In this document: positions 1 through 64,000 of the stretch, piece by piece | Layout of the letters: every line of letters starts with the position of its first letter | How positions within the stretch are numbered: position 1 is the stretch's first letter | Assembly (NCBI GenBank): GCA_947489585.1 | Contig: CANLEE010000001.1 | Coordinates: forward strand, 364,946-428,945 | Length of the DNA stretch: 64,000 nt | Source: an uncultured Psychroserpens sp. | GTDB lineage: Bacteria; Bacteroidota; Bacteroidia; Flavobacteriales; Flavobacteriaceae | Direction of reading: 5' to 3' | Notes under the pieces: generated by a model | What the model was told of the DNA's origin: nothing | What the model saw: the letters and a program-made list of their open reading frames with translations, nothing else | The model's database searches: none | Made by a program: the position numbers and the translations under genes

Positions 1-81
1 AGTTTACTTATAGAAACCAATACGGCTTTTAGGGTTGATGGTGCATCTTATCAATCGTTTCCTTTGATAAATCTTCAGTAA
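1..81 (+). CDS. Possible 3' end of an upstream gene (partial)
   Basis: Frame 1 is open from base 1 (SLLIETNTAFRVDGASYQSFPLINLQ) to tandem TAA TAA, just before a bidirectional terminator. The product cannot be identified. Confidence 0.3.
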   Translation, partial: SLLIETNTAFRVDGASYQSFPLINLQ

Positions 82-98
82 TAATAAATCTTAAGATA

Positions 99-128
99 AA
101 AAAAGCACCTAAAACTAGATGCTTTTTT
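99..128. terminator. Bidirectional intrinsic terminator downstream of gltD
   Basis: AAAAAAGCA...TGCTTTTTT stem with an inner CTA/TAG pair and A/T tracts on both sides. Confidence 0.7.
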
Positions 129-195
129 ACTCTACTAAAATAATAGACTCAACCCTAAATATTAATTATAGCAGAAGATTTTTTATACTTTTAAA

Positions 196-1659
196 TTATA
201 ATCCTATCAAATCACCATCTGTATTTTTTGTGGCTAAATTTGATTTACCCATTAAATAAATATCGACTTGACGTGCTGCTTCTCTACCTTCGGAAATTGC
301 CCAAACAATCAATGATTGTCCACGACGCATATCTCCAGCAGCAAATACATTAGGAATATTTGTTTGGTACTTTCCGTAGCTCGCTTTATAATTAGATCGC
401 ACATCTTTTTCTAATCCTAATTGGTCGGCAATTGTAGATTCTGGACCAGTAAACCCTAGGGCTAATAATGCTAAATCACAAGGCCATGTTTTTTCAGTAC
501 CTGAAATCTCTATCAGTTTTGGACGCTCACCTGGAATCATTTCCCATTCTACGTTTACAGTTTTTAAAGCTGTAAGTTGTCCTTTTTTATTCGTTATAAA
601 TTCCTTGGTATTAATCAACCAATTTCGTTCAACACCTTCTTTATGAGAAGATGATGTTTTGAGTTGTAATGGCCAATACGGCCAAGGCGTTGTTGGTGAT
701 CGATGACCAGGAGGTTTCGGCATAATTTCAAAATTAACTACTGATTTTGCGCCTTGTCGGTTTGCTGTCCCAATACAATCTGAGCCTGTATCTCCACCAC
801 CTATAACAATAACGTTTTTATCTGTTGCTAATACTTGGTCTTTAATCTCTTGCCCAAAAACAACCTTTGTTTGTTGTGTTAGAAAGTCCATAGCCTGCAC
901 CACACCATCGGCATCAATGCCTGGAGTTGGCAAACTTCTTCTCTGACTAGCACCTCCACAAAGTACAACCGCATCAAAAGCTTTTAATTCCTTTACATCA
1001 TAGTTGACGCCAACATTAACATTGGTTTTAAAAATAATCCCTTCTGCTTTTAAAATCGCTAAACGACGATCTATGATGCCTTTTTCCATTTTAAAATTTG
1101 GAATTCCATAGCGTAATAATCCTCCAATAGCATCATCACGTTCAAAAACAGTAACGGTATGACCAGCTCGATTTAATTGTTGCGCCGCTGCTAAACCTGC
1201 AGGTCCAGAACCGACTACAGCAATTGTTTTTCCTGTTCTTACTTTTGGTGGTTGTGGTTTAATCCAACCTTCTTTAAAGGCGCGTTCAACAATATTTTTT
1301 TCGATATTTTCTATAGAAACTGGATCTTCAATAATGCCTAATACACAAGCTTGCTCACATGGTGCAGGGCATAAACGACCCGTGAACTCAGGAAAATTAT
1401 TTGTTGAATGTAAAATCCATGAGGCCTTTTGCCATTCACCTTGATGCACCATATGATTAAAATCTGGGATTAAATTCCCCAATGGACAACCACTATGACA
1501 AAATGGAATTCCACAATCCATACAACGGGATCCTTGTTCAGTGATGTCCTTATCATTTAAAGGCACTGTAAATTCATTATAATGTGTCACACGATCCTTT
1601 ACAGGAGTGTACTTCTCGTCTTTTCTTTCGAATTCTTTAAAACCTGTTATTTTTCCCAT
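196..1659 (-). CDS. gltD: Glutamate synthase small subunit
   Basis: RCMDCGIPFC and CPAPCE Fe-S motifs, GSGPAGL FAD motif, GGGDTGSDC, FAAGDMRRGQSLIVWAI; 4 nt from gltB. Confidence 0.98.
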   Translation of the reverse strand: MGKITGFKEFERKDEKYTPVKDRVTHYNEFTVPLNDKDITEQGSRCMDCGIPFCHSGCPLGNLIPDFNHMVHQGEWQKASWILHSTNNFPEFTGRLCPAPCEQACVLGIIEDPVSIENIEKNIVERAFKEGWIKPQPPKVRTGKTIAVVGSGPAGLAAAQQLNRAGHTVTVFERDDAIGGLLRYGIPNFKMEKGIIDRRLAILKAEGIIFKTNVNVGVNYDVKELKAFDAVVLCGGASQRRSLPTPGIDADGVVQAMDFLTQQTKVVFGQEIKDQVLATDKNVIVIGGGDTGSDCIGTANRQGAKSVVNFEIMPKPPGHRSPTTPWPYWPLQLKTSSSHKEGVERNWLINTKEFITNKKGQLTALKTVNVEWEMIPGERPKLIEISGTEKTWPCDLALLALGFTGPESTIADQLGLEKDVRSNYKASYGKYQTNIPNVFAAGDMRRGQSLIVWAISEGREAARQVDIYLMGKSNLATKNTDGDLIGL

Positions 1660-1663
1660 TGCC

Positions 1664-4600
1664 TTATACTGTTTCTAATTCTTCAACCATTTGCTCCTCT
1701 GTTTCCAAACGCTTTAAAGCTTGCTTGTATTCCGTAGGCATGACACGTACAAAATGGTTTAAACTTATTTCCCAATCTGTTAATAAAGAAGCACCTCTTT
1801 GACTGCCTGTATATTTAGTATGTTTTTCTATTAAAGCTTTTAACTCTTTTGCATCTTCTGTAGTAATTTCTTCAAACTCTATTGTTTCAGTATTACACAA
1901 TCCATTTACAAATTTGCTTTCTGGATCGTAAACATAAGCCACACCTCCACTCATCCCAGCAGCAAAATTTCTGCCTGTTTTACCAAGAACAACAACTTTT
2001 CCTCCTGTCATATACTCACAACAATGGTCCCCTACACCTTCTACAACTGCAGTCGCTCCAGAGTTTCTAACTGCAAATCGTTCTCCTGCAATACCATTGA
2101 TATATGCTTGGCCATCAACTGCTCCAAATAAGCAGACATTACCAATGATGATATTGTCTTCTGCAACGAAGTCTGCTTTTGCCGGTTTCTTTACAATTAG
2201 CTTAGCACCAGATAGTCCTTTTCCTAAATAATCGTTGGTGTTTCCTTCAAGGTTAAATGTTAGTCCATGTGCACCGAAAGCGCCAAAGCTTTGTCCCGCA
2301 GATCCTGAGAAGTTAATATTTATAGTATCTTCAGGTAATCCTAAGTGACCATATATTTTTGAAATTTCATTGCTCACAATCGCTCCAACTGTTCGATTGA
2401 TATTATTGATTGGATATGATAGTGACATTTGCTCTTTTCTATACAAAGCGCGATGTGAATCTTTTAAAATTTTAAAATCTAAAACATTATCTAAATTATG
2501 GTCTTGCTTTTCAGAATTCTTAACTGGCATTTTATTATAAGCTGCTGGTCTATGCAAAATTGAAGACAGATCTAGGCCTTTAGCTTTATAATGTTTAATC
2601 GCTTTATTTGCATTTATTTTATGGGTTTGACCAACCATTTCAGCCATAGTTCTAAATCCTAGTTCTGCCATAATATGCCGTAGTTCTTCAGCGATATAGT
2701 AGAAGAAATTAATAACGTGCTCTGGTGTGCCTTTAAAATTTTTACGCAACGTTTTGTCTTGTGTTGCAATTCCAACAGGGCAGGTATTTAAATGGCATTT
2801 TCGCATCATTATACATCCTGAAGCTACTAAAGGAGCAGTCGCAAACCCAAATTCTTCGGCGCCTAATAAAGTGGCAATTGCCACATCACGCCCAGTTTTT
2901 AACTGTCCGTCACATTCTACAACAATTCTACTTCTTAAGTTGTTAAGTACTAAAGTTTGTTGCGCTTCGGCTAAACCAAGTTCCCATGGTAAACCAGCGT
3001 GTTTCAATGAGGTTAAAGGCGATGCTCCTGTACCTCCATCATAACCAGCAATGAGAACGACATCAGCTTTTGCTTTTGCAACTCCAGCAGCAATGGTACC
3101 AACACCAACTTCAGAAACCAATTTTACATTAATCCTAGCTTCTCGATTTGCATTTTTTAAGTCATAAATTAATTGCGCTAAATCTTCAATAGAATAAATA
3201 TCATGATGGGGTGGTGGTGAAATTAAACCTACAAATGGTGTAGAATTACGTGCTGCGGCAATCCATGGTAATACTTTTTCACCAGGTAATTGACCGCCTT
3301 CTCCAGGTTTAGCACCTTGTGCCATTTTTATTTGAATCTCTTTGGCATTTGTTAAGTAATGAGATGTCACTCCAAAACGACCAGAAGCGACTTGTTTTAT
3401 TGCAGAATTTCTACTATCACCATTCACGTCTGGTTGAAAACGCTTTCTGTCTTCGCCTCCTTCGCCAGAATTAGATTTTCCTCCAATTCGGTTCATAGCA
3501 ATGGCCAAATTTTCATGTGCTTCTCTAGAAATTGACCCATAAGACATTGCACCTGTTTTGAATCGTTTTACGATTTCGGTCCAAGGTTCTACTTCCTCAA
3601 TTGGAATAGGATCAATATTATTAAATTCAAATAAACCACGAATGGTCATTAAGTTTTCTGATTGTTCATTAATGGTTTTAGCATAAACATCATAACTTGC
3701 TTGATCACTTAGTCTAACGGCTTGCTGTAATTTTGCAACCGTTGTTGGATTAAACAAATGTTTTTCGCCATTACGTCGCCATCTGTAATCGCCACCAATA
3801 TTTAACCCTAAACGTTTATCAACTTGATTTTCAGGATATGCATGTTGGTATCGCTTATCGATTTCTTTTTCGATTTCATATAAACCAATACCTTCAATTC
3901 TTGATGTTGTATATGGAAAATATTTCTCAACAAATTGCGAATTGAAACCAACAATTTCAAATATTTGAGAACCTCTATATGAACGTAGGGTTGAGATGCC
4001 AATTTTATTCATCACTTTTAAAATGCCTTTACCAATAGCTTTATTAAAGTTATCGACTGCCTTTTGTTCATCCATATCAGTTATAAAGCCTTCTTTGACT
4101 TGCATTCTAATAATTTCATTAACCATATATGGATTTACAGCACTAGCTCCATAACCAAACAATGTTGCAAAATGATGCGGTTCACGTGGTTCTGCAGATT
4201 CAATAATAATATCAAAATAAGAACGCTTACGTAAGCGATTCATCTGATGACTCACATAAGAACAAGCCAATAAAGCTGGAATTGGAGCCAACTTCCTGCT
4301 TACGCCTCTATCTGAAAGAATGATAATATTTGTCTTTCGTTCTAGTGCTTTTTCAATTTGCACGATGATATTATCTAAAGCATCTTCAAGTCCATTAAGT
4401 CCCTTCTCCTTTGGATATAATAGCTCTATAGTTTCTGCTTTGAAACTTTCGACTGAAATATTTCTAATTTTCTCTAAATCATCATTTGAAATTACGGGAT
4501 TCTGAATTTTTAATTTCCGACATTGTCTTTCTGTAATGCTAAAAATGTTTCTATCCTTTCCTAATGACAAACTGATATCTGTTACAATTTCTTCTCTTAT

Positions 4601-6178
4601 TCCGTCTAAAGGCGGATTTGTAACCTGAGCAAATAATTGTTTAAAGTAGTTTGAAATTAACTGAGGTTTGTTCGATAAAACAGCTAATGGTGTATCAATT
4701 CCCATAGAACCCAAAGCCTCTTTTGCTTTTTGAGCCATTGGTGTGATAACTTCTTGTATATCTTCAAATGTGTAGTTAAACAAACGTTGTCTGGTCTTTA
4801 TATCTAGAGTTTCAATTGGACAAGTTTGGCCTGTATATGGTATATCCTTTAAATGTAATCTTGTTTTATCTAACCATTCTTGATATGGTCGTTCTCTAAC
4901 AATTTTACTTTTAATTTCTTCATCATTTATAATTCTACCTTGATTCATGTCTACCAAAAACATTTTCCCGGGTTCTAAGCGACCATGACTTTCAACATCT
5001 TCTGGAGCAATATCTACGACTCCAATTTCTGAAGACATAATTAATTTACCACTTTTGGTTACTGTATACCTTGAAGGTCTTAATCCATTTCTATCTAGCA
5101 ATGCGCCAATATAATTTCCATCGGTAAAAGGCACCGAAGCTGGGCCATCCCAAGGCTCCATAATACAAGCATTGTATTCGTAAAATGCCTTGCGCTCTGG
5201 TGACATCGTTTTGTGTTTTTCCCATGCTTCTGGAATCATCATCATCATGACTTCTGGAAGCGATCGTCCTGTATGTGTTAACAATTCAACCACCATATCC
5301 ATGGAAGCAGAATCAGATTTTCCTGGTAAAATGATTGGAAACAGCTTATCTATTTGAGGCCCGAAGACTTCACTTTTCATAATTTCTTCACGTACACGCA
5401 TTCTACTTACATTACCACGAAGCGTATTTATTTCTCCATTTTGACACATAAATCGAAATGGTTGTGCCAATTCCCATGTAGGCATGGTATTAGTAGAAAA
5501 TCGCTGGTGTACTAAAGCCAAGCGAGTTACCAAATCTGATTCTTGTAAATCTTTATAGTAAGGACCAATATCTTCAGGCATAATAATGCCTTTGTATATC
5601 AATGTATTCATAGATAAACTAGACACATAGAAATAAGAACTTTGAGACATTTTAGATTTTCTAACAGTATGCTCGGTTATTTTACGTGCTGCATATAATT
5701 TTGCTTTAAAGTCATCCTCGGATACGTCATTAGATTTACCGACAAAAAGCTGTTCAATGTTTGGTTCAGATGCTAATGCTATCTCCCCTAATTGTGTAGA
5801 ATCAACAGGCACTTCCCGCCATCCTATAACAGATAATCCTTGTGCAATTATTTCTTTTTCGAACGTGTCTTTGCAAAATTTATACTGATTTCTATTTTTA
5901 GGTAAAAATACCATTCCAACAGCATATTTCCCTTTTACAGGAATTTTGAAACCACAAACTCTTTTAAAATAAGCATGAGGTATATCTATTAACAAACCAG
6001 CTCCATCTCCGGTTTTTCCATCAGAGCTTACACCACCACGATGCTCTAGTTTCACAAGAATTTCTAAAGCATCATGTATAATTTGATTTGTCTTTTCTCC
6101 TTTAAGATTACAAATAAATCCTGCACCACAATTTTCATGTTCAAATTCTGGCAAATAAAGCCCTTGTTTCTTCAGCAT
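1664..6178 (-). CDS. gltB: Glutamate synthase large subunit
   Basis: EHENCG N-terminal nucleophile site, [40 protein letters not shown] 3Fe-4S motif; 1504 aa. Confidence 0.99.
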
Positions 6179-6375
6179 AATTCAGAAAATTTTAAAGAGT
6201 TTACACTCCTTATTATACAACTAATATATACTGTAGTATTCGATTAAAAAAAAAGCCGAAACACTTTTCAAGAATTCACAATATGCCCCTATTTAATTAC
6301 AATATTTATAATTTATATGTTATCCTACTGTTAAATCCCTAATGAAAAAAATTCAATAAAAAATAGTTTTTATTG

Positions 6376-6389
6376 CGAAAACGTTTTCG
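6376..6389. promoter_or_regulatory. LacI-family-like operator palindrome CGAAAACGTTTTCG
   Basis: Perfect 14-bp palindrome with the central AACGTT typical of LacI/PurR/CcpA operators, in the gltB/porin divergent intergenic region. Confidence 0.55.
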
Positions 6390-6495
6390 TTAAGCGCTCT
6401 TTTTTAAACATTATTCAATTAATTGCAAAAATCGACCCTATTTTCTTCAAAACACAATTGTCGATTTAACAAAAAAATAACTCTAATTTATTTTA

Positions 6496-6514
6496 ACCCC
6501 TAAATTATTAGGGT
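6496..6514. promoter_or_regulatory. Candidate operator ACCC-N11-GGGT, copy 1
   Basis: ACCCCTAAATTATTAGGGT followed by ATAAAAT; second copy 53 bp downstream. Confidence 0.55.
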
Positions 6515-6548
6515 ATAAAATTCAATATTCATAAAAATAATCAAATCA

Positions 6549-6567
6549 ACCCTATTTTTTTTAGGGT
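6549..6567. promoter_or_regulatory. Candidate operator ACCC-N11-GGGT, copy 2
   Basis: ACCCTATTTTTTTTAGGGT followed by ATGAAAT; lies where the -33 element of the porin-glnB-amtB promoter should be. Confidence 0.55.
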
Positions 6568-6583
6568 ATGAAATCTTTTTGTA

Positions 6584-6591
6584 TAGATTTG
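6584..6591 (+). promoter_or_regulatory. Bacteroidota housekeeping promoter -7 box for the porin-glnB-amtB operon
   Basis: TAGATTTG matches TAnnTTTG, 28 nt before the ATG. Confidence 0.65.
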
Positions 6592-6619
6592 ACCCGAATA
6601 ATTAATAAAACTAATTTTT

Positions 6620-7657
6620 ATGAAACATTTATTTACTTTAACTTTAGTATTGACATCAATACTGTTAACAGCACAAGAAGCGTCAGAAGACACTCCAGAT
6701 AAAAAATTCTCAATTACTGGAAGTGTAGATGCGTATTTTAGAACTAATCTTACTGGACCAAACGAAGCCTTTGAAGATGGAGATGACACCTTCTTCCTAA
6801 ACCCAGGCACATCTTTTGCCAATAGAAGCGGTTTTAGCTTAGGGATGGCAAATGCTATTATTTCTTATGAAGGCAGCAAAGTTGGATTTGTTGCAGATCT
6901 CGTTTTCGGACCAAGAGGAGAAGACGCTGTCTTCTTATCTACTGGCTCAAGCAACATTGTAAATCAACTATATGTGTATTACAATGTAAGTGACAAAGTA
7001 ACCTTAACCCTTGGTAACTTTAATACCTTTTTAGGGTATGAAGTGATTTCTCCAGTTGGAAATTTCAACTACAGTACATCTTACATGTTCTCAAATGGAC
7101 CTTTTTCTCATACAGGTTTAAAGGCAGATATTGCTTTATCTGATGATTTCTCATTAATGTTAGCCGTTATGAACAGTACAGATTTTACTGAAGTCAACCT
7201 TGATGGAAGTTATACTGCAGGTGCTCAGCTTGGCTACAAAGATCAATACTTAAACTTTGTTTATGGAGAACAAACAGGAACAAGTGGGTCAACATTCCAG
7301 GTAGATTATACCGGCGGAACAGACTTAAGCGATTCGTTCTTCTTAGGAATCAATGCTACTTATAATGATACTGATGGCAGTGGATTTTATGGCGCTGCTT
7401 TATATCCTCAGTATAGCGTATCTGAATCATTTGGCTTAGGGCTTAGAGGTGAATACTTTGGTTTCCATGCAGAAAACGTAGATGATAGCACTGTATTTGC
7501 TGCAACATTATCAGCAAATTATAAAATTGATGACTTAACAATCATTCCTGAAATACGATTAGATAGCTGGAATGAAGACTTCTATTTTGATAACGATTTA
7601 GAACCAACTAAAAGCTTAGCATCTTTTTTAGTTGCTGCAGTATATAAATTTAACTAA
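6620..7657 (+). CDS. Outer-membrane beta-barrel porin (DUF1597/OmpL-like) of the ammonium operon
   Basis: Signal peptide, GSVDAYF, TFLGYEVISP and NYSTSYMFSNGPFSHTG motifs, alternating beta-strands, C-terminal aromatic (YKFN). Confidence 0.75.
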   Translation: MKHLFTLTLVLTSILLTAQEASEDTPDKKFSITGSVDAYFRTNLTGPNEAFEDGDDTFFLNPGTSFANRSGFSLGMANAIISYEGSKVGFVADLVFGPRGEDAVFLSTGSSNIVNQLYVYYNVSDKVTLTLGNFNTFLGYEVISPVGNFNYSTSYMFSNGPFSHTGLKADIALSDDFSLMLAVMNSTDFTEVNLDGSYTAGAQLGYKDQYLNFVYGEQTGTSGSTFQVDYTGGTDLSDSFFLGINATYNDTDGSGFYGAALYPQYSVSESFGLGLRGEYFGFHAENVDDSTVFAATLSANYKIDDLTIIPEIRLDSWNEDFYFDNDLEPTKSLASFLVAAVYKFN

Positions 7658-7669
7658 TACCAAATAATT

Positions 7670-8008
7670 ATGAAAAAAGTTGAAGCAATCATCCGGAAAT
7701 CAAAGTTTTCCGCAGTAAAAAAAGCACTACATGAGGTAGGCGTAAATTTCTTCTCTTACTGGGATGTTACTGGATTAGGTAACGAAAAAGAAGGGCACGT
7801 ATACAGAGGTGTTTCATACAGCACAAGTGACATACAGCGTCGCTATCTCTCTATAGTAGTGAATGACGATTTTGAAGATGTCACCATAAAAGCCATACTA
7901 GAAGCTGGCTCGACAGGTAATGTTGGAGATGGCAAAATATTCGTCTCACAAATAGATGAAGTATACAGAATACGAACCGGAGAAAAAGGAGGAAACACTT
8001 TAAAATAA
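7670..8008 (+). CDS. glnB: Nitrogen regulatory protein P-II (GlnB/GlnK family)
   Basis: MKKVEAIIR start, YRGVSY T-loop, GDGKIFVS and RIRTGE motifs; 112 aa; adjacent to amtB. Confidence 0.96.
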   Translation: MKKVEAIIRKSKFSAVKKALHEVGVNFFSYWDVTGLGNEKEGHVYRGVSYSTSDIQRRYLSIVVNDDFEDVTIKAILEAGSTGNVGDGKIFVSQIDEVYRIRTGEKGGNTLK

Positions 8009-8013
8009 AACAC

Positions 8014-9246
8014 ATGGAATTACTTACTACAAATAATGTATGGATGATGATCTGTACAGCACTCGTTTTCTTTATGCATTTAGGATTTGCATTTTTAGAA
8101 ATCGGATTAACACGTCAAAAAAACACAATTAACATCTTGTTTAAAAACATCTTTATAATTACAGTAGGACTGTTATTATATTGCTTAGTTGGATTTAACT
8201 TAATGTACCCTGGAGAGTTTAATGGGTTTTTAGGGTTTGCTGGATTTGGATTAGACGCACCACTCACAGAAGCTGGAGCTTTAGATTTAGCATACAATGA
8301 AGGGTATACGTATTGGACTGATTTCTTATTCCAAGGCATGTTTGCAGCCACAGCAGCAACTATTGTTTCTGGAGCAGTTGCAGAACGCATGAAAATAGGT
8401 CCTTTTATGGTATTCACAATAATTTATGTTGGATTGATTTATCCAATTGCAGGCTCTTGGAAATGGGGAGGCGGATTTTTACAAACTCTAGAAACTCCAT
8501 TTTATGATTTTGCAGGATCTACTTTAGTGCATTCTGTTGGCGGATGGGCAGCTTTAGTCGCTGTTTGCTTATTAGGTGCTAGAATTGGAAAATTTAAAGA
8601 GGGAAAACTACAAGCAATTCCTGGGCACAACATACCATTAGCAACAGCTGGAGTAATTATTTTATGGCTAGGTTGGTTTGGATTTAATGGAGGCTCTGTA
8701 TTATCTGCAGACCCTGGATTAACGTCATTGACATTAGTTACAACTTGTTTGGCTGCTGCAGCAGGTGGTGTAGTAGCGGCATTAGTATCATTCTTGAAAT
8801 TTAAGAACTTAGATTTAACCATGTTTTTAAATGGTATCCTTGGAGGTTTGGTTGGTATTACCGCAGGTGCAGATCAAATGAGTCCTACAGATGCTATAAT
8901 CATTGGAGCTATTGCTGGAGCAATTATTGTATTCGCAGTATCTTTAATTGATAGATTAAAATTAGACGACCCAGTGGGAGCCATTGCCGTACATTTAGTA
9001 TGTGGTATCTGGGGAACACTAGCGGTTGGAATCTTCGGAGAACTTGCAGGAGGCGCTCAATTCTTGAGTCAGCTTATTGGTGTAGCTTCTTATGCTGGTA
9101 TTTGCATTGCTTCTTCATTCTTAATCATTTTTATTATGAAGAAAACGGTAGGAATTAGAGTTTCTGAACGTGAAGAATTAGAAGGTCTTGATGCTCACGA
9201 ACATGGAATGGATGCATATCCAGACTTTAGACTGAATGAGCACTAA
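8014..9246 (+). CDS. amtB: Ammonium transporter
   Basis: FQGMFAATAATIVSGAVAER, DFAGSTLVHSVGG, WLGWFGFNGGS, DDPVGAIAVH. Confidence 0.98.
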   Translation: MELLTTNNVWMMICTALVFFMHLGFAFLEIGLTRQKNTINILFKNIFIITVGLLLYCLVGFNLMYPGEFNGFLGFAGFGLDAPLTEAGALDLAYNEGYTYWTDFLFQGMFAATAATIVSGAVAERMKIGPFMVFTIIYVGLIYPIAGSWKWGGGFLQTLETPFYDFAGSTLVHSVGGWAALVAVCLLGARIGKFKEGKLQAIPGHNIPLATAGVIILWLGWFGFNGGSVLSADPGLTSLTLVTTCLAAAAGGVVAALVSFLKFKNLDLTMFLNGILGGLVGITAGADQMSPTDAIIIGAIAGAIIVFAVSLIDRLKLDDPVGAIAVHLVCGIWGTLAVGIFGELAGGAQFLSQLIGVASYAGICIASSFLIIFIMKKTVGIRVSEREELEGLDAHEHGMDAYPDFRLNEH

Positions 9247-9280
9247 GTTTGTTTGTTATTATTTATTAGATTAGGGAATG

Positions 9281-9318
9281 ACCCTCAAAATTAATTTTTT
9301 GAGGGTTTGTTTTTTTTT
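9281..9318 (+). terminator. Intrinsic terminator after amtB
   Basis: ACCCTCAAAA/TTTTGAGGGT 10-bp stem followed by a T-rich tract. Confidence 0.75.
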
Positions 9319-9352
9319 AGAATTGAAACATACTACCCTATTGAGAACATGA

Positions 9353-9391
9353 AAAAAGCGCTTGATTATTTAAAATAATCAAGCGCTTTTT
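9353..9391. terminator. Long-stem terminator downstream of leuB
   Basis: Perfect 18-bp inverted repeat AAAAAGCGCTTGATTATT / AATAATCAAGCGCTTTTT with a 3-nt loop. Confidence 0.8.
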
Positions 9392-9416
9392 AAGTCCTTA
9401 GGATTCTATATACGTC

Positions 9417-10535
9417 TCAAATAATTGTAGATTGTCCTAAGTGAATGTTTTTAAAATTTCGATTACTATCTTTTGGATTAAAAATAAAATCTTCAATAAA
9501 ATCGCCAACATTAGACGTTGTTATTGTATTGTATTCTGAATTTATATCAGGTGTCGTAATATTTAATTTTAATGATTTCTCAACCGCAAGCCTGACCAAC
9601 TCTGCTTCATTATAAAGCTCAAAATGATCTAATAACATTGCAGCAGATAAAATAGATGCGATTGGGTTGGCAATACCTTTACCTTCAGCTTGTGGATAAG
9701 ATCCATGAATAGGCTCAAACATCGCATACTTATCTCCAACTGAAGCTGATGCTAAAAGCCCAATCGAACCTCCAATGACACTTGCTTCATCACTAATGAT
9801 ATCGCCAAACATATTTTCGGTTAAAATCACATCAAACTGTTTTGGGTTCAATATCATTTGCATAGCAGCATTATCTACAAATAAGAAGTCTAATGTCACC
9901 TCCTTATATGCTTCGGCAACTTCAGTAACAACTTTACGCCAAAGTCTTGAACTCTCCAAAACATTTGCCTTATCTACCAAAGTGACTTTGCTTTTTCTTG
10001 AAGCTGCAGCTTTAAATGCTAAATGCGTAATACGTTCGATTTCTAAACGCGAGTATTCACATAAATCTGAAGCTGTATCTCCATCCTCGCTTAATTCTTT
10101 TTTCCCGAAGTAAATTCCACCAGTCAACTCACGATAAATACTAATATCTGTACCATCGATAATCGATTTCTTTAAAGGTGATTTATCTAATAATGAATCA
10201 TAGGCTTTTACAGGTCTTATATTTGCATATAAACCTAATTCTTTTCTCAACTTAAGCAACCCTTGTTCTGGCCTTACTTTTGCTGAAGGATCATTGTCGT
10301 ATTTTGGATGACCAATAGAACCAAACAAAATAGCATCTGTAGACTTGCATAGATCTAAGGTCTTATCTGGCAATGGGTTATTGTGTTTGTCAATTGCAAT
10401 AGCGCCTACATCTGCTGTTTTAAAACTAAATGTATGGTCAAATTCTGAAGCAATAGCTTTCAAAACTTTTACTGCTTGATTGGTAACTTCTGGACCAATA
10501 CCATCTCCTGGTAGTACAGCAATGTTCAATTTCAT
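9417..10535 (-). CDS. leuB: 3-isopropylmalate dehydrogenase
   Basis: LPGDGIGPEV, DKANVL, NMFGDIISD, EPIHGSYP. Start moved to the ATG at 10535 (MKLNIAV); the longer ORF-track start overlaps leuD. Confidence 0.97.
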   Translation of the reverse strand: MKLNIAVLPGDGIGPEVTNQAVKVLKAIASEFDHTFSFKTADVGAIAIDKHNNPLPDKTLDLCKSTDAILFGSIGHPKYDNDPSAKVRPEQGLLKLRKELGLYANIRPVKAYDSLLDKSPLKKSIIDGTDISIYRELTGGIYFGKKELSEDGDTASDLCEYSRLEIERITHLAFKAAASRKSKVTLVDKANVLESSRLWRKVVTEVAEAYKEVTLDFLFVDNAAMQMILNPKQFDVILTENMFGDIISDEASVIGGSIGLLASASVGDKYAMFEPIHGSYPQAEGKGIANPIASILSAAMLLDHFELYNEAELVRLAVEKSLKLNITTPDINSEYNTITTSNVGDFIEDFIFNPKDSNRNFKNIHLGQSTII

Positions 10536-10545
10536 GTTATTCTTT

Positions 10546-11133
10546 TTAGTAGCTTCTTGTTGTTTCAAAAGCTTCAATTAATTCTTTTTTACTTAATAAA
10601 TAATCAATGTCATCATAACCATTGATTAAACATGTTTTCTTATAAGGGTCAATATCGAAATGCTCAGAAATTGAACCTTCAATACCTATAACTTGTAATT
10701 GAAGATTAACATTAAGTTTCGTTTCTGGGTTCTTTTGAATTATTGTCATTAATTCAGCTAAGAATACTTCTGACACTTGAACTGGCAACAAACCATTGTT
10801 TAGTGCATTACCTTTAAAAATATCAGCAAAGAAACTTGAAACAATAACTTTAAATCCATACCCAACTAAAGCCCAAGCAGCATGCTCGCGACTTGAACCA
10901 CATCCAAAATTATCACCAGCAACTAAAATACTTCCGTTATAATCTGAATTGTTAAGTATAAATGTAGGGTTTTCTGAATTATCTTTATTAAAACGCCAGT
11001 CTCTAAAGACATTGTCTCCAAATCCTTTTTTATCTGTCGCTTTTAAAAAACGAGCAGGAATAATTTGATCTGTATCAACATTAGCAATATCTAATGGAAT
11101 AGCTTTAGATGTTAGTGTTGTAAATTTTTCCAT
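10546..11133 (-). CDS. leuD: 3-isopropylmalate dehydratase small subunit
   Basis: [29 protein letters not shown]. Confidence 0.97.
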
Positions 11134-11137
11134 GTTG

Positions 11138-12535
11138 TTATACGGTCTCTAATGTTTCTATAGTTTTAGTTATATCAACAATCTTACCTGCAACAGCTGT
11201 GGCAGCAGCTACTAACGGACTTGCTAATATAGTTCTAGCGCCTTGTCCTTGTCGACCCTCAAAGTTTCTGTTTGATGTAGACACACAATATTCGCCTTGC
11301 GGAATTTTATCATCATTCATCGCCAAACAGGCAGAGCAACCCGGTTGTCTAAGTTTAAAACCTGCATCTTCAAAAACGGTTTTTAATCCTTCATCAATGA
11401 TTTGAGTTTCGACTTGCTTACTTCCTGGCACCAACCAAGCGGTAACATTATCGGCTTTTTGTTTTCCTTTAATATAATTGGCAGCTACTCTAAAATCTTC
11501 AATTCTAGAATTGGTACAACTTCCAATAAACACATAATTAATAGGTGTATTAATCAAACTTTCACCAGCTTCAAAATCCATATACTCCAAAGATTTTTTG
11601 AATGAGGCGTCGGTTTTTGTGGGAATAAATTCTGAAATTTTGATACCCATTCCTGGATTAGTTCCATAGGTAATCATTGGTTCGATATCTTCGGCATCAA
11701 AAGTATACTCCTTATCAAATTGAGCATCTTTATCGGTTGGCAAGGTTTTCCAATAGGCTACTTTTTGATCAAACGCATCCCCTTTAGGTGCAAATTCTCT
11801 GCCTTTTATATAATTATATGTTGTTTCATCTGGAGCAATCATGCCGCCTCTTGCTCCCATTTCAATACTCATATTACATACGGTCATTCTACCTTCCATG
11901 CTCATGTTTTCAAAAACATCTCCAGCATATTCACAGAAATAACCTGTACCCGAATTTGTTCCTAATTTTGAAATGATATATAGAATAACATCTTTAGGTA
12001 AGACACCATTCTTTAATTTTCCATTAACCGTAACTCTTAAACTTTTTGGTTTTGTAAGCAATAAGCACTGACTCGCAAAAACCTGCGCTACCTGACTTGT
12101 TCCGATCCCAAAAGCAATTGTGCCAAAAGCACCATGTGTTGACGTATGACTATCACCACAAACCATCGTCATTCCTGGCTGGGTAACACCCAACTCAGGA
12201 GCCATTACATGAACAATACCATTATATTTATGGCCTAATTCATATAATGTGATGCCATTTGCTTTACAATTTTCAGAAAGCTGCGTTAACTGATTTCTAG
12301 ACAATTCATCTTTAACGGGTAAGTGCTGATTTTCTGTTGGTGTGTTATGATCTGCTGTTGCAACAATCTGATTTGGTCTAAAAATGGAAATGTCACGATC
12401 TCTCAATTCATTAAAAGCTTGAGGACTTGTCACTTCATGAATTAGATGTTTATCAATATATAATATTTGTGGTCCATTCTCAATAGAATCAACCACATGT
12501 GCATCCCAAACTTTGTCGAATAATGTTTTTCCCAT
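11138..12535 (-). CDS. leuC: 3-isopropylmalate dehydratase large subunit
   Basis: [54 protein letters not shown]. Confidence 0.98.
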
Positions 12536-13710
12536 TATGCAGAAATTATTTGTTGATACACGTTACTCGTCTCGATAATTTGATGAATATCATTATCATT
12601 TATTTCTTTCTTTTTATCTGCAAAACTCAAGAAATTTGCATAAATCTCATCCAATTGAATTTTGGTTAATTCATAACCTACATTTTTAGCTCTATAAGCC
12701 AAAGCTGCACGACCACTTCTCGCGGTAAGCACAATTGCCGATTCGGTTACACCAACATCTTTTGGATTAATAATTTCATATGTTTCACGATTTTTAATCA
12801 CACCATCTTGATGAATTCCTGAACTATGCGCAAAAGCATTAGCTCCAACAATCGCTTTATTTGGTTGTGTATAAATACCCATACTATCACTTACCAATTG
12901 GCTCATACCATACAACATAGAGGTATTGATATTGGTGTCTAAATTTAGATATGGATGTTGTTTTAAAACCATTACCACTTCTTCTAAAGCTGTGTTTCCT
13001 GCACGCTCTCCAATACCGTTGATAGTACATTCTATTTGTCGTGCCCCATTAATAACACCTTCTATAGAATTAGCTGTTGCTAAACCAAGATCATTATGAC
13101 AGTGACAAGACAAAATAGCTTTTTCAATGCCTTTTACGTTTTCTTTTAAATACTTGATTTTTGCACCATATTCACTAGGCAAGCAATATCCAGTAGTGTC
13201 TGGAATATTCAAGACAGTTGCGCCTGCTTTTATAACAGCCTCACAAACTCTAGCTAAATATTCGTTGTCTGTTCTTCCAGCATCTTCAGCATAAAACTCA
13301 ACATCTTCTACAAATGATTTAGAATATTTTACAGCTCTTACAGCACGTTCAATAATAGCTTCTCGACTACTTTTAAATTTATGTTTGATATGCGAATCTG
13401 AAGTGCCAATTCCAGTATGGATTCTAGCATGTTTAGCATATGTTAACGCTTCTGCTGCAACTTTAATATCATTTTCTACTGAACGTGTCAAACCACAAAC
13501 AGTAGCATTTTTAACGATTTTGGATATCGCTTCAACTGATTTAAAATCACCTGGACTTGATACCGGAAAACCAGCTTCAATCACATCAACACCCAGTACA
13601 TCTAATTGCTCAGCAATAATAACTTTTTGTTCTGTATTGAGTTTACACCCTGGAACTTGCTCTCCATCACGAAGTGTTGTATCGAAAATTTTTACGTTGG
13701 AATCAGACAT
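12535..13710 (-). CDS. leuA: 2-isopropylmalate synthase (short form without the C-terminal regulatory domain)
   Basis: [35 protein letters not shown]; 391 aa. Confidence 0.96.
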
Positions 13711-13854
13711 TTATTAAAATATATTTTTCTATTGTCTTACGAATGTATATTTTGGAAATGTTTTAATAAGTATTGGACGAGTTAGTTTTACGATGTTCAA
13801 ACATTAATCTATTGATTAAAATATTGATTTTCAACATTTTACAACACTATTCAT

Positions 13855-15402
13855 TTGATGACTAAGGATCAAAAAGATAATTTGTTTTTATTAATTAAAT
13901 CGCTTTCAAAATCTGAAAAGCGTCAATTTAAATTATATGTTGGGAGGCTAGGCGTAAATTCTGATTCAAAATTTCTAAACCTTTTTAACCTTCTGGATAA
14001 ATCTAGTGCTTATAATGAAACTGCAATTTTAAAAAGTGAAATTGTAAAAAAACAGCAATTAGCAAATGTAAAATCGCATTTGTATAAGCAGATTTTAATT
14101 AGCTTAAAACTCAACCCTTCTCATCAAAATATTAGATCCCAAATTAGAGAGCAATTAGATTTTGCTTCTATTTTATATCATAAAGGATTATACAAACAGA
14201 GTTTGAAAATTTTAGATAAAGCAAAGGATGTTGCAATTCAAAATGAAGAAAAAAATCTGGCTTTTGAAATTGTAGAACTCGAAAAAATCATAGAAGCACA
14301 ATACATTACCAGAAGCATTAGTACAAGAGCAGATGAACTAACTATACAAGCTAAAGAGTTAAGTTCGCTTAATGTAACAGCAAGCAAACTCTCTAATTTA
14401 TCACTTCAACTTTACAGCATTATTTTAAAAACAGGTTATGTTAAGAATGAAGAAGAAAGCAAAGCAGTTACTAAATATTTCAATGACAGACTCCCTAAAG
14501 TAAAATTATCTCAACTCGGGTTTAGAGAAAAATTATGGCTATACAAGGCACATTTATGGTATAGCTTTTTAATGCAAGATTTTTTAAACTGCTACAGGTA
14601 CGCTTCAAAATGTGTAGATTTATTTTCGCAGTATCCAAAAATGATTAATTTAAATCCCGTATTTTATTTAAAAGGAAACAATTATTTACTTGAGTCTATT
14701 TTCTTTATCAAAAACAAGCCTAAATTTTTAGAGGCACTTTCAAATTTAAAATCAAAAGTTGAAGACAAATCGTTTCCAAATGATGAAAATATTCAAACAT
14801 TAAGTTTTTTATATTTAAACTTTCACGACATTAATAAACACTTTATTGATGGTAGTTTCTATGAAGGTCTAGACTTGATTCCAAAAATCGAAAAAGATTT
14901 AACCTTATATCGAAATCGCATAGATGACCATCACAAAATGATATTTTATTACAAGTTTGCTAGTATGCATTTTGGTACCGGAAACAATAAAGAGTGTATA
15001 AAATATTTGGATAAAATTATTTCCAATAAATCATTATCTATGCGTGAAGACTTATTGTGCTTCTCAAGAGTTCTAAATCTTGTAGCACATTATGAAGCTG
15101 GTTTAGATTACCATTTAGACACCTTACTAAGAACGACTTACAAATTTTTGATTAAGATGAATGAACTTCACGAAGTGCAAAAGGAGATGATAAAATTCAT
15201 CAAAGGATTACAAGATATTTATCCTCATGAACTTAAAAATGCATTTAAAAAATTACATGCTACGCTTAAGCAATATGAAGATCACCCATTTGAAAGACGA
15301 GCCTTTTTATATTTAGATATTATTTCATGGCTTGAGAGCAAAATAACGAATACACCAGTAGACAAAATTATAAGAGACAAATACTTGAACGAGTATTCTT
15401 AA
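13855..15402 (+). CDS. Conserved Bacteroidota all-helical (TPR-like) protein of unknown function
   Basis: 515-aa ORF with LIKSLSKSEKRQFK N-terminus and repeated amphipathic helices; divergent from leuA. Confidence 0.7.
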   Translation: MMTKDQKDNLFLLIKSLSKSEKRQFKLYVGRLGVNSDSKFLNLFNLLDKSSAYNETAILKSEIVKKQQLANVKSHLYKQILISLKLNPSHQNIRSQIREQLDFASILYHKGLYKQSLKILDKAKDVAIQNEEKNLAFEIVELEKIIEAQYITRSISTRADELTIQAKELSSLNVTASKLSNLSLQLYSIILKTGYVKNEEESKAVTKYFNDRLPKVKLSQLGFREKLWLYKAHLWYSFLMQDFLNCYRYASKCVDLFSQYPKMINLNPVFYLKGNNYLLESIFFIKNKPKFLEALSNLKSKVEDKSFPNDENIQTLSFLYLNFHDINKHFIDGSFYEGLDLIPKIEKDLTLYRNRIDDHHKMIFYYKFASMHFGTGNNKECIKYLDKIISNKSLSMREDLLCFSRVLNLVAHYEAGLDYHLDTLLRTTYKFLIKMNELHEVQKEMIKFIKGLQDIYPHELKNAFKKLHATLKQYEDHPFERRAFLYLDIISWLESKITNTPVDKIIRDKYLNEYS

Positions 15403-15427
15403 TAGACTACAAATAATATCAAATAGT

Positions 15428-16240
15428 TTAGATTTTAATTCGAAAACAATCTGCCATCATTTTGTATAACTCAGGATGTTTACGCTTCATTAATTTAGGG
15501 GTTTCAAAAAAATATTCTGAAGCGACTGCAAAAAACTCAGCTTGTTTTGTTCCTCCATAAGCTCTAATATCAGATTTATTATTATTAATAGCTTCCATCT
15601 CATCGTGCACCAGCTTTAACCAAGGAATAGTATAGGCGTTTTGCATTAGTATTTCAGGAATACCATCAATTTTATCATCCATTTTATCAATTAAATGCAC
15701 AAATTCATGAATAGCCGTATTGCGTTTGTCATTAGAATTCTTAAAACCATGATATAAGGCCTTTTTAGACAAAATCATTTTCCCTTCTAATCGACCTGTA
15801 CCTACAACACCAGCAATTCGTTTAGATTTACTTTTATCTGAAAATTCAAAATCTTCATTAAAATTATCTGGATATAATAAAATCCCACTAACCGTTGGAT
15901 AATGCCATTCTTTAAATGAAAATACAGGAATTACAGCACTGGAAGCTATCAAAATTTTATCAAGTTCGGTAATCTCTACATCAACACTATCAATATAAAC
16001 TTCACTTAAAAATTGCATCATTCGGTTTTGAAAACGCTTTTGTTCATTAGTATTCAATCTTTTGTAGAATGCAACTTCTTTTAATAGAACAGTATGCCAA
16101 TGCTCTGGGAATTGTTCTACACGCTTTGAATACTTATTAAAGAACACATAAATAACAAAAATCAAAAGAGCAATAAAGATGATGATATATAGCATAAATA
16201 AGTTTTGATTAATTAAAACTCCTAATCTAATGATTTTCAA
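15428..16240 (-). CDS. Zinc-dependent peptidase, M90/MtfA family
   Basis: N-terminal membrane anchor, HEFVH zinc motif, AEFFAVASEYFFE. Confidence 0.85.
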   Translation of the reverse strand: MKIIRLGVLINQNLFMLYIIIFIALLIFVIYVFFNKYSKRVEQFPEHWHTVLLKEVAFYKRLNTNEQKRFQNRMMQFLSEVYIDSVDVEITELDKILIASSAVIPVFSFKEWHYPTVSGILLYPDNFNEDFEFSDKSKSKRIAGVVGTGRLEGKMILSKKALYHGFKNSNDKRNTAIHEFVHLIDKMDDKIDGIPEILMQNAYTIPWLKLVHDEMEAINNNKSDIRAYGGTKQAEFFAVASEYFFETPKLMKRKHPELYKMMADCFRIKI

Positions 16241-16302
16241 ACTTTTTAAGCTTAAATCTAGTAAAAATGAATATCTTTAATTGAACACTCTACCAATCAA
16301 AA

Positions 16303-17757
16303 ATGAAAAAGTCATACATAGATTTACACTGCCATCCAGCATTAAAACCTTTCGGAAAGAGTTTTAAGTATTCTCCTACCAAACAAAATAATCTTAATAG
16401 TGGTAGAAAAAACTCCATTTGGCATTATAGCCCACCAAATTTTGTAGAACGACAATTCAATAAAATATTAACGTTGACAAAATTCACGCAAACCGATTTG
16501 ACCGCTTTAGCGAAAGCCAATTGCAACGTTGTTGTGATAGCCCTATATCCTTTTGAAAAACACTTCTTAAAAGACAAAATGTTAGGTGTAAAATTTCTTC
16601 CAGATTTATTAGTCAATCTGGCCGCAGGCGTGAGCCAAAAACGTATTGATAATTTGAGAAATCACAACAGTTATTTTCAAGATTTAAAAGACGAATACGA
16701 TTTCTACAAGCAATTAGATAATTTTGCTCAAATCATTGACGGTGTCACTTACACATATCGCTTAGTCAATAATTACACAGAAATATCAACTAATATCACC
16801 ACCTCAACTTCAGATAGAAAAATCATAAGCCTCGTCCCTACTATTGAAGGCGGTCATGCATTTGAAACAGGTTTAGATAAAGACAAAGATACAGCCAATG
16901 AAACAACGGTTTTAAATAATATAGACACTGTAAAAAACTGGGAACATAAACCTTTTTTCTTAACCTTAGCACATCATTTTTATAATGAAATTTGTGGTCA
17001 TGCTAGAAGCATCAGTATTGGATTGATAAAGAAGAATCAAAATCGCGGACTTAACACTGATATTACCGATTTAGGGTTTAAGGTCATTGATAAATTATTA
17101 GACAATTCTGATAACAAACGCATTCTCATTGATATCAAACATATGAGTACTGCAGCTAGAAAAACATACTATAAACTATTAGAAACCACTTATGCAAATG
17201 AAAACATACCTATAATAGTGAGCCATGGTGCAGCTAATGGAAGACGTTCTATTGTAGAATGGGATGTTTCTGACTCAAAGCAAAGTCAATATTTCACACA
17301 AGATGACATTAATATTTATGATTCTGAAATCTTGCGTATTGCAAAATCAAAAGGTATTTTTGGCTTGCAATTAGATGAACGACGCATAGCCAGTAAAAAA
17401 GCAATTGCAAGTTCTAGAATCTATTGGCCTAGTAAAAAGAGACGTTATAGAAATAAAGCCGATTTAATCTGGAGACAAATTAGGCATATTGCTGAATTGT
17501 TAGATAAAAATGGATTATTTTGCTGGGAAACTATAGCCATTGGCTCAGATTTTGACGGCATTGTAAATCCGATAAAAGGTCTTTGGACGGCTGAGAACCT
17601 TAAAGATATCAAACCCTATCTTATTGAAAAGGCGGAGGATTATCTTAAAAAATATAAGTCAAACTTGCAACCACAAAATCAAATTTCAGCAAGTGAAATT
17701 ATAGATCGTGTGTTATTTATAAATGCAAATGAATTTTTAAAGACATACTTCAAGTAA
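16303..17757 (+). CDS. M19-like (membrane dipeptidase) amidohydrolase
   Basis: DLHCH, TIEGGH, IDIKHMS, SHG and IGSDFDG metal-ligand motifs. Confidence 0.75.
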   Translation: MKKSYIDLHCHPALKPFGKSFKYSPTKQNNLNSGRKNSIWHYSPPNFVERQFNKILTLTKFTQTDLTALAKANCNVVVIALYPFEKHFLKDKMLGVKFLPDLLVNLAAGVSQKRIDNLRNHNSYFQDLKDEYDFYKQLDNFAQIIDGVTYTYRLVNNYTEISTNITTSTSDRKIISLVPTIEGGHAFETGLDKDKDTANETTVLNNIDTVKNWEHKPFFLTLAHHFYNEICGHARSISIGLIKKNQNRGLNTDITDLGFKVIDKLLDNSDNKRILIDIKHMSTAARKTYYKLLETTYANENIPIIVSHGAANGRRSIVEWDVSDSKQSQYFTQDDINIYDSEILRIAKSKGIFGLQLDERRIASKKAIASSRIYWPSKKRRYRNKADLIWRQIRHIAELLDKNGLFCWETIAIGSDFDGIVNPIKGLWTAENLKDIKPYLIEKAEDYLKKYKSNLQPQNQISASEIIDRVLFINANEFLKTYFK

Positions 17758-17779
17758 TAATAAAATTATTCAGAAAAAT

Positions 17780-18253
17780 ATGACAGATAAAGAGATATTC
17801 ATGAAAGAGGCGGTTAATGCTGCTCTAAAAGGAATGAACAATAATGAAGGTGGCCCTTTTGGATGTGTCATTGTTAAAGATGGCAAAATCATAGGACGAG
17901 GCAATAATAAAGTAACATCTACTAATGACCCAACTGCTCACGCCGAAGTGACTGCAATAAGAGACGCTTGTAAAAACCTAGATTCATTTCAATTAGAAGG
18001 CTGTGAAATTTACACCTCTTGTGAACCTTGCCCAATGTGTTTAGGTGCTATTTATTGGGCACGACCAGACAAAGTATATTATGGAAGCAATCAAGTTGAC
18101 GCTGCAAATATTGGCTTTGACGACGAGTTTATTTATAAAGAAATTCCATTACCATACGAAAAACGAAGCATCCCGTTTGAACAATTAGCTCGAGAGATTG
18201 CATTAAAACCATTTCAGGAATGGACTAAAAAAGAAGATAAAACTGAATACTAA
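17780..18253 (+). CDS. guaD: Guanine deaminase (cytidine-deaminase fold, B. subtilis GuaD type)
   Basis: GGPFG, DPTAHAEV, EPCPMCLGAIYWAR, GFDD; directly upstream of xdhA. Confidence 0.85.
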   Translation: MTDKEIFMKEAVNAALKGMNNNEGGPFGCVIVKDGKIIGRGNNKVTSTNDPTAHAEVTAIRDACKNLDSFQLEGCEIYTSCEPCPMCLGAIYWARPDKVYYGSNQVDAANIGFDDEFIYKEIPLPYEKRSIPFEQLAREIALKPFQEWTKKEDKTEY

Positions 18254-18256
18254 TCA

Positions 18257-19669
18257 ATGATAAGCTTCATCCTCAATAATAAAACCATTAAAACACAAGA
18301 GCATTCTGGAATGACCTTACTTGATTTTGTGCGCTATGAACAACGTTTAACAGGTACCAAAATTGGTTGTCGCGAAGGCGATTGTGGTGCTTGTACAGTT
18401 TTGGTTGGAACTTTAAAGAATAACACTATTGAATACCAAAGTATTACATCGTGTATTTCACCTTTAGGAAATGCACATGGCAAGCATATTGTAACCGTTG
18501 AAGGCACGAATCTTAAAAACAAACTAACAACAGCGCAAGAAGCTATGAAAGCTAATTACGCAACACAATGTGGCTTCTGCACACCTGGATTTGTGGTATC
18601 ATTAACAGGCTTTGCTTTGTCAAATTCTGAAAAAAATTATAGTAATGCCTTGGATGCTATTAGTGGAAACATATGCAGATGTACTGGCTACAAAGCAATA
18701 GAAAAAGCAGCATATCAAGTCGTAGAACATTTAAAAGAGCACAAAGATTTACAGCCCTTTAGTTGGTTAATTGAAAACGGATTTATTCCTGAGTATTTCT
18801 CAACAATAACTGAACGTTTAAAAGATTTAGAAGTCAAAGACATCAATCAACCGAAAGGAAAATATGTGTCAGGCGGAACCGATTTATATGTGCAGCAAGC
18901 CGATCATTTAGCTGATAATTCAGTACATCTTATTGCTGAAAAAGATTATCTAAAAGGAATTCGTATTGAAGATAACATCTGTACAATTGGCACCAATTCA
19001 ACTGTATCTGACTTATGGAATCACAGTAAAATTAATAGCTATTTTCCTAATCTAAAGAAACATCTCAAGCTAGTTTCTTCTGAACAAATTAGAAACATGG
19101 CATCATTTGGCGGCAACTTGGTCAATGCCTCTCCAATTGGTGATATGACCATTTTCTTTTTAGCTCTTGATAGTGATATTACAATAACAGATGCAGATGA
19201 TAACGAACGTGTTGTTTCACTAAAAAACTTCTATCAATCTTATAAAACTTACGATTTAAAAGATGGTGAACTTTTAAAAAACATCCACTTTAAATTACCA
19301 AATAAGCAATCATTTTTCAATTTCGAAAAAGTCTGTAAGCGAACACATTTAGATATTGCAAGTGTCAATTCAGCTATTCATATATCTATTGAGAATAATA
19401 CTATTTCAGAAGCACATGTATCAATTGGTGGTGTAGCTGCTATCCCAAAATATCTACACGAAACTTCAAAGTTTTTAACTGGAAAACTGTTGTCTTCAAA
19501 CACGATACTTGAAGCAAGCAAGGTACTTCAAAATGAAATTTCGCCTATAAGTGATGTTCGTGGAACTAGTGATTATAAACGTCTTTTAGGGCGACAACTG
19601 TTCTTTGCACATTTCACAGAATTATTTCCGAAGCAATTCACTTTAAACGATTTTGTACACCATGCATAA
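18257..19669 (+). CDS. xdhA: Xanthine dehydrogenase small subunit (2Fe-2S + FAD)
   Basis: GCREGDCGAC, QCGFCTPG, GNICRCTGY, GGTDL, NASPIGD. Confidence 0.93.
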   Translation: MISFILNNKTIKTQEHSGMTLLDFVRYEQRLTGTKIGCREGDCGACTVLVGTLKNNTIEYQSITSCISPLGNAHGKHIVTVEGTNLKNKLTTAQEAMKANYATQCGFCTPGFVVSLTGFALSNSEKNYSNALDAISGNICRCTGYKAIEKAAYQVVEHLKEHKDLQPFSWLIENGFIPEYFSTITERLKDLEVKDINQPKGKYVSGGTDLYVQQADHLADNSVHLIAEKDYLKGIRIEDNICTIGTNSTVSDLWNHSKINSYFPNLKKHLKLVSSEQIRNMASFGGNLVNASPIGDMTIFFLALDSDITITDADDNERVVSLKNFYQSYKTYDLKDGELLKNIHFKLPNKQSFFNFEKVCKRTHLDIASVNSAIHISIENNTISEAHVSIGGVAAIPKYLHETSKFLTGKLLSSNTILEASKVLQNEISPISDVRGTSDYKRLLGRQLFFAHFTELFPKQFTLNDFVHHA

Positions 19670-21995
19670 GCACAAACCAAATAACAGATTAGATTCTAAA
19701 TTAGATGCGGTATCAATTTCGATAAAACAAAGCATTAAAAATTTAGATTCATTCACTCATGTTCGTGGCGAATCACTGTATGTCGATGATGTTAATATCA
19801 GACAAGGCACATTTCACGCCGTTGTTTTTGATTCACCTAAAGCGCATGGTAAAATAACACATATCGATTATTCTAAAGCAGAAGCATTAGAAGGTGTTGA
19901 ACGCATTTTTACCTATAAAGATATTCCAGGTAAAAATCAAATTGGAGGTATCATACCTGACGAACCTTTATTTGCTGAAGACGACGTCCATTTTTGGGGA
20001 ATGCCAATTGCATTGATTGTTGCCCAATCTGAATTCATAGCTAGAAAAGCAAGAGACTTAATTGAAATCGAAATTGAAGAGTTGCCAGTTATCACTACTG
20101 CAAAACAAGCCAAAGCAAAAGGAAGTTTCATTAATGCGCCAAGATCATTTACTATGGGTGATACTGAAAAAGGCTTCAATAATTGTGACTATATTTATGA
20201 AGGTGAAACCTTCTCAAACGGACAAGAGCATTTATATATTGAATCTCAAGGCGCCTATGCCGAACCTTTAGAAAACGGAAACATAAAAATCACCTCTTCA
20301 ACGCAAGGACCTACAGCTGTTCAAAAAACGGTTGCTCAGGTTTTGGGTGTTGCTATGCATAAAATTGAAGTCGATGTCACGCGTCTTGGTGGTGGATTTG
20401 GAGGCAAAGAAGATCAAGCGACACCATGGGCTGTGATGGCTGCTCTAGCAACTTATCATTTAAATCAGTCGGTAAAATTGATATTAAATCGACATGATGA
20501 TTTACGAATGACAGGGAAACGCCATCCTTATGAAAGCACATATAAAATTGGATTATCAAAAGACTTAAAAATTTTAGCTTACGAAGCAGAGTTTCTTCAA
20601 AATTCTGGTGCTGCAGCCGATTTATCGCCAGCAATTGCTGAACGCACTTTGTTTCACGCAACCAACAGTTATTTTGTTCCAAATGTGGAAACCACAGTTA
20701 TCAGTTGCAAAACAAATCTACCTCCAAATACAGCCTTTCGTGGATTTGGAGGACCACAAGGCATGTTTGTCATAGAATCTGCCATTGCAAAGGCGGCATA
20801 TGAAATTGGCGTGTCTCCTAGAGCTATTCAAGAGGCTAATCTATTAAATGAGAATGACACCTTTTCTTATGGTCAAATTGCCAAAAAAGTAGAAGCTAAA
20901 AACACTTGGGATTCTGCGAAAGCTATATTCAATAGTGAAGCTTTAGAATTGGAGGTAGAAAATTTCAATAAGAACAATTCAAACTTCAAAAAAGGACTAG
21001 CTTTTATGCCAATCACTTTTGGTATTTCATTTACGAATACACCAATGAATCATGCTCGTGCTTTGGTTCATATCTATTTAGATGGAAGCGTTGGAATAAG
21101 TACTGCTGCCGTTGAAATGGGACAAGGCGTCAATACTAAAATGATGCAAATTGCTGCACAAGTGTTTTCCATTCCTATTGAAAAAATAAAGATTGAAACC
21201 ACCAATACAACTCGAGTGGCAAACACCTCTCCTTCTGCCGCAAGTTCTACAGCAGATTTAAACGGAAAAGCGACATTAAAAGCTTGTAATGCTTTACTCA
21301 AAAGGTTAAAGCAAGTTGCTTCTGAAGATTTAGACGTTTCCGAAGAACATATCGAATTGAAAGATGAATATGTTTATATCAATAATAAAAAATCAGAGTT
21401 ATCATGGACAGAACTCATCAATAAAACAATGCTTAAACGTGTGGCTTTAACAGAGAATGCACATTATGCAACTCCTGAAATTCACTTTGATAAAACCAAA
21501 GAAAAAGGACACCCTTTTGCCTATCACGTCTACGGAACAGCTATCATTACAACAACTGTAGATTGTACTCGTGGCACTTATGAATTTGACTCAGTTAAAA
21601 TTGTTCATGACTATGGAAAAAGTATGAGTGAAGGTATTGATCTAGGTCAAGTTGAAGGTGCATTAGTTCAAGGCATAGGTTGGATGACAATGGAAGAGAT
21701 TGCCTATAATGATGAAGGCCGATTACAGTCTAACGCCTTATCAACCTATAAAATTCCAGATATCTTTTCGGTGCCTAAAATTGTAGATGTAATTCCTGTA
21801 GAAACTAAAGGTCACGACTTAGCTATTTTAAAATCTAAAGCTGTTGGAGAACCACCATTGATGTATGGTATTGGCGCTTATTTTGCACTTCAGAATGCAA
21901 TAAAAGCCTTCAATCCAAAATACAATTTAAAATTTCACGCCCCAATGACTCCTGAAAAGGTGCTGATGAGTTTATACGAAAACAATCACGTTTAA
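19662..21995 (+). CDS. xdhB: Xanthine dehydrogenase molybdopterin-binding subunit
   Basis: QEHLYIE, GGGFGGKE, AFRGFGGPQG, EMGQG, KAVGEPP with catalytic Glu. ATG at 19662 overlaps the xdhA stop. Confidence 0.95.
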   Translation: MHKHKPNNRLDSKLDAVSISIKQSIKNLDSFTHVRGESLYVDDVNIRQGTFHAVVFDSPKAHGKITHIDYSKAEALEGVERIFTYKDIPGKNQIGGIIPDEPLFAEDDVHFWGMPIALIVAQSEFIARKARDLIEIEIEELPVITTAKQAKAKGSFINAPRSFTMGDTEKGFNNCDYIYEGETFSNGQEHLYIESQGAYAEPLENGNIKITSSTQGPTAVQKTVAQVLGVAMHKIEVDVTRLGGGFGGKEDQATPWAVMAALATYHLNQSVKLILNRHDDLRMTGKRHPYESTYKIGLSKDLKILAYEAEFLQNSGAAADLSPAIAERTLFHATNSYFVPNVETTVISCKTNLPPNTAFRGFGGPQGMFVIESAIAKAAYEIGVSPRAIQEANLLNENDTFSYGQIAKKVEAKNTWDSAKAIFNSEALELEVENFNKNNSNFKKGLAFMPITFGISFTNTPMNHARALVHIYLDGSVGISTAAVEMGQGVNTKMMQIAAQVFSIPIEKIKIETTNTTRVANTSPSAASSTADLNGKATLKACNALLKRLKQVASEDLDVSEEHIELKDEYVYINNKKSELSWTELINKTMLKRVALTENAHYATPEIHFDKTKEKGHPFAYHVYGTAIITTTVDCTRGTYEFDSVKIVHDYGKSMSEGIDLGQVEGALVQGIGWMTMEEIAYNDEGRLQSNALSTYKIPDIFSVPKIVDVIPVETKGHDLAILKSKAVGEPPLMYGIGAYFALQNAIKAFNPKYNLKFHAPMTPEKVLMSLYENNHV

Positions 21996-21998
21996 AGT

Positions 21999-22568
21999 AT
22001 GAAAGTAGAAATAAACGAGACTATTTTTGATACGTTCCCAGAATTAGAAAGTGAACGATTACTTTATAAAGCTTATAAAAAAGAAGATGCTAAAACGCTT
22101 TTGAATATGAGAAGCCACAAAGCTGTTTCAAAGTATATGGATACAACAATTCCAAAACGTGTTGAAGACACAGAAAAACGAATTGAAGGGTATCAAAATG
22201 CATTCAATGAAAATAAAGGAATCACTTGGGCTATTATTGAAAAAATAAGCAATCATCTTATAGGTGATTTTGGTATTTGGCGAATTGATAGACAAAATTG
22301 CAGAGGCGAAATTGGTTATATTTTACATCCCGATTTTTGGAAAAAAGGCTATATGACCGAAGCCATGAATACATTAATTCGTTATGGATTTAACGAATTA
22401 AATCTTCATAGTTATGAAGCCAATGTGAATATTAACAATGAAAACTCAAAAGCCTTATTGCTTAAGTTTGGGTTTAAATTGGAAGCTCATTTTAGGGAAA
22501 ATTTTTACTATGACGGTCAGTTTTTAGATAGTGAGATCTATTGTTTGATAAAATCAGACATCACATAA
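21999..22568 (+). CDS. GNAT N-acetyltransferase, RimJ/RimL family
   Basis: FPELESERL, EIGYILHPDFWKKGYMTEA, NENSKALLLKFGF. Confidence 0.85.
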   Translation: MKVEINETIFDTFPELESERLLYKAYKKEDAKTLLNMRSHKAVSKYMDTTIPKRVEDTEKRIEGYQNAFNENKGITWAIIEKISNHLIGDFGIWRIDRQNCRGEIGYILHPDFWKKGYMTEAMNTLIRYGFNELNLHSYEANVNINNENSKALLLKFGFKLEAHFRENFYYDGQFLDSEIYCLIKSDIT

Positions 22569-22581
22569 TTAGTATTCATTT

Positions 22582-23922
22582 ATGACAGAATTTTTAATAC
22601 ATAGCGAACGTTGCTTTATTGATCAAGGGTTTCTTGAAGCCACGCTTCACATTAAAAATCATAAAATTCATGACATCTACGAAGGCTATCATGTCATTGA
22701 AAAGGTTCCTTTTTTAGATTATGAGAATCTCATTGTCATGCCTGGAATAATTGATGCTCATGTTCATATTAATGACCCAGGACGTGAAGACTGGGAAGGT
22801 TTTGACACGGCTACTAAAGCAGCAGCCATTGGAGGAATCACAACACTTATCGAAATGCCGCTAAACGCAAGTCCCGTGACTACAAATGTGAAAGCATTTA
22901 AACTCAAACAAGAAGCATCAAAAGATAAACTTCATGTAAATTGTGGGTTTTATGGAGGAATCATTCCATCAAATAAAAATGACATTGAAGATCTAATAAA
23001 CGAAGGTATTTTTGGCATCAAAGGGTTTTTAGCACATTCTGGAATTGATGAGTTTCCTAATATTTCAAAACTAGATTTAGAAGCCATTGCTCCTATGCTA
23101 AAAAAACACAATATTCCATTACTATTGCACTGTGAATTAACAGACAACCATGTTCCAGAAATCACAAATTCAAAAAGTTATCAAGAGTATTTACATTCAA
23201 GACCGCAACACTGGGAAACCAATGCTATTGATTTAGCTATAGATATTCAAAAACGGTTTGATATAAAAGTGCATATCGTTCACCTTTCTGCTTCGGAAGG
23301 TATTAAACAAATTAAGCAACATAAGCAAGAAACTAATAAACTGACCGTTGAAACTTGTCCGCACTATTTGTATTTTGATGCTGAAACTATTCCAGATGAA
23401 TCTCCAATTTATAAATGTGCGCCTCCAATTAGAGAGAAGACAAATAATGATACACTTTGGAACTTTTTATTAGATGATGGCTTTAATTTTTTGGCCTCAG
23501 ATCATTCCCCTGCACCGCCAGAACGCAAACAATTAGAAAGTGGTGATTTTTTTAAAGCTTGGGGCGGAATTTCAGGATTGCAGTTCTCATTACCTGTATT
23601 ATATTCTGAAGGAAAAAGAAGAGGATTATCAGCTGAAAAATTAATTTTATTACTCACAAAAAAACCCGCAGAATTCTTAGGGTTAGATGACAAAAAAGGT
23701 GTTTTAGCTGTCGGTTTTGATGCAGATATTACAGTTTGGGACAATGCGCAAGAATTTCAAATAACAGAAGATGCTATTCAACATAAACATAAAGCAACAC
23801 CATATTTAAACGAAACGGTATTTGGAAAAGTAATTCATACATTTGTTAATGGTGTTCAAGTGGTTGAGAATTCAAATTTAAAAACACTTCAACAAGGAAA
23901 ATTATTATTAAAAGATAAATGA
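22582..23922 (+). CDS. allB: Allantoinase
   Basis: PGIIDAHVHINDPG, HCE, HIVHLS, ETCPHY, KCAPPIR, SDHSP, WGGISGLQ. Confidence 0.93.
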   Translation: MTEFLIHSERCFIDQGFLEATLHIKNHKIHDIYEGYHVIEKVPFLDYENLIVMPGIIDAHVHINDPGREDWEGFDTATKAAAIGGITTLIEMPLNASPVTTNVKAFKLKQEASKDKLHVNCGFYGGIIPSNKNDIEDLINEGIFGIKGFLAHSGIDEFPNISKLDLEAIAPMLKKHNIPLLLHCELTDNHVPEITNSKSYQEYLHSRPQHWETNAIDLAIDIQKRFDIKVHIVHLSASEGIKQIKQHKQETNKLTVETCPHYLYFDAETIPDESPIYKCAPPIREKTNNDTLWNFLLDDGFNFLASDHSPAPPERKQLESGDFFKAWGGISGLQFSLPVLYSEGKRRGLSAEKLILLLTKKPAEFLGLDDKKGVLAVGFDADITVWDNAQEFQITEDAIQHKHKATPYLNETVFGKVIHTFVNGVQVVENSNLKTLQQGKLLLKDK

Positions 23923-24917
23923 TAGAAGAGAAACTAAAACAATATATTGACCTCGCTTCAGAAAAAATTGGCGGACAAGTATTATATGCGACTGACGACT
24001 TTTTTGCTGAAAAAGAGAATCTCATAAAGGAAGGTCGAGGCATTTTTATTCCAGACAAATACACCGAATTTGGCAAATGGATGGACGGCTGGGAGTCCAG
24101 ACGAAAAAGAACTCCTGGTCATGATTGGGCCATTTTAAAATTAGGTGCTGAAGGAAAAATCAAAGGCTTTGATATTGATACAAATCATTTTTTAGGAAAT
24201 CACCCACCTCATGCTTCTGTTGAAGCGATTAACTTAAAAGAAGCTGTTTCTGATTGGAGTAAAGCTGATGATTTATCATGGGAAGAAGTTTTACCAAAGT
24301 CGTCTCTAGACCCTGGAAGCCAACACTTTTTTGAAATCGATTCAGAAAAAAATTTTACACATGTTCGTTTACATATTTATCCTGATGGTGGTGTTGCTCG
24401 TTTTAGAGTTTATGGTGAAGTTTATAAAGATTGGTCTACAGTAAATTCTGAAGATCTTATTGATTTAGCATTGATAAATAATTGTGGGAAAGCTTTGCAT
24501 TGCAACGATATGTTTTTTAGTGTTATGGATAATCTTATTTCTCCAACTACAGGAAAAAATATGGGTGATGGCTGGGAAACTAAGCGTAACCGAACACCTA
24601 ATAACGAAGATTTTGTAATCTTAAGATTAGGACATCCTGGAATAGTTCATAAAATTATAGTAGACACCAAACATTTTAAAGGAAACTATCCAGATTCTTG
24701 TGCCATTGATGTTTGCAATTGTGATAGTGATGATGATGTTTTAAATGGCAATCACGAATGGAAACCATTATTACCTCAGCAAAAATTAGAAGCAGATAGA
24801 GAGCATCATTTTGAAAATGAGATTTTGCGAACAGAACAACCCATTACGCATGTTAAACTGAAAATATATCCAGATGGAGGCGTGAGTAGGTTACGTATTA
24901 TTGGAACTATTAAATAA
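23919..24917 (+). CDS. alc: Allantoicase
   Basis: Two-repeat architecture with DGWESRRKR and DGWETKR, PDGGVARFRV and PDGGVSRLRI, FKGNYP. Confidence 0.95.
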   Translation: MIEEKLKQYIDLASEKIGGQVLYATDDFFAEKENLIKEGRGIFIPDKYTEFGKWMDGWESRRKRTPGHDWAILKLGAEGKIKGFDIDTNHFLGNHPPHASVEAINLKEAVSDWSKADDLSWEEVLPKSSLDPGSQHFFEIDSEKNFTHVRLHIYPDGGVARFRVYGEVYKDWSTVNSEDLIDLALINNCGKALHCNDMFFSVMDNLISPTTGKNMGDGWETKRNRTPNNEDFVILRLGHPGIVHKIIVDTKHFKGNYPDSCAIDVCNCDSDDDVLNGNHEWKPLLPQQKLEADREHHFENEILRTEQPITHVKLKIYPDGGVSRLRIIGTIK

Positions 24918-24922
24918 ATTAA

Positions 24923-26326
24923 ATGATTGAAGTAATCTTACTTATTGCTTGGCTTGTTATTTTTTCAGTAATTGTTTCTGCTACCTATAAATTACACCAT
25001 TCAATTAAAGAGCTAAAAGCTCAAGGGAATGATGAAAAAGCAGATGCGATTCAAACATCACAAAATTGGTTTTATGCTTTAATTGTAGTTGCCTCAATAG
25101 GTGGAATTGGAATTTTATATCTATTCTTAAAAGGTACTATCTACGAAAGTCACTTTTTTGAATGGCTAAATTTAAGTGTCAGGCTAATCCACATTACTTT
25201 TGGTATTGCATGGATTGGTGCTTCTTTCTATTTTGTATTTTTAGAAAATGCATTAAATCGAACCGAAAACGTAAGAGACGAATTGGCTGGAAACCTTTGG
25301 GCTGTCCATGGTGGTGGTTTTTACTATGTTGAAAAATACAAACTCGCTCCTAAAAAAATTCCAAAACATTTACATTGGTTTAAATATGAAGCGTATTTCA
25401 CATGGCTTTCTGGCTTTTGTTTACTCTCGATTGTATATTATTTTAATGCTACATCCTATTTAATAGACCCAGAAGTTTTAGATATTTTACCCTCTACAGC
25501 TATAACAATTAGTATAGCCTCTTTAATTATTGGTTGGGTTTTGTATGATCAAATTTGTAAACGTTTAAGCAATAATAAAGTTGTATTTACTTTAGCAATA
25601 ACAGCTTTAGTTTTTCTTTTTGCATGGTTTTATGCACAAGTATTTAGTGGTCGTGCTGCATATATTCATTTTGGTGCTTTTTTAGGGACTTTAATGGCAG
25701 CTAATGTGTTTTTTATTATAATTCCTGGGCAAAAACGTATGGTTGCTGCAGCAAAAAAAGGATTAGCTCCAAATCCAGCTGATGGCAAAGCTGCTGGTTT
25801 ACGCTCTTATACTAACAACTATTTTACACTTCCTGTATTATTTGTAATGATAAGTAATCATTTTCCAAGTACTTTTGGAAATACATACCAATGGTTGGTA
25901 CTTATTGGTATTACTTTAGGAACAGCTGGAGTAAAACATTATTTAAACATTCGCGAGAAGGGCGAGCTTTCTGTTTGGGTTATGCCTATTTCGGTAGTTA
26001 TTTTATTTGGCATGGCATTTATGACTGCTCCTACACCACCAAAATATGAAAATTGCCAAGAAATTGTTTCCTTTACAGAAGTGCAAACGATTATTAATAA
26101 CAGATGTACAACGTGTCATTCATCAAATCCAACAGATGCTGTCTGGAAAGTTGCACCTAATGGCATAAAATATGATACCGCTGAACAGATTTTCAATTTA
26201 CGAGATAAGATTTTTCAACGTGTAGTCGTAAGTAAAAACATGCCGTTTAATAATAATCAAACTGGGATGACTCAGGAAGAACGCGACATGATTAATTGCT
26301 GGATTAATCAAGGCGCACCAAAATAA
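24923..26326 (+). CDS. puuD: Membrane urate hydroxylase with C-terminal cytochrome c (PuuD family)
   Basis: AWIGASFYF, WAVHGGGFY, WFKYEAYFTWLSGF, NNYFTLPVLFVMISNHF, CTTCH heme motif. Confidence 0.92.
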   Translation: MIEVILLIAWLVIFSVIVSATYKLHHSIKELKAQGNDEKADAIQTSQNWFYALIVVASIGGIGILYLFLKGTIYESHFFEWLNLSVRLIHITFGIAWIGASFYFVFLENALNRTENVRDELAGNLWAVHGGGFYYVEKYKLAPKKIPKHLHWFKYEAYFTWLSGFCLLSIVYYFNATSYLIDPEVLDILPSTAITISIASLIIGWVLYDQICKRLSNNKVVFTLAITALVFLFAWFYAQVFSGRAAYIHFGAFLGTLMAANVFFIIIPGQKRMVAAAKKGLAPNPADGKAAGLRSYTNNYFTLPVLFVMISNHFPSTFGNTYQWLVLIGITLGTAGVKHYLNIREKGELSVWVMPISVVILFGMAFMTAPTPPKYENCQEIVSFTEVQTIINNRCTTCHSSNPTDAVWKVAPNGIKYDTAEQIFNLRDKIFQRVVVSKNMPFNNNQTGMTQEERDMINCWINQGAPK

Positions 26327-26331
26327 AGATT

Positions 26332-27201
26332 ATGATAACACTAAACGAACTTAATTCAACTTCTGAACTAGAAGCCTTTTCTAAACTAGAACAATGTTGT
26401 GTCTCTAAGACTTGGATTAACAAACTGGTTCAGAGTAGACCTTTTTCTTCTGAAAATGAATTGATAAAAACAGCAGCTTCCATTTGGTATAATGACTGTA
26501 CAGTCGAAGATTTCAAAGAAGCATTCACAGGCCATCCAAAAATTGGAAATGTAGATAGTTTAAAAGAAAAGTTTGCACATACAGCTGAATGGGCTGGAAA
26601 CGAACAATCAAAAGTTGCTGATGCCAATATGGAAACCATAGAGGCTTTAGCAAAAGCAAATGAATTATATGAAGATAAGTTTGGATACATTTTTATTGTC
26701 AGTGCAAGTGGAAAATCTGCCGAAGAAATGCTCGCGATTATTAATACTAGATTGAATAATGACAATGAAGATGAAATTTATGTTGCCATGAATGAACAGC
26801 ATAAAATAACTGTCATTCGCTTAGCAAAACTTATAGAAGGCTTATCAGAGAACGCAGATTTAAGCAGCCATTTAACAACGCATGCTTTGGATACTTCAAT
26901 TGGTATTCCTGCAAGACACATGCTCATTACTTTAAAAGGTTTACGTAACAATCAATGGAAACCAATGAGTATAGGCATCACTAATAATGATGGTCGAATT
27001 TCAGATGTATTACCTCCTGGTAGGCTTTTAATCTCTGGGGTTTACAGCATGACTTTTGACACTGCAAGCTATTATAAAAACAATAATCAAAATGGTTTTT
27101 ACCCTGAAGCTTCAATTCAATTTGAAGTCACAGATAGTAGTCATTACCATATTCCATTACTAATTAATCCTTTTGGATATTCGACATATAGAGGAAGTTA
27201 A
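26332..27201 (+). CDS. uraD: OHCU decarboxylase fused to HIU hydrolase (UraD-UraH)
   Basis: N-terminal AFTGHPKIG, EQS and YEDKFGYIFIV motifs (UraD); C-terminal TTHALDTSIG, DGR and YHIPLLINPFGYSTYRGS motifs (transthyretin-like UraH). Confidence 0.9.
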   Translation: MITLNELNSTSELEAFSKLEQCCVSKTWINKLVQSRPFSSENELIKTAASIWYNDCTVEDFKEAFTGHPKIGNVDSLKEKFAHTAEWAGNEQSKVADANMETIEALAKANELYEDKFGYIFIVSASGKSAEEMLAIINTRLNNDNEDEIYVAMNEQHKITVIRLAKLIEGLSENADLSSHLTTHALDTSIGIPARHMLITLKGLRNNQWKPMSIGITNNDGRISDVLPPGRLLISGVYSMTFDTASYYKNNNQNGFYPEASIQFEVTDSSHYHIPLLINPFGYSTYRGS

Positions 27202-27211
27202 AACACTAATA

Positions 27212-27274
27212 GGTCTCGACTGCGCTCGGCCTGACAAGTAGCATTTAGATGTCTCCTCGAGCGCAGTCGAGAGG
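27212..27274. repeat. REP-like inverted doublet
   Basis: TCTCGACTGCGCTCG (27214-27228) and its exact reverse complement CGAGCGCAGTCGAGA (27258-27272); each 25-bp unit reads TGTCnnnnCGAGCGCAGTCGAGAnn; GC-rich in an AT-rich background. Confidence 0.8.
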
Positions 27275-27293
27275 TGAAAATAAAATTACAAGC

Positions 27294-28727
27294 ATGAATT
27301 TAAGTATTTCAGAAGATAAAAAATCAGCCATTTTTGACGATTTAAAAACGGCAAATCTAGCCTTTAATAAAATTTATAGAGGTGACAGAGAAGACAGACA
27401 ACCCATTCATACAGTTTATGGTGGCGCAAACCTTTTTAAGTCTAATACAACACAAGTTTTGGGGACTATTGCTTTAAAATCATTGTTGCATTATGCACCT
27501 AATTTTATTGAATTTGGGAAAGCTTTTAAACTAAAAGGAAGTAAAAAATTACCAACAAAACAAAAGAAACAGCAAAAACTCATACAAGAGTTAGAGGGTT
27601 TATCAAGTGAAGAATTAAAAAACCATCATGCTGGGTTTTCATATAACATCTACCAAAAAGTAATTGCAAAATTAAAAACTGAAGGTGTAGAAGACTTTAG
27701 AATCGATTTTGAAGATGGCTTCGGAAATCGTTCAGATAAAGAAGAAGATGACACAGCAATTTTTGCTGCAAAGGAAGTCGCGACTGGAATGACTGATGGC
27801 ACACTATCCCCTTTTATTGGTATTCGCATAAAACCTTTTACGGAAGAATTAAAACATCGCGGACAACGTACACTAGATTTATTTTTAACTACACTATTAA
27901 CAGAAACAAACGGAAAACTACCAGACAATTTTGTAGTAATGTTGCCTAAAGTAACTATTCCTGAACAAATCATCGCTTTAGTTTCCTTTTTTGAAGTGAT
28001 TGAAGACACCTTCAATTTAAAATCTGGAACACTTAAAATGGAAATGATGGTAGAAACCACGCAATCCATAATGGATCACAATGGAACAAACCCACTATTT
28101 AGATTTATAGCTGCAAGTAAAGGGCGTTGCATTGCAACACATTTTGGGACATACGATTACACCGCTTCAAATAACATCACTGCCTCTTATCAAGAAATGG
28201 ATCATGATGTTTGTGATTATGCACATTATACCACAAAAGTGGCACTAGCGCATACCGGAATTTGGTTATCCGATGGCGCAACCAATACGATGCCTATTGG
28301 CCCTCATCGTGGTGACTTAACTGAAGAACAAGAAAAAGAGAACAAGGATGTTGTACATCGTTCTTGGCTTAAAGGTTATGAACATATTCGTCATTCATTA
28401 TACAAAGGTTTATACCAAGGTTGGGATTTAAATCCAGCGCAATTGCCAATGCGTTACACTGCGGTTTATGCGTTCTTTTTAGAAAGTTATGATGATGCGG
28501 TTTTACGTTTAAAAACCTTTGTAGAGAAAGCAGCACAAGCCACTTTAATTGGGGATACGTTTGATGATGCTGCAACAGGACAAGGCCTTTTAAATTACTT
28601 TTTAAAAGCTTTAAATAGTGGCGCTATCACCATTGATGAAGTATTAGCAACAGGTTTAACCTTAGATGAAATTAGAACACGATCGTTCGCAAAAATTTTA
28701 AAGGATAGACGTGCTAAATTGAAGTAA
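27294..28727 (+). CDS. CitE/HpcH-like TIM-barrel lyase (DUF6986 type)
   Basis: QPIHTVYGGA, RIDFEDG, GIRIK, LPKV, MVET, GTYDY, LSDGATN, QGWDLNPAQLP. Start set at ATG 27294 because the ORF-track start lies inside the REP. Confidence 0.75.
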   Translation: MNLSISEDKKSAIFDDLKTANLAFNKIYRGDREDRQPIHTVYGGANLFKSNTTQVLGTIALKSLLHYAPNFIEFGKAFKLKGSKKLPTKQKKQQKLIQELEGLSSEELKNHHAGFSYNIYQKVIAKLKTEGVEDFRIDFEDGFGNRSDKEEDDTAIFAAKEVATGMTDGTLSPFIGIRIKPFTEELKHRGQRTLDLFLTTLLTETNGKLPDNFVVMLPKVTIPEQIIALVSFFEVIEDTFNLKSGTLKMEMMVETTQSIMDHNGTNPLFRFIAASKGRCIATHFGTYDYTASNNITASYQEMDHDVCDYAHYTTKVALAHTGIWLSDGATNTMPIGPHRGDLTEEQEKENKDVVHRSWLKGYEHIRHSLYKGLYQGWDLNPAQLPMRYTAVYAFFLESYDDAVLRLKTFVEKAAQATLIGDTFDDAATGQGLLNYFLKALNSGAITIDEVLATGLTLDEIRTRSFAKILKDRRAKLK

Positions 28728-28729
28728 GT

Positions 28730-29221
28730 TTAAATCAATTTTGTTAAATCCTTTTTATCTAATAACTGGTACTTAGAAATTTTATAATGTCGAATTATAT
28801 GCTCCAATAGTGAAGTTCTCACTACTAATATAAGATGATGATTTAGGTTTAATTGATAGCTATTAATAATAGTTATTGCTGACTCATGCAAACCAATATT
28901 TTTAAGTTCAAGTTTCCCTAGTTCATCAATAATTACATAATTGTAGGCTCTTTTATCATTAACGTCAATTAAATACTCATTTGCTTTCTGAAACGATGAT
29001 TTTAAAAATCGAAAGGGGCCAACTGATACTATTTGGGAATTATCAACACCTTTTTGAATTTCAAGAGGATACGTGTCTTTCGATTTAATATTCAAAAAAT
29101 AGCGCTCCCCTTTGTCATCATCAGGACACAATACACCATCGACATCATATCGACCGTTACACCAATCTAAAAGGGCAGATGTCTTTCCTGTTCTAACGTT
29201 TCCTGTTAAGATGTAAATCAT
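28730..29221 (-). CDS. Small P-loop NTPase (THEP1/DUF2478-like)
   Basis: ILTGNVRTGKTS Walker A and VIIDELGKLE Walker B. Confidence 0.75.
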   Translation of the reverse strand: MIYILTGNVRTGKTSALLDWCNGRYDVDGVLCPDDDKGERYFLNIKSKDTYPLEIQKGVDNSQIVSVGPFRFLKSSFQKANEYLIDVNDKRAYNYVIIDELGKLELKNIGLHESAITIINSYQLNLNHHLILVVRTSLLEHIIRHYKISKYQLLDKKDLTKLI

Positions 29222-30225
29222 TCTGAAGTCACTTTAAAATGAATACAATTAGAAATGCTATTCGCCATAAAATACTTAAAACGTGTATAACCTTTCAAAT
29301 GTTTGGTCTCCTTCCAAGTGTAAGAAATAATATGCCTAAAATATGGAAACAAATCCATTGCATTGGTAATGTCTTCTTTGTATTGCGATTCTTTTTTATT
29401 CAAATATTTACGAACCAACTTCAATAATAAAGGTCCTAAAACTAAATACCAGAGCATTAAAATCAAAAAACTTCTTAACACAATATAAACGGCTTTTTGC
29501 CATCCAAATAATGGTCCGCCAAAAACGTAAAATGCTAATACAATTAGGGCAATCGTAATTAACCACACCCAAATAACTTTCGCTCTAAAAGACACATTCT
29601 TCTTTGCATCTTCTGAAATTAAATCACTTGGATGTAACTCAAAAACAGCGTGCTCCTTTTGACTAATAATAGTCATAATATGTTTTATAAAAATTCCTGC
29701 TAAAACCCCACCAATTCCATAAACGAAAAGATAAATCGTAATCAAAACTGACGTTGCAGAAGTTTCTGAAACAAAGCTCATTTTATTTTGAATCCAAGCA
29801 CCATAAATATTTATGGCTTCCCATAGTTCTGTTCCGTAAACCACAGTTAATACAATCAATTTTTGAAAAGCAGATTGCAAAAACGTCACAATTCCTAACA
29901 CAATTAGTGTGGCGCCTTTCCATGATAAATTAGAAAACAAAAACGCACCAAAAACCGCCTGAAAACTTACAGAAATATAAGCTGCAAATGGTGAATATGG
30001 GCTGACAGCCATTTTTATAATTAAGACTATAATAAGGGCTTTTAAAATCGCTTGCCATTTGTTTTCGGCATAATAAGCAATTAAACTAATCAATAAAATA
30101 GCAATGCCGCCAACAATCAATCCTGTAAAAGGCGAATTAAAGACATGTAAAAACCCACCAAGACCAGACTCATTTAAAGCCCAGAGTGCTGTTAGCTTGT
30201 CTATAATAGATTTGTTAGTCTTCAT
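29218..30225 (-). CDS. Multi-pass membrane protein of unknown function
   Basis: About 8 hydrophobic segments; LWALNESGLGGFLH-x3-PFTG N-terminal motif; overlaps both neighbours. Confidence 0.75.
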   Translation of the reverse strand: MKTNKSIIDKLTALWALNESGLGGFLHVFNSPFTGLIVGGIAILLISLIAYYAENKWQAILKALIIVLIIKMAVSPYSPFAAYISVSFQAVFGAFLFSNLSWKGATLIVLGIVTFLQSAFQKLIVLTVVYGTELWEAINIYGAWIQNKMSFVSETSATSVLITIYLFVYGIGGVLAGIFIKHIMTIISQKEHAVFELHPSDLISEDAKKNVSFRAKVIWVWLITIALIVLAFYVFGGPLFGWQKAVYIVLRSFLILMLWYLVLGPLLLKLVRKYLNKKESQYKEDITNAMDLFPYFRHIISYTWKETKHLKGYTRFKYFMANSISNCIHFKVTSE

Positions 30226-30991
30226 TCTTGTAATGCACTTCTAGTAATTGTGCCGCAACGCTAATGGCTATTTCTTTAGGTGTATCTCCTCCAACTTGCA
30301 ATCCAATTGGACAAACGACATTACGCATGCCTTCTTCAATATTCATCTCTTTTATGAGCATATTATTAAATCGAACACGTTTGGTTTTACTTCCTATTAA
30401 ACCTAAAAACTTGGTGTCATTTTGAAGTGACATCGCGACGATTTCAAAATCAATGGAATGATCATGAGTTAATACTAATATATAGCAGTTTTTTCCCCAT
30501 TTCACAACATCTCTAAAAGTCTTGAAATTATCAATATCAACTTGACAACAATTGATGCTTTCATCTAATGTTGAATTTTTAAACCAATCTGGACGTGAAT
30601 CGATAAGATTAACGGTAAAAGGTGTATCGACTAATATTTTGGCAATTTCATATCCAATATGTCCGGCGCCAAATAAAAATAATTCTGGTGATTGATTCAT
30701 AGGTTCTATTATAAATTCAACTTTTCCACCACAGCATTGTTCAAACTCTGGCCCTAAAGTATAATTAGATTCAATAATTTTATTTTCGTGAAGTGCTATC
30801 AGAGCTTTTTCTGTAGCTAGAAACTCTAACTTCCCTCCTCCTATAGTGCCATGAAGTACTTTATCGTTGGTAATAATCATTCGAGACCCCAAAACACAAG
30901 GTGTTGACCCTAAGCACTTTGTAACCGTGACTAGAGCAACAGGTTGTTGCTGTTTTTTAAATTCTGATAAAAGTTCGATCCAATTCTTCAT
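30215..30991 (-). CDS. xdhC: Xanthine dehydrogenase accessory (Moco insertion) protein
   Basis: GSTP, GTIGGGKLE, CCGG, LFGAGHIG, VLTHDH, GLIGSKTKR, CPIG, PKEIAISVAAQ. ATG at 30991 preferred over TTG at 31000. Confidence 0.92.
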   Translation of the reverse strand: MKNWIELLSEFKKQQQPVALVTVTKCLGSTPCVLGSRMIITNDKVLHGTIGGGKLEFLATEKALIALHENKIIESNYTLGPEFEQCCGGKVEFIIEPMNQSPELFLFGAGHIGYEIAKILVDTPFTVNLIDSRPDWFKNSTLDESINCCQVDIDNFKTFRDVVKWGKNCYILVLTHDHSIDFEIVAMSLQNDTKFLGLIGSKTKRVRFNNMLIKEMNIEEGMRNVVCPIGLQVGGDTPKEIAISVAAQLLEVHYKNED

Positions 30992-31086
30992 TCTTAGCAA
31001 AAAGAGAATTTAAAAGTAAGACTTTTTTGTGCAAACCATATTTCATTTTTGTTATAAAAATAAATTAGCATTCTGCTAAATTTTCT

Positions 31087-31111
31087 GTTAAGTTTGATAA
31101 TTAATAGCGAC
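31087..31111 (+). promoter_or_regulatory. Candidate alternative-sigma promoter TAAG-N15-CGAC upstream of the arsS operon
   Basis: GTTAAG tttgataattaatag CGAC; similar motifs at 47911-47935 (-) and 48026-48050 (+). Confidence 0.35.
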
Positions 31112-31164
31112 AAAAACGTAATACTTACATTTACGTAGATAGTATAACTCTTGAAAATTGAAAC

Positions 31165-31500
31165 ATGTCAAAAACATATTACGATCCTGCAGACCTTAGA
31201 AAGTTTAGTAAAATCACAGAGTGGAGCGAAGAATTAGGAAATAAATTCTTTGACTACTACGGAAAAGTTTTTGAAGAAGGCGCCCTTACAGCTCGTGAAA
31301 AATCTCTTATTGCATTAGCTGTTGCACATACAGAACAATGTCCTTATTGCATTGATGCTTACACCAAAGATGGTTTACAAAGAGGTGTTACGAAAGAGGA
31401 AATGATGGAAGCCATTCATGTTGGTGCTGCTATAAAAAGCGGAGCCACCCTTGTACATGGTGTTCAGATGATGAATAAAGTGAATAAATTAGACGGTTAA
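31165..31500 (+). CDS. AhpD/CMD-like protein associated with arsenosugar radical SAM genes
   Basis: GALTAREKSLIALAVAH and QCPYCID motifs; immediately upstream of arsS. Confidence 0.88.
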   Translation: MSKTYYDPADLRKFSKITEWSEELGNKFFDYYGKVFEEGALTAREKSLIALAVAHTEQCPYCIDAYTKDGLQRGVTKEEMMEAIHVGAAIKSGATLVHGVQMMNKVNKLDG

Positions 31501-31506
31501 TAGTAG

Positions 31507-32571
31507 ATGGCAAAATTAAAGACCCAATCCTTACAAAAACAAGGAAGTGATTTAGCTCAAAGTAATCGACAACTCGAAATCTTATCTAACGGAATTTTCC
31601 AAAACGGAGAATTACCAACATTTAAGGCTAAAATTTCGGAAACGAGTCAGTTTCCGCTTAAAGCAAAAAAATTAGAAATCCTACAAATCAATGTTGGTTA
31701 TATGTGTAACCAAGTTTGTGAACATTGTCATGTTGATGCTGGTCCAGACCGAAAGGAAATCATGACGCGTGACACCATGAAACAGTGTTTAGAAGTGATT
31801 AAAAATTCTGGTGCGCATACCTTAGATTTAACTGGAGGCGCTCCAGAAATGAACCCTGATTTTAGATGGTTTGTTGAAGAAGCAGCCAAAGTTGGTATCC
31901 GAGATTTTATAGTACGCTCCAACTTAACAATTATTAGAGCCAACAAAAAATATTACGATTTACCTGAATTTTTTAAAAAACATAACGTTCATGTGGTAAG
32001 CTCAATGCCGCATTGGACGAGAGGAAAAACCGATAAGCAACGTGGTGACGGTGTTTTTGATAAATCTATAAAAGCTTTGCAAGAACTCAACGCGGTTGGC
32101 TATGGTATGCCAGATAGTGATTTGCGATTAGACTTAGTGTATAATCCGTCTGGAGCCTTTTTACCTGGAGACCAAATGTCTATGGAAAAAGATTTTAAAA
32201 AGGCATTGATGGAAGATTTCAATATCCAATTCCATAACCTATTTGCTATTACAAACTTACCAATTGCACGTTTTTTAGATTATTTAATCGCTTCTGAAAA
32301 CTATGAAGATTACATGTATCAATTAGTCGATGCATATAATCCTGCTGCAGTTGCCAATGTCATGTGTACAAATACGCTTTCGATTAGTTGGGATGGTTAT
32401 TTATTTGATTGTGATTTTAATCAGATGCTAGAACTACCTGTAAATAGTAAAGCCAAGCATATTTCAGAATTTAACGAAGAATTATTAGAAGGACGTAATA
32501 TCGTCATATCTCAACATTGCTATGGTTGCACAGCTGGTGCAGGAAGTAGTTGTCAAGGTGTTGTTGCTTAA
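31507..32571 (+). CDS. arsS: Arsenosugar biosynthesis radical SAM enzyme (Cys form, not a selenoprotein)
   Basis: CNQVCEHC, LTGGAPE, VRSNLT, LVYNP, CDFNQML, HCYGCTAGAGSSCQG; the last Cys is encoded by TGT. Confidence 0.9.
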   Translation: MAKLKTQSLQKQGSDLAQSNRQLEILSNGIFQNGELPTFKAKISETSQFPLKAKKLEILQINVGYMCNQVCEHCHVDAGPDRKEIMTRDTMKQCLEVIKNSGAHTLDLTGGAPEMNPDFRWFVEEAAKVGIRDFIVRSNLTIIRANKKYYDLPEFFKKHNVHVVSSMPHWTRGKTDKQRGDGVFDKSIKALQELNAVGYGMPDSDLRLDLVYNPSGAFLPGDQMSMEKDFKKALMEDFNIQFHNLFAITNLPIARFLDYLIASENYEDYMYQLVDAYNPAAVANVMCTNTLSISWDGYLFDCDFNQMLELPVNSKAKHISEFNEELLEGRNIVISQHCYGCTAGAGSSCQGVVA

Positions 32572-32574
32572 CAT

Positions 32575-33252
32575 ATGAATAACAAAACAGCCATATTAAT
32601 TTTTGCAAACTCTGCTAAATTTGAAGCGATTCAAAAACCGTTTCAATCTTCAGAGATTCTGTTTGATGTATTAAATACACGAATCATAGAAATTGCAAAA
32701 CAAACGGGCTTACCCTATTTTTTATCTTCGGAAAAAAACCAAACTGGAGCAACATTTGGCGAACGCTTTACAAATGCTATCCAATCTATTTACGACAAAG
32801 GTTTTGAAAGTGTTATTACTATTGGAAATGATACACCACATTTAGAAACAAATCATATATTAAAAGCGGTTAACCAATTGCAGAAAAATGATATTGTCTT
32901 AGGACCTTCTAAAGATGGCGGATTCTATTTAATGGGATTAAAAGCCTCCCATTTTAATACTGAAACGTTCTCTAAATTGCCTTGGCAAACCTCTCGTTTA
33001 CATCGAAGTATTTCAAGGTTAGTAGTAGCAAAACGTAGTACTTTGTCTTATCTCGAAACACTTTCAGATATTGATATTCTTTCAGATGTAAAAACTATTA
33101 TTGATAGTTTCCGATATCTTTCAAAACACATAAAACAATTACTACAGCATTATATTTCAGTAGAAAAAAAGATCTATAAGACGTCTACACATCTTATTCA
33201 TCTATTGCCTTCAAATTTCTATTTCAATAAAGGCTCTCCTTCTTTATTTTAA
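32575..33252 (+). CDS. DUF2064 family protein, divergent paralog
   Basis: FGERFTNA, IGNDTP, LGPSKDGGFYLMG; lacks the N-terminal P-x-G-x-x-KTRL motif seen in the 34873 paralog. Confidence 0.8.
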   Translation: MNNKTAILIFANSAKFEAIQKPFQSSEILFDVLNTRIIEIAKQTGLPYFLSSEKNQTGATFGERFTNAIQSIYDKGFESVITIGNDTPHLETNHILKAVNQLQKNDIVLGPSKDGGFYLMGLKASHFNTETFSKLPWQTSRLHRSISRLVVAKRSTLSYLETLSDIDILSDVKTIIDSFRYLSKHIKQLLQHYISVEKKIYKTSTHLIHLLPSNFYFNKGSPSLF

Positions 33253-33281
33253 AAGATTTTCCAATTACATTTTAAATAGTG

Positions 33282-33302
33282 TGTCTTCAACAGTTGAAGA
33301 CA
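33282..33302. other. Intergenic hairpin between DUF2064 and arsM
   Basis: TGTCTTCAA-CAG-TTGAAGACA 9-bp stem; no T-tract follows on the + strand. Confidence 0.45.
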
Positions 33303-33365
33303 ACAAAAAACAATTACAAATACATTTAGGTTTTTGGCCTATTACAAAATAAATCCACACAAATT

Positions 33366-34334
33366 ATGAGTTATTTAGAAACCACACATGATGTCTATAA
33401 AGAAGCAGCTTTAACACCAGATGTTGGGTTATGTTGCACTACAAACCCTATTTGGGAATTACCAGGATTAAAAATTCCAAAAATTATGCAAGAAATGAAT
33501 TACGGCTGTGGAAGCACTGTACATGCTAGAGACCTGTCTAACAGTCCTAAAATGTTATATGTTGGTGTTGGAGGCGGTATGGAACTGTTGCAGTTTGCGT
33601 ATTTCAACCGTCAGAAAAGCGGTGTTATTGGTGTAGATATCGTTGATGAAATGTTAGAAGCTTCGAAGCAAAACTTTAAAATTGCTGAAGAGCAAAACAG
33701 TTGGTTTAAAAGCGAATTTGTTGAACTTAAAAAAGGAGATGCAATGCACCTGCCTGTTGAAGACAATAGTATAGACGTTGCTGCACAAAATTGTTTGTTC
33801 AATATTTTTAAGGCAGATGATTTAAAGAAAGCTATTGAAGAAATGTACCGCGTTTTGAAACCCCATGGTCGTTTAGTCATGAGTGATCCAACTTGCGAAC
33901 AATCGATGAATGACGAACTACGTAATGATGAACGTTTAAGAGCATTATGTCTAAGTGGTAGTCTTCCTATAGCTGAGTATGTAAAAGCATTAACAGATGT
34001 AGGTTTTGGTACCATAGAAATTAGAGCTCGTAAGCCTTATAGAATTTTAGATCCTAAAAATTATCCTACTGACGAATTAATCTATATCGAATCTATTGAA
34101 GTTGCTGCCATAAAAGACCCAATGCCTGAGGATGGCCCTTGTGTTTTTACTGGAAAAGCAGCAATTTACTATGGTGAAGAGGATTATTTTGATGATAAAG
34201 CTGGTCATATCTTATTAAAAAACCAACCATTAGCAATCTGTGATAAAACTGCTGGAGCACTAAAAGCTTTAGGTAGAGATGACATCTATTTTAGCGAGTC
34301 AACATTTCATTATGATGGTGGCGGTTGTTGCTAA
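33366..34334 (+). CDS. arsM: Arsenite S-adenosylmethionine methyltransferase (arsenosugar type)
   Basis: GLCCTT, NYGCG, VGVGGG SAM motif, QNCLFN, CLSGS, C-terminal GGGCC; linked to arsS. Confidence 0.85.
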   Translation: MSYLETTHDVYKEAALTPDVGLCCTTNPIWELPGLKIPKIMQEMNYGCGSTVHARDLSNSPKMLYVGVGGGMELLQFAYFNRQKSGVIGVDIVDEMLEASKQNFKIAEEQNSWFKSEFVELKKGDAMHLPVEDNSIDVAAQNCLFNIFKADDLKKAIEEMYRVLKPHGRLVMSDPTCEQSMNDELRNDERLRALCLSGSLPIAEYVKALTDVGFGTIEIRARKPYRILDPKNYPTDELIYIESIEVAAIKDPMPEDGPCVFTGKAAIYYGEEDYFDDKAGHILLKNQPLAICDKTAGALKALGRDDIYFSESTFHYDGGGCC

Positions 34335-34372
34335 ATAAGAGATCCTTTTAATTTATAAGATTGCTCCACTTT

Positions 34373-34873
34373 ATGAAAAAACTATTCGTTTTAATATGTG
34401 CTTTTATATCATTTTCAGTTCAATCGCAAGAATCTCTTGAGGATCTACTGAACCTATACAACAAAAATAATGTGCCATATATTTCGGTTCAGGAGCTAGC
34501 AAAAAGTAAAACTATTGTTTTAGATGCTAGAGAACGAGATGAATTTGAGGTAAGTCACCTTAAAGAGGCAATCTATGTTGGATACACTAATTTTAAATTA
34601 GAGACCGTAGAAAAGCTTATTTCAAATAAAGATGAGCAGATTGTTGTTTATTGCACATTAGGAGTTCGATCTGAAATCATAGCTAATAGATTAAAATTAG
34701 CGGGTTACACAAATGTGAGAAATCTCTTTGGTGGTATTTTTGAATGGAAGAATAACGATTTTAATGTTTATAATTTGAACGAAAAAACGACAGATAGTGT
34801 TCACATATGTTCTAGTATGTGGAGTAAATGGTTAAAAAAAGGTCAAAAAGCCTATCCTAAAGTTCAAAACTAA
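34373..34873 (+). CDS. Secreted rhodanese-like domain protein
   Basis: Signal peptide, LDARE, VVYCTLGVRSE, NLFGGIFEW; ATG at 34373. Confidence 0.85.
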   Translation: MKKLFVLICAFISFSVQSQESLEDLLNLYNKNNVPYISVQELAKSKTIVLDARERDEFEVSHLKEAIYVGYTNFKLETVEKLISNKDEQIVVYCTLGVRSEIIANRLKLAGYTNVRNLFGGIFEWKNNDFNVYNLNEKTTDSVHICSSMWSKWLKKGQKAYPKVQN

Positions 34874-35484
34874 TGACGAAAAACGCCTTAATGGTATTTA
34901 CCAGGAATCCTGAATTAGGAAAGTGCAAAACGCGTTTAGCAAAAACTTTAGGCGACCAATCTGCTTTAGACATTTATAAATATTTGCTTCAACATACCGC
35001 TAATGTTGCTAAAAACGTAGAAGCTAGTCGTTATGTGTTTTATTCTGAAAGTATTAATAATAGTGATATTTGGGAGCATGCATATTTCAGTAAAAAACTA
35101 CAAACAGGAAATAATCTTGGTGAACGCATGCATAATGCATTTCAAGAATTATTTGATTTAGGTTATCAAAAAGTAATAATTATAGGAAGTGACTTGTTAG
35201 ATTTAAATGAAACCATTATTGAGCAAGCGTTACAAAAATTAGAACACCATGATGTTGTCATAGGACCTGCCGAAGATGGAGGTTATTACCTTCTAGGAAC
35301 TAAAGCACTACACCCTAAAATATTTCAAAATAAAGCTTGGGGAACCGAAACTGTAAGGCATGATACTTTAAACGATTTACAAAATAGTAATGTATATGTA
35401 TTGAAAGAATTGAATGATATTGATACTTTTGATGATATGAAACATTACAATCAACTCAAACCATTTTATAAAGCACATGATTAA
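34873..35484 (+). CDS. TIGR04282/DUF2064 transferase (CofC/MobA-like fold)
   Basis: FTRNPELGKCKTRLA, QTGNNLGERM, IGSD, GPAEDGGYYLLG, DIDTFDD. Confidence 0.88.
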   Translation: MTKNALMVFTRNPELGKCKTRLAKTLGDQSALDIYKYLLQHTANVAKNVEASRYVFYSESINNSDIWEHAYFSKKLQTGNNLGERMHNAFQELFDLGYQKVIIIGSDLLDLNETIIEQALQKLEHHDVVIGPAEDGGYYLLGTKALHPKIFQNKAWGTETVRHDTLNDLQNSNVYVLKELNDIDTFDDMKHYNQLKPFYKAHD

Positions 35485-36289
35485 ATTTATAACAGAGACT
35501 GCAGAATATTTACAATCTAAAGGTTTCGATAATCCAGAAATAGGCATCATTCTAGGTACAGGGCTAGGACAGTTAACTAATGAAATAGAAGTTATTCAAG
35601 AAGTAAGCTACAACCATATACCAAACTTCCCAACAGCAACTGTAGAATTTCATAAAGGAAAACTGATTTACGGAATCTTAGGTGGAAAAAAAGTGATTGT
35701 CATGCAAGGACGATTTCATATTTATGAAGGTTACACGCTCCAAGATGTCACCTATCCTGTTCGTGTTATGGAAAAATTAGGCATTAAAACATTACTAGTT
35801 TCTAATGCTTCTGGAGCTATAAACCTCAATTTCAAAAAAGGGGAATTAATGTTAATCGATGACCATATTAATCTTCAAGGAAGTTCGCCTTTAGCTTTTA
35901 AAGGTGTTGAAGCTTTGGGTGAGCGTTTTACTGACATGAGTGCGCCTTATGATCTCGACATTAACGCTAAGTTTAAAACAATTGCCAAAACTCATAACAT
36001 CAAATTACATGAAGGGGTTTATGCAAGTGTTGTTGGCCCGCAATTAGAAACAAGAGCAGAATATAGAATGTTAAAAATCATTGGTGCAGATGCCGTTGGC
36101 ATGAGTACGGTTCCAGAGATTATTGTTGCCAATCACTTAAGCATCAAAACAGCAGCCATATCTGTATTGACTGATGAATGTGATCCAGATAACTTAAAAC
36201 CAGTAAATATTAATGAAATCATAGCAATGGCTGGAAAAGCCGAACCACATATGATTACTTTATTTACCGAGTTAATAAGAGGTTTATAA
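35477..36289 (+). CDS. punA: Purine nucleoside phosphorylase (trimeric PunA/MTAP family)
   Basis: IILGTGLG, QGRFHIYEG, SNASG, DHIN, GPQLETRAEY, AVGMSTVPE, VLTDE. Confidence 0.92.
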   Translation: MIKFITETAEYLQSKGFDNPEIGIILGTGLGQLTNEIEVIQEVSYNHIPNFPTATVEFHKGKLIYGILGGKKVIVMQGRFHIYEGYTLQDVTYPVRVMEKLGIKTLLVSNASGAINLNFKKGELMLIDDHINLQGSSPLAFKGVEALGERFTDMSAPYDLDINAKFKTIAKTHNIKLHEGVYASVVGPQLETRAEYRMLKIIGADAVGMSTVPEIIVANHLSIKTAAISVLTDECDPDNLKPVNINEIIAMAGKAEPHMITLFTELIRGL

Positions 36290-36291
36290 CT

Positions 36292-36322
36292 AAAAAAGGG
36301 CTTTAAAATAAAGCCCTTTTTT
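36292..36322. terminator. Bidirectional terminator between PNP and DUF4097 genes
   Basis: AAAAAAGGGCTTT / AAAGCCCTTTTTT 13-bp inverted repeat between convergent genes. Confidence 0.85.
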
Positions 36323-36340
36323 AACTAACACTCATAATTG

Positions 36341-37036
36341 TTACCCTTTCCTTATATAAATATTTCCTGAAATAGTTTCCATATCTAAAGGAAGTGTTCC
36401 GCCATTAACCTGTTTTGATACTTTATTATGTGAATTGTTATAATGTTTACTAGAGTTATTGTTTTCAAATTCTAGATCTGAATAAATTGTTCCTGTCAGT
36501 GATTTTGCTTTAAGTTTTGCTTTCTTAACAGTAACATCAAGCGATCCGCTAATAGTTTTTAAACGTAATTCTCCATTATACTTTTTAATCGTCACATCAC
36601 CCGAAATTAAATCGGTAACCAAATCACCTTCAAAAGTATCCATAAACACACTACCAGAAATACTTTTTACTTTAAGGTTAATATTTTTAGGTACAATCAC
36701 AACATAATTAATATCTGTATCGCTATTGCAATTATGTCTATTTTTATCCTTCCATTTATTCTTGAAATAGTCTCCAAAATCAGAATAAAATTTCAATTGT
36801 CCTGAACTATTATCTGCTTTTATACTAAATGCTTCATTACCTTCACCATCATCAATATTCACTGATGCTTTTACTATAATTTGATTTGTATTTCCATGCT
36901 CTACTTTGATATCTTGAGCAAATTTAAAATTAAGGTATACATCTTGATTCTTTGAGATACTTTCTTTGACCTCAACATTTCGCTGCGCTTGAAGTGTAGC
37001 AACACTAAGCAAGGCTATTATGACTATTTTTTTCAT
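36341..37036 (-). CDS. DUF4097 (beta-strand repeat) secreted protein
   Basis: Signal peptide; repeated KSISGSV, DLISGDV, KTISGSL, ETISGNIYIRK. Confidence 0.8.
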   Translation of the reverse strand: MKKIVIIALLSVATLQAQRNVEVKESISKNQDVYLNFKFAQDIKVEHGNTNQIIVKASVNIDDGEGNEAFSIKADNSSGQLKFYSDFGDYFKNKWKDKNRHNCNSDTDINYVVIVPKNINLKVKSISGSVFMDTFEGDLVTDLISGDVTIKKYNGELRLKTISGSLDVTVKKAKLKAKSLTGTIYSDLEFENNNSSKHYNNSHNKVSKQVNGGTLPLDMETISGNIYIRKG

Positions 37037-37061
37037 TTGACTGTTTGTTTTTTTGGATTAC

Positions 37062-37892
37062 TTATTTTTTTCTGAGATATACATTTCCTGTAGACGATCG
37101 TAAAACAATTTTCACACCTCCATTGTTGAGCTGGGTTTCAATTTTACGAGTTGAACCTACCACTTTCATACCATCTTTCGAAGGTTTTTGAAGGTCGAAA
37201 TCGGTATAAATCGTTCCCATTGTTGAACGTAACTCTAAGTTGGCTTTCGTATTTGAAGGTAAGGACACATCAACAATACCTGTTGAACTACTCAAAGTGA
37301 TTGGTGACGATTGATTAACACTAGAAAAATCAACTTCAATAGTTCCTGTACTTGTATGAGCTGTAATTGGGCCTGTTACATTCTTAAGAGTAATATTACC
37401 AACATTAGTATTAACTTCTATTTCCGAAGAAAACCCAACAACTATTGCTGTTCCTAAATTACCAGAATCAATGTGAAGATCCATCGTTTTAGGAAGTGTA
37501 ATTTGTAGTCCATTACGTTGCATCCATGATTTCAAATCTTTGATTCGCAGCACACTTCCTTCTTGACTGATTGACATTCCAAATCCTGTATTATCTACTC
37601 CACCAGAGTACACAGCTTTCAATCCTTTAGCTCTATCATTATCGTTATCACAGTCATAACATTCTGCATCATGTTCATGATCACAATTTTCATGATTATG
37701 ATCTAACTCATCATGTTCATATTTACTAAATTTCAGTTCGTTGCCAGTTCCGGCAATTATCTTAACAGTAGTCCCTGTTTCAATTTGAACTTTGGTAATA
37801 CCATTTAAACTCTTAGTATAATCTTCTTGAGCGTATGTAAATACAACACTTAAAAAAGCAATAAGGTTCAATATAATTCCTGTTCGTTTCAT
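37062..37892 (-). CDS. DUF4097 secreted protein with His/Cys/Asp-rich segment
   Basis: Signal peptide; TNVGNI, TSTGTI, SSTGIV, STMGTI, SSTGNVYLRK repeats; HDELDHNHENCDHEHDAECYDCD segment. Confidence 0.8.
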   Translation of the reverse strand: MKRTGIILNLIAFLSVVFTYAQEDYTKSLNGITKVQIETGTTVKIIAGTGNELKFSKYEHDELDHNHENCDHEHDAECYDCDNDNDRAKGLKAVYSGGVDNTGFGMSISQEGSVLRIKDLKSWMQRNGLQITLPKTMDLHIDSGNLGTAIVVGFSSEIEVNTNVGNITLKNVTGPITAHTSTGTIEVDFSSVNQSSPITLSSSTGIVDVSLPSNTKANLELRSTMGTIYTDFDLQKPSKDGMKVVGSTRKIETQLNNGGVKIVLRSSTGNVYLRKK

Positions 37893-37919
37893 TTTTGTTT
37901 GATTTTATAGTTTTTCTAA

Positions 37920-38711
37920 TTAAATAATTTGCGAAATACCACTGTTTACTTGCTCTTTTATAAAGTCTGGCGTATCCGAATGCTCTAATAATTGTTGCAT
38001 AGGAGCAATCGCGCGTTTCTCCTGGATGTTTACCAAAAATTGAATAATTGCAATTTGCAAACTTGGGTCTTTCTGGGTAGTTAGGGCTTCAATGAACGCC
38101 TCTTTCACAATAGCTGATTCTGGAAATTCTGATAATGCTTCTGCTGCAGCTAGTCGCACATTAATATTTCCGTCGTATTGCATACGCTCAATTAAAGCTT
38201 CTAATATTTTGACGTCTGGTTTCACAAAACTTTCTGTAAAACTTACGGCTTGAATTCGTTTACTTGGTGATTGGTTTTCAATCATTGCCAACATCATTCC
38301 TTCTCTTAACTCAATCGTTTCTTTTTGTAATGCTGAAATTTCTTGGTTTGTATCTTGTCTTGTTGTATGACTTCCAAAAAAATAACCAGCAAACACAAAT
38401 ACAATTGACGCGGCTACTTGAAATGCATACTTCCATGGAAATTCTTTGCTCTCTTTTGGAAGTTGCACCACCTTAGTGTCTAATAATTGCTTTTCTTCCT
38501 CAAGAAGTTTATAAAACCCTTCTCTTAGCTTATCACTTGGTGTTACTTCTTCAACATTTTTAAATGCAGAAAAAAGTAAGTTTGTTTCATCATAAAGTAC
38601 TTTACAATCATCACATGTTTCAATGTGTTGTTCAACTTGTTTCGCTTCTTCAGAAGCTAATTGTCTGTCAATGTAATCTACGATGTGCTGTTCTATGTTT
38701 TTACAATCCAT
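37920..38711 (-). CDS. Anti-sigma factor (zinc-binding ZAS motif, one TM helix, HEAT repeat)
   Basis: N-terminal H-x3-C-x2-C (HIETCDDC), central TM, NINVRLAAAEAL HEAT motif; directly downstream of an ECF sigma. Confidence 0.85.
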   Translation of the reverse strand: MDCKNIEQHIVDYIDRQLASEEAKQVEQHIETCDDCKVLYDETNLLFSAFKNVEEVTPSDKLREGFYKLLEEEKQLLDTKVVQLPKESKEFPWKYAFQVAASIVFVFAGYFFGSHTTRQDTNQEISALQKETIELREGMMLAMIENQSPSKRIQAVSFTESFVKPDVKILEALIERMQYDGNINVRLAAAEALSEFPESAIVKEAFIEALTTQKDPSLQIAIIQFLVNIQEKRAIAPMQQLLEHSDTPDFIKEQVNSGISQII

Positions 38712-38713
38712 GA

Positions 38714-39244
38714 TTATATGGTTTCGAAATAAACTGTTTTTAATTTTTTTATGATACGATGCACTTTCACCTTTACTGCGCCTTCACTACTTCCAACTAT
38801 CTCAGCGAGTTTATCGTATTTTATACCTTGAAATCTATTTAAGATTATCAATTCTTTTTCTTCTTTATTTAAGATCTTTAATACTTGATGCAAATGAGCT
38901 ACATTATCATTTTTCTCAATTTTACTTTCTTCATTTTTTTGAGCTACTAACTCTAAATCTGCATTATTTATAGTTTTTTTTGATTTCTGATAATGATCTG
39001 AAAACACATTTCTTGCAATCTTAAAAATCCATGATACGAATTGCCCGCCTTTATATGATGTTCTGTAACGCATGACCTTATAAAATACGGTTTGTGTCAT
39101 ATCTTCACAGACATCTTTATCTCGTATCATTTGAAAATAAAAGTTAAACAATCGTTTATTATAGCGCTCAAAAATATGAGCCATAGCATCCAAATTTCCT
39201 CGAGATACATCGAGCATTAATTCTTCGTCTGTTAGTGTTTTCAA
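38714..39244 (-). CDS. ECF RNA polymerase sigma factor
   Basis: DMTQTVFYKV and FVSWIFKIARN (region 2); YDKLAEIVGSSEGAVKVKVHR (region 4). Confidence 0.93.
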   Translation of the reverse strand: MKTLTDEELMLDVSRGNLDAMAHIFERYNKRLFNFYFQMIRDKDVCEDMTQTVFYKVMRYRTSYKGGQFVSWIFKIARNVFSDHYQKSKKTINNADLELVAQKNEESKIEKNDNVAHLHQVLKILNKEEKELIILNRFQGIKYDKLAEIVGSSEGAVKVKVHRIIKKLKTVYFETI

Positions 39245-39270
39245 TTCTTTTTGATGGTTGTTTGGTATGA

Positions 39271-39297
39271 AGACCTTTAATTTACAAAAAGGTTACA
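39271..39297 (-). promoter_or_regulatory. Candidate autoregulatory ECF promoter TGTAACC-N16-GTCT
   Basis: Minus strand reads TGTAACC tttttgtaaattaaag GTCT, ending 26 nt before the sigma start; typical ECF -35/-10 pattern. Confidence 0.6.
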
Positions 39298-39383
39298 TGA
39301 GAGAATAAAAAAATTACATTTTAATTCAAAGGACGTCGTAAGTACTTGTCTATAAATTCGTCAAAATCATAATAAACTGCCTT

Positions 39384-40496
39384 ATGATTTTAATCTTGTT
39401 ATTTATTTCTGCCTGCTTCTTAGCCTACAGTAATGGTGCTAATGATAATTTTAAAGGGGTTGCTACACTCTTCGGAAGTGGAACAACTAATTACAAAAAA
39501 GCGATAAACTGGGCTACTGTCACCACGTTTTCTGGATCTGTAGCTGCTATTTTTTTAGCTAACGAGTTAGTAAAAAACTTTTCTGGAAAAGGATTAGTTC
39601 CAAATGAACTTATCACTATGCCTATTTTTGCAATATCAATTGCATTCGGTGCCGCTTTAACTGTATTTATAGCAACAAAAATAGGAATGCCAATTTCAAC
39701 AACGCATAGTTTAGTTGGTGCGCTTTTTGGAGCAGGAGTTATGGCTGTTGGCTCGCAATTTAATTTTGAAAAATTGGGAGGCACCTTTTTAATGCCTTTA
39801 ATAGTGAGCCCTTTAATGGCTGCTGCGGCTAGCTTTATAGCCTATCTCATCTTTAGGTTTTTTAGAAAACGATTAGGTGTTACAAAAAAAACAAATCTTA
39901 CTATTCACGAAAAGCAAACAGAAACAATTGCTTCGTTTAGCATGGATAATGCAACATTAAAAACTAAAAAAACAATAGAAGCCACCATTCAAAATAAAAC
40001 GGAAACTTATGATGGTCAAATTTTAGGCTTAAACTCTCAAAAGGTTTTAGATAGTCTACATTACTTAAGTGCAGGCATTGTAAGTTTCGCTCGTGGTTTA
40101 AACGATACGCCAAAAATTGTTGGGCTATTATTAATAATTAATACCATTGATATTAAATGGAGTATGATTATTATAGCAATTGTTATGGCTATTGGAGGAT
40201 TGCTTAATGCTAAAAAAGTTGGCATAACCATGAGTAAGAAAATCACACCTATGAATTCTGGCCAAGGGTTTACAGCCAATATGATTACTGGTTTATTAGT
40301 AACTACAGCAAGTGTACATGGTTTACCTGTTTCTACTACACATGTCTCAGTTGGTTCAATTTTTGGGATTGGCACTGTTACAAAAAAAGCCGATTACAAA
40401 ATGATTGGCAAAATATTATTATCTTGGTTGCTAACACTTCCAATGGCTGCTATTGTGAGTGGCTTATTATTTAAATTATTAGAAACCCTTTCTTAA
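39384..40496 (+). CDS. PiT-family inorganic phosphate/anion transporter
   Basis: GANDNFKGVATL, GMPISTTHSLVG, RGLNDTPK, GLPVSTTH. Confidence 0.88.
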   Translation: MILILLFISACFLAYSNGANDNFKGVATLFGSGTTNYKKAINWATVTTFSGSVAAIFLANELVKNFSGKGLVPNELITMPIFAISIAFGAALTVFIATKIGMPISTTHSLVGALFGAGVMAVGSQFNFEKLGGTFLMPLIVSPLMAAAASFIAYLIFRFFRKRLGVTKKTNLTIHEKQTETIASFSMDNATLKTKKTIEATIQNKTETYDGQILGLNSQKVLDSLHYLSAGIVSFARGLNDTPKIVGLLLIINTIDIKWSMIIIAIVMAIGGLLNAKKVGITMSKKITPMNSGQGFTANMITGLLVTTASVHGLPVSTTHVSVGSIFGIGTVTKKADYKMIGKILLSWLLTLPMAAIVSGLLFKLLETLS

Positions 40497-40505
40497 TTAC
40501 AGTCT

Positions 40506-41393
40506 ATCGAAAAGTATATTGACATTATAAAAAACTCCTATTCTGGTTATTGGAATTATTTGAAAAATGAGATTTTATTTCAGAATAATTGGGATAATTA
40601 TTTTTATGGTCTTATTGTTATATCATTACTAGTTTGGCTCCTTGAAATTGCATTTCCTTGGCGAAAAAACCAAGCCTTATTTAGAAAAGATTTTTGGTTG
40701 GACACCTTTTATATGTTCTTCAATTTTTTTCTTCTGAATTTAATTATACTTATCGCTTTATCTAATACTGCAGCAGCTTTTTTTAATGATGTCTTAGGGC
40801 TTGTTGGTTTGTCAGTTTCTAAATTACAATTGTTTGATGCTAATGATTTACCCAAATGGTTCGGACTTATAGTTTTCTTTTTAGTCAGTGATTTTGTCCA
40901 GTGGAACACGCATCGTTTATTACATCGCGTGTCTTGGCTTTGGAATTTCCATAAAGTACATCATAGTGTCAAAGAGATGGGATTTGCTGCTCATTTACGT
41001 TACCATTGGATGGAGCCAGTCGTTTACAAATCATTATTATATATTCCTTTAGCTTTAATTGCAAATTATAGTGCCCAAGATGTTGCTATTGTCTATTTCT
41101 TTGCGATTGCCATTGGTCATCTTAATCATGCCAACTTGGGCTGGGATTACGGTCTTTTAAAATATGTATTTAATAATCCTAAGATGCATATTTGGCATCA
41201 TGCAAAAGAACTTCCAAAACATGTTAGGTTTGGGGTTAACTACGGACTAACCTTAAGTATTTGGGATTATATCTTTAAAACAGATTATGTTCCGCATAGC
41301 GGAAGAGACATAGAACTAGGTTTTGAAGGTGATGAACAGTTCCCAAAAGATTTTTTACAACAAGAGTTATATCCACTGAAAACCAAAAGTTAG
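40506..41393 (+). CDS. Sterol desaturase / fatty acid hydroxylase family membrane protein
   Basis: His boxes HRLLH, HKVHH, HLNH, HIWHH. The frame is open back to ATC at 40506 (IEKYIDIIKNSYSGYWNY); first near-cognate start is TTG 40560, so the start is uncertain. Confidence 0.85.
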   Translation: MEKYIDIIKNSYSGYWNYLKNEILFQNNWDNYFYGLIVISLLVWLLEIAFPWRKNQALFRKDFWLDTFYMFFNFFLLNLIILIALSNTAAAFFNDVLGLVGLSVSKLQLFDANDLPKWFGLIVFFLVSDFVQWNTHRLLHRVSWLWNFHKVHHSVKEMGFAAHLRYHWMEPVVYKSLLYIPLALIANYSAQDVAIVYFFAIAIGHLNHANLGWDYGLLKYVFNNPKMHIWHHAKELPKHVRFGVNYGLTLSIWDYIFKTDYVPHSGRDIELGFEGDEQFPKDFLQQELYPLKTKS

Positions 41394-41434
41394 ACATTGT
41401 CGTAAGTGTATATAACAAATATAACCTCATAACT

Positions 41435-42334
41435 ATGAACTACTTAAAATATATGTTATCCTTATGGTTATCCATAAGCCTCATTAGTTGTGGCGCATCA
41501 AAGACTGCAACAACCAGTGACAAGACAGTAATGGTCGAGCCAACAACTGAAACAGTAACAGAAGTTGAAATTGTTGAAGAAGTCCAAGAAACTGAAACTC
41601 CAGAGGTTATTGCAGCTTCTGAAACTGCTGAATCAACTGTAGTCGAAATAGAACATATTACGACTCCAAATGATAATGTGGTGAGAGCCAGAATAAATCA
41701 TTCTGCTTGGGACGAATTACTTCAAAAGCATGTATCAGATCAAGGTAATGTAAGTTACAAGGGGTTCAAGGCAGATAAAACGAAGTTTTATGAGTACCTC
41801 AGTGTACTTTCTGAAATCCCACCTCAAGACTCTTGGAGTAAGGATGAAACTTTAGCCTATTGGATGAATGTTTACAATGCATTTACGATAAAACTTATTT
41901 TAGATAATTACCCAACAAAAAGTATAAAAGATATTAATGGACCGTGGAACCATCGTTTTATTAAGATAGGTGAAAAATGGTATACACTTAATGATGTTGA
42001 GCATAGAATCATTAGAAAAATGGATGAGCCTAGAATTCACTTTGCGCTTGTATGTGCTGCAGTATCTTGTCCTCGTCTATATAACAAAGCCTTTACAGAA
42101 CAAACCTTAGAAGCAGATCTAGATCTATTGACCAGAGGTTTTTTAAGTGACACTTCAAAAAATGAATTAAGCGAAAACAGCATCAAGCTTTCTAAGCTAT
42201 TTAAATGGTATGGTGGTGATTTTAAAAACGATGGTAAAACCCTTATTGATTTTTTAAATCAGTATTCTGAAGTTACAATTTCACCTAAAGCAAAAAAAAG
42301 TTACAAAGACTATAACTGGAGTTTGAATGACTAA
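41435..42334 (+). CDS. DUF547 lipoprotein
   Basis: Lipobox LISC, T/E/V-rich linker, LAYWMNVYNA, TLNDVEH, RIHFALVCAAVSCP, YNWSLN. Confidence 0.87.
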   Translation: MNYLKYMLSLWLSISLISCGASKTATTSDKTVMVEPTTETVTEVEIVEEVQETETPEVIAASETAESTVVEIEHITTPNDNVVRARINHSAWDELLQKHVSDQGNVSYKGFKADKTKFYEYLSVLSEIPPQDSWSKDETLAYWMNVYNAFTIKLILDNYPTKSIKDINGPWNHRFIKIGEKWYTLNDVEHRIIRKMDEPRIHFALVCAAVSCPRLYNKAFTEQTLEADLDLLTRGFLSDTSKNELSENSIKLSKLFKWYGGDFKNDGKTLIDFLNQYSEVTISPKAKKSYKDYNWSLND

Positions 42335-43115
42335 AATTTCTATTATAATCCCAATTCTAAATGAAGCTAAAACTATTGAAAAACTCCTTTTTCATCTTAT
42401 AGGCAATGCTTCTATAGAGACTATTTCAGAAATCATAGTCGTTGATGGTGGAAGTACTGATGGGTCGCAACATATTATAAAGAAATTCGTCTCTCCGAAT
42501 GTTCCTAAGGAAAATACCGAGACGTATCGAGAAATTAACACAGCTGTTCTTGACAAAAAGCGTTTAAAAGCAAATGCTTCTCGAACTGAAGTTAAACTCA
42601 TTACTTCTGAAAAAGGCCGAGCCAAACAAATGAATCTTGGTTCAAAATCTGCAAAGGGATCTATTTTATATTTCTTACATGCCGATTCTTTTCCTCCTGA
42701 AGGTTTTGATGAGTTGATTATTTCCGAAGTGAACAAAGGCAATCAAGCGGGCTGTTTCAGACTAAAATTTGACAGTAATCATTGGTGGTTACGCTTAGCA
42801 AGTTGGCTTACACAATTTCGCTGGAGAGCCTGTCGTGGTGGTGATCAGAGTCAGTTTATTACCCGAGAATTATTTGACGATATTGATGGATACGACGAAA
42901 GCTTTATCATCTACGAAGACAACATTTTAATTAATGAGCTTTATGCTAGAAATCAATTTGTAGTTATCAATAAAAAGATAAATACCTCGGCACGTCTTTA
43001 TCATAAACATGGTGTTTGGAAATTACAATATCATTTTTGGACCATCTATGTCAAAAAGTGGTTTGGGGCTTCTGCTGATGATTTATATGCGTATTATAAA
43101 AAGTATATTTGTTGA
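42327..43115 (+). CDS. TIGR04283 family GT2 glycosyltransferase (arsenosugar-associated)
   Basis: SIIIPILNE, VVDGGSTD, GRAKQMN, YFLHADS, GGDQSQF, IYED, TSARLY; internal insertion of about 30 aa. Confidence 0.88.
   Translation: MTKISIIIPILNEAKTIEKLLFHLIGNASIETISEIIVVDGGSTDGSQHIIKKFVSPNVPKENTETYREINTAVLDKKRLKANASRTEVKLITSEKGRAKQMNLGSKSAKGSILYFLHADSFPPEGFDELIISEVNKGNQAGCFRLKFDSNHWWLRLASWLTQFRWRACRGGDQSQFITRELFDDIDGYDESFIIYEDNILINELYARNQFVVINKKINTSARLYHKHGVWKLQYHFWTIYVKKWFGASADDLYAYYKKYIC
42488..42590. repeat. Degenerate REP-like element inserted in frame in the GT2 gene
   Basis: CGTCTC...GAGACG inverted pair (42488-42524) enclosing TTCC-TAA-GGAA, then GTATCGAGAA and TTCTCGAACTGA; shares TCGAGA/TCTCGA cores with the 27212 REP. 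Confidence 0.45.
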
Positions 43116-43853
43116 TTAAGGCTTATTTCGTCCAAGCTCATCTGGATACAAATCTTGCAATCTATCACTTTGAAACACCTGTTTAGTGTCCAAGTCTACA
43201 GCAGATAACTTGCCTGTAAACGCAGCTCCTGTATCAACATTCCATACATTAACAGCATTCATTGGGACATCTTTATAAAAATTAATAGTTGGTGTATGAC
43301 CAATATAAATTTCTGAGTAATGTTTTAATCGATGTGGGTACAATTCCGAATCTTTTTGAATACGACTGTCCATGGTCAAAGCCATTTCCCAAAGTGTTCT
43401 ATCAAAATAAAAATTCCTAAAATTATATTCACGTTCTACACCATGCATTGAGGTAAAACCAGCGTGAATAAACAATCTATTTTCGTTATCAATATGATAG
43501 AGTTGCATATCATCAAAAAAATAAAGGTGTTGTTTTTTATCAGCTTCCGAAAATCCTTCATAACTCTCAACCGTTTCTTGCCCACCATGAGCTAACCAAA
43601 CCGGTTCTCCTTGACCAGTTCGCAACCAATCTTCACACCATACATCATGGTTTCCTTTAATAAATATACATTCATTAGTTTTTGATAACTCTATGAGATA
43701 CTGAATGACTTGAGCAGACTCACTCCAACCATCAACATAGTCTCCAACAAAGATAAGAATGTCGTTATGGGAGACTTTTGCACGTTCAAAAAGTTGGATT
43801 AAGCCTCTTAAGCCTCCATGAATATCACCGATTACTAGTGTTCGCATAAACAT
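43116..43853 (-). CDS. Metallophosphoesterase (calcineurin-like)
   Basis: IGDIHG, GDYVDG, GNHD, FIHAG, IGHTP, VDTG. Confidence 0.9.
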   Translation of the reverse strand: MFMRTLVIGDIHGGLRGLIQLFERAKVSHNDILIFVGDYVDGWSESAQVIQYLIELSKTNECIFIKGNHDVWCEDWLRTGQGEPVWLAHGGQETVESYEGFSEADKKQHLYFFDDMQLYHIDNENRLFIHAGFTSMHGVEREYNFRNFYFDRTLWEMALTMDSRIQKDSELYPHRLKHYSEIYIGHTPTINFYKDVPMNAVNVWNVDTGAAFTGKLSAVDLDTKQVFQSDRLQDLYPDELGRNKP

Positions 43854-43867
43854 TTTAGTTTATACAG

Positions 43868-43875
43868 CAAATCTA
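43868..43875 (-). promoter_or_regulatory. Bacteroidota -7 promoter box for the metallophosphoesterase
   Basis: TAGATTTG on the minus strand, 14 nt before the ATG. Confidence 0.55.
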
Positions 43876-43895
43876 ACTCAATAAGAAGACAAAAA

Positions 43896-45158
43896 CTAGA
43901 AGTACTGTCCAATTCCGAAAACCAATCCCTGTGTAGCATCTGAAGTTACTCCAAACCCGTAATCAATTCTAAAAATAGCGTTGAAGATTTTTTTATGAAT
44001 AAATCGCAGGCCTACACCTGGATATACACGTATATTTTGAGACTCGCTAAAATCGCCAAAATCACCTCCAGGATTTCGCCAACTTCCGGCATCAACAAAA
44101 GCATTACCTTGTAGGGAAAACCACCCTTTTTCATAAAGTGTGTGACGGTATTCTGTATTCAATACGATGGCAGCTGTCCCGCGATCAATTGTATTACCTA
44201 CACCTCTAATATTTAAATTATTATCTACTGAAAAAGGCGCAAAAGGTGTTTCGTCATTTGAAGCGACACCTAATCGCAATCGACTTGCCCAATTGCCTTT
44301 ATTTCCGAAGCGATGAAAATATTGAAAATCATTCCAGCCAATTAAAAATGCTGGCAATTGTGCTTCATTTCTTGAGGTCACATACTGAAAGTTAAAAATA
44401 CTTCGAAACCCTTCTACATACTGATAATCGTAGTCGAGATTATTGTATTCATAAATCAATTTATATAACAATTTATGCACACGTAATGCTTGCGGCACAT
44501 CAGGATTGACAGCTCCAGATTTATATTCATAATCTTCAGTAAAATAATTGAGTCCAACTTCAATACGATTGGTAAAATTAAGTTGGTATAAGCCTAAAAT
44601 TTCAAAAGACTCATTATTATATTTGTAATCTGCTGTAGTATTATCAAAAAACACAGGCTCTTGAGTTGTTAAATTTTGATAGTTAAGTGCTAATCCAAAT
44701 TGTCTTGAAAACAAGTATGGTGCTCTAAAATTTAAGGCGTAAGAATCATAAATATCCTTTTGGTAAAAACCTCCAAAGGTCATGTTTTGCCCGAAAAGAT
44801 TAAATTCATACAAGCCTAAACGATAGGCAAATTCATCATCATTAGTGGTATATACATTTGCCGATGGGATAATCGTAAAATTCTCTTCAATATTATAAAA
44901 CACATTATAGCTATTGTCGTCTCCCGAAGGAAACACTTGATAATATGCATGTGCAATAGAAGGTAAACGTTTTAGGAGTCTAATATCTTCCTCAATTACT
45001 GTAGAGTCGAGTACTACACCAGGTTTAATATTGGATATTTTTTTTACAAATGATGATTTTAGCTTCTTATTTCCTTGAACTTTTAAATCAGCGACTATGA
45101 CATCTTGCCCATAAGAAAAACTTGCAAATAAAAGTATAAAAGTAATTACCGTTTTCAT
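43896..45158 (-). CDS. Outer-membrane protein with one POTRA domain (Omp85-like)
   Basis: Signal peptide, VQGNKKLK POTRA start, LNIRG, GVGLRF, FRIDYGFG, C-terminal GQYF. Confidence 0.75.
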   Translation of the reverse strand: MKTVITFILLFASFSYGQDVIVADLKVQGNKKLKSSFVKKISNIKPGVVLDSTVIEEDIRLLKRLPSIAHAYYQVFPSGDDNSYNVFYNIEENFTIIPSANVYTTNDDEFAYRLGLYEFNLFGQNMTFGGFYQKDIYDSYALNFRAPYLFSRQFGLALNYQNLTTQEPVFFDNTTADYKYNNESFEILGLYQLNFTNRIEVGLNYFTEDYEYKSGAVNPDVPQALRVHKLLYKLIYEYNNLDYDYQYVEGFRSIFNFQYVTSRNEAQLPAFLIGWNDFQYFHRFGNKGNWASRLRLGVASNDETPFAPFSVDNNLNIRGVGNTIDRGTAAIVLNTEYRHTLYEKGWFSLQGNAFVDAGSWRNPGGDFGDFSESQNIRVYPGVGLRFIHKKIFNAIFRIDYGFGVTSDATQGLVFGIGQYF

Positions 45159-45221
45159 GTGATGGTTATTAGAGTCTTTTGTCGGTTACATCACATATCC
45201 TTACGTTATAATGGGAATATT

Positions 45222-46217
45222 TTACTCGGTTTTATAAAATGTTTGTATGATTGCTTCAACTGGTTTATTTTGAGGTGTAAACTGGTTATCTTTTTTTCCT
45301 CCAACTTTATCATGCGCGTGGAACCATTTCCAAACAAACCCACCTGCAAACCAATCTTCATTCCAAAACTCTTCAAAGAGGGCTTGTGTTGCGTTGGTTT
45401 GTCCTTCAAAGTTTAATGACGTAATAGTATGATCACTTTCCCATGGCTCTTTACCAGTATAATCCATACTTCGGTAGCCATATTCAGTAAATAAAATAGG
45501 TTTTTTATGTGTATCAGAAAGAGACTTAATTACTGTTTTATGTTTTTGCCATCCAGCTTTACATTCTGCAACAGTAGGTGTTTGTTTATCACTTACCGGA
45601 AAATAAGCATCAACACCAATATAGTCGACATCACTCCAAAATGGCGTGCGTTTAAATTCATCCCAATTGGCAGCATAGGTTAGTTTCCCTTTATAAATAG
45701 TTTTGATTTCTTTAATCAAATTATGCCAATAATCTGGTCGCGCTTTTACAAAGTTTTCTAATTCGGTACCAATACATAAGAGCTCTGCTTTGGTTTCTTG
45801 AGCCAATTCAGCATATTCTAAAATAAAGCTCGAATAAGAATCTTCAAGAGTTTTCCAGTCTTCTTCATTAGTCATTTTGATATAACCTGTAAACTCACCA
45901 TTCCAAACCCAAATTTGTGGTTTGACCATTATTTTGATATTTTTCTTTCTAAGTTCTCCTATATATTGCTTAGCTCCTGCTCTAGTTTCTCCAAACCATT
46001 GTCTGCTAGTATTATGTACAATTTCTGAATGAGATAAGCTACGAAGAAAGCCAAAAGGCATGATTGCAGCATAATTGGCACCAACATTAACTGCAGGGTT
46101 GGTATGTGTATCGTCAATGGCATCTGGTGAAGCTACAAAGCTTACACCATTAACTTTTTCAGGTTGCGCACCACATGATGCGAAAAGAAAAAACAAGGTT
46201 AGGAGTCTAAAAATCAT
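45222..46217 (-). CDS. GH113-like glycoside hydrolase lipoprotein
   Basis: Lipobox FASC, MVKPQIW, IGTEL (acid/base), TYAANWD, GVDAYFP, FTEYGY (nucleophile), GGFVWKW. Confidence 0.8.
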   Translation of the reverse strand: MIFRLLTLFFLFASCGAQPEKVNGVSFVASPDAIDDTHTNPAVNVGANYAAIMPFGFLRSLSHSEIVHNTSRQWFGETRAGAKQYIGELRKKNIKIMVKPQIWVWNGEFTGYIKMTNEEDWKTLEDSYSSFILEYAELAQETKAELLCIGTELENFVKARPDYWHNLIKEIKTIYKGKLTYAANWDEFKRTPFWSDVDYIGVDAYFPVSDKQTPTVAECKAGWQKHKTVIKSLSDTHKKPILFTEYGYRSMDYTGKEPWESDHTITSLNFEGQTNATQALFEEFWNEDWFAGGFVWKWFHAHDKVGGKKDNQFTPQNKPVEAIIQTFYKTE

Positions 46218-46262
46218 AAACTATATATATAATTGGTTTAGACTCCTAATTTATTCTAAAGA

Positions 46263-47132
46263 CTAAAACAAAGCTCTTAAGCCTATGTTAAATGTTTGTC
46301 CGAGACCTGTATTATTTCCTCGAACGAAATTGGTATATAAGGTTTCAATATTTAAAACTTTGGTCAATTGGTACTTTGCCCCTCCTCCAATTGCGGTGAA
46401 ATCTTGCTCAAAATCATTTCCAGTATCAATACGCTGTGAGTGTTGAACCAATCCTAGGATTGTAAATTTCTGACTTGGAAAATAACTTAAAAACACGCCT
46501 GGTGTTAATGACAAACTGTTGTTTGCAAAACTATCTTCCTTTTTCCCGAAGTTATATTCGGTATTAAGTTCAGTAAATAATTGCCAATCTCCACTTGGAA
46601 ATGTATAATCATAGAAAAAACGATTTTGAAAAATAAATCCGTTTTGGTCTAAAAACACGCCATTTTCTGTTTCATTATCTACTAACGGAATATGAAAAGC
46701 AGTTTGAATGGTAAAATTACTGATACTCTTTATTGGGTTAAACTTCACTGCTGGTGCAAAAGACGTAAATCCTGAACGTGCTGTTCCACTTTCACCATCA
46801 AACGAAAACACATCTAATGCATTTCTATCGTTGATTACATTTGAACGAAACTCTAGCAACAGCCCAACATTGAAATTACTATTATCAGACACTCCTGTGA
46901 AGATATCGATAGTTGATGTGAAAAATGTTTGACGTGGTTCTTTTCCATCAGAAAATGTGCTTTCAGTTTGGGTGTAAAGGTTGTTAAACCATTTGATGTC
47001 CCATTGTCCTTTGTTTAATAATTTTGAAGGTGTGTATTCTTGAATAACACTCTTTTCAGACGCTTCATCTTCTTGTGAAAATCCTGTAAAAGCTATACTT
47101 ATGATTGCTACTAATGTGATTATTTTTTTCAT
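46263..47132 (-). CDS. Putative outer-membrane beta-barrel protein
   Basis: Signal peptide, alternating aromatic beta-strands, C-terminal GLRALF. Confidence 0.6.
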   Translation of the reverse strand: MKKIITLVAIISIAFTGFSQEDEASEKSVIQEYTPSKLLNKGQWDIKWFNNLYTQTESTFSDGKEPRQTFFTSTIDIFTGVSDNSNFNVGLLLEFRSNVINDRNALDVFSFDGESGTARSGFTSFAPAVKFNPIKSISNFTIQTAFHIPLVDNETENGVFLDQNGFIFQNRFFYDYTFPSGDWQLFTELNTEYNFGKKEDSFANNSLSLTPGVFLSYFPSQKFTILGLVQHSQRIDTGNDFEQDFTAIGGGAKYQLTKVLNIETLYTNFVRGNNTGLGQTFNIGLRALF

Positions 47133-47164
47133 TTCAATTTTTTTTTTGGTTGTTGAATTTTTCT

Positions 47165-47872
47165 TTATTGTTTATTTAAACTCCAGTTATATGGATAGTA
47201 AGACACTTTAGATTTTGGAGCTATACTTTCTGTTCTAAAATTGTTTATGTAATCTATCTCGTTTCCATTTTTAATGAAATCCTCTTTATACCACTTAAAA
47301 ATTTCTGAAAGCTCCACTTTATTCTTTTTCACTTTGATGAAATTTGAATCATTAAGTGCTATTTCAGTTTGTTTTTGTAATTGTGTGTCTAAAGTGTTTG
47401 GTAAATAGGCTGTATTGATTAAGGGCGGACAACCAACAGCACCACACACTAATACAAAATGAAAGCGTGCATCTCCAAATTGAGCTCTTAATTTTTTATT
47501 TTCAATGTCATTAAGCGTAATAGATGTTCCAGCAATAGTATACTTAGTTTTATCAAAGAAACCTGCCTTATCTAAAGGCGACTTTATAGGATAATAATCA
47601 ATAATTCCTTTTATGACTGAAATGTTATATGCATTTATCCAAAAGGCTTGATAAACCTTAGCGTCATCTTTCGAAACTGAAACAGATTTAGCTAAGCTCA
47701 TTAGTTTATTGAGTGCATCTGGATTTTCATTAATAGTAGCGTAATCCACTTTTCCGTTTGAAACATTTACTTTAAAGAACGCATCTGCCGCTTTAAAAAA
47801 TGCTGAAGTATTTTGAGAAAATCCAAAACTAATACTTCCAAAAAATGTTATAATAATTAATATCTTTTTCAT
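47165..47872 (-). CDS. DUF547 secreted protein
   Basis: Signal peptide, AFWINAYN, TLNDIEN, RFHFVLVCGAVGCP, YNWSLN. Confidence 0.87.
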   Translation of the reverse strand: MKKILIIITFFGSISFGFSQNTSAFFKAADAFFKVNVSNGKVDYATINENPDALNKLMSLAKSVSVSKDDAKVYQAFWINAYNISVIKGIIDYYPIKSPLDKAGFFDKTKYTIAGTSITLNDIENKKLRAQFGDARFHFVLVCGAVGCPPLINTAYLPNTLDTQLQKQTEIALNDSNFIKVKKNKVELSEIFKWYKEDFIKNGNEIDYINNFRTESIAPKSKVSYYPYNWSLNKQ

Positions 47873-47910
47873 GTTATAAACTCTTAAATTGAAAATTTTA
47901 CTATCGCTAA

Positions 47911-47935
47911 GTCGTTTAAAAACCCTTTACTTACA
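47911..47935 (-). promoter_or_regulatory. Candidate alternative-sigma promoter TGTAAG-N15-CGAC
   Basis: Minus strand reads TGTAAG taaagggtttttaaa CGAC, upstream of the DUF547-barrel-GH113-POTRA operon. Confidence 0.35.
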
Positions 47936-48025
47936 CGGATTTTAAAAAAAAACAAGCGTCTAGTTTCTGGATTAAACCTTACAAAAAAACTTTAATTTAA
48001 AACTGATATAAATTAGAAAGCCCAA

Positions 48026-48050
48026 TTAAGTTCTTATCTTTAGTTTCGAC
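48026..48050 (+). promoter_or_regulatory. Candidate alternative-sigma promoter TTAAG-N16-CGAC
   Basis: TTAAG ttcttatctttagttt CGAC, 26 nt before the oxidoreductase ATG. Confidence 0.35.
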
Positions 48051-48076
48051 AGATTCGTCATAACAACCAAAACATT

Positions 48077-49381
48077 ATGGAGCATATCGTTATCATTGGA
48101 AATGGAATTTCTGGCGTCACTTTAGCAAGACATATTAGAAAACTTTCCGATAAAAAAATCACAATTGTATCGGGTGAAACCGACTACTTTTTTTCCCGTA
48201 CAGCACTCATGTATATTTATATGGGTCACATGAAATTTGAACATACCCAGCCTTATGAAAACTGGTTTTGGAAAAAGAACAGAATTGAACTTCATAAAGC
48301 TTATGTTGAACACATAGATACTAAAAATAAAACCTTAAAACTTGCTGATGGTGGGAACCTCAATTATGATAAACTCATTATTGCAACTGGAAGTAAACCC
48401 AATAAATTTGGATGGCCAGGGCAAGATCTAGACGGTGTCATGGGCATGTACCACAAGCAAGATTTAGATAATCTTGAAGCTCATGCTCCAAACAACAAGA
48501 TATGCAAACGCGCTGTCATTGTTGGTGGTGGTTTGATTGGTATTGAATTAGCAGAAATGTTAAACTCAAGACATATTCCAGTTACTTTTCTAGTACGTGA
48601 ATCTAGTTTTTGGAATGGCGTTTTACCCGAAGGCGAAAGCCAAATGATTAATAGACATATCAACAATCATCATATCGATTTACGTTTATCAACGAATTTA
48701 AAAGAAATTAAATCGGATGATAATGGTAAAGTGAAATCTGTTATTATTGAAGAAACTGGTGAAGAAATTCCTTGCGATGTTGTTGGATTAACCGCTGGCG
48801 TATCTCCAAATATTGACTTTATAAAATCTTCAAATATTGAAACTGGACGTGGTGTTAAAGTAAATCGTTATCTAGAAACTAACATTCCAGATGTGTATGC
48901 TATTGGTGATTGTGCAGAACAACATGAAGCCATTGGTAACAGAAGACCTATTGAAGCGGTTTGGTATACAGGACGTATGATGGGAGAAACTTTAGCACAA
49001 ACCATTTGTGGTAATAGGATGCAATACAAACCAGGACATTGGTTTAATAGTGCTAAATTTTTAGACATCGAATATCAGACTTATGGCTGGGTTTTTAGTG
49101 AACGAAGTAAACAAGATTACGAACAACACTTTCATTGGAAACACGAAGACGACACCAAATGCATCACAGTTGCTTACCATAAAGACACCAATGAATTTTT
49201 AGGGATTAATACTTTTGGAATACGTATGCGTCATGAAACATTTGACACATGGCTTACCGAAAAACGAGATATTGATTATGTCATGACACACCTTGTTGAA
49301 GCCAATTTCGATCCCGAATTCTATAGCCATTATGAAGCTGACATCTTATCGGCTTATAACCACCAATTACAAACCGCATAA
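48077..49381 (+). CDS. NAD(P)/FAD-dependent oxidoreductase (pyridine nucleotide-disulfide family)
   Basis: IGNGISG, LIIATGS, VGGGLIGIE, YAIGDCA. Confidence 0.88.
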   Translation: MEHIVIIGNGISGVTLARHIRKLSDKKITIVSGETDYFFSRTALMYIYMGHMKFEHTQPYENWFWKKNRIELHKAYVEHIDTKNKTLKLADGGNLNYDKLIIATGSKPNKFGWPGQDLDGVMGMYHKQDLDNLEAHAPNNKICKRAVIVGGGLIGIELAEMLNSRHIPVTFLVRESSFWNGVLPEGESQMINRHINNHHIDLRLSTNLKEIKSDDNGKVKSVIIEETGEEIPCDVVGLTAGVSPNIDFIKSSNIETGRGVKVNRYLETNIPDVYAIGDCAEQHEAIGNRRPIEAVWYTGRMMGETLAQTICGNRMQYKPGHWFNSAKFLDIEYQTYGWVFSERSKQDYEQHFHWKHEDDTKCITVAYHKDTNEFLGINTFGIRMRHETFDTWLTEKRDIDYVMTHLVEANFDPEFYSHYEADILSAYNHQLQTA

Positions 49382-49383
49382 TC

Positions 49384-58635: not shown

Positions 58636-59184
58636 ATGAATTTGGAATCAGAAAACAATAAAAAACTTAAGGATTTTTTCTCAAGAGAATACCACGCTCT
58701 TAAGGGTTATGTGAATTCCAAAATAAATGATACTGCTAGTCGTGATGCTGAAGACATAATTCAAGATGTTGCTCTAAAATTATTCTCTGGAGCAGATAGA
58801 TATGCACCTATAAATAATGTGGCTGGCTTTGTTTATAGGTCAATTAAAAACAAAATAATTGATGTCATGAGAACTTCTAAACCAACGAGTTCTATTGACG
58901 CAGATTATAATTTATTAGAATTTGTAGAGGTCATCCAGCAAACAACTGAAAATTATACATCAGATAAAATGATTTCAATATTAAAAGACTGTATACAACA
59001 ACTAAAGCCGCCATATAGAGATATCATAATTGCCATAGATTTTGAAGGGTACTCTTATAAAGAAATCTCAAATGAAACAGGAATCCCAGAAGGCACTCTA
59101 ATGTCTAGAAGGCATAGAGCTATAGGGATATTATATAATAAAATAGAATTAAAAATTAATGAACATAAAATAGATATATCATGA
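58636..59184 (+). CDS. ECF RNA polymerase sigma factor
   Basis: DAEDIIQDVAL, NKIIDVMR, YSYKEISNETGIPEGTLMSRRHRA. Confidence 0.92.
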   Translation: MNLESENNKKLKDFFSREYHALKGYVNSKINDTASRDAEDIIQDVALKLFSGADRYAPINNVAGFVYRSIKNKIIDVMRTSKPTSSIDADYNLLEFVEVIQQTTENYTSDKMISILKDCIQQLKPPYRDIIIAIDFEGYSYKEISNETGIPEGTLMSRRHRAIGILYNKIELKINEHKIDIS

Positions 59185-59600
59185 CAAATTTTTTCACTCA
59201 TAAATTCAGAAAAAAATCACCAATTGAAATTGTAGGAATAATCATTTTTGGTGTCATTGCCATTACAGGGTTAGCCATTTTATTTGGCTTTGTAATCATG
59301 TGGCTATGGAATTGGCTTATGCCAGATATTTTTGGATTAACAACACTCACGTATTGGCAAGCTGTTGGTCTATTCATACTACTCAAATTACTCCTTGGAG
59401 GCTGTGGAAGCGGAAGTAAAAAATCATCAAAAAAATCAAACGATGCTTGTAAAAAAGATTCAAAAACAGATTTTTCTAAATGGAAACACTATGACAAGTT
59501 TTGGAAAGAAGAAGGCGATGAATATTATAAGCAATATGTCGAAAAACAAACAAAGCCTCTTGAAAATGAAATATCAAAAATCGATTCAGAAGAACTTTAA
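59181..59600 (+). CDS. Small membrane protein coupled to the ECF sigma
   Basis: Two TM segments, WLWNWLMP-IFGL and YWQAVGL motifs; ATGA overlap with the sigma gene. Confidence 0.7.
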   Translation: MTNFFTHKFRKKSPIEIVGIIIFGVIAITGLAILFGFVIMWLWNWLMPDIFGLTTLTYWQAVGLFILLKLLLGGCGSGSKKSSKKSNDACKKDSKTDFSKWKHYDKFWKEEGDEYYKQYVEKQTKPLENEISKIDSEEL

Positions 59601-59608
59601 ATCTCAAT

Positions 59609-59827
59609 ATGGAGCTGCTATTATTTCGAACAGATATTAAATCAAAGAAAAAAGTGAAATCTATAAAATCAATATTTAATGATCATATAGATATTTTAAA
59701 TTGGTCAATAGACCTTGAAGATATTGATAATGTGCTTAGAATTGAAGCCACTAAAAGCTTGTCTGAACAAGATGTTTTAGACTTGGTAAAAGCTCAAGGA
59801 TTTTATATTGAGGTCTTATCAGATTAA
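59609..59827 (+). CDS. Small HMA/ferredoxin-like fold protein without CxxC
   Basis: FRTDI...WSIDLEDIDNVLRIE pattern; 72 aa; last gene of the cassette. Confidence 0.6.
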   Translation: MELLLFRTDIKSKKKVKSIKSIFNDHIDILNWSIDLEDIDNVLRIEATKSLSEQDVLDLVKAQGFYIEVLSD

Positions 59828-59837
59828 AAACACGTCG

Positions 59838-60716
59838 CTACAACATCTGCAATGTATTTACCTCTTGTTGTGTCAAATGTTTCCAATGACCACGAGGTAA
59901 ATCCTTTTTTGTTAAATGCGCTATTTGAACACAATCAACTCGAATAATATCATATTTAAAGTAATCAAAAATAGTATGCAAAATGGTGTTTCCTGTGTTC
60001 TTGATTTTAAGACCAATTTTGTTTTTTGACTCACCTTCAATATAACTTATTTCCTCAACGGCAACTAGCTTTCCTTCAGTTTTAAAACCGTCTTGAATTT
60101 TCTTAAAATCATCATATTTCAAATTTTTATCCAATTCAATTTCAAATAAACGAGAGACACCACTCTTAGAATTCGTGAATTTCTTCACAACCGTATCATC
60201 ATTAGTAAACAATAATAATCCTGTAGAATTTCGACCTAAACGACCTATAGGTTTAATACGTGCATTACTAGCATTAGCAACCAAATCCATAACAGTGCGT
60301 CCTTTACTTTCGCTAGTTGTTGTTGCAAACCCTTTAGGCTTGTTCAACAACACATATTCTTTTTTCTCAGGATTAATTCGAGCACCATCAAAACGTACAT
60401 CATCCTCTAACTTAACTTTGTAACCCATTTCAGTAACAACTTTTCCGTTTACGGTTACACTGCCTACTGAAATATGCATATCAGCATCTCTACGTGAGCA
60501 AATCCCAGAATTTGCAATATATTTATTTAAGCGAATCTCATCTGGATTAGATGGTTTAGCTGTTGAAGGTGTTCTTTTTTTTACTGGCGCATTTCCGCGT
60601 GTAAATTTTTTGCCTTTAGCATTATCTCCTCCTCTTCCTGATTGCTTATTGGTAGGCTTATTTTGTCCTCTGCCTGAAGATTTCCCCTTTCCACTACGTC
60701 CTTGCTGTCTGCTCAT
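59838..60716 (-). CDS. rluB: RluB/RsuA-family pseudouridine synthase homolog lacking the catalytic Asp
   Basis: S4 domain (RLNKYIANSGICSRRDAD), LLNKPKG, but GRLGRNSTGLLLFTND in place of GRLD. Confidence 0.88.
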   Translation of the reverse strand: MSRQQGRSGKGKSSGRGQNKPTNKQSGRGGDNAKGKKFTRGNAPVKKRTPSTAKPSNPDEIRLNKYIANSGICSRRDADMHISVGSVTVNGKVVTEMGYKVKLEDDVRFDGARINPEKKEYVLLNKPKGFATTTSESKGRTVMDLVANASNARIKPIGRLGRNSTGLLLFTNDDTVVKKFTNSKSGVSRLFEIELDKNLKYDDFKKIQDGFKTEGKLVAVEEISYIEGESKNKIGLKIKNTGNTILHTIFDYFKYDIIRVDCVQIAHLTKKDLPRGHWKHLTQQEVNTLQML

Positions 60717-60733
60717 GATGACTAAATTTTGCG

Positions 60734-60741
60734 CAAAGGTA
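60734..60741 (-). promoter_or_regulatory. Bacteroidota -7 promoter box for rluB
   Basis: TACCTTTG on the minus strand, 17 nt before the ATG. Confidence 0.65.
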
Positions 60742-60755
60742 GTATATTAGTTGAA

Positions 60756-61706
60756 CTAATCTACAAATTTAATAGTAGATTGACGTTCTCGATTAACAGA
60801 TAACTGTGTGACGTCTGGCCTTGAATAGTGACCAACAGGATCAAAATTTTGTCGCTCTTCTAAAACACGATTAAAATCTATAGTTTGATAAATTAAACCT
60901 TCTTTGTGCAATACAGGTTCTACAACCCACTCGCCATCAGGTCCTGCAATGCAACTTCCGCCATTAGCAAGAATTTTAGGTGCGTTTTCTAAAATACGGT
61001 CTAAGTTAGGTGTATCCTCTGGAAAGTCTTCTGTAGTCATTAAACTCGATACCGAAATCACATAGGATCGTGATTCTCTTGCAATAAAACGCGTGATATC
61101 TTTTGTGTTATGATCACTTCCTGGCCATACTGCAATGTGCAAGTTTTCACCTAAACCATAGAGAGCCGCTCTTGGTAAAGGCATCCAGTTCTCCCAGCAA
61201 TTCAATCCTCCTACTGTAAAATCTTTAAGTGGATGTACTTGCAATCCGTTTCCATCTCCTGGAGCCCAAGTGAGGCGCTCATCATAAGTAGGTTGCAATT
61301 TTCGATGAACCGATTCAATACTTCCGTTTTGATTAATATACACTAGAGAAGCATAAACACTATGACCTCCACGATCTTCTGGGCGTTCTATGATTCCTAA
61401 ATAAATAGACATCTTATGCTGATTGGCTAATTCACAAATGGTGTCTAAATCGCCTTTTTCTATTGTAATCGAATTTTTCACATAATGTGCATGCAACTCT
61501 TTATTGACTTGAGTATTCCACTCAGCACCTCCAGTTAATGCCAGCCAAAACGGATAACCAGGCACAAGCCCTTCTCCAAAAACTATAAGCTCAGCTTGTT
61601 CTTTTGAAGCTTCAACTATTGCATTTTCTACTTTTTGAAGTGTTTCTAATTTATTCAACCAAACTGGCGATATTTGAGCTAAAGCAACTTTAAGTGTATG
61701 ATTCAT
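60756..61706 (-). CDS. Nitrilase (carbon-nitrogen hydrolase)
   Basis: Glu-Lys-Cys triad in FGEGLVPGYP, HRKLQPT, GGLNCWEN; FDPVGHYSRPD. Confidence 0.92.
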   Translation of the reverse strand: MNHTLKVALAQISPVWLNKLETLQKVENAIVEASKEQAELIVFGEGLVPGYPFWLALTGGAEWNTQVNKELHAHYVKNSITIEKGDLDTICELANQHKMSIYLGIIERPEDRGGHSVYASLVYINQNGSIESVHRKLQPTYDERLTWAPGDGNGLQVHPLKDFTVGGLNCWENWMPLPRAALYGLGENLHIAVWPGSDHNTKDITRFIARESRSYVISVSSLMTTEDFPEDTPNLDRILENAPKILANGGSCIAGPDGEWVVEPVLHKEGLIYQTIDFNRVLEERQNFDPVGHYSRPDVTQLSVNRERQSTIKFVD

Positions 61707-62617
61707 TAGATACGATTTAAAACAACATTGACATTAATTAAAACGATACAAAACACGCCTGCTACAATGATAAATTTCAAAATGTTATGTAGTATTAAAT
61801 AGTGTGTTTTCGTTTTCGATTTCCACAGTAATAGTAGAAAAATAAGAAGTAACATTACAGAGAGGTAGAAAAATAAATACATATGACCTACATCATAACG
61901 ATTGAGCAGTAAATACACTGGAATACTTGTTAAGAGTATTAAAACCGTCAGCATTATTTTTGAGGCTTTTTCGCCATAAACTATAGGTATAGTTTTATAA
62001 TTAAGTAATAAATCGCCTTTCATGTTTTCCAAATCTTTGGTCAATTCACGCATTGAAATCATTAAAAATAAGAATACTGCATGTACAAAAATGACCGACT
62101 CAAAATTTTTATAATAAAGGAAAATGGCAAAGAATGGTAAAATCGTGAGTATCGCAGATGTTAGGTTTCCAATAAACGGAAGCTTCTTGAGCTTATGTGA
62201 ATAAAACCATATTCCGAAGATATAAACCGAGAAAAACAATACTGCGTTAAATGACACATAACTCGCCATCACTACTGCTGAAAAATTAAGTACAAAGTAA
62301 AACGAGAGCTTAGTGTTTTGGCTCACCAATCGATCTAACTTTGATTTATTAGGTCGATTGATTAAATCTTTTTCAGAATCATAGAAATTATTGATAATAT
62401 AACCAGCAGCAATTGTTGCAGCAGATGCCAAAACTAATAGCAATAAATTTAAATCAAATAGTACTTGTTTGAGTGGTTTATCATGTGCTAAAATATAAAC
62501 TGATGTCAAATATTGTGCAATAACAACGATAAGAATATTATAACCACGAACGACAGAAAACATACTAAAGAATTTTAGTAGGATATGTTTTTGTTTTCTG
62601 GAAAAGATAGAATTCAC
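61706..62617 (-). CDS. UbiA-family prenyltransferase (DGGGP-synthase-like)
   Basis: GYIINNFYDSEKDLINRP, RELTKDLEN-KGD, multiple TM helices. Start uncertain; in-frame GTG at 62617 chosen. Confidence 0.82.
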   Translation of the reverse strand: MNSIFSRKQKHILLKFFSMFSVVRGYNILIVVIAQYLTSVYILAHDKPLKQVLFDLNLLLLVLASAATIAAGYIINNFYDSEKDLINRPNKSKLDRLVSQNTKLSFYFVLNFSAVVMASYVSFNAVLFFSVYIFGIWFYSHKLKKLPFIGNLTSAILTILPFFAIFLYYKNFESVIFVHAVFLFLMISMRELTKDLENMKGDLLLNYKTIPIVYGEKASKIMLTVLILLTSIPVYLLLNRYDVGHMYLFFYLSVMLLLIFLLLLWKSKTKTHYLILHNILKFIIVAGVFCIVLINVNVVLNRI

Positions 62618-62618
62618 G

Positions 62619-63524
62619 TTATGGCTTTGATTGTTTAATTCTTTTAGCAATTTCTAAAGATAATCTATTTGCAGATTCAGGTATCATATGATGGGCATCA
62701 AAATAATTAAAGACATCGCCTTGAGTCGAAAAATTAAAATAGTGAACGCTCATTTCATTTGACATATGCTCTAATACATCATCAAAATTAGACATTAATT
62801 TGTTTTCAACTTCTAGCAAATCTAAATCAATAGGAAGTCGTATTAAATAGACCTCACCATAAGTCTTTAAATACGAAATAGTTTGTTTAAGGTATGCCAG
62901 TCTTAAGCTAGAAAACTGATACGCTTCTTGTTTAACGGTATAACGAGCAATAAGTTCTTTTTTCTGCTTTAAAATGTATTTATCAGACAATTGTAAACTG
63001 GAGCTCCATGAACCATCATCTTCTACAAAAAGAGGGGATCTATTATATAAGATTTTGATATACGGTTCTGAATAATTATGAATTAAGTAGTTAAAATTAG
63101 GATGAGAGTTAACTGTTGTAATGGTTCCTAAGAAATTTTTATTTTCCAAAAACATATTCAAATCATTAGGATCTTGACTATCATTTGATAAGACCCAAGG
63201 ATCAACACCAAGAATGAAAACTTGATTTTCAACTGTTGTATCTAGTTTTTGCTTGACACTATTTAAATAAGTGAGACCATAAGGGCTCGTATTGTATGTA
63301 AATGCATAATTAAAACTCTGAATATTTCCTAACTCTTTATCTATAATTGAAGGCTTTATCGCATACCCAATTCTTGATGACCCTAGAATTAAAGACGATT
63401 GTTTAGCTGAGCTAATTTTTTTATAAAATGGATCTGATTTACCATCGGCCATATAGAACACACCAGCTATGCTAGATAAAATAACTAAGGCAAATACTAC
63501 TATTTTTATCAAAAATATTTTCAA
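62619..63524 (-). CDS. SGNH/AlgJ-DltD-like partner of the MBOAT protein
   Basis: N-terminal anchor, LILGSSR (GDSL-like Ser block), YFDAHHM (DxxH); directly downstream of the MBOAT gene. Confidence 0.6.
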   Translation of the reverse strand: MKIFLIKIVVFALVILSSIAGVFYMADGKSDPFYKKISSAKQSSLILGSSRIGYAIKPSIIDKELGNIQSFNYAFTYNTSPYGLTYLNSVKQKLDTTVENQVFILGVDPWVLSNDSQDPNDLNMFLENKNFLGTITTVNSHPNFNYLIHNYSEPYIKILYNRSPLFVEDDGSWSSSLQLSDKYILKQKKELIARYTVKQEAYQFSSLRLAYLKQTISYLKTYGEVYLIRLPIDLDLLEVENKLMSNFDDVLEHMSNEMSVHYFNFSTQGDVFNYFDAHHMIPESANRLSLEIAKRIKQSKP

Positions 63525-63536
63525 ATCGTTTTTTTA

Positions 63537-64000
63537 TTAAAATTGAAAGTATATAAACGGTTGCTCTTGAACTCCAAATAAAAATATAATCATAACCAAC
63601 AGATAATAAAATGTATATCGTATTGGTTTTGAAAAGTGTTTGTTTATAGATTCTAAGGTATGATTGTTATCTCTCCCAAACCATTCTAAAATTATTAAAA
63701 TCCCAATAAAAAACAAACTGATAAGCATCTTCTCCTCTCCAACAAAATCAGGAATTGATATTAAAGAAGGTGAGAATAATGTCTTAAAATATACAAATGC
63801 GTGAGGTAAATTATCTGCTCTAAAGAAAACCCAAGCTAAAGTTACAATGGCAAAAGTATACAAGATAGAAAGGAGTTCTTTAGGTCTTGCAAAAAATCGA
63901 TTTTCAGACACTGTATTTAAATATTTTCGATTGGTATTAAACAAAAATAAAGGCACAAAAAATAATGCATGTAAAAACCCCCAAAATATGAATGTCCAAT
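63537..64000 (-). CDS. MBOAT family O-acyltransferase (AlgI/DltB-like), 3' part only
   Basis: Frame runs off the window end: WTFIFWGFLHAL, VTLAWVFFRA, C-terminal FIYFQF. Confidence 0.85.
   Translation of the reverse strand, partial: WTFIFWGFLHALFFVPLFLFNTNRKYLNTVSENRFFARPKELLSILYTFAIVTLAWVFFRADNLPHAFVYFKTLFSPSLISIPDFVGEEKMLISLFFIGILIILEWFGRDNNHTLESINKHFSKPIRYTFYYLLVMIIFLFGVQEQPFIYFQF

Follow-up and report, generated by a model that had tools for sequence, protein, structure and literature searches.

A DUF6986 protein of the CitE-like/malate synthase superfamily as a candidate (S)-ureidoglycolate lyase in a flavobacterial purine operon

The 64,000-nucleotide stretch of DNA analysed here (the window), from an uncultured Psychroserpens sp., carries a purine catabolic operon that leads to ureidoglycolate and raises the question of which gene takes this compound on to glyoxylate. 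This step has no assigned gene in most urate-degrading Bacteroidota, Actinomycetota, Myxococcota and Acidobacteriota, and a 2026 review lists AllA as the only bacterial ureidoglycolate lyase. The original prediction pointed to the last gene of the operon, encoding a DUF6986 protein, and offered three options for it: a non-canonical malate synthase, a malyl-CoA lyase or a ureidoglycolate-cleaving enzyme. We assessed these options using profile searches, a structural model and comparisons of gene neighbourhoods and gene content across genomes. The gene product is probably a Mg2+-dependent (S)-ureidoglycolate urea-lyase (EC 4.3.2.3) that would catalyze the last urate-to-glyoxylate step of the operon.

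The operon genes are ordered deaminase, xdhAB, GNAT, allB, alc, puuD and uraD-hiuH, with the DUF6986 gene last. The features of the locus are as follows:

17780..18253, + strand: CDA-fold deaminase (PF00383), probably guanine deaminase; linked in 24 of 81 related loci
18257..21995, + strand: xanthine dehydrogenase, small (18257-19669; Fe-S/FAD) and large (19653-21995; Mo-binding sequence) subunits
21999..22568, + strand: GNAT acetyltransferase (PF13302) within the operon
22582..23922, + strand: allantoinase, allB (TIGR03178, 498 bits; cut-off 357.85)
23919..24917, + strand: allantoicase, alc, which produces ureidoglycolate and urea (TIGR02961, 439.6 bits; cut-off 277.9)
24923..26326, + strand: PuuD-type membrane urate oxidase (PF06181, 405.8 bits) with a C-terminal CTTCH motif
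26332..27201, + strand: fused OHCU decarboxylase and HIU hydrolase, uraD-hiuH (PF09349 and PF00576; TIGR03180, TIGR02962)
27214..27272, + strand: REP-like, GC-rich hairpin within the 92 nt that precede the DUF6986 gene
27294..28727, + strand: DUF6986 gene, candidate (S)-ureidoglycolate urea-lyase (477 aa; PF22484 over its full length)
30215..31000, - strand: XdhC molybdenum-cofactor insertion chaperone (PF13478 and PF02625); linked in 38-43 of 81 loci

Gaps among the genes upstream of the DUF6986 gene ranged from -17 to +22 nt, and 92 nt lie directly before it. The next gene (28730-29221) is on the - strand and converges on the DUF6986 gene, which therefore ends the + strand run and is the last gene of the operon, as had been described. 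The xanthine dehydrogenase genes are conserved in related loci, and the GNAT acetyltransferase was found in only 4 of 81. The open reading frame containing the DUF6986 gene opens at 27249. Homologues are 475-477 aa long and positions 27249-27293 fall within the repeat hairpin, so 27294, the start originally given, is the likely one. The hairpin folds as RNA at -37.5 kcal/mol (z -5.8), and further copies of its motif occur in the genome and also upstream of orthologues. Scans for sigma-70 promoters and terminators, which are ill-suited to Bacteroidota, gave results at or below chance.

The genome is 99.8% complete, and AllA (PF04115), malate synthase, isocitrate lyase and glyoxylate carboligase were all absent from it. 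The earlier observation that the operon carries neither allA nor a malate synthase was thus borne out and extends to the whole genome. Searches of the same genome for gcl, hyi, glxR and glxK, for urease and for a urea carboxylase-like protein found none. With urease, a urea carboxylase-like protein, malate synthase and gcl all missing, the urea and glyoxylate released by a ureidoglycolate lyase would have no known fate here. A role for the gene in the glyoxylate shunt was rejected because the genome has no isocitrate lyase.

A Pfam search matched the protein to DUF6986 (PF22484) with 567.7 bits (E=1.7e-170, profile positions 1-408 of 408), well above the gathering score of 27 bits. The AlphaFold (AF2) model (pLDDT 84.4, pTM 0.82) was compared with known structures using Foldseek, which matched CitE-like lyases, malate synthases and malyl-CoA lyase, with probability 1.0 to 3qqw, 3r4i, 3cv2/3cuz, 5tao/3oyz, 4l9z and 5vxc (E 7e-8 to 1e-5) and TM values of 0.63-0.70 on the CitE-like targets. 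The predicted structure is the TIM-barrel with C-terminal lid of the CitE-like/malate synthase superfamily. A single-protein sequence search of the PDB gave no match, and a profile search of the PDB gave marginal matches only, to malyl-CoA lyase and malate synthase. Using hhalign, the malate synthase alignment was matched at 28% probability over 82 core columns, with the lid region outside. The protein scored below the cut-offs for MS_TIM-barrel (21.4 bits, cut-off 26.4) and HpcH_HpaI (PF03328; 23.5 bits over residues 229-318 only, gathering cut-off 25 bits), and no match to MS_N, MS_C or TIGR01344 was found in it using Pfam and NCBIfam, nor to PF04115 (AllA-type Ureidogly_lyase). The true malate synthases of two actinomycetotal loci (L096 and L107) match all three malate synthase domains.

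Every motif named in the original prediction was located in the sequence (477-aa numbering): DFEDG at 138-142, GIRIK at 176-180, LPKV at 217-220, ET at 254-255 and G-T-Y-D, the G-x-x-D motif, at 285-288. An additional motif, FDDAAT, was found at 423-428. The motif residues were invariant over 52 sequences reaching down to 37% identity and over 13 sequences from at least five lineages, and seven catalytic and metal residues appear identical to those of malyl-CoA lyase and CitE-like lyases, at similar spacing. Together the residues and the modelled fold strongly support the membership of the CitE/malyl-CoA lyase/malate synthase superfamily that had been proposed. The putative active-site elements are:

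27705..27719, + strand: DFEDG (D138, E140, D141), counterparts of D42/E44/D45 in R. sphaeroides malyl-CoA lyase
27819..27833, + strand: GIRIK (R178), counterpart of Arg76 in malyl-CoA lyase and Arg338 in malate synthase G (role from PMC3832036)
28047..28061, + strand: MVETT (E254), predicted Mg2+ ligand, aligning to the Glu of malyl-CoA lyase IET and malate synthase LIET
28140..28160, + strand: HFGTYDY (D288), predicted Mg2+ ligand from alignments to malyl-CoA lyases and malate synthase
28560..28577, + strand: FDDAAT (D424 invariant, 425 Asp or Glu), resembling the malate synthase 'EDAAT' lid motif

In malyl-CoA lyase D42 orients the Arg, and E44 and D45 hold Mg-bound waters (PMC3832036); D138, E140, D141 and R178 were assigned from motif and spacing matching this enzyme, not from structural superposition. 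E254 and D288, both invariant, align to its Mg2+ ligands E141 and D168. FDDAAT was matched by motif alone to the lid holding the catalytic Asp (D299 of malyl-CoA lyase, D631 of malate synthase G), and the hhalign alignment stopped short of it. T286 occupies the place of the malate synthase G-R-W-D Arg in the hhalign alignment, and across DUF6986 this position is T, V, P, A, I, S or L, never R. The same Arg is changed to Ile in a zebrafish lyase (PMC10120013). Malate-synthase or malyl-CoA-lyase chemistry would suit the retained catalytic residues equally well.

Gene neighbourhoods were then compared across lineages. DUF6986 was found with uraD/hiuH in 72 of 81 Bacteroidota loci, with puuD in 60 and with allB in 55. 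In 38 of these loci it was placed after alc and in 16-18 after allC and UGlyAH; both routes end at ureidoglycolate, which supports DUF6986 acting on this compound. In Actinomycetota, one locus (L096) reads malic enzyme, malate synthase A (TIGR01344, 755 bits), DUF6986 and ureidoglycine aminohydrolase/UGLYAH2, another (L107) alc-uraD-hiuH-uricase-DUF6986-malate synthase, and three more (L086-L088) DUF6986-uricase-...-allB-hyi-glxR-gcl (TIGR01504, 1157 bits)-glxK. The sole unassigned enzyme in these five loci is DUF6986 and the sole unassigned step is ureidoglycolate to glyoxylate. A complete glyoxylate carboligase pathway also lies beside DUF6986 in L102. The presence of DUF6986 in actinomycetotal operons with enzymes that consume glyoxylate suggests that it acts before glyoxylate. 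Purine linkage extended to Myxococcota (L082) and one other lineage (L085). Two apparent domain fusions among the cluster representatives, of an HIUase fragment with a truncated DUF6986 (P0210) and of an Aldedh fragment with DUF6986 (P0221), were left out of the evidence as they look like chimeric or truncated gene calls.

Co-occurrence gave the same picture of a link to purine catabolism. Among 301 Bacteroidota genomes DUF6986 was present in exactly the 17 with OHCU decarboxylase (17/17 carriers vs 0/284 others, p=4e-28), and among 251 Actinomycetota genomes OHCU decarboxylase was found in 22/23 carriers vs 31/228 others (p=4e-16). Operon position, locus linkage and this coupling strongly support the proposed link. 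AllA was detected in 0 of the 56 DUF6986 carrier genomes searched. This is consistent with the anti-correlation with allA that had been expected; statistically, however, it carried no signal (p=1.0), AllA being too rare in both phyla (5/301 Bacteroidota and 4/251 Actinomycetota genomes). About 29 of the 53 Actinomycetota genomes with OHCU decarboxylase had neither DUF6986 nor AllA, indicating that other solutions exist.

That about half of these Actinomycetota genomes do without DUF6986 would fit some other ureide or 2-hydroxy-acid role tied to urate catabolism, either as a lyase, aldolase or hydratase acting on another intermediate or by-product (oxalurate, an allantoate-derived compound, a glyoxylate adduct), or as a pyruvate-dependent HpcH-type aldolase using glyoxylate. 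The superfamily is catalytically diverse, Foldseek also matched CitE-like proteins of unknown function (3qqw and 3r4i), and some members lie outside purine clusters, namely Streptomyces-like L092 and L095 and the divergent Bacteroidota copies L111-L113. We consider such a role unlikely, as the putative active-site residues are identical inside and outside purine clusters and the only gap in every well-resolved operon is the conversion of ureidoglycolate to glyoxylate, the other steps being assigned.

Instead, the gene product could condense glyoxylate in a CoA-dependent reaction, serving as a minimal malate synthase or malyl-CoA lyase that clears the glyoxylate from purine breakdown, with ureidoglycolate cleaved spontaneously or by allantoicase. 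Ureidoglycolate breaks down spontaneously and is also a reported substrate of allantoicase, so the pathway could run without a lyase of its own. The protein keeps the complete catalytic set of malate synthase and malyl-CoA lyase, including a putative lid acid, and this genome, lacking malate synthase, isocitrate lyase and gcl/hyi/glxR/glxK, has no other known glyoxylate sink. Canonical malate synthase was also absent from 8 of the 17 sampled Bacteroidota carriers. Malate synthase genes in allantoin clusters have precedents in yeast DAL7 and Streptomyces aceB1 (PMC13751858); malate synthase A in such clusters (DAL7; actinobacterial aceB by allB/alc) also ends ureide operons and performs glyoxylate chemistry on the same fold as DUF6986. 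However, canonical malate synthase A adjoins DUF6986 in two Actinomycetota lineages (L096, L107) and the complete carboligase pathway does so in L086-L088 and L102, and with aceB or the gcl pathway in the same operon a second condensing enzyme would be redundant. An anti-correlation with aceB had been suggested, but the association ran the other way, with canonical malate synthase in 9/17 Bacteroidota carriers vs 28/284 others. As aceB co-occurs with and adjoins DUF6986, the two do not appear interchangeable. The protein also falls below the Pfam and NCBIfam malate-synthase thresholds, lacks MS_N and MS_C, and belongs to a family in which the G-R-W-D Arg is never present, making a condensing enzyme quite improbable. 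Of the three options first offered, the shared operons and the positive association thus argue against a substitute malate synthase and for ureidoglycolate cleavage.

Very unlikely, in our view, is a bifunctional enzyme that first splits urea off ureidoglycolate and next joins the glyoxylate still bound to Mg to acetyl-CoA, forming malate (or malyl-CoA) with no free glyoxylate released: one protein would then fill both genome gaps by supplying a lyase as well as a glyoxylate sink, the condensation residues all appear to be kept and a malate synthase/ureidoglycolate lyase ancestor was called plausible by Dembech et al. (PMC10120013), but the second activity would be redundant where aceB or gcl adjoins DUF6986 in Actinomycetota and the zebrafish lyase, when characterised, lacked malate-synthase activity (PMC10120013). 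If true, purine carbon would enter the TCA cycle without free glyoxylate, which would explain how genomes such as this one, without AllA, malate synthase, isocitrate lyase and glyoxylate carboligase, profit from the pathway, and would provide a living example of the bifunctional ancestor postulated for eukaryotes.

A ureidoglycolate lyase on this scaffold has an experimental precedent in the zebrafish protein DrMSL, a Mg-dependent (S)-ureidoglycolate lyase with the malate synthase fold (Dembech et al., PNAS 2023, PMC10120013). DrMSL and its UGL group share with DUF6986 the superfamily fold and the glyoxylate-binding and catalytic core. Both DrMSL and DUF6986 are tied to allantoicase and urate genes, both have lost the G-R-W-D Arg (Ile in DrMSL, Thr286 in the window protein), and Mg2+ dependence is expected for DUF6986. 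DrMSL (~62 kDa, full length) belongs to the malate synthase family itself, whereas DUF6986 is a separate bacterial family of 420-480 aa. The UGL group holds eukaryotic sequences only (PMC10120013), and DUF6986 falls outside it by the Pfam malate-synthase threshold and the published description of the clade (PMC10120013). Recruitment would therefore be independent, if the function is shared. AllA/DAL3 (PF04115, cupin-type) has in common with DUF6986 the proposed reaction (EC 4.3.2.3) and pathway position, but it has a different, unrelated fold and does not resemble DUF6986 in sequence. The best profile and structural matches were to malyl-CoA lyase and CitE-like lyases (R. sphaeroides Mcl1 4L9Y/4L9Z, C. 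aurantiacus MCL, human CLYBL; PF03328). Compared with these enzymes, DUF6986 carries about 125 additional residues in its N-terminal part, among them a helical insertion that separates barrel strands one and two, and its genes are found in the context of purine catabolism, not of C2/C3 CoA-ester pathways.

We infer the substrate and products of a DUF6986 lyase, and model its proposed mechanism on those of malyl-CoA lyase and the zebrafish enzyme. Ureidoglycolate (H2N-CO-NH-CH(OH)-COO-) is an aza-analogue of the malyl moiety (X-CO-CH2-CH(OH)-COO-), so the whole superfamily catalytic set would map one-to-one onto the proposed reaction, an aza-version of malyl-CoA cleavage. E254 and D288 would ligate Mg2+, its bound waters would be held by E140 and D141, and the carboxylate and alpha-hydroxyl of ureidoglycolate would chelate the metal. 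R178, oriented by D138, would take or relay the hydroxyl proton, the C-N bond would break and the lid acid (D424/D425) would protonate the leaving ureido nitrogen. Urea would then depart, with glyoxylate remaining on the metal.

Literature searches on DUF6986, and on ureidoglycolate with citrate lyase, returned nothing relevant. The family comprises 2176 clusters at 50% identity (E<=1e-3; 511 at E<=1e-30), and its members are labelled 'phosphoenolpyruvate kinase', 'citrate lyase beta subunit' or 'aldolase' in databases. If DUF6986 is the lyase, thousands of annotations would be corrected and a pathway hole would be closed in genome-scale models of soil and marine bacteria. It would be a third enzyme family for one reaction, with the malate-synthase/CitE scaffold turned to this C-N lyase chemistry on two independent occasions. 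Urease was lacking in 18 of 24 carriers, this genome included, and its absence from most of them sharpens the ecological question of how purine nitrogen is recovered.

Ten ORFs at 16303-28727 of the AT-rich window (GC ~34%) run on the + strand with intergenic gaps of -17 to +22 nt, the sole exception being 92 nt before the DUF6986 gene. The operon genes were named by Pfam and NCBIfam profile matches and are given below together with two downstream neighbours.

16303-17757, +, M19-like hydrolase, 484 aa (Peptidase_M19, weak, 47 bits)
17780-18253, +, CDA-fold deaminase (Pfam/NCBIfam)
18257-21995, +, xanthine dehydrogenase small and large subunits
21999-22568, +, GNAT acetyltransferase (Acetyltransf_3)
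22582-23922, +, allantoinase (TIGR03178, 498 bits)
23919-24917, +, allantoicase (TIGR02961, 440 bits)
24923-26326, +, PuuD-type membrane urate oxidase (PF06181)
26332-27201, +, OHCU decarboxylase-HIU hydrolase fusion
27294-28727, +, DUF6986 protein (PF22484, 567.7 bits, full length)
28730-29221, -, convergent gene downstream of DUF6986
30215-31000, XdhC

The original prediction placed the DUF6986 gene last in the operon at 27294-28727, and both points were right, as the next gene is convergent on the - strand and the start at 27294 agrees with the length of the homologues (475-477 aa). A longer ORF starting at 27249 was considered unlikely because of this length and because 27249-27293 falls in a repeat hairpin. 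The naming of homologues points to a marine flavobacterium, and the nearest protein cluster, at 94% identity, is labelled uncultured Winogradskyella. The hairpin (27214-27272, between uraD-hiuH and DUF6986) is GC-rich with a 16-bp stem in a genome of 34% GC, and RNA folding gave -37.5 kcal/mol (z -5.8). Its 14-mer CTCGACTGCGCTCG occurs at 5 sites in the genome, resembling a small REP-type repeat. The 14-mer also precedes the DUF6986 start by 50-220 nt in a Hymenobacter locus (L067) and in two from Flavobacterium (L027, L050). A mobile intergenic repeat is one possible identity of the hairpin; another is a cis element that sets expression of the last gene.

Other features of the region varied among related loci. 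The M19-like ORF ends 22 nt upstream of the deaminase and possibly opens the operon; an M19-like protein was found in the vicinity of 0/80 related loci. The GNAT gene, 3 nt from xdhL on one side and 13 nt from allB on the other, was present in only 4/81 loci, and uraD and hiuH, fused in that order here, are separate adjacent genes in many loci. Downstream, 31165-36289 (+) encodes a CMD-family protein, a radical SAM + DUF3641 protein, DUF2064, a SAM methyltransferase, a rhodanese, a second DUF2064 and a purine nucleoside phosphorylase (PNP_UDP_1). The six genes before the phosphorylase resemble a distinct cluster for small-molecule modification; the phosphorylase itself fits purine salvage.

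DUF6986 was strongly coupled to urate catabolism. At 50% identity the family numbered 2176 clusters (E<=1e-3), 511 of which reached E<=1e-30, and source names came from Bacteroidota, Myxococcota, Acidobacteriota and Actinomycetota. Among 81 Bacteroidota loci, counting the window's own, DUF6986 was co-located with uraD/hiuH in 72, puuD in 60, allB in 55, alc in 38, xdhC in 38 and xdhL in 34. Loci lacking alc (Hymenobacter, Terrimonas, Niastella) encoded allantoate amidohydrolase and (S)-ureidoglycine aminohydrolase instead; both routes end at (S)-ureidoglycolate and DUF6986 was the terminal gene in both. Strong DUF6986 matches occurred in 17 of 301 complete Bacteroidota genomes and OHCU decarboxylase in exactly those 17 (Fisher p=4e-28, ignoring phylogenetic non-independence, with carriers from 10 genera). 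In 251 Actinomycetota genomes OHCU decarboxylase was detected in 22/23 strong carriers vs 31/228 others (p=4e-16). In Stigmatella allB-alc-uraD-hiuH lies 4.5 kb from the DUF6986 gene, and in one further lineage XDH, UGlyAH, hiuH, uraD, allC and allB flank it. Linkage was not universal. A divergent Bacteroidota subgroup (L111-L113; genomes G068, G196, G212) had no OHCU decarboxylase in its genomes; its proteins share 35-42% identity with the window protein, match the Pfam model at ~1e-125 and keep every putative catalytic residue, and in G196 the gene has molybdenum-cofactor genes on one side and, on the other, an amidohydrolase and a 230-aa protein. In two Streptomyces-like loci (L092, L095), from large high-GC Actinomycetota genomes (G370, G340), DUF6986 was unlinked from purine genes and OHCU decarboxylase was present elsewhere in the genome. 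The neighbours there look like electron-transfer flavoprotein and ROK-kinase genes by N-terminal sequence.

The DUF6986 protein is a member of the CitE-like/malate-synthase superfamily. A PDB profile search with a 52-sequence DUF6986 alignment (identity down to 37%) gave marginal matches to malyl-CoA lyases and malate synthases, aligning LPKV with (I)PKV, MVET with (L)IET, HFGTYDY with FGVADY and GWDLNPAQ with W(A)IHPSQ. Against a profile of four canonical malate synthases the same core aligned, with E254 and D288 at the Mg-ligand Glu and Asp and T286 at the Arg of G-R-W-D. Zarzycki and Kerfeld enumerated the residues common to CitE-like proteins and malate synthases, in R. sphaeroides malyl-CoA lyase Asp42, Glu44, Asp45, Arg76, Glu141, Asp168 and lid Asp299 (PMC3832036). 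The DUF6986 counterparts, spaced in much the same way, are D138, E140, D141, R178, E254 and D288 plus a putative lid acid at D424/D425; all were invariant except position 425 (D or E), bearing out the superfamily motifs noted earlier. The AlphaFold model (pLDDT 84.4, pTM 0.82) matched by Foldseek, at probability 1.0, CitE-like lyases (3qqw, 3r4i), malate synthase A (3cv2, 3cuz), haloarchaeal malate synthase (5tao, 3oyz), malyl-CoA lyase (4l9z) and CLYBL (5vxc). Judged by curated sequence thresholds, the protein falls outside both the malate synthase and HpcH/CitE families; its further Pfam matches, both to residues 228-318, were sub-threshold (HpcH_HpaI 23.5 bits, MS_TIM-barrel 21.4 bits). Database names for members vary ('phosphoenolpyruvate kinase', 'citrate lyase beta subunit', 'aldolase', 'aldolase/citrate lyase family protein'), and no family-level match lay behind any of them.

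The window's genome (G000, completeness 99.8%) encodes the full urate to ureidoglycolate route. AllA, the classical ureidoglycolate lyase, was absent, as were isocitrate lyase, gcl, hyi, glxR, glxK and, beyond a weak DUF6986 self-match, malate synthase, so that the reported lack of allA and malate synthase in the operon extends genome-wide. Because AllA and all tested sinks are absent, a gap at the lyase and a gap at the glyoxylate sink look alike in this genome alone and are told apart by the comparative data. AllA was found in 0/17 Bacteroidota, 0/23 Actinomycetota and 0/16 additional carrier genomes, although at 5/301 Bacteroidota and 4/251 Actinomycetota genomes overall it is too rare for this to reach significance. 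Canonical malate synthase was enriched in Bacteroidota carriers (9/17 vs 28/284 others). The counts are consistent with the anti-correlation originally proposed for allA; for aceB the association in Bacteroidota was positive.

The most telling comparative evidence came from operons that also encode glyoxylate-consuming enzymes. Actinomycetota locus L096 encodes malic enzyme, malate synthase A (TIGR01344, 755 bits), DUF6986 (607 bits) and (S)-ureidoglycine aminohydrolase/UGLYAH2 with gaps of 23, 3 and 15 nt, and L107, also Actinomycetota, encodes alc, uraD, hiuH, uricase, DUF6986 and malate synthase; aceB-DUF6986 adjacency was seen in genomes G325 and G507. Loci L086-L088 and L102, of the same phylum, carry DUF6986, uricase, permease, uraD, hiuH and allB followed by hydroxypyruvate isomerase, tartronate semialdehyde reductase, glyoxylate carboligase (TIGR01504, 1157 bits) and glycerate kinase. 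In these operons ureidoglycolate to glyoxylate is the one step without an assigned enzyme on the way from urate to malate, pyruvate or glycerate, and DUF6986 is the sole protein left over. The actinobacterial proteins have putative active-site residues identical to those of the window protein, and the operon argument carries over on this basis despite 36-40% overall identity. Of the three activities first suggested, ureidoglycolate cleavage is favored, while glyoxylate consumers in the same operons argue against malate synthase and malyl-CoA lyase. We consider it reasonably probable that DUF6986 is a ureidoglycolate-cleaving enzyme.

Ureidoglycolate is an aza-analogue of the malyl moiety, and the retro-aldol mechanism of malyl-CoA lyase would for this reason map onto DUF6986. 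That mechanism has been proposed for malyl-CoA lyase (PMC3832036), from which we infer that in DUF6986 the Mg-bound hydroxyl of ureidoglycolate would be deprotonated via the Arg and the lid Asp would protonate the leaving atom. Dembech et al. showed that the zebrafish malate-synthase-like protein DrMSL is a Mg-dependent, (S)-specific ureidoglycolate urea-lyase (kcat/KM = 2.7e4 M-1 s-1) that kept the glyoxylate site and lost the acetyl-CoA site, with Arg276 of G-R-W-D replaced by Ile, in a clade of eukaryotic sequences only (PMC10120013). Where DrMSL has Ile, DUF6986 has Thr286, and never Arg across the family.

Cleavage by DUF6986 would make the route yield two urea molecules and glyoxylate. 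No urease or urea-carboxylase-sized biotin protein was found in G000, urease was present in only 6/24 carrier genomes, and G000 has no tested glyoxylate sink. These gaps leave a low probability for a bifunctional or condensing role of DUF6986. The conserved catalytic residues are compatible with lyase and condensing chemistry alike. Our literature search found no mention of DUF6986, and an October 2026 review gives the classical ureidoglycolate lyase as the sole bacterial one. If true, the assignment of DUF6986 as a candidate ureidoglycolate-cleaving enzyme would add a new enzyme family to a reaction already known.

Follow-up and report, generated by a model that had tools for sequence, protein, structure and literature searches.

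Gene content of the locus

The window analysed here is a 64,000-nucleotide stretch of DNA from an uncultured Psychroserpens sp. (assembly GCA_947489585.1, contig CANLEE010000001.1); the nearest relatives of its proteins carry names that likewise mark the genome as Psychroserpens-like. The ORFs of the candidate arsenosugar cluster were found at positions 31165-43115, as placed by a first-pass annotation, and families were called by comparing the NCBIfam score with the cut-off of the model (score/cut-off, in bits). The genes that the annotation had named are borne out by scores above cut-off. On the plus strand, the cluster begins with an AhpD/CMD-like CxxC protein of the TIGR04169 family (arsenosugar biosynthesis-associated peroxidase-like protein; 31165..31500; 192.5/120), which carries a CPYC motif and whose gene lies immediately 5' of ArsS in most related loci. 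The radical SAM enzyme ArsS (TIGR04167; 31507..32571, plus strand; 442/300) contains both Radical_SAM and DUF3641 domains, with the CX3CX2C motif C67-N-Q-V-C71-E-H-C74. The arsenite methyltransferase ArsM (AsSugarArsM, NF038099; 33366..34334, plus strand; 573.5/400) has cysteines in the contexts CC, YGCGS, QNCLFN and ALCLSG, which we take to match the cysteines that bind As(III) in characterised ArsM. In other organisms, ArsM has been shown to methylate As(III), and ArsS to make DDMAA by linking dimethylarsenite to the 5'-deoxyadenosyl group from SAM. DDMAA is documented as the product of the ArsS reaction (PMC13598754), and a preprint citing Xue et al. 2019 describes ArsS as the first committed step (bioRxiv 10.1101/2022.09.23.509062). 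Fusion partners of ArsS in the sampled proteins were ArsM, CMD (a single representative protein, P0164), flavin reductase and VTT domains; no phosphorylase or TIGR04282/TIGR04283 partner was found among them, which speaks against the route proposed below.

Three tightly packed plus-strand genes follow ArsM: an exported rhodanese-domain protein (NF045521, 'rhoda_near_glyco'; 34361..34873; 189/145), TIGR04282 (DUF2064; a predicted nucleotidyltransferase; 34873..35484; 222/134) and a trimeric-type purine nucleoside phosphorylase (PNP) of an Asp/Ile subtype (NF006054; 35477..36289; 339/218). The overlaps said to couple the PNP to its neighbours are present: the rhodanese stop and TIGR04282 start share 1 base (TAATG), and the TIGR04282 gene runs 8 nt into the PNP gene (ATGATTAA). 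The other gene annotated as DUF2064, between ArsS and ArsM (32575..33252, plus strand), is a divergent TIGR04282-like paralogue at 104 bits, below the cut-off of 134; its match is restricted to model positions 73-188, it lacks the N-terminal K-T-R-L motif, and some relatives have a similar paralogue (L030, L039, L041, L043, L056, G051).

Downstream of the PNP, gene calls and domains identify a 2.9-kb minus-strand cassette (36341-39244) of ECF sigma, anti-sigma and two DUF4097/LiaG-like genes. It cuts the plus-strand cluster into two parts, and the span 31165-43115 is therefore not a single operon. The plus strand resumes with a PHO4/Pit-family phosphate (possibly arsenate) transporter (39384..40496; PF01384, 229 bits), a predicted membrane di-iron enzyme of the fatty-acid-hydroxylase superfamily (40560..41393; PF04116, 93 bits) and a DUF547 lipoprotein (41435..42334; PF04784, 92 bits), all three of which recur in related clusters, and ends with a TIGR04283 family-2 glycosyltransferase (42327..43115; 224.5/182). 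An insertion of ~30 aa in a loop divides the TIGR04283 profile match into two; the loop is of variable length and the conserved motifs are intact.

The gene order resembles that of dozens of Flavobacteriaceae loci, and the locus is the Bacteroidota form of an arsenosugar-type gene cluster that is widespread and has been named before. All members of the NCBIfam arsenosugar set (TIGR04167, NF038099, TIGR04169, TIGR04282, TIGR04283, NF045521), which is anchored on the Synechocystis ArsM-ArsS pathway, are present above cut-off. To our knowledge, experimental support within this set is limited to ArsM and ArsS. The set does not contain the PNP, hydroxylase-family protein, DUF547 or PHO4, all four of which are conserved in the Bacteroidota clusters.

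TIGR04282 and its partners

An AlphaFold2 model of TIGR04282 (pLDDT 95.5) was compared with known structures using Foldseek. The top match was 3CGX (TM 0.87), followed by the nearest structures of named function, FbiD/CofC and 3-phospho-D-glycerate guanylyltransferases (6BWH, 2I5E, 7P97; TM 0.69-0.75), in line with the CofC/MobA-like character originally assigned to the protein. GT-A glycosyltransferases reached a TM of only ~0.5. On this model, the fold resembles CofC/FbiD nucleotidyltransferases and not glycosyltransferases, in contrast to the name glycosyltransferase that the NCBIfam set gives to TIGR04282. Invariant residues include K19, R21, L22, D107 and a DGGYY motif. Membership of the CofC family itself failed (TIGR03552, 47.5 against a cut-off of 105), and no F420 genes occur in the cluster. 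CofC/FbiD enzymes place GMP on a phosphate monoester, and while their substrates differ from the one proposed below for TIGR04282, action on phosphate monoesters is what the conversion of a sugar-1-phosphate to an NDP-sugar requires.

TIGR04282 and PNP adjoin across Flavobacteriales, Chitinophagales and Cytophagales; both TIGR04282>PNP and PNP>TIGR04282 arrangements exist, and in 24 of 43 pairs the stop codon of the first gene overlaps the start codon of the second. TIGR04282 is also found joined to TIGR04283 in a single protein, each half scoring above cut-off. Such fusions are known from many other phyla: at E<=1e-20 the fusion is matched by at least 1665 proteins, of which the best 120 almost all contain both GT2 and DUF2064 domains.

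Subtype of the cluster-linked PNP

The codon at 36173..36175 is GAT (plus strand), encoding Asp233 within VLTDE at the position of Asn243 in human PNP, as first read. The Asp had been taken as a sign that the enzyme accepts adenosine analogs, with the caveat that it might be common in Bacteroidota PNPs. It is the caveat that prevails: the same residue recurs in each of 17 further trimeric PNPs from the host order, Flavobacteriales, 11 of which are ordinary His-type enzymes from genomes that all lack ArsS. As every sampled PNP of the order carries Asp, Asp233 is uninformative for an arsenosugar role.

A second position is more telling. Ile245 (codon 36209..36211, plus strand) is the equivalent of His257 of human PNP, a residue that contacts the 5'-OH, and in PDB 8SWU and 8SWT it lines up with the NHEEV-motif His. 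The position is Ile, Leu or Val in 50/50 cluster-embedded PNPs, and likewise in 87/87 Asp-type sequences with a hydrophobic residue there. Judged by these alignments, the His257-equivalent is a better marker than Asp for cluster-linked PNPs, which group in a clade of 82 sequences with good support (100/96). The phosphate-site equivalents R84, H86 and S220 are conserved, and are kept in all linked PNPs.

The pocket resembles that of human MTAP (1CB0), which belongs, like the PNP, to the trimeric PNP/MTAP superfamily. The base-recognition residue is Asp in both enzymes, and Ile245, Ile248 and Ile249 align with the likewise hydrophobic V233, V236 and L237 of MTAP (Ile245 with V233 via L152 and 1CB0). 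MTAP acts on a 5'-deoxy-5'-substituted adenosine, the class of substrate proposed here. Assignment to the MTAP family was nevertheless rejected (TIGR01694, 87 against a cut-off of 275), the sequence belonging to the PNP-I family with a TDECDPD motif where MTAP has TDYDCW. The closest solved structures, 4LNA and 4M1E (E 6e-89 and 9e-75), share an Asp + Leu variant, have a related motif, TDLC(F/L)PD, and are deposited simply as 'purine nucleoside phosphorylase'.

A candidate route for the late steps

The PNP, the nucleotidyltransferase-like protein and the glycosyltransferase are good candidates for the late steps of arsenosugar synthesis. First, PNP would use phosphate to convert DDMAA to adenine and 5-deoxy-5-dimethylarsinoyl-alpha-D-ribose-1-phosphate, in a pocket where Asp replaces Asn243 and a hydrophobic Ile-x-x-Ile-Ile patch replaces His257, mirroring the MTAP residues. 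Second, TIGR04282, translationally coupled to PNP, would add an NMP to the sugar-1-phosphate, yielding an NDP-sugar. Third, TIGR04283, as an inverting GT2 enzyme, would move the sugar onto an acceptor to form a beta-riboside. PNPs convert a beta-nucleoside to an alpha-sugar-1-phosphate, and GT2 enzymes are inverting. Natural arsenosugars are beta-ribofuranosides (PMC6656958). The succession of beta-nucleoside, alpha-sugar-1-phosphate, inverting GT2 and beta-riboside thus fits the proposed route.

The three-step route is plausible, and as a whole we hold it tentatively, at a little short of an even chance; it was not found in the literature searched. The earlier interpretation survives in part: the conserved TIGR04282-PNP pairing, the His257-site marker, the TIGR04282 fold and the TIGR04283 fusions speak for it, whereas the Asp argument falls away. 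Also in favour of the route is the control, Synechococcus elongatus, whose genome encodes ArsS, TIGR04282 and TIGR04283 together with a PF01048 protein outside both the PNP-I and MtnN families. The ArsS clusters without a linked phosphorylase, the Ile-type PNPs of ArsS-less genomes and the TIGR04282-PNP modules without ArsS, all described below, weaken it. A precedent for a pentose from a 5'-substituted adenosine as glycosyl donor is the mycobacterial 5-methylthio-xylofuranose pathway. In this capping pathway, associated with Angala et al. 2017, a work that PMC10675199 cites, an MTA-derived pentose reportedly serves as donor for a GT2-type enzyme, whose gene is said to lie near an MTA phosphorylase gene, with a polyprenyl-phosphate carrier. 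It differs from the present cluster in using S instead of As, another sugar and another phylum.

Distribution and alternative roles of the PNP

A survey of 80 loci with PNP alone as the query found the PNP inside an ArsS/TIGR04282 cluster in 50. The arrangement is therefore far beyond chance, and spans Flavobacteriaceae, Chitinophagaceae, Fulvivirgaceae, Thermonemataceae and Catalimonadaceae. Within the order, 18 families were compared: Ile-type PNP occurs in 4/4 with ArsS and in 2/14 without (Fisher p=0.0049).

It is possible, though rather unlikely, that the PNP is a housekeeping adenosine, MTA or 5'-deoxyadenosine phosphorylase, which would owe its place in the cluster to ancestry or to the salvage of by-products (adenine, or 5'-deoxyadenosine left by abortive ArsS turnover). 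The late chemistry would then fall to TIGR04282 and TIGR04283 without a PNP-made sugar-1-phosphate, as in phyla without a linked phosphorylase. The PNP is the sole trimeric PNP of the genome, in which family searches found no MtnN or MTAP, the other PF01048 members being DeoD and a Udp-like protein. The Ile-type PNP tracks organismal phylogeny and is retained in Formosa sp. A9 and Mangrovimonas, where the cluster has been lost; where it stands by itself, 13 of 21 genomes lack ArsS. Outside Bacteroidota-type clusters, no PF01048 gene was found within 8-10 kb in 12/12 ArsS or GT2-DUF2064 contexts. An adjacent phosphorylase is absent from 20 of 35 metagenomic ArsS loci holding TIGR04282, and the core of the cluster therefore does not include a dedicated phosphorylase. 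Against a purely housekeeping role, the PNP stays beside TIGR04282, not ArsS, through rearrangements, in both gene orders and with overlapping stop/start codons. One genome (G047) keeps a His-type housekeeping PNP apart from the Ile-type enzyme that is coupled to TIGR04282, and the family-level co-occurrence with ArsS also argues against it. The two roles are in any case compatible, and the PNP probably has a second, general function as a phosphorylase of adenosine, MTA or 5'-deoxyadenosine.

We consider it unlikely that TIGR04282-PNP-DUF547, with or without TIGR04283, is an independent module to which feeding by ArsS is facultative, and which activates the pentose of another 5'-substituted adenosine (for example MTA, 5'-deoxyadenosine or an imported arsenic nucleoside). 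TIGR04282-PNP pairs without ArsS do exist: in a genome of the same genus (G005; Rhod-TIGR04282-PNP-hydroxylase-DUF547-TIGR04283), in G047 (TIGR04282-PNP-DUF547, also without TIGR04283) and in Psychroflexus halocasei. G078 and G079 have TIGR04282 and no ArsS, and GT2-DUF2064 fusions stand on their own in L119 and L121. However, ArsS and ArsM adjoin most instances of the module, and the few ArsS-less cases may be recent partial losses, given that ArsS is present in 35 of 36 relatives within the genus. G048 has ArsS, ArsM and the TIGR04282-PNP pair, and lacks TIGR04283, which counts against the three-step route.

PNPs are capable of arsenolysis, and an in vitro 'arsenate reductase' activity was once ascribed to the mammalian enzyme. 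That PNP forms ribose-1-arsenate, reduced by thiols to arsenite that feeds As(III) to ArsM, is highly improbable: the PHO4-type transporter (possible arsenate uptake), the thiol-redox proteins and the listing of PNP as a candidate gene in human arsenic metabolism (e.g. PMC1257606) would suit it, but the genome has a separate ars locus on contig C5 with ArsR and an ArsN1-ArsC (LMW-phosphatase-type) fusion, and the TIGR04282 coupling and the His-to-Ile change in the 5'-pocket are left unexplained.

Accessory genes and the acceptor

Three cluster products, the exported rhodanese, the DUF547 lipoprotein and the membrane enzyme of the hydroxylase type, suggest that the three-step route ends at the membrane or in the periplasm, so that the acceptor of TIGR04283 may be a lipid. 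The rhodanese has a signal-peptide-like N-terminal segment and a C-X4-R loop (YCTLGVRS), both recurring in nearly all of ~28 orthologues. The hydroxylase-family protein has His-box motifs and scores 87 bits with an OlsE-like model, far under the cut-off of 475; its gene is conserved in the clusters of many Flavobacteriaceae. The DUF547 protein has the lipobox LISC, with signal peptides in nearly all orthologues, and invariant residues C207, S211, C212 and P213. Its model is confident (domain pLDDT ~97), and a structure search with it returned no PDB neighbour; the family also occurs near ArsS clusters in other phyla (L108, L118). PHO4 genes lie within related clusters (L028, L038, L044, L151, L154, L161, L198), and the transporter may take up arsenate. 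Beyond the end of the cluster, a calcineurin-like metallophosphoesterase (43116..43853, minus strand; PF00149, 67 bits) converges on TIGR04283, and is found in the same place in G005, L030-L033, L037, L177 and L186.

Gene content of the cluster

The arsenosugar genes that the first-pass annotation had named were confirmed by ORF calling across the window together with family scans scoring over the NCBIfam cut-offs. The AhpD/CMD-like CxxC protein TIGR04169 (31165-31500, above its cut-off) is followed by ArsS (TIGR04167; 31507-32571; 442.3 bits against a cut-off of 300), an arsenosugar-type ArsM (NF038099; 33366-34334; 573.5 bits against 400), the rhodanese NF045521 'rhoda_near_glyco' (34361-34873; 189.2 bits against 145), TIGR04282 (34873-35484; 222.1 bits against 134, over model positions 1-189) and a trimeric-type PNP (35477-36289; NF006054 339 against 218, TIGR01697 295 against 197). 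The PNP had also been described as coupled to its neighbours by overlaps, and indeed the rhodanese stop and TIGR04282 start codons share one base, while TIGR04282 and PNP overlap by 8 nt. A minus-strand cassette (36341-39244) between PNP and PHO4, comprising an ECF sigma factor, a zf-HC2/HEAT anti-sigma factor and two DUF4097/LiaG-like genes, divides the cluster into two blocks on the plus strand. Also located between PNP and TIGR04283 (42327-43115; 224.5 bits against 182) are PHO4, a fatty-acid-hydroxylase-family membrane protein and a DUF547 lipoprotein (41435-42334). ArsS carries the radical SAM motif CX3CX2C (C67-x3-C71-x2-C74) and matches both PF04055 and, at the C-terminus, PF12345 (Cys-rich DUF3641). 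As a whole, the locus is unremarkable: its cluster type is widespread and has a name already, TIGR04282, TIGR04283 and TIGR04169 being labelled arsenosugar-associated in NCBIfam. Judged by what the nearest relatives of its TIGR04282 are called, the genome belongs in or close to Psychroserpens.

An apparently remodelled 5' pocket in the PNP

The codon at 36173-36175 is GAT and encodes Asp233 within VLTDE, as first read. This residue had been taken as consistent with acceptance of adenosine analogs, a reading that did not hold: alignment places Asp at the Asn243 equivalent in every PNP aligned from 17 additional genomes of this order. The reservation attached to it, that Asp may be common in Bacteroidota PNPs, was well placed. 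Among these PNPs are 11 that keep the equivalent of human PNP His257 (His-type), all from genomes lacking ArsS, and Asp therefore carries no pathway-specific information. As all trimeric PNPs sampled in this order have Asp, Asp233 was ruled out as a specificity marker; so was the Phe200 equivalent (Leu here), Leu being found in approximately half of the His-type PNPs as well.

The alignment for the order nevertheless contains two PNP subtypes. The ordinary one reads TDLG...(S/T)HEE and retains the His257 equivalent, traced through the NHEEV motif in alignments to PDB entries 8SWU and 8SWT. The PNP of the window reads TDECDPDNLKPVNINEII, with Ile245 at the position of His257, a residue which in human PNP we take to contact the 5'-OH of the nucleoside. 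Ile, Leu or Val occupies position 245 (Ile-type) in 87 collected Asp-type sequences, including all 50 that are embedded in a cluster. As the phosphate-site equivalents of R84, H86 and S220 are invariant across these 87 sequences, the Ile-type enzymes are expected to be phosphorylases still. A maximum-likelihood tree places 82 sequences, all 50 linked ones among them, in one clade (support 100/96) separate from the His-type clade.

Two established specificities were compared with this active site. At the positions of Asn243 and His257, which characterise 6-oxopurine-specific PNPs, the enzyme has Asp233 and Ile245, and its TIGR01700 score barely exceeds the cut-off (294.9 against 293.35). The MTAP model TIGR01694 gives 87.2 bits against a cut-off of 274.85, and the motif is TDECDPD rather than TDYDCW. 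When the alignment was anchored on a genuine MTAP homologue (from the metagenomic locus L152) and human MTAP (1CB0), Asp233 was found to align with D220, Cys235 with C223, and Ile245, Ile248 and Ile249 with V233, V236 and L237, the last three of which presumably line the 5'-methylthio pocket of MTAP. The resemblance to MTAP is thus confined to pocket residues, and the enzyme resembles a PNP with a 5' pocket altered towards that of MTAP. Judged from these residues, such a pocket would fit a 5'-deoxy-5'-substituted adenosine such as DDMAA, the ArsS product, and would fit MTA or 5'-deoxyadenosine equally. The nearest solved structures, 4LNA and 4M1E, have the Asp/Leu variant in common with the PNP of the window.

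Linkage of the Ile-type PNP to ArsS and TIGR04282

Within the genus, ArsS was found in 35 of 36 further genomes; across the order, 3 of the 17 other families sampled have it. Trimeric PNPs are far commoner (15 of 21 genera). Species-representative genomes searched with an alignment of the Ile-type subtype yielded 80 loci, in 50 of which the PNP lies inside an ArsS/TIGR04282 cluster. The usual order in Flavobacteriaceae is CMD, ArsS, rhodanese, TIGR04282, PNP, ArsM, hydroxylase-family protein, DUF547 and TIGR04283; in Chitinophagaceae and Fulvivirgaceae it is CMD, ArsS, PNP, TIGR04282 and TIGR04283. Both orders of TIGR04282 and PNP occur, so the pair appears to have been kept together through rearrangement. 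Of 43 TIGR04282/PNP pairs encoded on one strand, 24 have overlapping stop and start codons, in either order, and in genomes of other ArsS-positive families (G048, G051 and G053) the two genes are adjacent even where ArsS is on another contig. The Ile-type PNP is present in 4/4 ArsS-positive families versus 2/14 ArsS-negative ones (Fisher p=0.0049, with kinship ignored).

The subtype also outlives the cluster. It tracks organismal phylogeny, having been kept after cluster loss in Formosa sp. A9 and Mangrovimonas, and ArsS is absent from 13 of the 21 genomes whose Ile-type PNP stands alone. The window's genome has no MtnN or MTAP, its other PF01048 members being DeoD and a Udp-like protein. Given this persistence after loss of the cluster or of ArsS, and with neither MtnN nor MTAP in the window's genome, the phosphorylase probably has a general role too. 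Complementarity between MtnN and the Ile-type PNP was checked: MtnN is present in 5 of 61 relatives, and is absent too from many genomes with only a His-type PNP.

Several genomes carry parts of the cluster. One genome of the genus (G005) has lost ArsS while retaining the series rhodanese, TIGR04282, PNP, hydroxylase-family protein, DUF547 and TIGR04283, and ArsS is likewise absent from a Psychroflexus genome. In G047, an operon of TIGR04282, Ile-type PNP and DUF547 with a 4-nt overlap (L114:8955-11160) occurs without ArsS or TIGR04283, and a second, His-type PNP is encoded elsewhere in the genome. G048 has ArsS, ArsM and the TIGR04282-PNP pair, and lacks TIGR04283. The back-end module may thus not be strictly dependent on ArsS.

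Fold and family of TIGR04282 and TIGR04283

The AlphaFold2 model of TIGR04282 (pLDDT 95.5) has the uncharacterised 3CGX as its top PDB match, followed by FbiD/CofC and 3-phosphoglycerate guanylyltransferase (TM 0.69-0.75), then IspD and KdsB; GT-A glycosyltransferases reach a TM of only ~0.5. The proposal that this protein is CofC-like therefore stands at the level of the fold; as a family assignment it does not, with TIGR03552 giving 47.5 bits against a cut-off of 105. Every neighbour of characterised function transfers an NMP to a phosphate or hydroxyl group, and, if the modelled fold is a guide to function, this would be the chemistry needed to convert a sugar-1-phosphate to an NDP-sugar. 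The database name 'glycosyltransferase' is, on the modelled fold, doubtful. Directly after ArsS, a divergent TIGR04282-like/DUF2064 paralogue (32575-33252; 104 bits, under the cut-off of 134), present in some relatives only, lacks the N-terminal K-T-R-L motif and keeps GERF, IGNDTP and DGGFYLMG; it may be regulatory or degenerate.

TIGR04283 is a GT2 enzyme with the conserved motifs DGGS-D, KGRA-Q-N, YFLHAD, RGGDQS and YED intact. An insertion of ~30 residues (42488-42590) falls in a loop right after DGGSTD whose length varies among relatives, and insertions of similar size are found at the same place in G005 and three further loci (L029, L033 and L050).

Clusters outside the Bacteroidota type and gene fusions

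Outside Bacteroidota-type clusters, the recurring core comprises CMD, ArsS, GT2, DUF2064, a VTT/DedA membrane protein, a pyridine-nucleotide disulfide oxidoreductase, rhodanese and DUF547. No PF01048 gene was found within 8-10 kb in the 12 such contexts fetched. A metagenome scan with diverse ArsS sequences returned 35 loci with TIGR04282: an Ile-type PNP is adjacent in 15, all of low G+C, and no adjacent phosphorylase was found at the other 20, some of which are on short contigs. The MTAP homologue of L152 (14810-15412; TDYDCW, E 2e-41 to human MTAP), truncated by the contig end, is convergent to CMD-ArsS and 4.4 kb away on a high-GC (0.57) metagenomic contig; a single case at this distance is too weak to count as the linked phosphorylase of a non-Bacteroidota ArsS cluster. 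Among the clusters sampled, linkage of the phosphorylase step is confined to Bacteroidota.

On another metagenomic contig of non-Bacteroidota type (L109), a 463-residue TIGR04283-TIGR04282 fusion lies directly downstream of an ArsS equivalog and exceeds both cut-offs (240 against 182 for TIGR04283, 179 against 134 for TIGR04282). At least 1665 proteins match the GT2-DUF2064 fusion at E<=1e-20; among the best 120 of these, which come from Planctomycetota, Thermodesulfobacteriota, Omnitrophica, Proteobacteria and others, nearly all contain both domains. The fusions are good evidence, at the level of sequence, that TIGR04282 and TIGR04283 act together. Such fusions also occur with no ArsS within 8 kb (L121:8001-10103 and L119:8001-9317), one of them being a 700-residue GT2-DUF2064-GT2 form, and so these families may have roles outside arsenic chemistry. 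ArsS itself is fused to ArsM (in both orders), CMD/AhpD, flavin reductase and VTT/DedA domains (P0144, P0160, P0164, P0163, P0238); no phosphorylase, TIGR04282 or TIGR04283 was among the ArsS fusion partners found. Several long ArsS forms are extended at the N-terminus by 200-400 residues that match no Pfam family.

A candidate route from DDMAA to an arsenoriboside

Arsenosugars, the predominant arsenic species of seaweeds, raise concerns over food safety; steps of adenine removal and aglycone attachment were proposed decades ago for their biosynthesis. A phosphorylase converts a beta-nucleoside to an alpha-sugar-1-phosphate, nucleotidyl transfer keeps the alpha configuration, and an inverting GT2 yields a beta-glycoside. 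Acting in this order, the PNP would release an alpha-sugar-1-phosphate, TIGR04282 would activate it with the alpha configuration kept, and TIGR04283 would deliver a beta-riboside as in natural arsenosugars, which are beta-ribosides as far as the compound name in PMC6656958 indicates. The stereochemistry of the route is consistent with that of the natural compounds. ArsS makes DDMAA (PMC13598754), an activity known from the Synechocystis enzyme, and has been described as the first committed step of the pathway (bioRxiv 10.1101/2022.09.23.509062). In the literature searched, only ArsM and ArsS are assigned: no enzyme was found for adenine removal or aglycone attachment, no mention of PNP, DUF2064 or TIGR0428x in arsenosugar synthesis, and no report of arsenosugars from Bacteroidota.

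A role of the PNP as an arsenate reductase is argued against by a separate ars locus on contig C5 of the same genome (L117:133-1920), which encodes an ArsR-type regulator, a 169-aa protein without a family match and a 308-aa fusion of ArsN1-like N-acetyltransferase and LMW-phosphatase-type ArsC domains. The tight and broadly conserved coupling of PNP to TIGR04282, the fusion of TIGR04282 with TIGR04283, the altered 5' pocket and the stereochemistry make the sequence PNP, TIGR04282, TIGR04283 the simplest reading; for the full three-step route, we put the chances at slightly short of even. The locus and its relatives supply three expressible candidate enzymes and a stereochemically consistent scheme, and G047, with both PNP subtypes, offers a natural paired control for substrate preference, making the question of the late steps directly testable.

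A wider reading, which we consider rather unlikely, is that phosphorylase and TIGR04282 constitute an undescribed nucleoside to NDP-pentose route, taking SAM-derived 5'-substituted adenosines to NDP-5-deoxy-5-X-ribofuranose, from which the GT2, together with the membrane enzyme resembling a hydroxylase and the exported proteins DUF547 and rhodanese, would make an arsenosugar lipid or envelope conjugate in marine Flavobacteriia. If true, marine arsenosugars and arsenolipids would come from abundant heterotrophic bacteria as well as from algae and cyanobacteria. The presence of the cluster in 35 of 36 related species of the genus, and in many Flavobacteriaceae, in itself makes it conceivable that arsenosugars or arsenosugar lipids are produced by heterotrophic marine bacteria.

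Predicted envelope-associated members and the minus-strand cassette

Signal or lipoprotein peptides are present on the rhodanese and DUF547 in nearly all orthologues, and the hydroxylase-family protein is an integral membrane protein, suggesting that part of the system operates at the membrane or within the periplasm and hinting that the acceptor could be a lipid or envelope component. The hydroxylase-family protein belongs to the PF04116 superfamily only, with 86.7 bits for OlsE (NF052566) against a cut-off of 475. The rhodanese has the active-site loop C98-TLGV-R, conserved as YCSxGxRS in orthologues. DUF547 recurs as a member of ArsS clusters, at least in those of Bacteroidota, of a planctomycete and of one metagenomic lineage, and contains an invariant C-x4-C-P motif (Cys207...Ser211-Cys212-Pro213). 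Its AlphaFold2 model is confident (domain pLDDT ~97); searches of the PDB gave no structural neighbour with E below 0.29 and no sequence match.

Scans for promoters, terminators and the Bacteroidota -33/-7 pattern performed no better than on shuffled sequence. The distance between PNP and TIGR04283 varies within the genus, being for example ~3.9 kb in G010 and 6.8 kb in the window, which points to the cassette at 36341-39244 having been inserted in certain lineages. The ArsS cluster of a planctomycete (L118) is likewise flanked by a pair of ECF sigma and zf-HC2 genes.

Follow-up and report, generated by a model that had tools for sequence, protein, structure and literature searches.

The gene described here lies in a 64,000-nt window (the whole stretch of DNA that was analysed) on contig CANLEE010000001.1 of the genome of an uncultured Psychroserpens sp. 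(GCA_947489585.1). The open reading frame at positions 59838-60716 is on the minus strand, as are all of its features given below, and encodes 292 amino acids plus a stop codon, in which an S4 domain is followed by an RsuA-family pseudouridine-synthase-like domain that has no catalytic Asp. The N-terminal tail (residues 1-58; 60543-60716) is rich in Gly, Lys, Ser, and Arg, with 16 Lys and Arg residues vs. a single Asp or Glu. It is predicted to be disordered based on this composition and on pLDDT, which is about 40 for residues 1-56 of an AlphaFold model. The S4 RNA-binding domain (residues 62-107; 60396-60533) was identified by Pfam PF01479 with an E-value of 4e-10 and a score of 39.6 bits (cut-off 22.8), and is modeled with a pLDDT of about 87. 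Thus, a sequence-only reading of this DNA was correct in describing the S4 domain and the reading frame as intact.

The remainder of the protein is a domain with the pseudouridine synthase fold (residues 121-290; 59847-60356), recognized by PF00849, by structure alignment, and by Foldseek. PF00849 (PseudoU_synth_2) matches the N-terminal half of this domain (residues 121-196) with 47.7 bits (cut-off 26.8). HMMER comparison with solved structures aligned residues 60-290 with Escherichia coli RluF (3DH3, E 2e-28), RluB (4LAB and 9CL9), and RsuA (1KSK), and the best Foldseek matches for the predicted model are RluF, RsuA, and RluB (E 1e-16 to 1e-18). The AlphaFold model was built from a shallow alignment of 44 sequences and has a mean pLDDT of 68.9, which makes it good for the fold and not for pocket geometry: the S4 domain is confident and the synthase fold is recognizable, and the motif II loop (residues 161-165) has a pLDDT below 50. 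Based on its domains and its fold, the product of this open reading frame is a homologue of the RsuA/RluB/RluF family.

Upstream of the gene are a nitrilase-family gene (60756-61706) and a UbiA-family prenyltransferase gene (61706-62650). The UbiA-family gene is the conserved upstream neighbor in 39 of the 58 relatives for which flanking sequence is available, including relatives that retain the Asp. The nitrilase-family gene, which here separates the UbiA-family gene from the synthase homologue, is present in only eight of the 58. Three genes located directly downstream (58636-59827) encode an ECF-type sigma factor, a small membrane protein, and a 72-aa protein. No counterpart of these three was found beside the gene in any of the 58 relatives, a distribution that fits an insertion at the 3' end of the gene. 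The housekeeping promoter that the sequence-only reading had described as intact was not recovered, as a sigma-70 scan revealed no -35/-10 pair upstream on the minus strand. The only box found upstream is TAAATTTG (60764-60771), a possible Bacteroidota-type -7 box in the final part of the nitrilase-family open reading frame, 48 nt from the ATG. It fits the Bacteroidota -7 consensus, TAnnTTTG, and is not accompanied by a clear -33 TTG. The 39-nt gap between the nitrilase stop codon and the ATG also contains a perfect 10-nt palindrome, TTTGCGCAAA (60728-60737), 11 nt before the start codon.

Several residues of the active site are replaced. In the alignment to RluF and RluB, Gly161 (GGT, 60234-60236) occupies the position of the catalytic Asp (Asp110 of RluB); residues 156-166 read PIGRLGRNSTG where the motif II consensus is P(I/V)GRLD. 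Structure alignment places R189-L190-F191 (60144-60152) at the K-x-Y motif, with Phe191 (TTT, 60144-60146) at the position of RluB Tyr140. Both replacements are exactly those noted from the letters alone, where motif II had been read as GRLGRNS and the downstream K/R-x-Y motif as RLF. Motif III is also degenerate. It reads KNTGNTILHTIF (59967-60002), compared to HSGRNRIVRRIF in the aligned intact orthologues, and the equivalents of RluB Arg192, Arg194, and Arg197 are Gly242, Thr244, and His247. Finally, Cys262 (TGT, 59931-59933) replaces an Arg that is conserved in the family (RluB Arg212, within LDRV in intact orthologues). Thus, the protein differs from RluB in that the equivalents of Asp110, Tyr140, Arg192, Arg194, and Arg212 are all replaced. 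In contrast, Arg159 (60240-60242), which by alignment is the equivalent of RluB Arg108, is kept. Both Cys262 and Arg159 are invariant in the clade described below.

The importance of these positions is known from characterized enzymes. Mutation of the Asp inactivates TruA, TruB, RluA, and RsuA, and the Y140F mutant of RluB has about 3% of its activity left; Arg194 and Asp110 have been named as conserved substrate-binding residues of RluB, the base-flipping role belongs to Arg108, and the R108A mutant retains 0.6% activity (PMC3919597). The protein is a homologue of an enzyme family from which residues essential for catalysis are missing, including both the active-site Tyr and the motif III Arg (Phe191, and Gly242 and Thr244), as is characteristic of pseudoenzymes. 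Judging from these replacements, it should be unable to work as a canonical pseudouridine synthase. We considered a substitute acidic residue, the Asp or Glu that follows a TND motif in the clade (Gly in intact forms), and rejected it because the strand topology described for RluB (PMC3919597) would place it too far from the pocket.

The name "RluB homolog", given in the sequence-only reading, is appropriate at the level of the family (S4 domain, PF00849, and fold), but not for RluB proper, as no equivalog cut-off is reached. The protein scores 77.1 bits with the NCBIfam subfamily model TIGR00093 (cut-off 109.3; intact orthologues 145-160 bits), 69.6 bits with the RluB equivalog NF007976 (cut-off 290; intact orthologues 125-147 bits), and 125.7 bits with the RluF equivalog NF007784 (cut-off 318). 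Neither the dead protein nor its intact orthologues reach the NCBIfam equivalog cut-offs for RluB, RluF, or RsuA. Assignment of the RNA target by these models was abandoned, since no cut-off is reached and the RluF, RluB, and RsuA scores are similar. In RluB, the specificity loop comprises residues 131-138, and the conserved Glu135 holds the A2602 bulge (PMC3919597). The corresponding loop here is T-N-S-K-S-G-V-S-R and has no such Glu. In intact orthologues the loop is H-P-K-x-G-(V/I)-R-K; here Gly takes the place of Glu135, and the His-Pro that RluB has at residues 131-132 is present.

Similarities to E. coli RluB (the 23S rRNA Ψ2605 synthase; 4LAB, 4LGT, and 9CL9) and RluF (the 23S rRNA Ψ2604 synthase; 3DH3) include the combination of the S4 domain with the RsuA-family fold and the base-flipping Arg of the G-R-L motif. 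Differences from both are the scores, which fall far under the two equivalog cut-offs, and the presence of a separate, true RluF in the genome. The basic low-complexity tail is a further similarity to RluB, although it is N-terminal in this protein and C-terminal in RluB.

We then examined how widely the replacements are distributed. In a collection of 5.8 billion proteins, the 120 nearest homologues, which are 74-100% identical, all show GRLG together with R(L/I)F. Psychroserpens, Bizionia, Formosa, Lacinutrix, Gelidibacter, Mariniflexile, and Oceanihabitans are among the genera named in this set. A survey of the source family, Flavobacteriaceae, with one genome per genus for 150 genera, yielded a match in 150 of the 151 genomes searched, and 130 of the surveyed genes were retrieved and aligned. 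Within this alignment, 56 sequences (from 56 of the 150 sampled genera) constitute one group, here the G/F/C clade. Every member of the clade has Gly161, Phe191, and Cys262, and position 244 is occupied by Thr or Ser, more rarely by Gly. Winogradskyella, Leeuwenhoekiella, Altibacter, Luteirhabdus, Pukyongia, and Gilvibacter are among the genera with this dead form. The codons for Gly161 in the 56 clade members are GGA (21), GGT (18), GGC (9), and GGG (8). All four GGN codons are in use, indicating that the glycine was held while its codon drifted.

No internal stop codons were found in matches from the G/F/C clade. The dN/dS ratio is 0.018-0.068 in the pairs with measurable dS, which are only 10 of 37 pairs because dS is saturated in most comparisons between genera; for the window gene and its congener, dN is 0.038 and dS is 1.32, a ratio of 0.028. 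Across the clade, the folded core is 77-85% identical to that of the window protein, and RluF is 74-85% identical in the same genomes. By this measure, the dead form evolves no faster than its active paralog. The low dN/dS, the open frames in 56 genera, and the synonymous turnover at Gly161 are all signs of purifying selection on a pseudoenzyme. Thus, the residues were lost long ago, their loss has become fixed, and purifying selection on the protein is strong. A clade-wide Asp-to-Gly change and dN/dS had both been listed as checks in the sequence-only reading; the change was found in the 56 sampled genera as well as in the 120 nearest homologues, and dN/dS was low.

Between the 56 dead sequences and a set of 30 family members that are canonical throughout, only five sites are fixed differently: 161 (Asp to Gly), 189 (Lys to Arg), 191 (Tyr to Phe), 239 (His to Lys), and 262 (Arg to Cys). 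Residue 244 also differs between the two sets (Arg to Thr or Ser). All of these sites, including residue 244, fall in active-site motifs, and thus the rest of the surface is unchanged. Common to both forms are the S4 domain, motif I (LLNKPKG), the base-flipping Arg, and a C-terminal TKKDLPRGxW motif. Within the S4 domain, the columns R62 L63 N64, S74 R75 R76, and A78 D79 are invariant in dead and intact orthologues alike.

Beyond the clade, the GRLD motif is kept in 146 of the best 150 representatives of 50%-identity clusters (40-56% identity). These representatives also have K-x-Y, GRNRIVRRIF, and LDRV, and most are Bacteroidota proteins of 300-700 aa with N-terminal extensions much longer than the tail described here. 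The Asp is likewise kept in a phylum-wide sample of genomes from outside the family, with one Asp-to-Glu exception. As GRLD occurs nearly throughout outside the family, the Asp is the ancestral state. The intact form is found within the family in Muricauda/Flagellimonas, Tenacibaculum, Polaribacter, Capnocytophaga, and Zeaxanthinibacter, and outside it in Chryseobacterium, Elizabethkingia, and Draconibacterium.

In a maximum-likelihood tree, the 56 G/F/C sequences cluster together (SH-aLRT 98), and the stem of this group is 0.3 substitutions per site long. A quick tree search split this group when the four active-site motifs were removed. On the same motif-free alignment, the tree in which the group stays intact surpasses that of the free search by 76 lnL units (p-AU 0.955). 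Since the grouped tree is better even without the motif columns, a single origin of the G/F/C clade is the best reading of these sequences.

Other lineages of the family have Glu, Gln, Ser, Asn, or His in place of the Asp, or Gly in other contexts (GKMGK, GKLGT, and GDMGR). Several lineages, including Flavobacterium, Maribacter, Christiangramia, and Mesonia, retain the Asp and have a degenerate motif III. Counted as a parsimony minimum on the gene tree, which comes from quick searches and includes several long branches from small genomes, there are 12 changes between Asp and non-Asp on the full tree, at least six of them forced by well-supported branches. Without the motif columns there are 13 changes, at least seven of them forced. 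Some family members with small genomes (1.6-2.2 Mb; loci L126-L131) have orthologues that are 35-43% identical, are placed on long branches, and have no Asp (GDMGR and similar motifs). In four further small genomes even the best match is weak (E 1e-25 to 1e-30) and scores about the same as the RluF paralog, and the orthologue may be absent or too divergent. The search of one 1.4-Mb genome returned no match.

The Psychroserpens genome encodes five PF00849 proteins: a RluD-like, a RluA/TruC-like, and a RluE-like protein, RluF, and the product of the window gene. The catalytic Asp is present in the other four. RluF (contig C13, 112894-113658; locus L003) scores 324.2 bits, above its equivalog cut-off of 318, and is the kind of second, active paralog that the sequence-only reading had suggested looking for. 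It is unlinked to the window gene, which is on contig C1. No second, Asp-containing copy of the window gene's orthologue was found in the genome. The specificity loop of this RluF is RASNNHEKEY, compared to RAGNDHEKEY in E. coli RluF, and the Asp at that loop position is conserved in RluFs (PMC3919597). Judging from the sequence, the Asn that replaces it could affect which helix-93 uridine is modified by this RluF.

The 23S rRNA gene of the genome (contig C22) carries AGAACGTCGTGAGACAGTTCGGTC. This sequence is identical to helix 93 of E. coli and includes the uridines at 2604 and 2605. A possible substrate is thus still present, and the idea that the target uridines had disappeared was rejected. 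Among the sampled genomes, RluF is present in 76 of the 77 that have an Asp-less orthologue, and the sole exception is only 80% complete. Conversely, all 17 genomes that have the orthologue and no RluF keep the Asp, the Tyr, and both Arg. The association of Asp loss with RluF presence has a Fisher p of 1.8e-7 if kinship is ignored, whereas an independent-pairs test, with at most two informative pairs, gives a median p of 1. The association is thus a lead and not a result, and may reflect shared ancestry alone.

We propose that the gene is an orthologue of the Bacteroidota rRNA pseudouridine synthases of the RsuA/RluB/RluF family, and that the catalytic Asp, the active-site Tyr, and three conserved Arg were probably lost in the common ancestor of a large marine clade of Flavobacteriaceae. 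Members of this clade include Psychroserpens, Winogradskyella, Bizionia, Formosa, Lacinutrix, Gelidibacter, and Leeuwenhoekiella. The S4 domain, the base-flipping Arg, the fold, and the basic, disordered N-terminal tail would have been kept after the loss. The protein is thus probably a pseudoenzyme that is maintained by selection and is non-catalytic yet still able to bind RNA. The lost residues, the clade-wide change, and the strong purifying selection agree with the sequence-only reading, which had proposed a retained pseudoenzyme and no normal pseudouridine synthase.

Since only catalytic residues have changed, the RNA of the intact orthologues is probably still recognized. The protein would dock on the RNA element that its active orthologues modify, without isomerizing the uridine. 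This element probably belongs to 23S rRNA, with helix 93 as the expected site in the case of an RluB-like family. The target base may still be flipped out by Arg159 and left unconverted. In this position the protein could serve as an RNA-binding helper, a placeholder, or a chaperone, most plausibly on pre-50S particles, and the true RluF of the same genome may supply a pseudouridine that is still needed in the helix-93 region.

A specific role in 50S assembly, which is suggested by analogy and had been proposed, next to that of an RNA chaperone, in the sequence-only reading, is a serious candidate that we place slightly short of an even chance. The title of PDB entry 9CL9 names a 50S intermediate to which RluB is bound, RluB accumulates on pre-50S particles that have stalled (PMC11912913), and RlmB and RlmL continue to promote 50S assembly when catalytically dead (PMC11194073). 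On the other hand, re-expression of RluB in the E. coli delta-10 strain gave no gain in growth or in ribosome profiles (PMC11194073), and thus an assembly role is not established for the closest characterized enzyme.

A non-catalytic function in RNA binding outside ribosome biogenesis, on tRNA, mRNA, or small RNA or in translation quality control, is unlikely. Some other S4-domain proteins act in translation quality control. The signs of RNA binding (the S4 domain, the basic tail, and the base-flipping Arg) are generic, the intact orthologues match no equivalog model, and the synteny with the UbiA-family gene gives no ribosomal hint. However, every characterized S4-containing member of the RsuA family (RsuA, RluB, and RluF) acts on rRNA according to database descriptions, and the restriction of the differences from intact orthologues to catalytic sites argues for an unchanged binding partner.

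We also assign a low probability to a function with or against RluF, in which the protein would be a non-catalytic partner that presents helix 93, or a competitor that shields the neighboring uridine and sets the modified position. RluB and RluF bind the same stem-loop and pick adjacent uridines (PMC3919597). Human RPUSD3, whose catalytic position is occupied by Gly, belongs to a module with RPUSD4 and TRUB2 and is believed to assist other synthases. The co-occurrence counts (76 of 77 and 17 of 17 genomes) are also in line with a connection to RluF, but the association is not significant in the independent-pairs test and the two genes are unlinked.

That the protein is still an enzyme, capable of Asp-independent pseudouridine formation or of new chemistry on the flipped base (for example, via Cys262), is highly improbable. 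We know of no Asp-independent pseudouridine synthase. The invariance of Gly161, Phe191, and Cys262 in 56 genera is unlike pure relaxation, and the base-flipping Arg159 is kept. However, Asp mutants of four synthase families are inactive (PMC3919597), and here four more conserved active-site residues were lost together with the Asp. In other lineages of the family, six different residues (Glu, Gln, Ser, Asn, His, and Gly) take the place of the Asp and the Cys is absent, which looks like repeated loss and not like a new active site. The invariant Cys262 and Gly161 could nevertheless indicate that the protein has come under a constraint of another kind, for instance from different chemistry or an additional partner, and not mere retention of RNA binding. 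Although GGT and GAT differ by a single base, a sequencing or assembly error and a decaying pseudogene are both refuted, as 120 of 120 nearest homologues, which come from independent assemblies, and 56 genera share these residues, the Gly161 codon has turned over synonymously, dN/dS is 0.02-0.07, and the frames are open throughout; the sequence-only reading had also argued against an error.

Dead homologues of pseudouridine synthases are already known from organelles. Human RPUSD3 is considered inactive, yet is needed for the function of mitochondrial 16S rRNA (PMC12710931; bioRxiv 2023.02.23.529727). Like the retained pseudoenzyme proposed here, it has Gly at the position of the catalytic Asp. 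It differs in being a eukaryotic, organellar protein of the RluA family in which the whole HRLD motif is lost (RASG), whereas GRL and the base-flipping Arg are kept in the Psychroserpens protein. Trypanosoma brucei mt-LAF3 also has the pseudouridine synthase fold and is found in large-subunit assembly intermediates. The essential function of mt-LAF3 is independent of the catalytic Asp, as the D211A mutant complements (bioRxiv 2023.02.23.529727). This mitochondrial RluA-family protein has the opposite pattern, with the Asp kept and the base-flipping Arg absent. In E. coli, the engineered dead variants RlmB E198A and RlmL N309A stimulate 50S assembly, and the window protein would be a naturally fixed version of such variants. 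In contrast, RlmB and RlmL are methyltransferases with intact wild-type activity, and RluB showed no detectable rescue in the same study (PMC11194073).

Literature searches returned no description of a bacterial RsuA-family pseudoenzyme, or of this protein in Flavobacterium, Flavobacteriaceae, or Bacteroidetes. Homologues are named "pseudouridine synthase" or "23S rRNA pseudouridine2605 synthase" in public records. These names are probably wrong regarding activity, and they are unproven regarding the site.

A long-standing question is whether bacteria retain their rRNA pseudouridine synthases because of the modification or because of the protein as such. Single knockouts of these enzymes have almost no phenotype, and engineered dead mutants differ from one enzyme to another. 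The family described here may represent a naturally evolved answer, with a protein that is under strong selection over many genera after its chemistry was apparently lost, and a loss that recurs in sister lineages. The dead and intact orthologues provide matched pairs of species for pseudouridine mapping, ribosome profiling, and complementation. A broader proposal, which we regard as speculative and on balance somewhat unlikely, is that the main selected function of the long-tailed RluB-like family of Bacteroidota is non-catalytic (rRNA binding or chaperoning in large-subunit assembly) and that the pseudouridine is a dispensable extra. If so, Flavobacteriaceae would constitute a natural experiment in which the Asp was dropped at least six to seven times (12-13 times by parsimony) and the protein was kept each time. 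The losses seen so far are in RluF-bearing genomes, with the one exception of the genome that is 80% complete.

Flavobacterium-type copies of the gene (GRMDKNTTG, with SNVKVVR or SNPKHVR) were also found on contigs of metagenome-assembled genomes labeled Bifidobacterium breve and Pseudanabaena sp. (L203 and L234). These contigs are most likely mis-binned.
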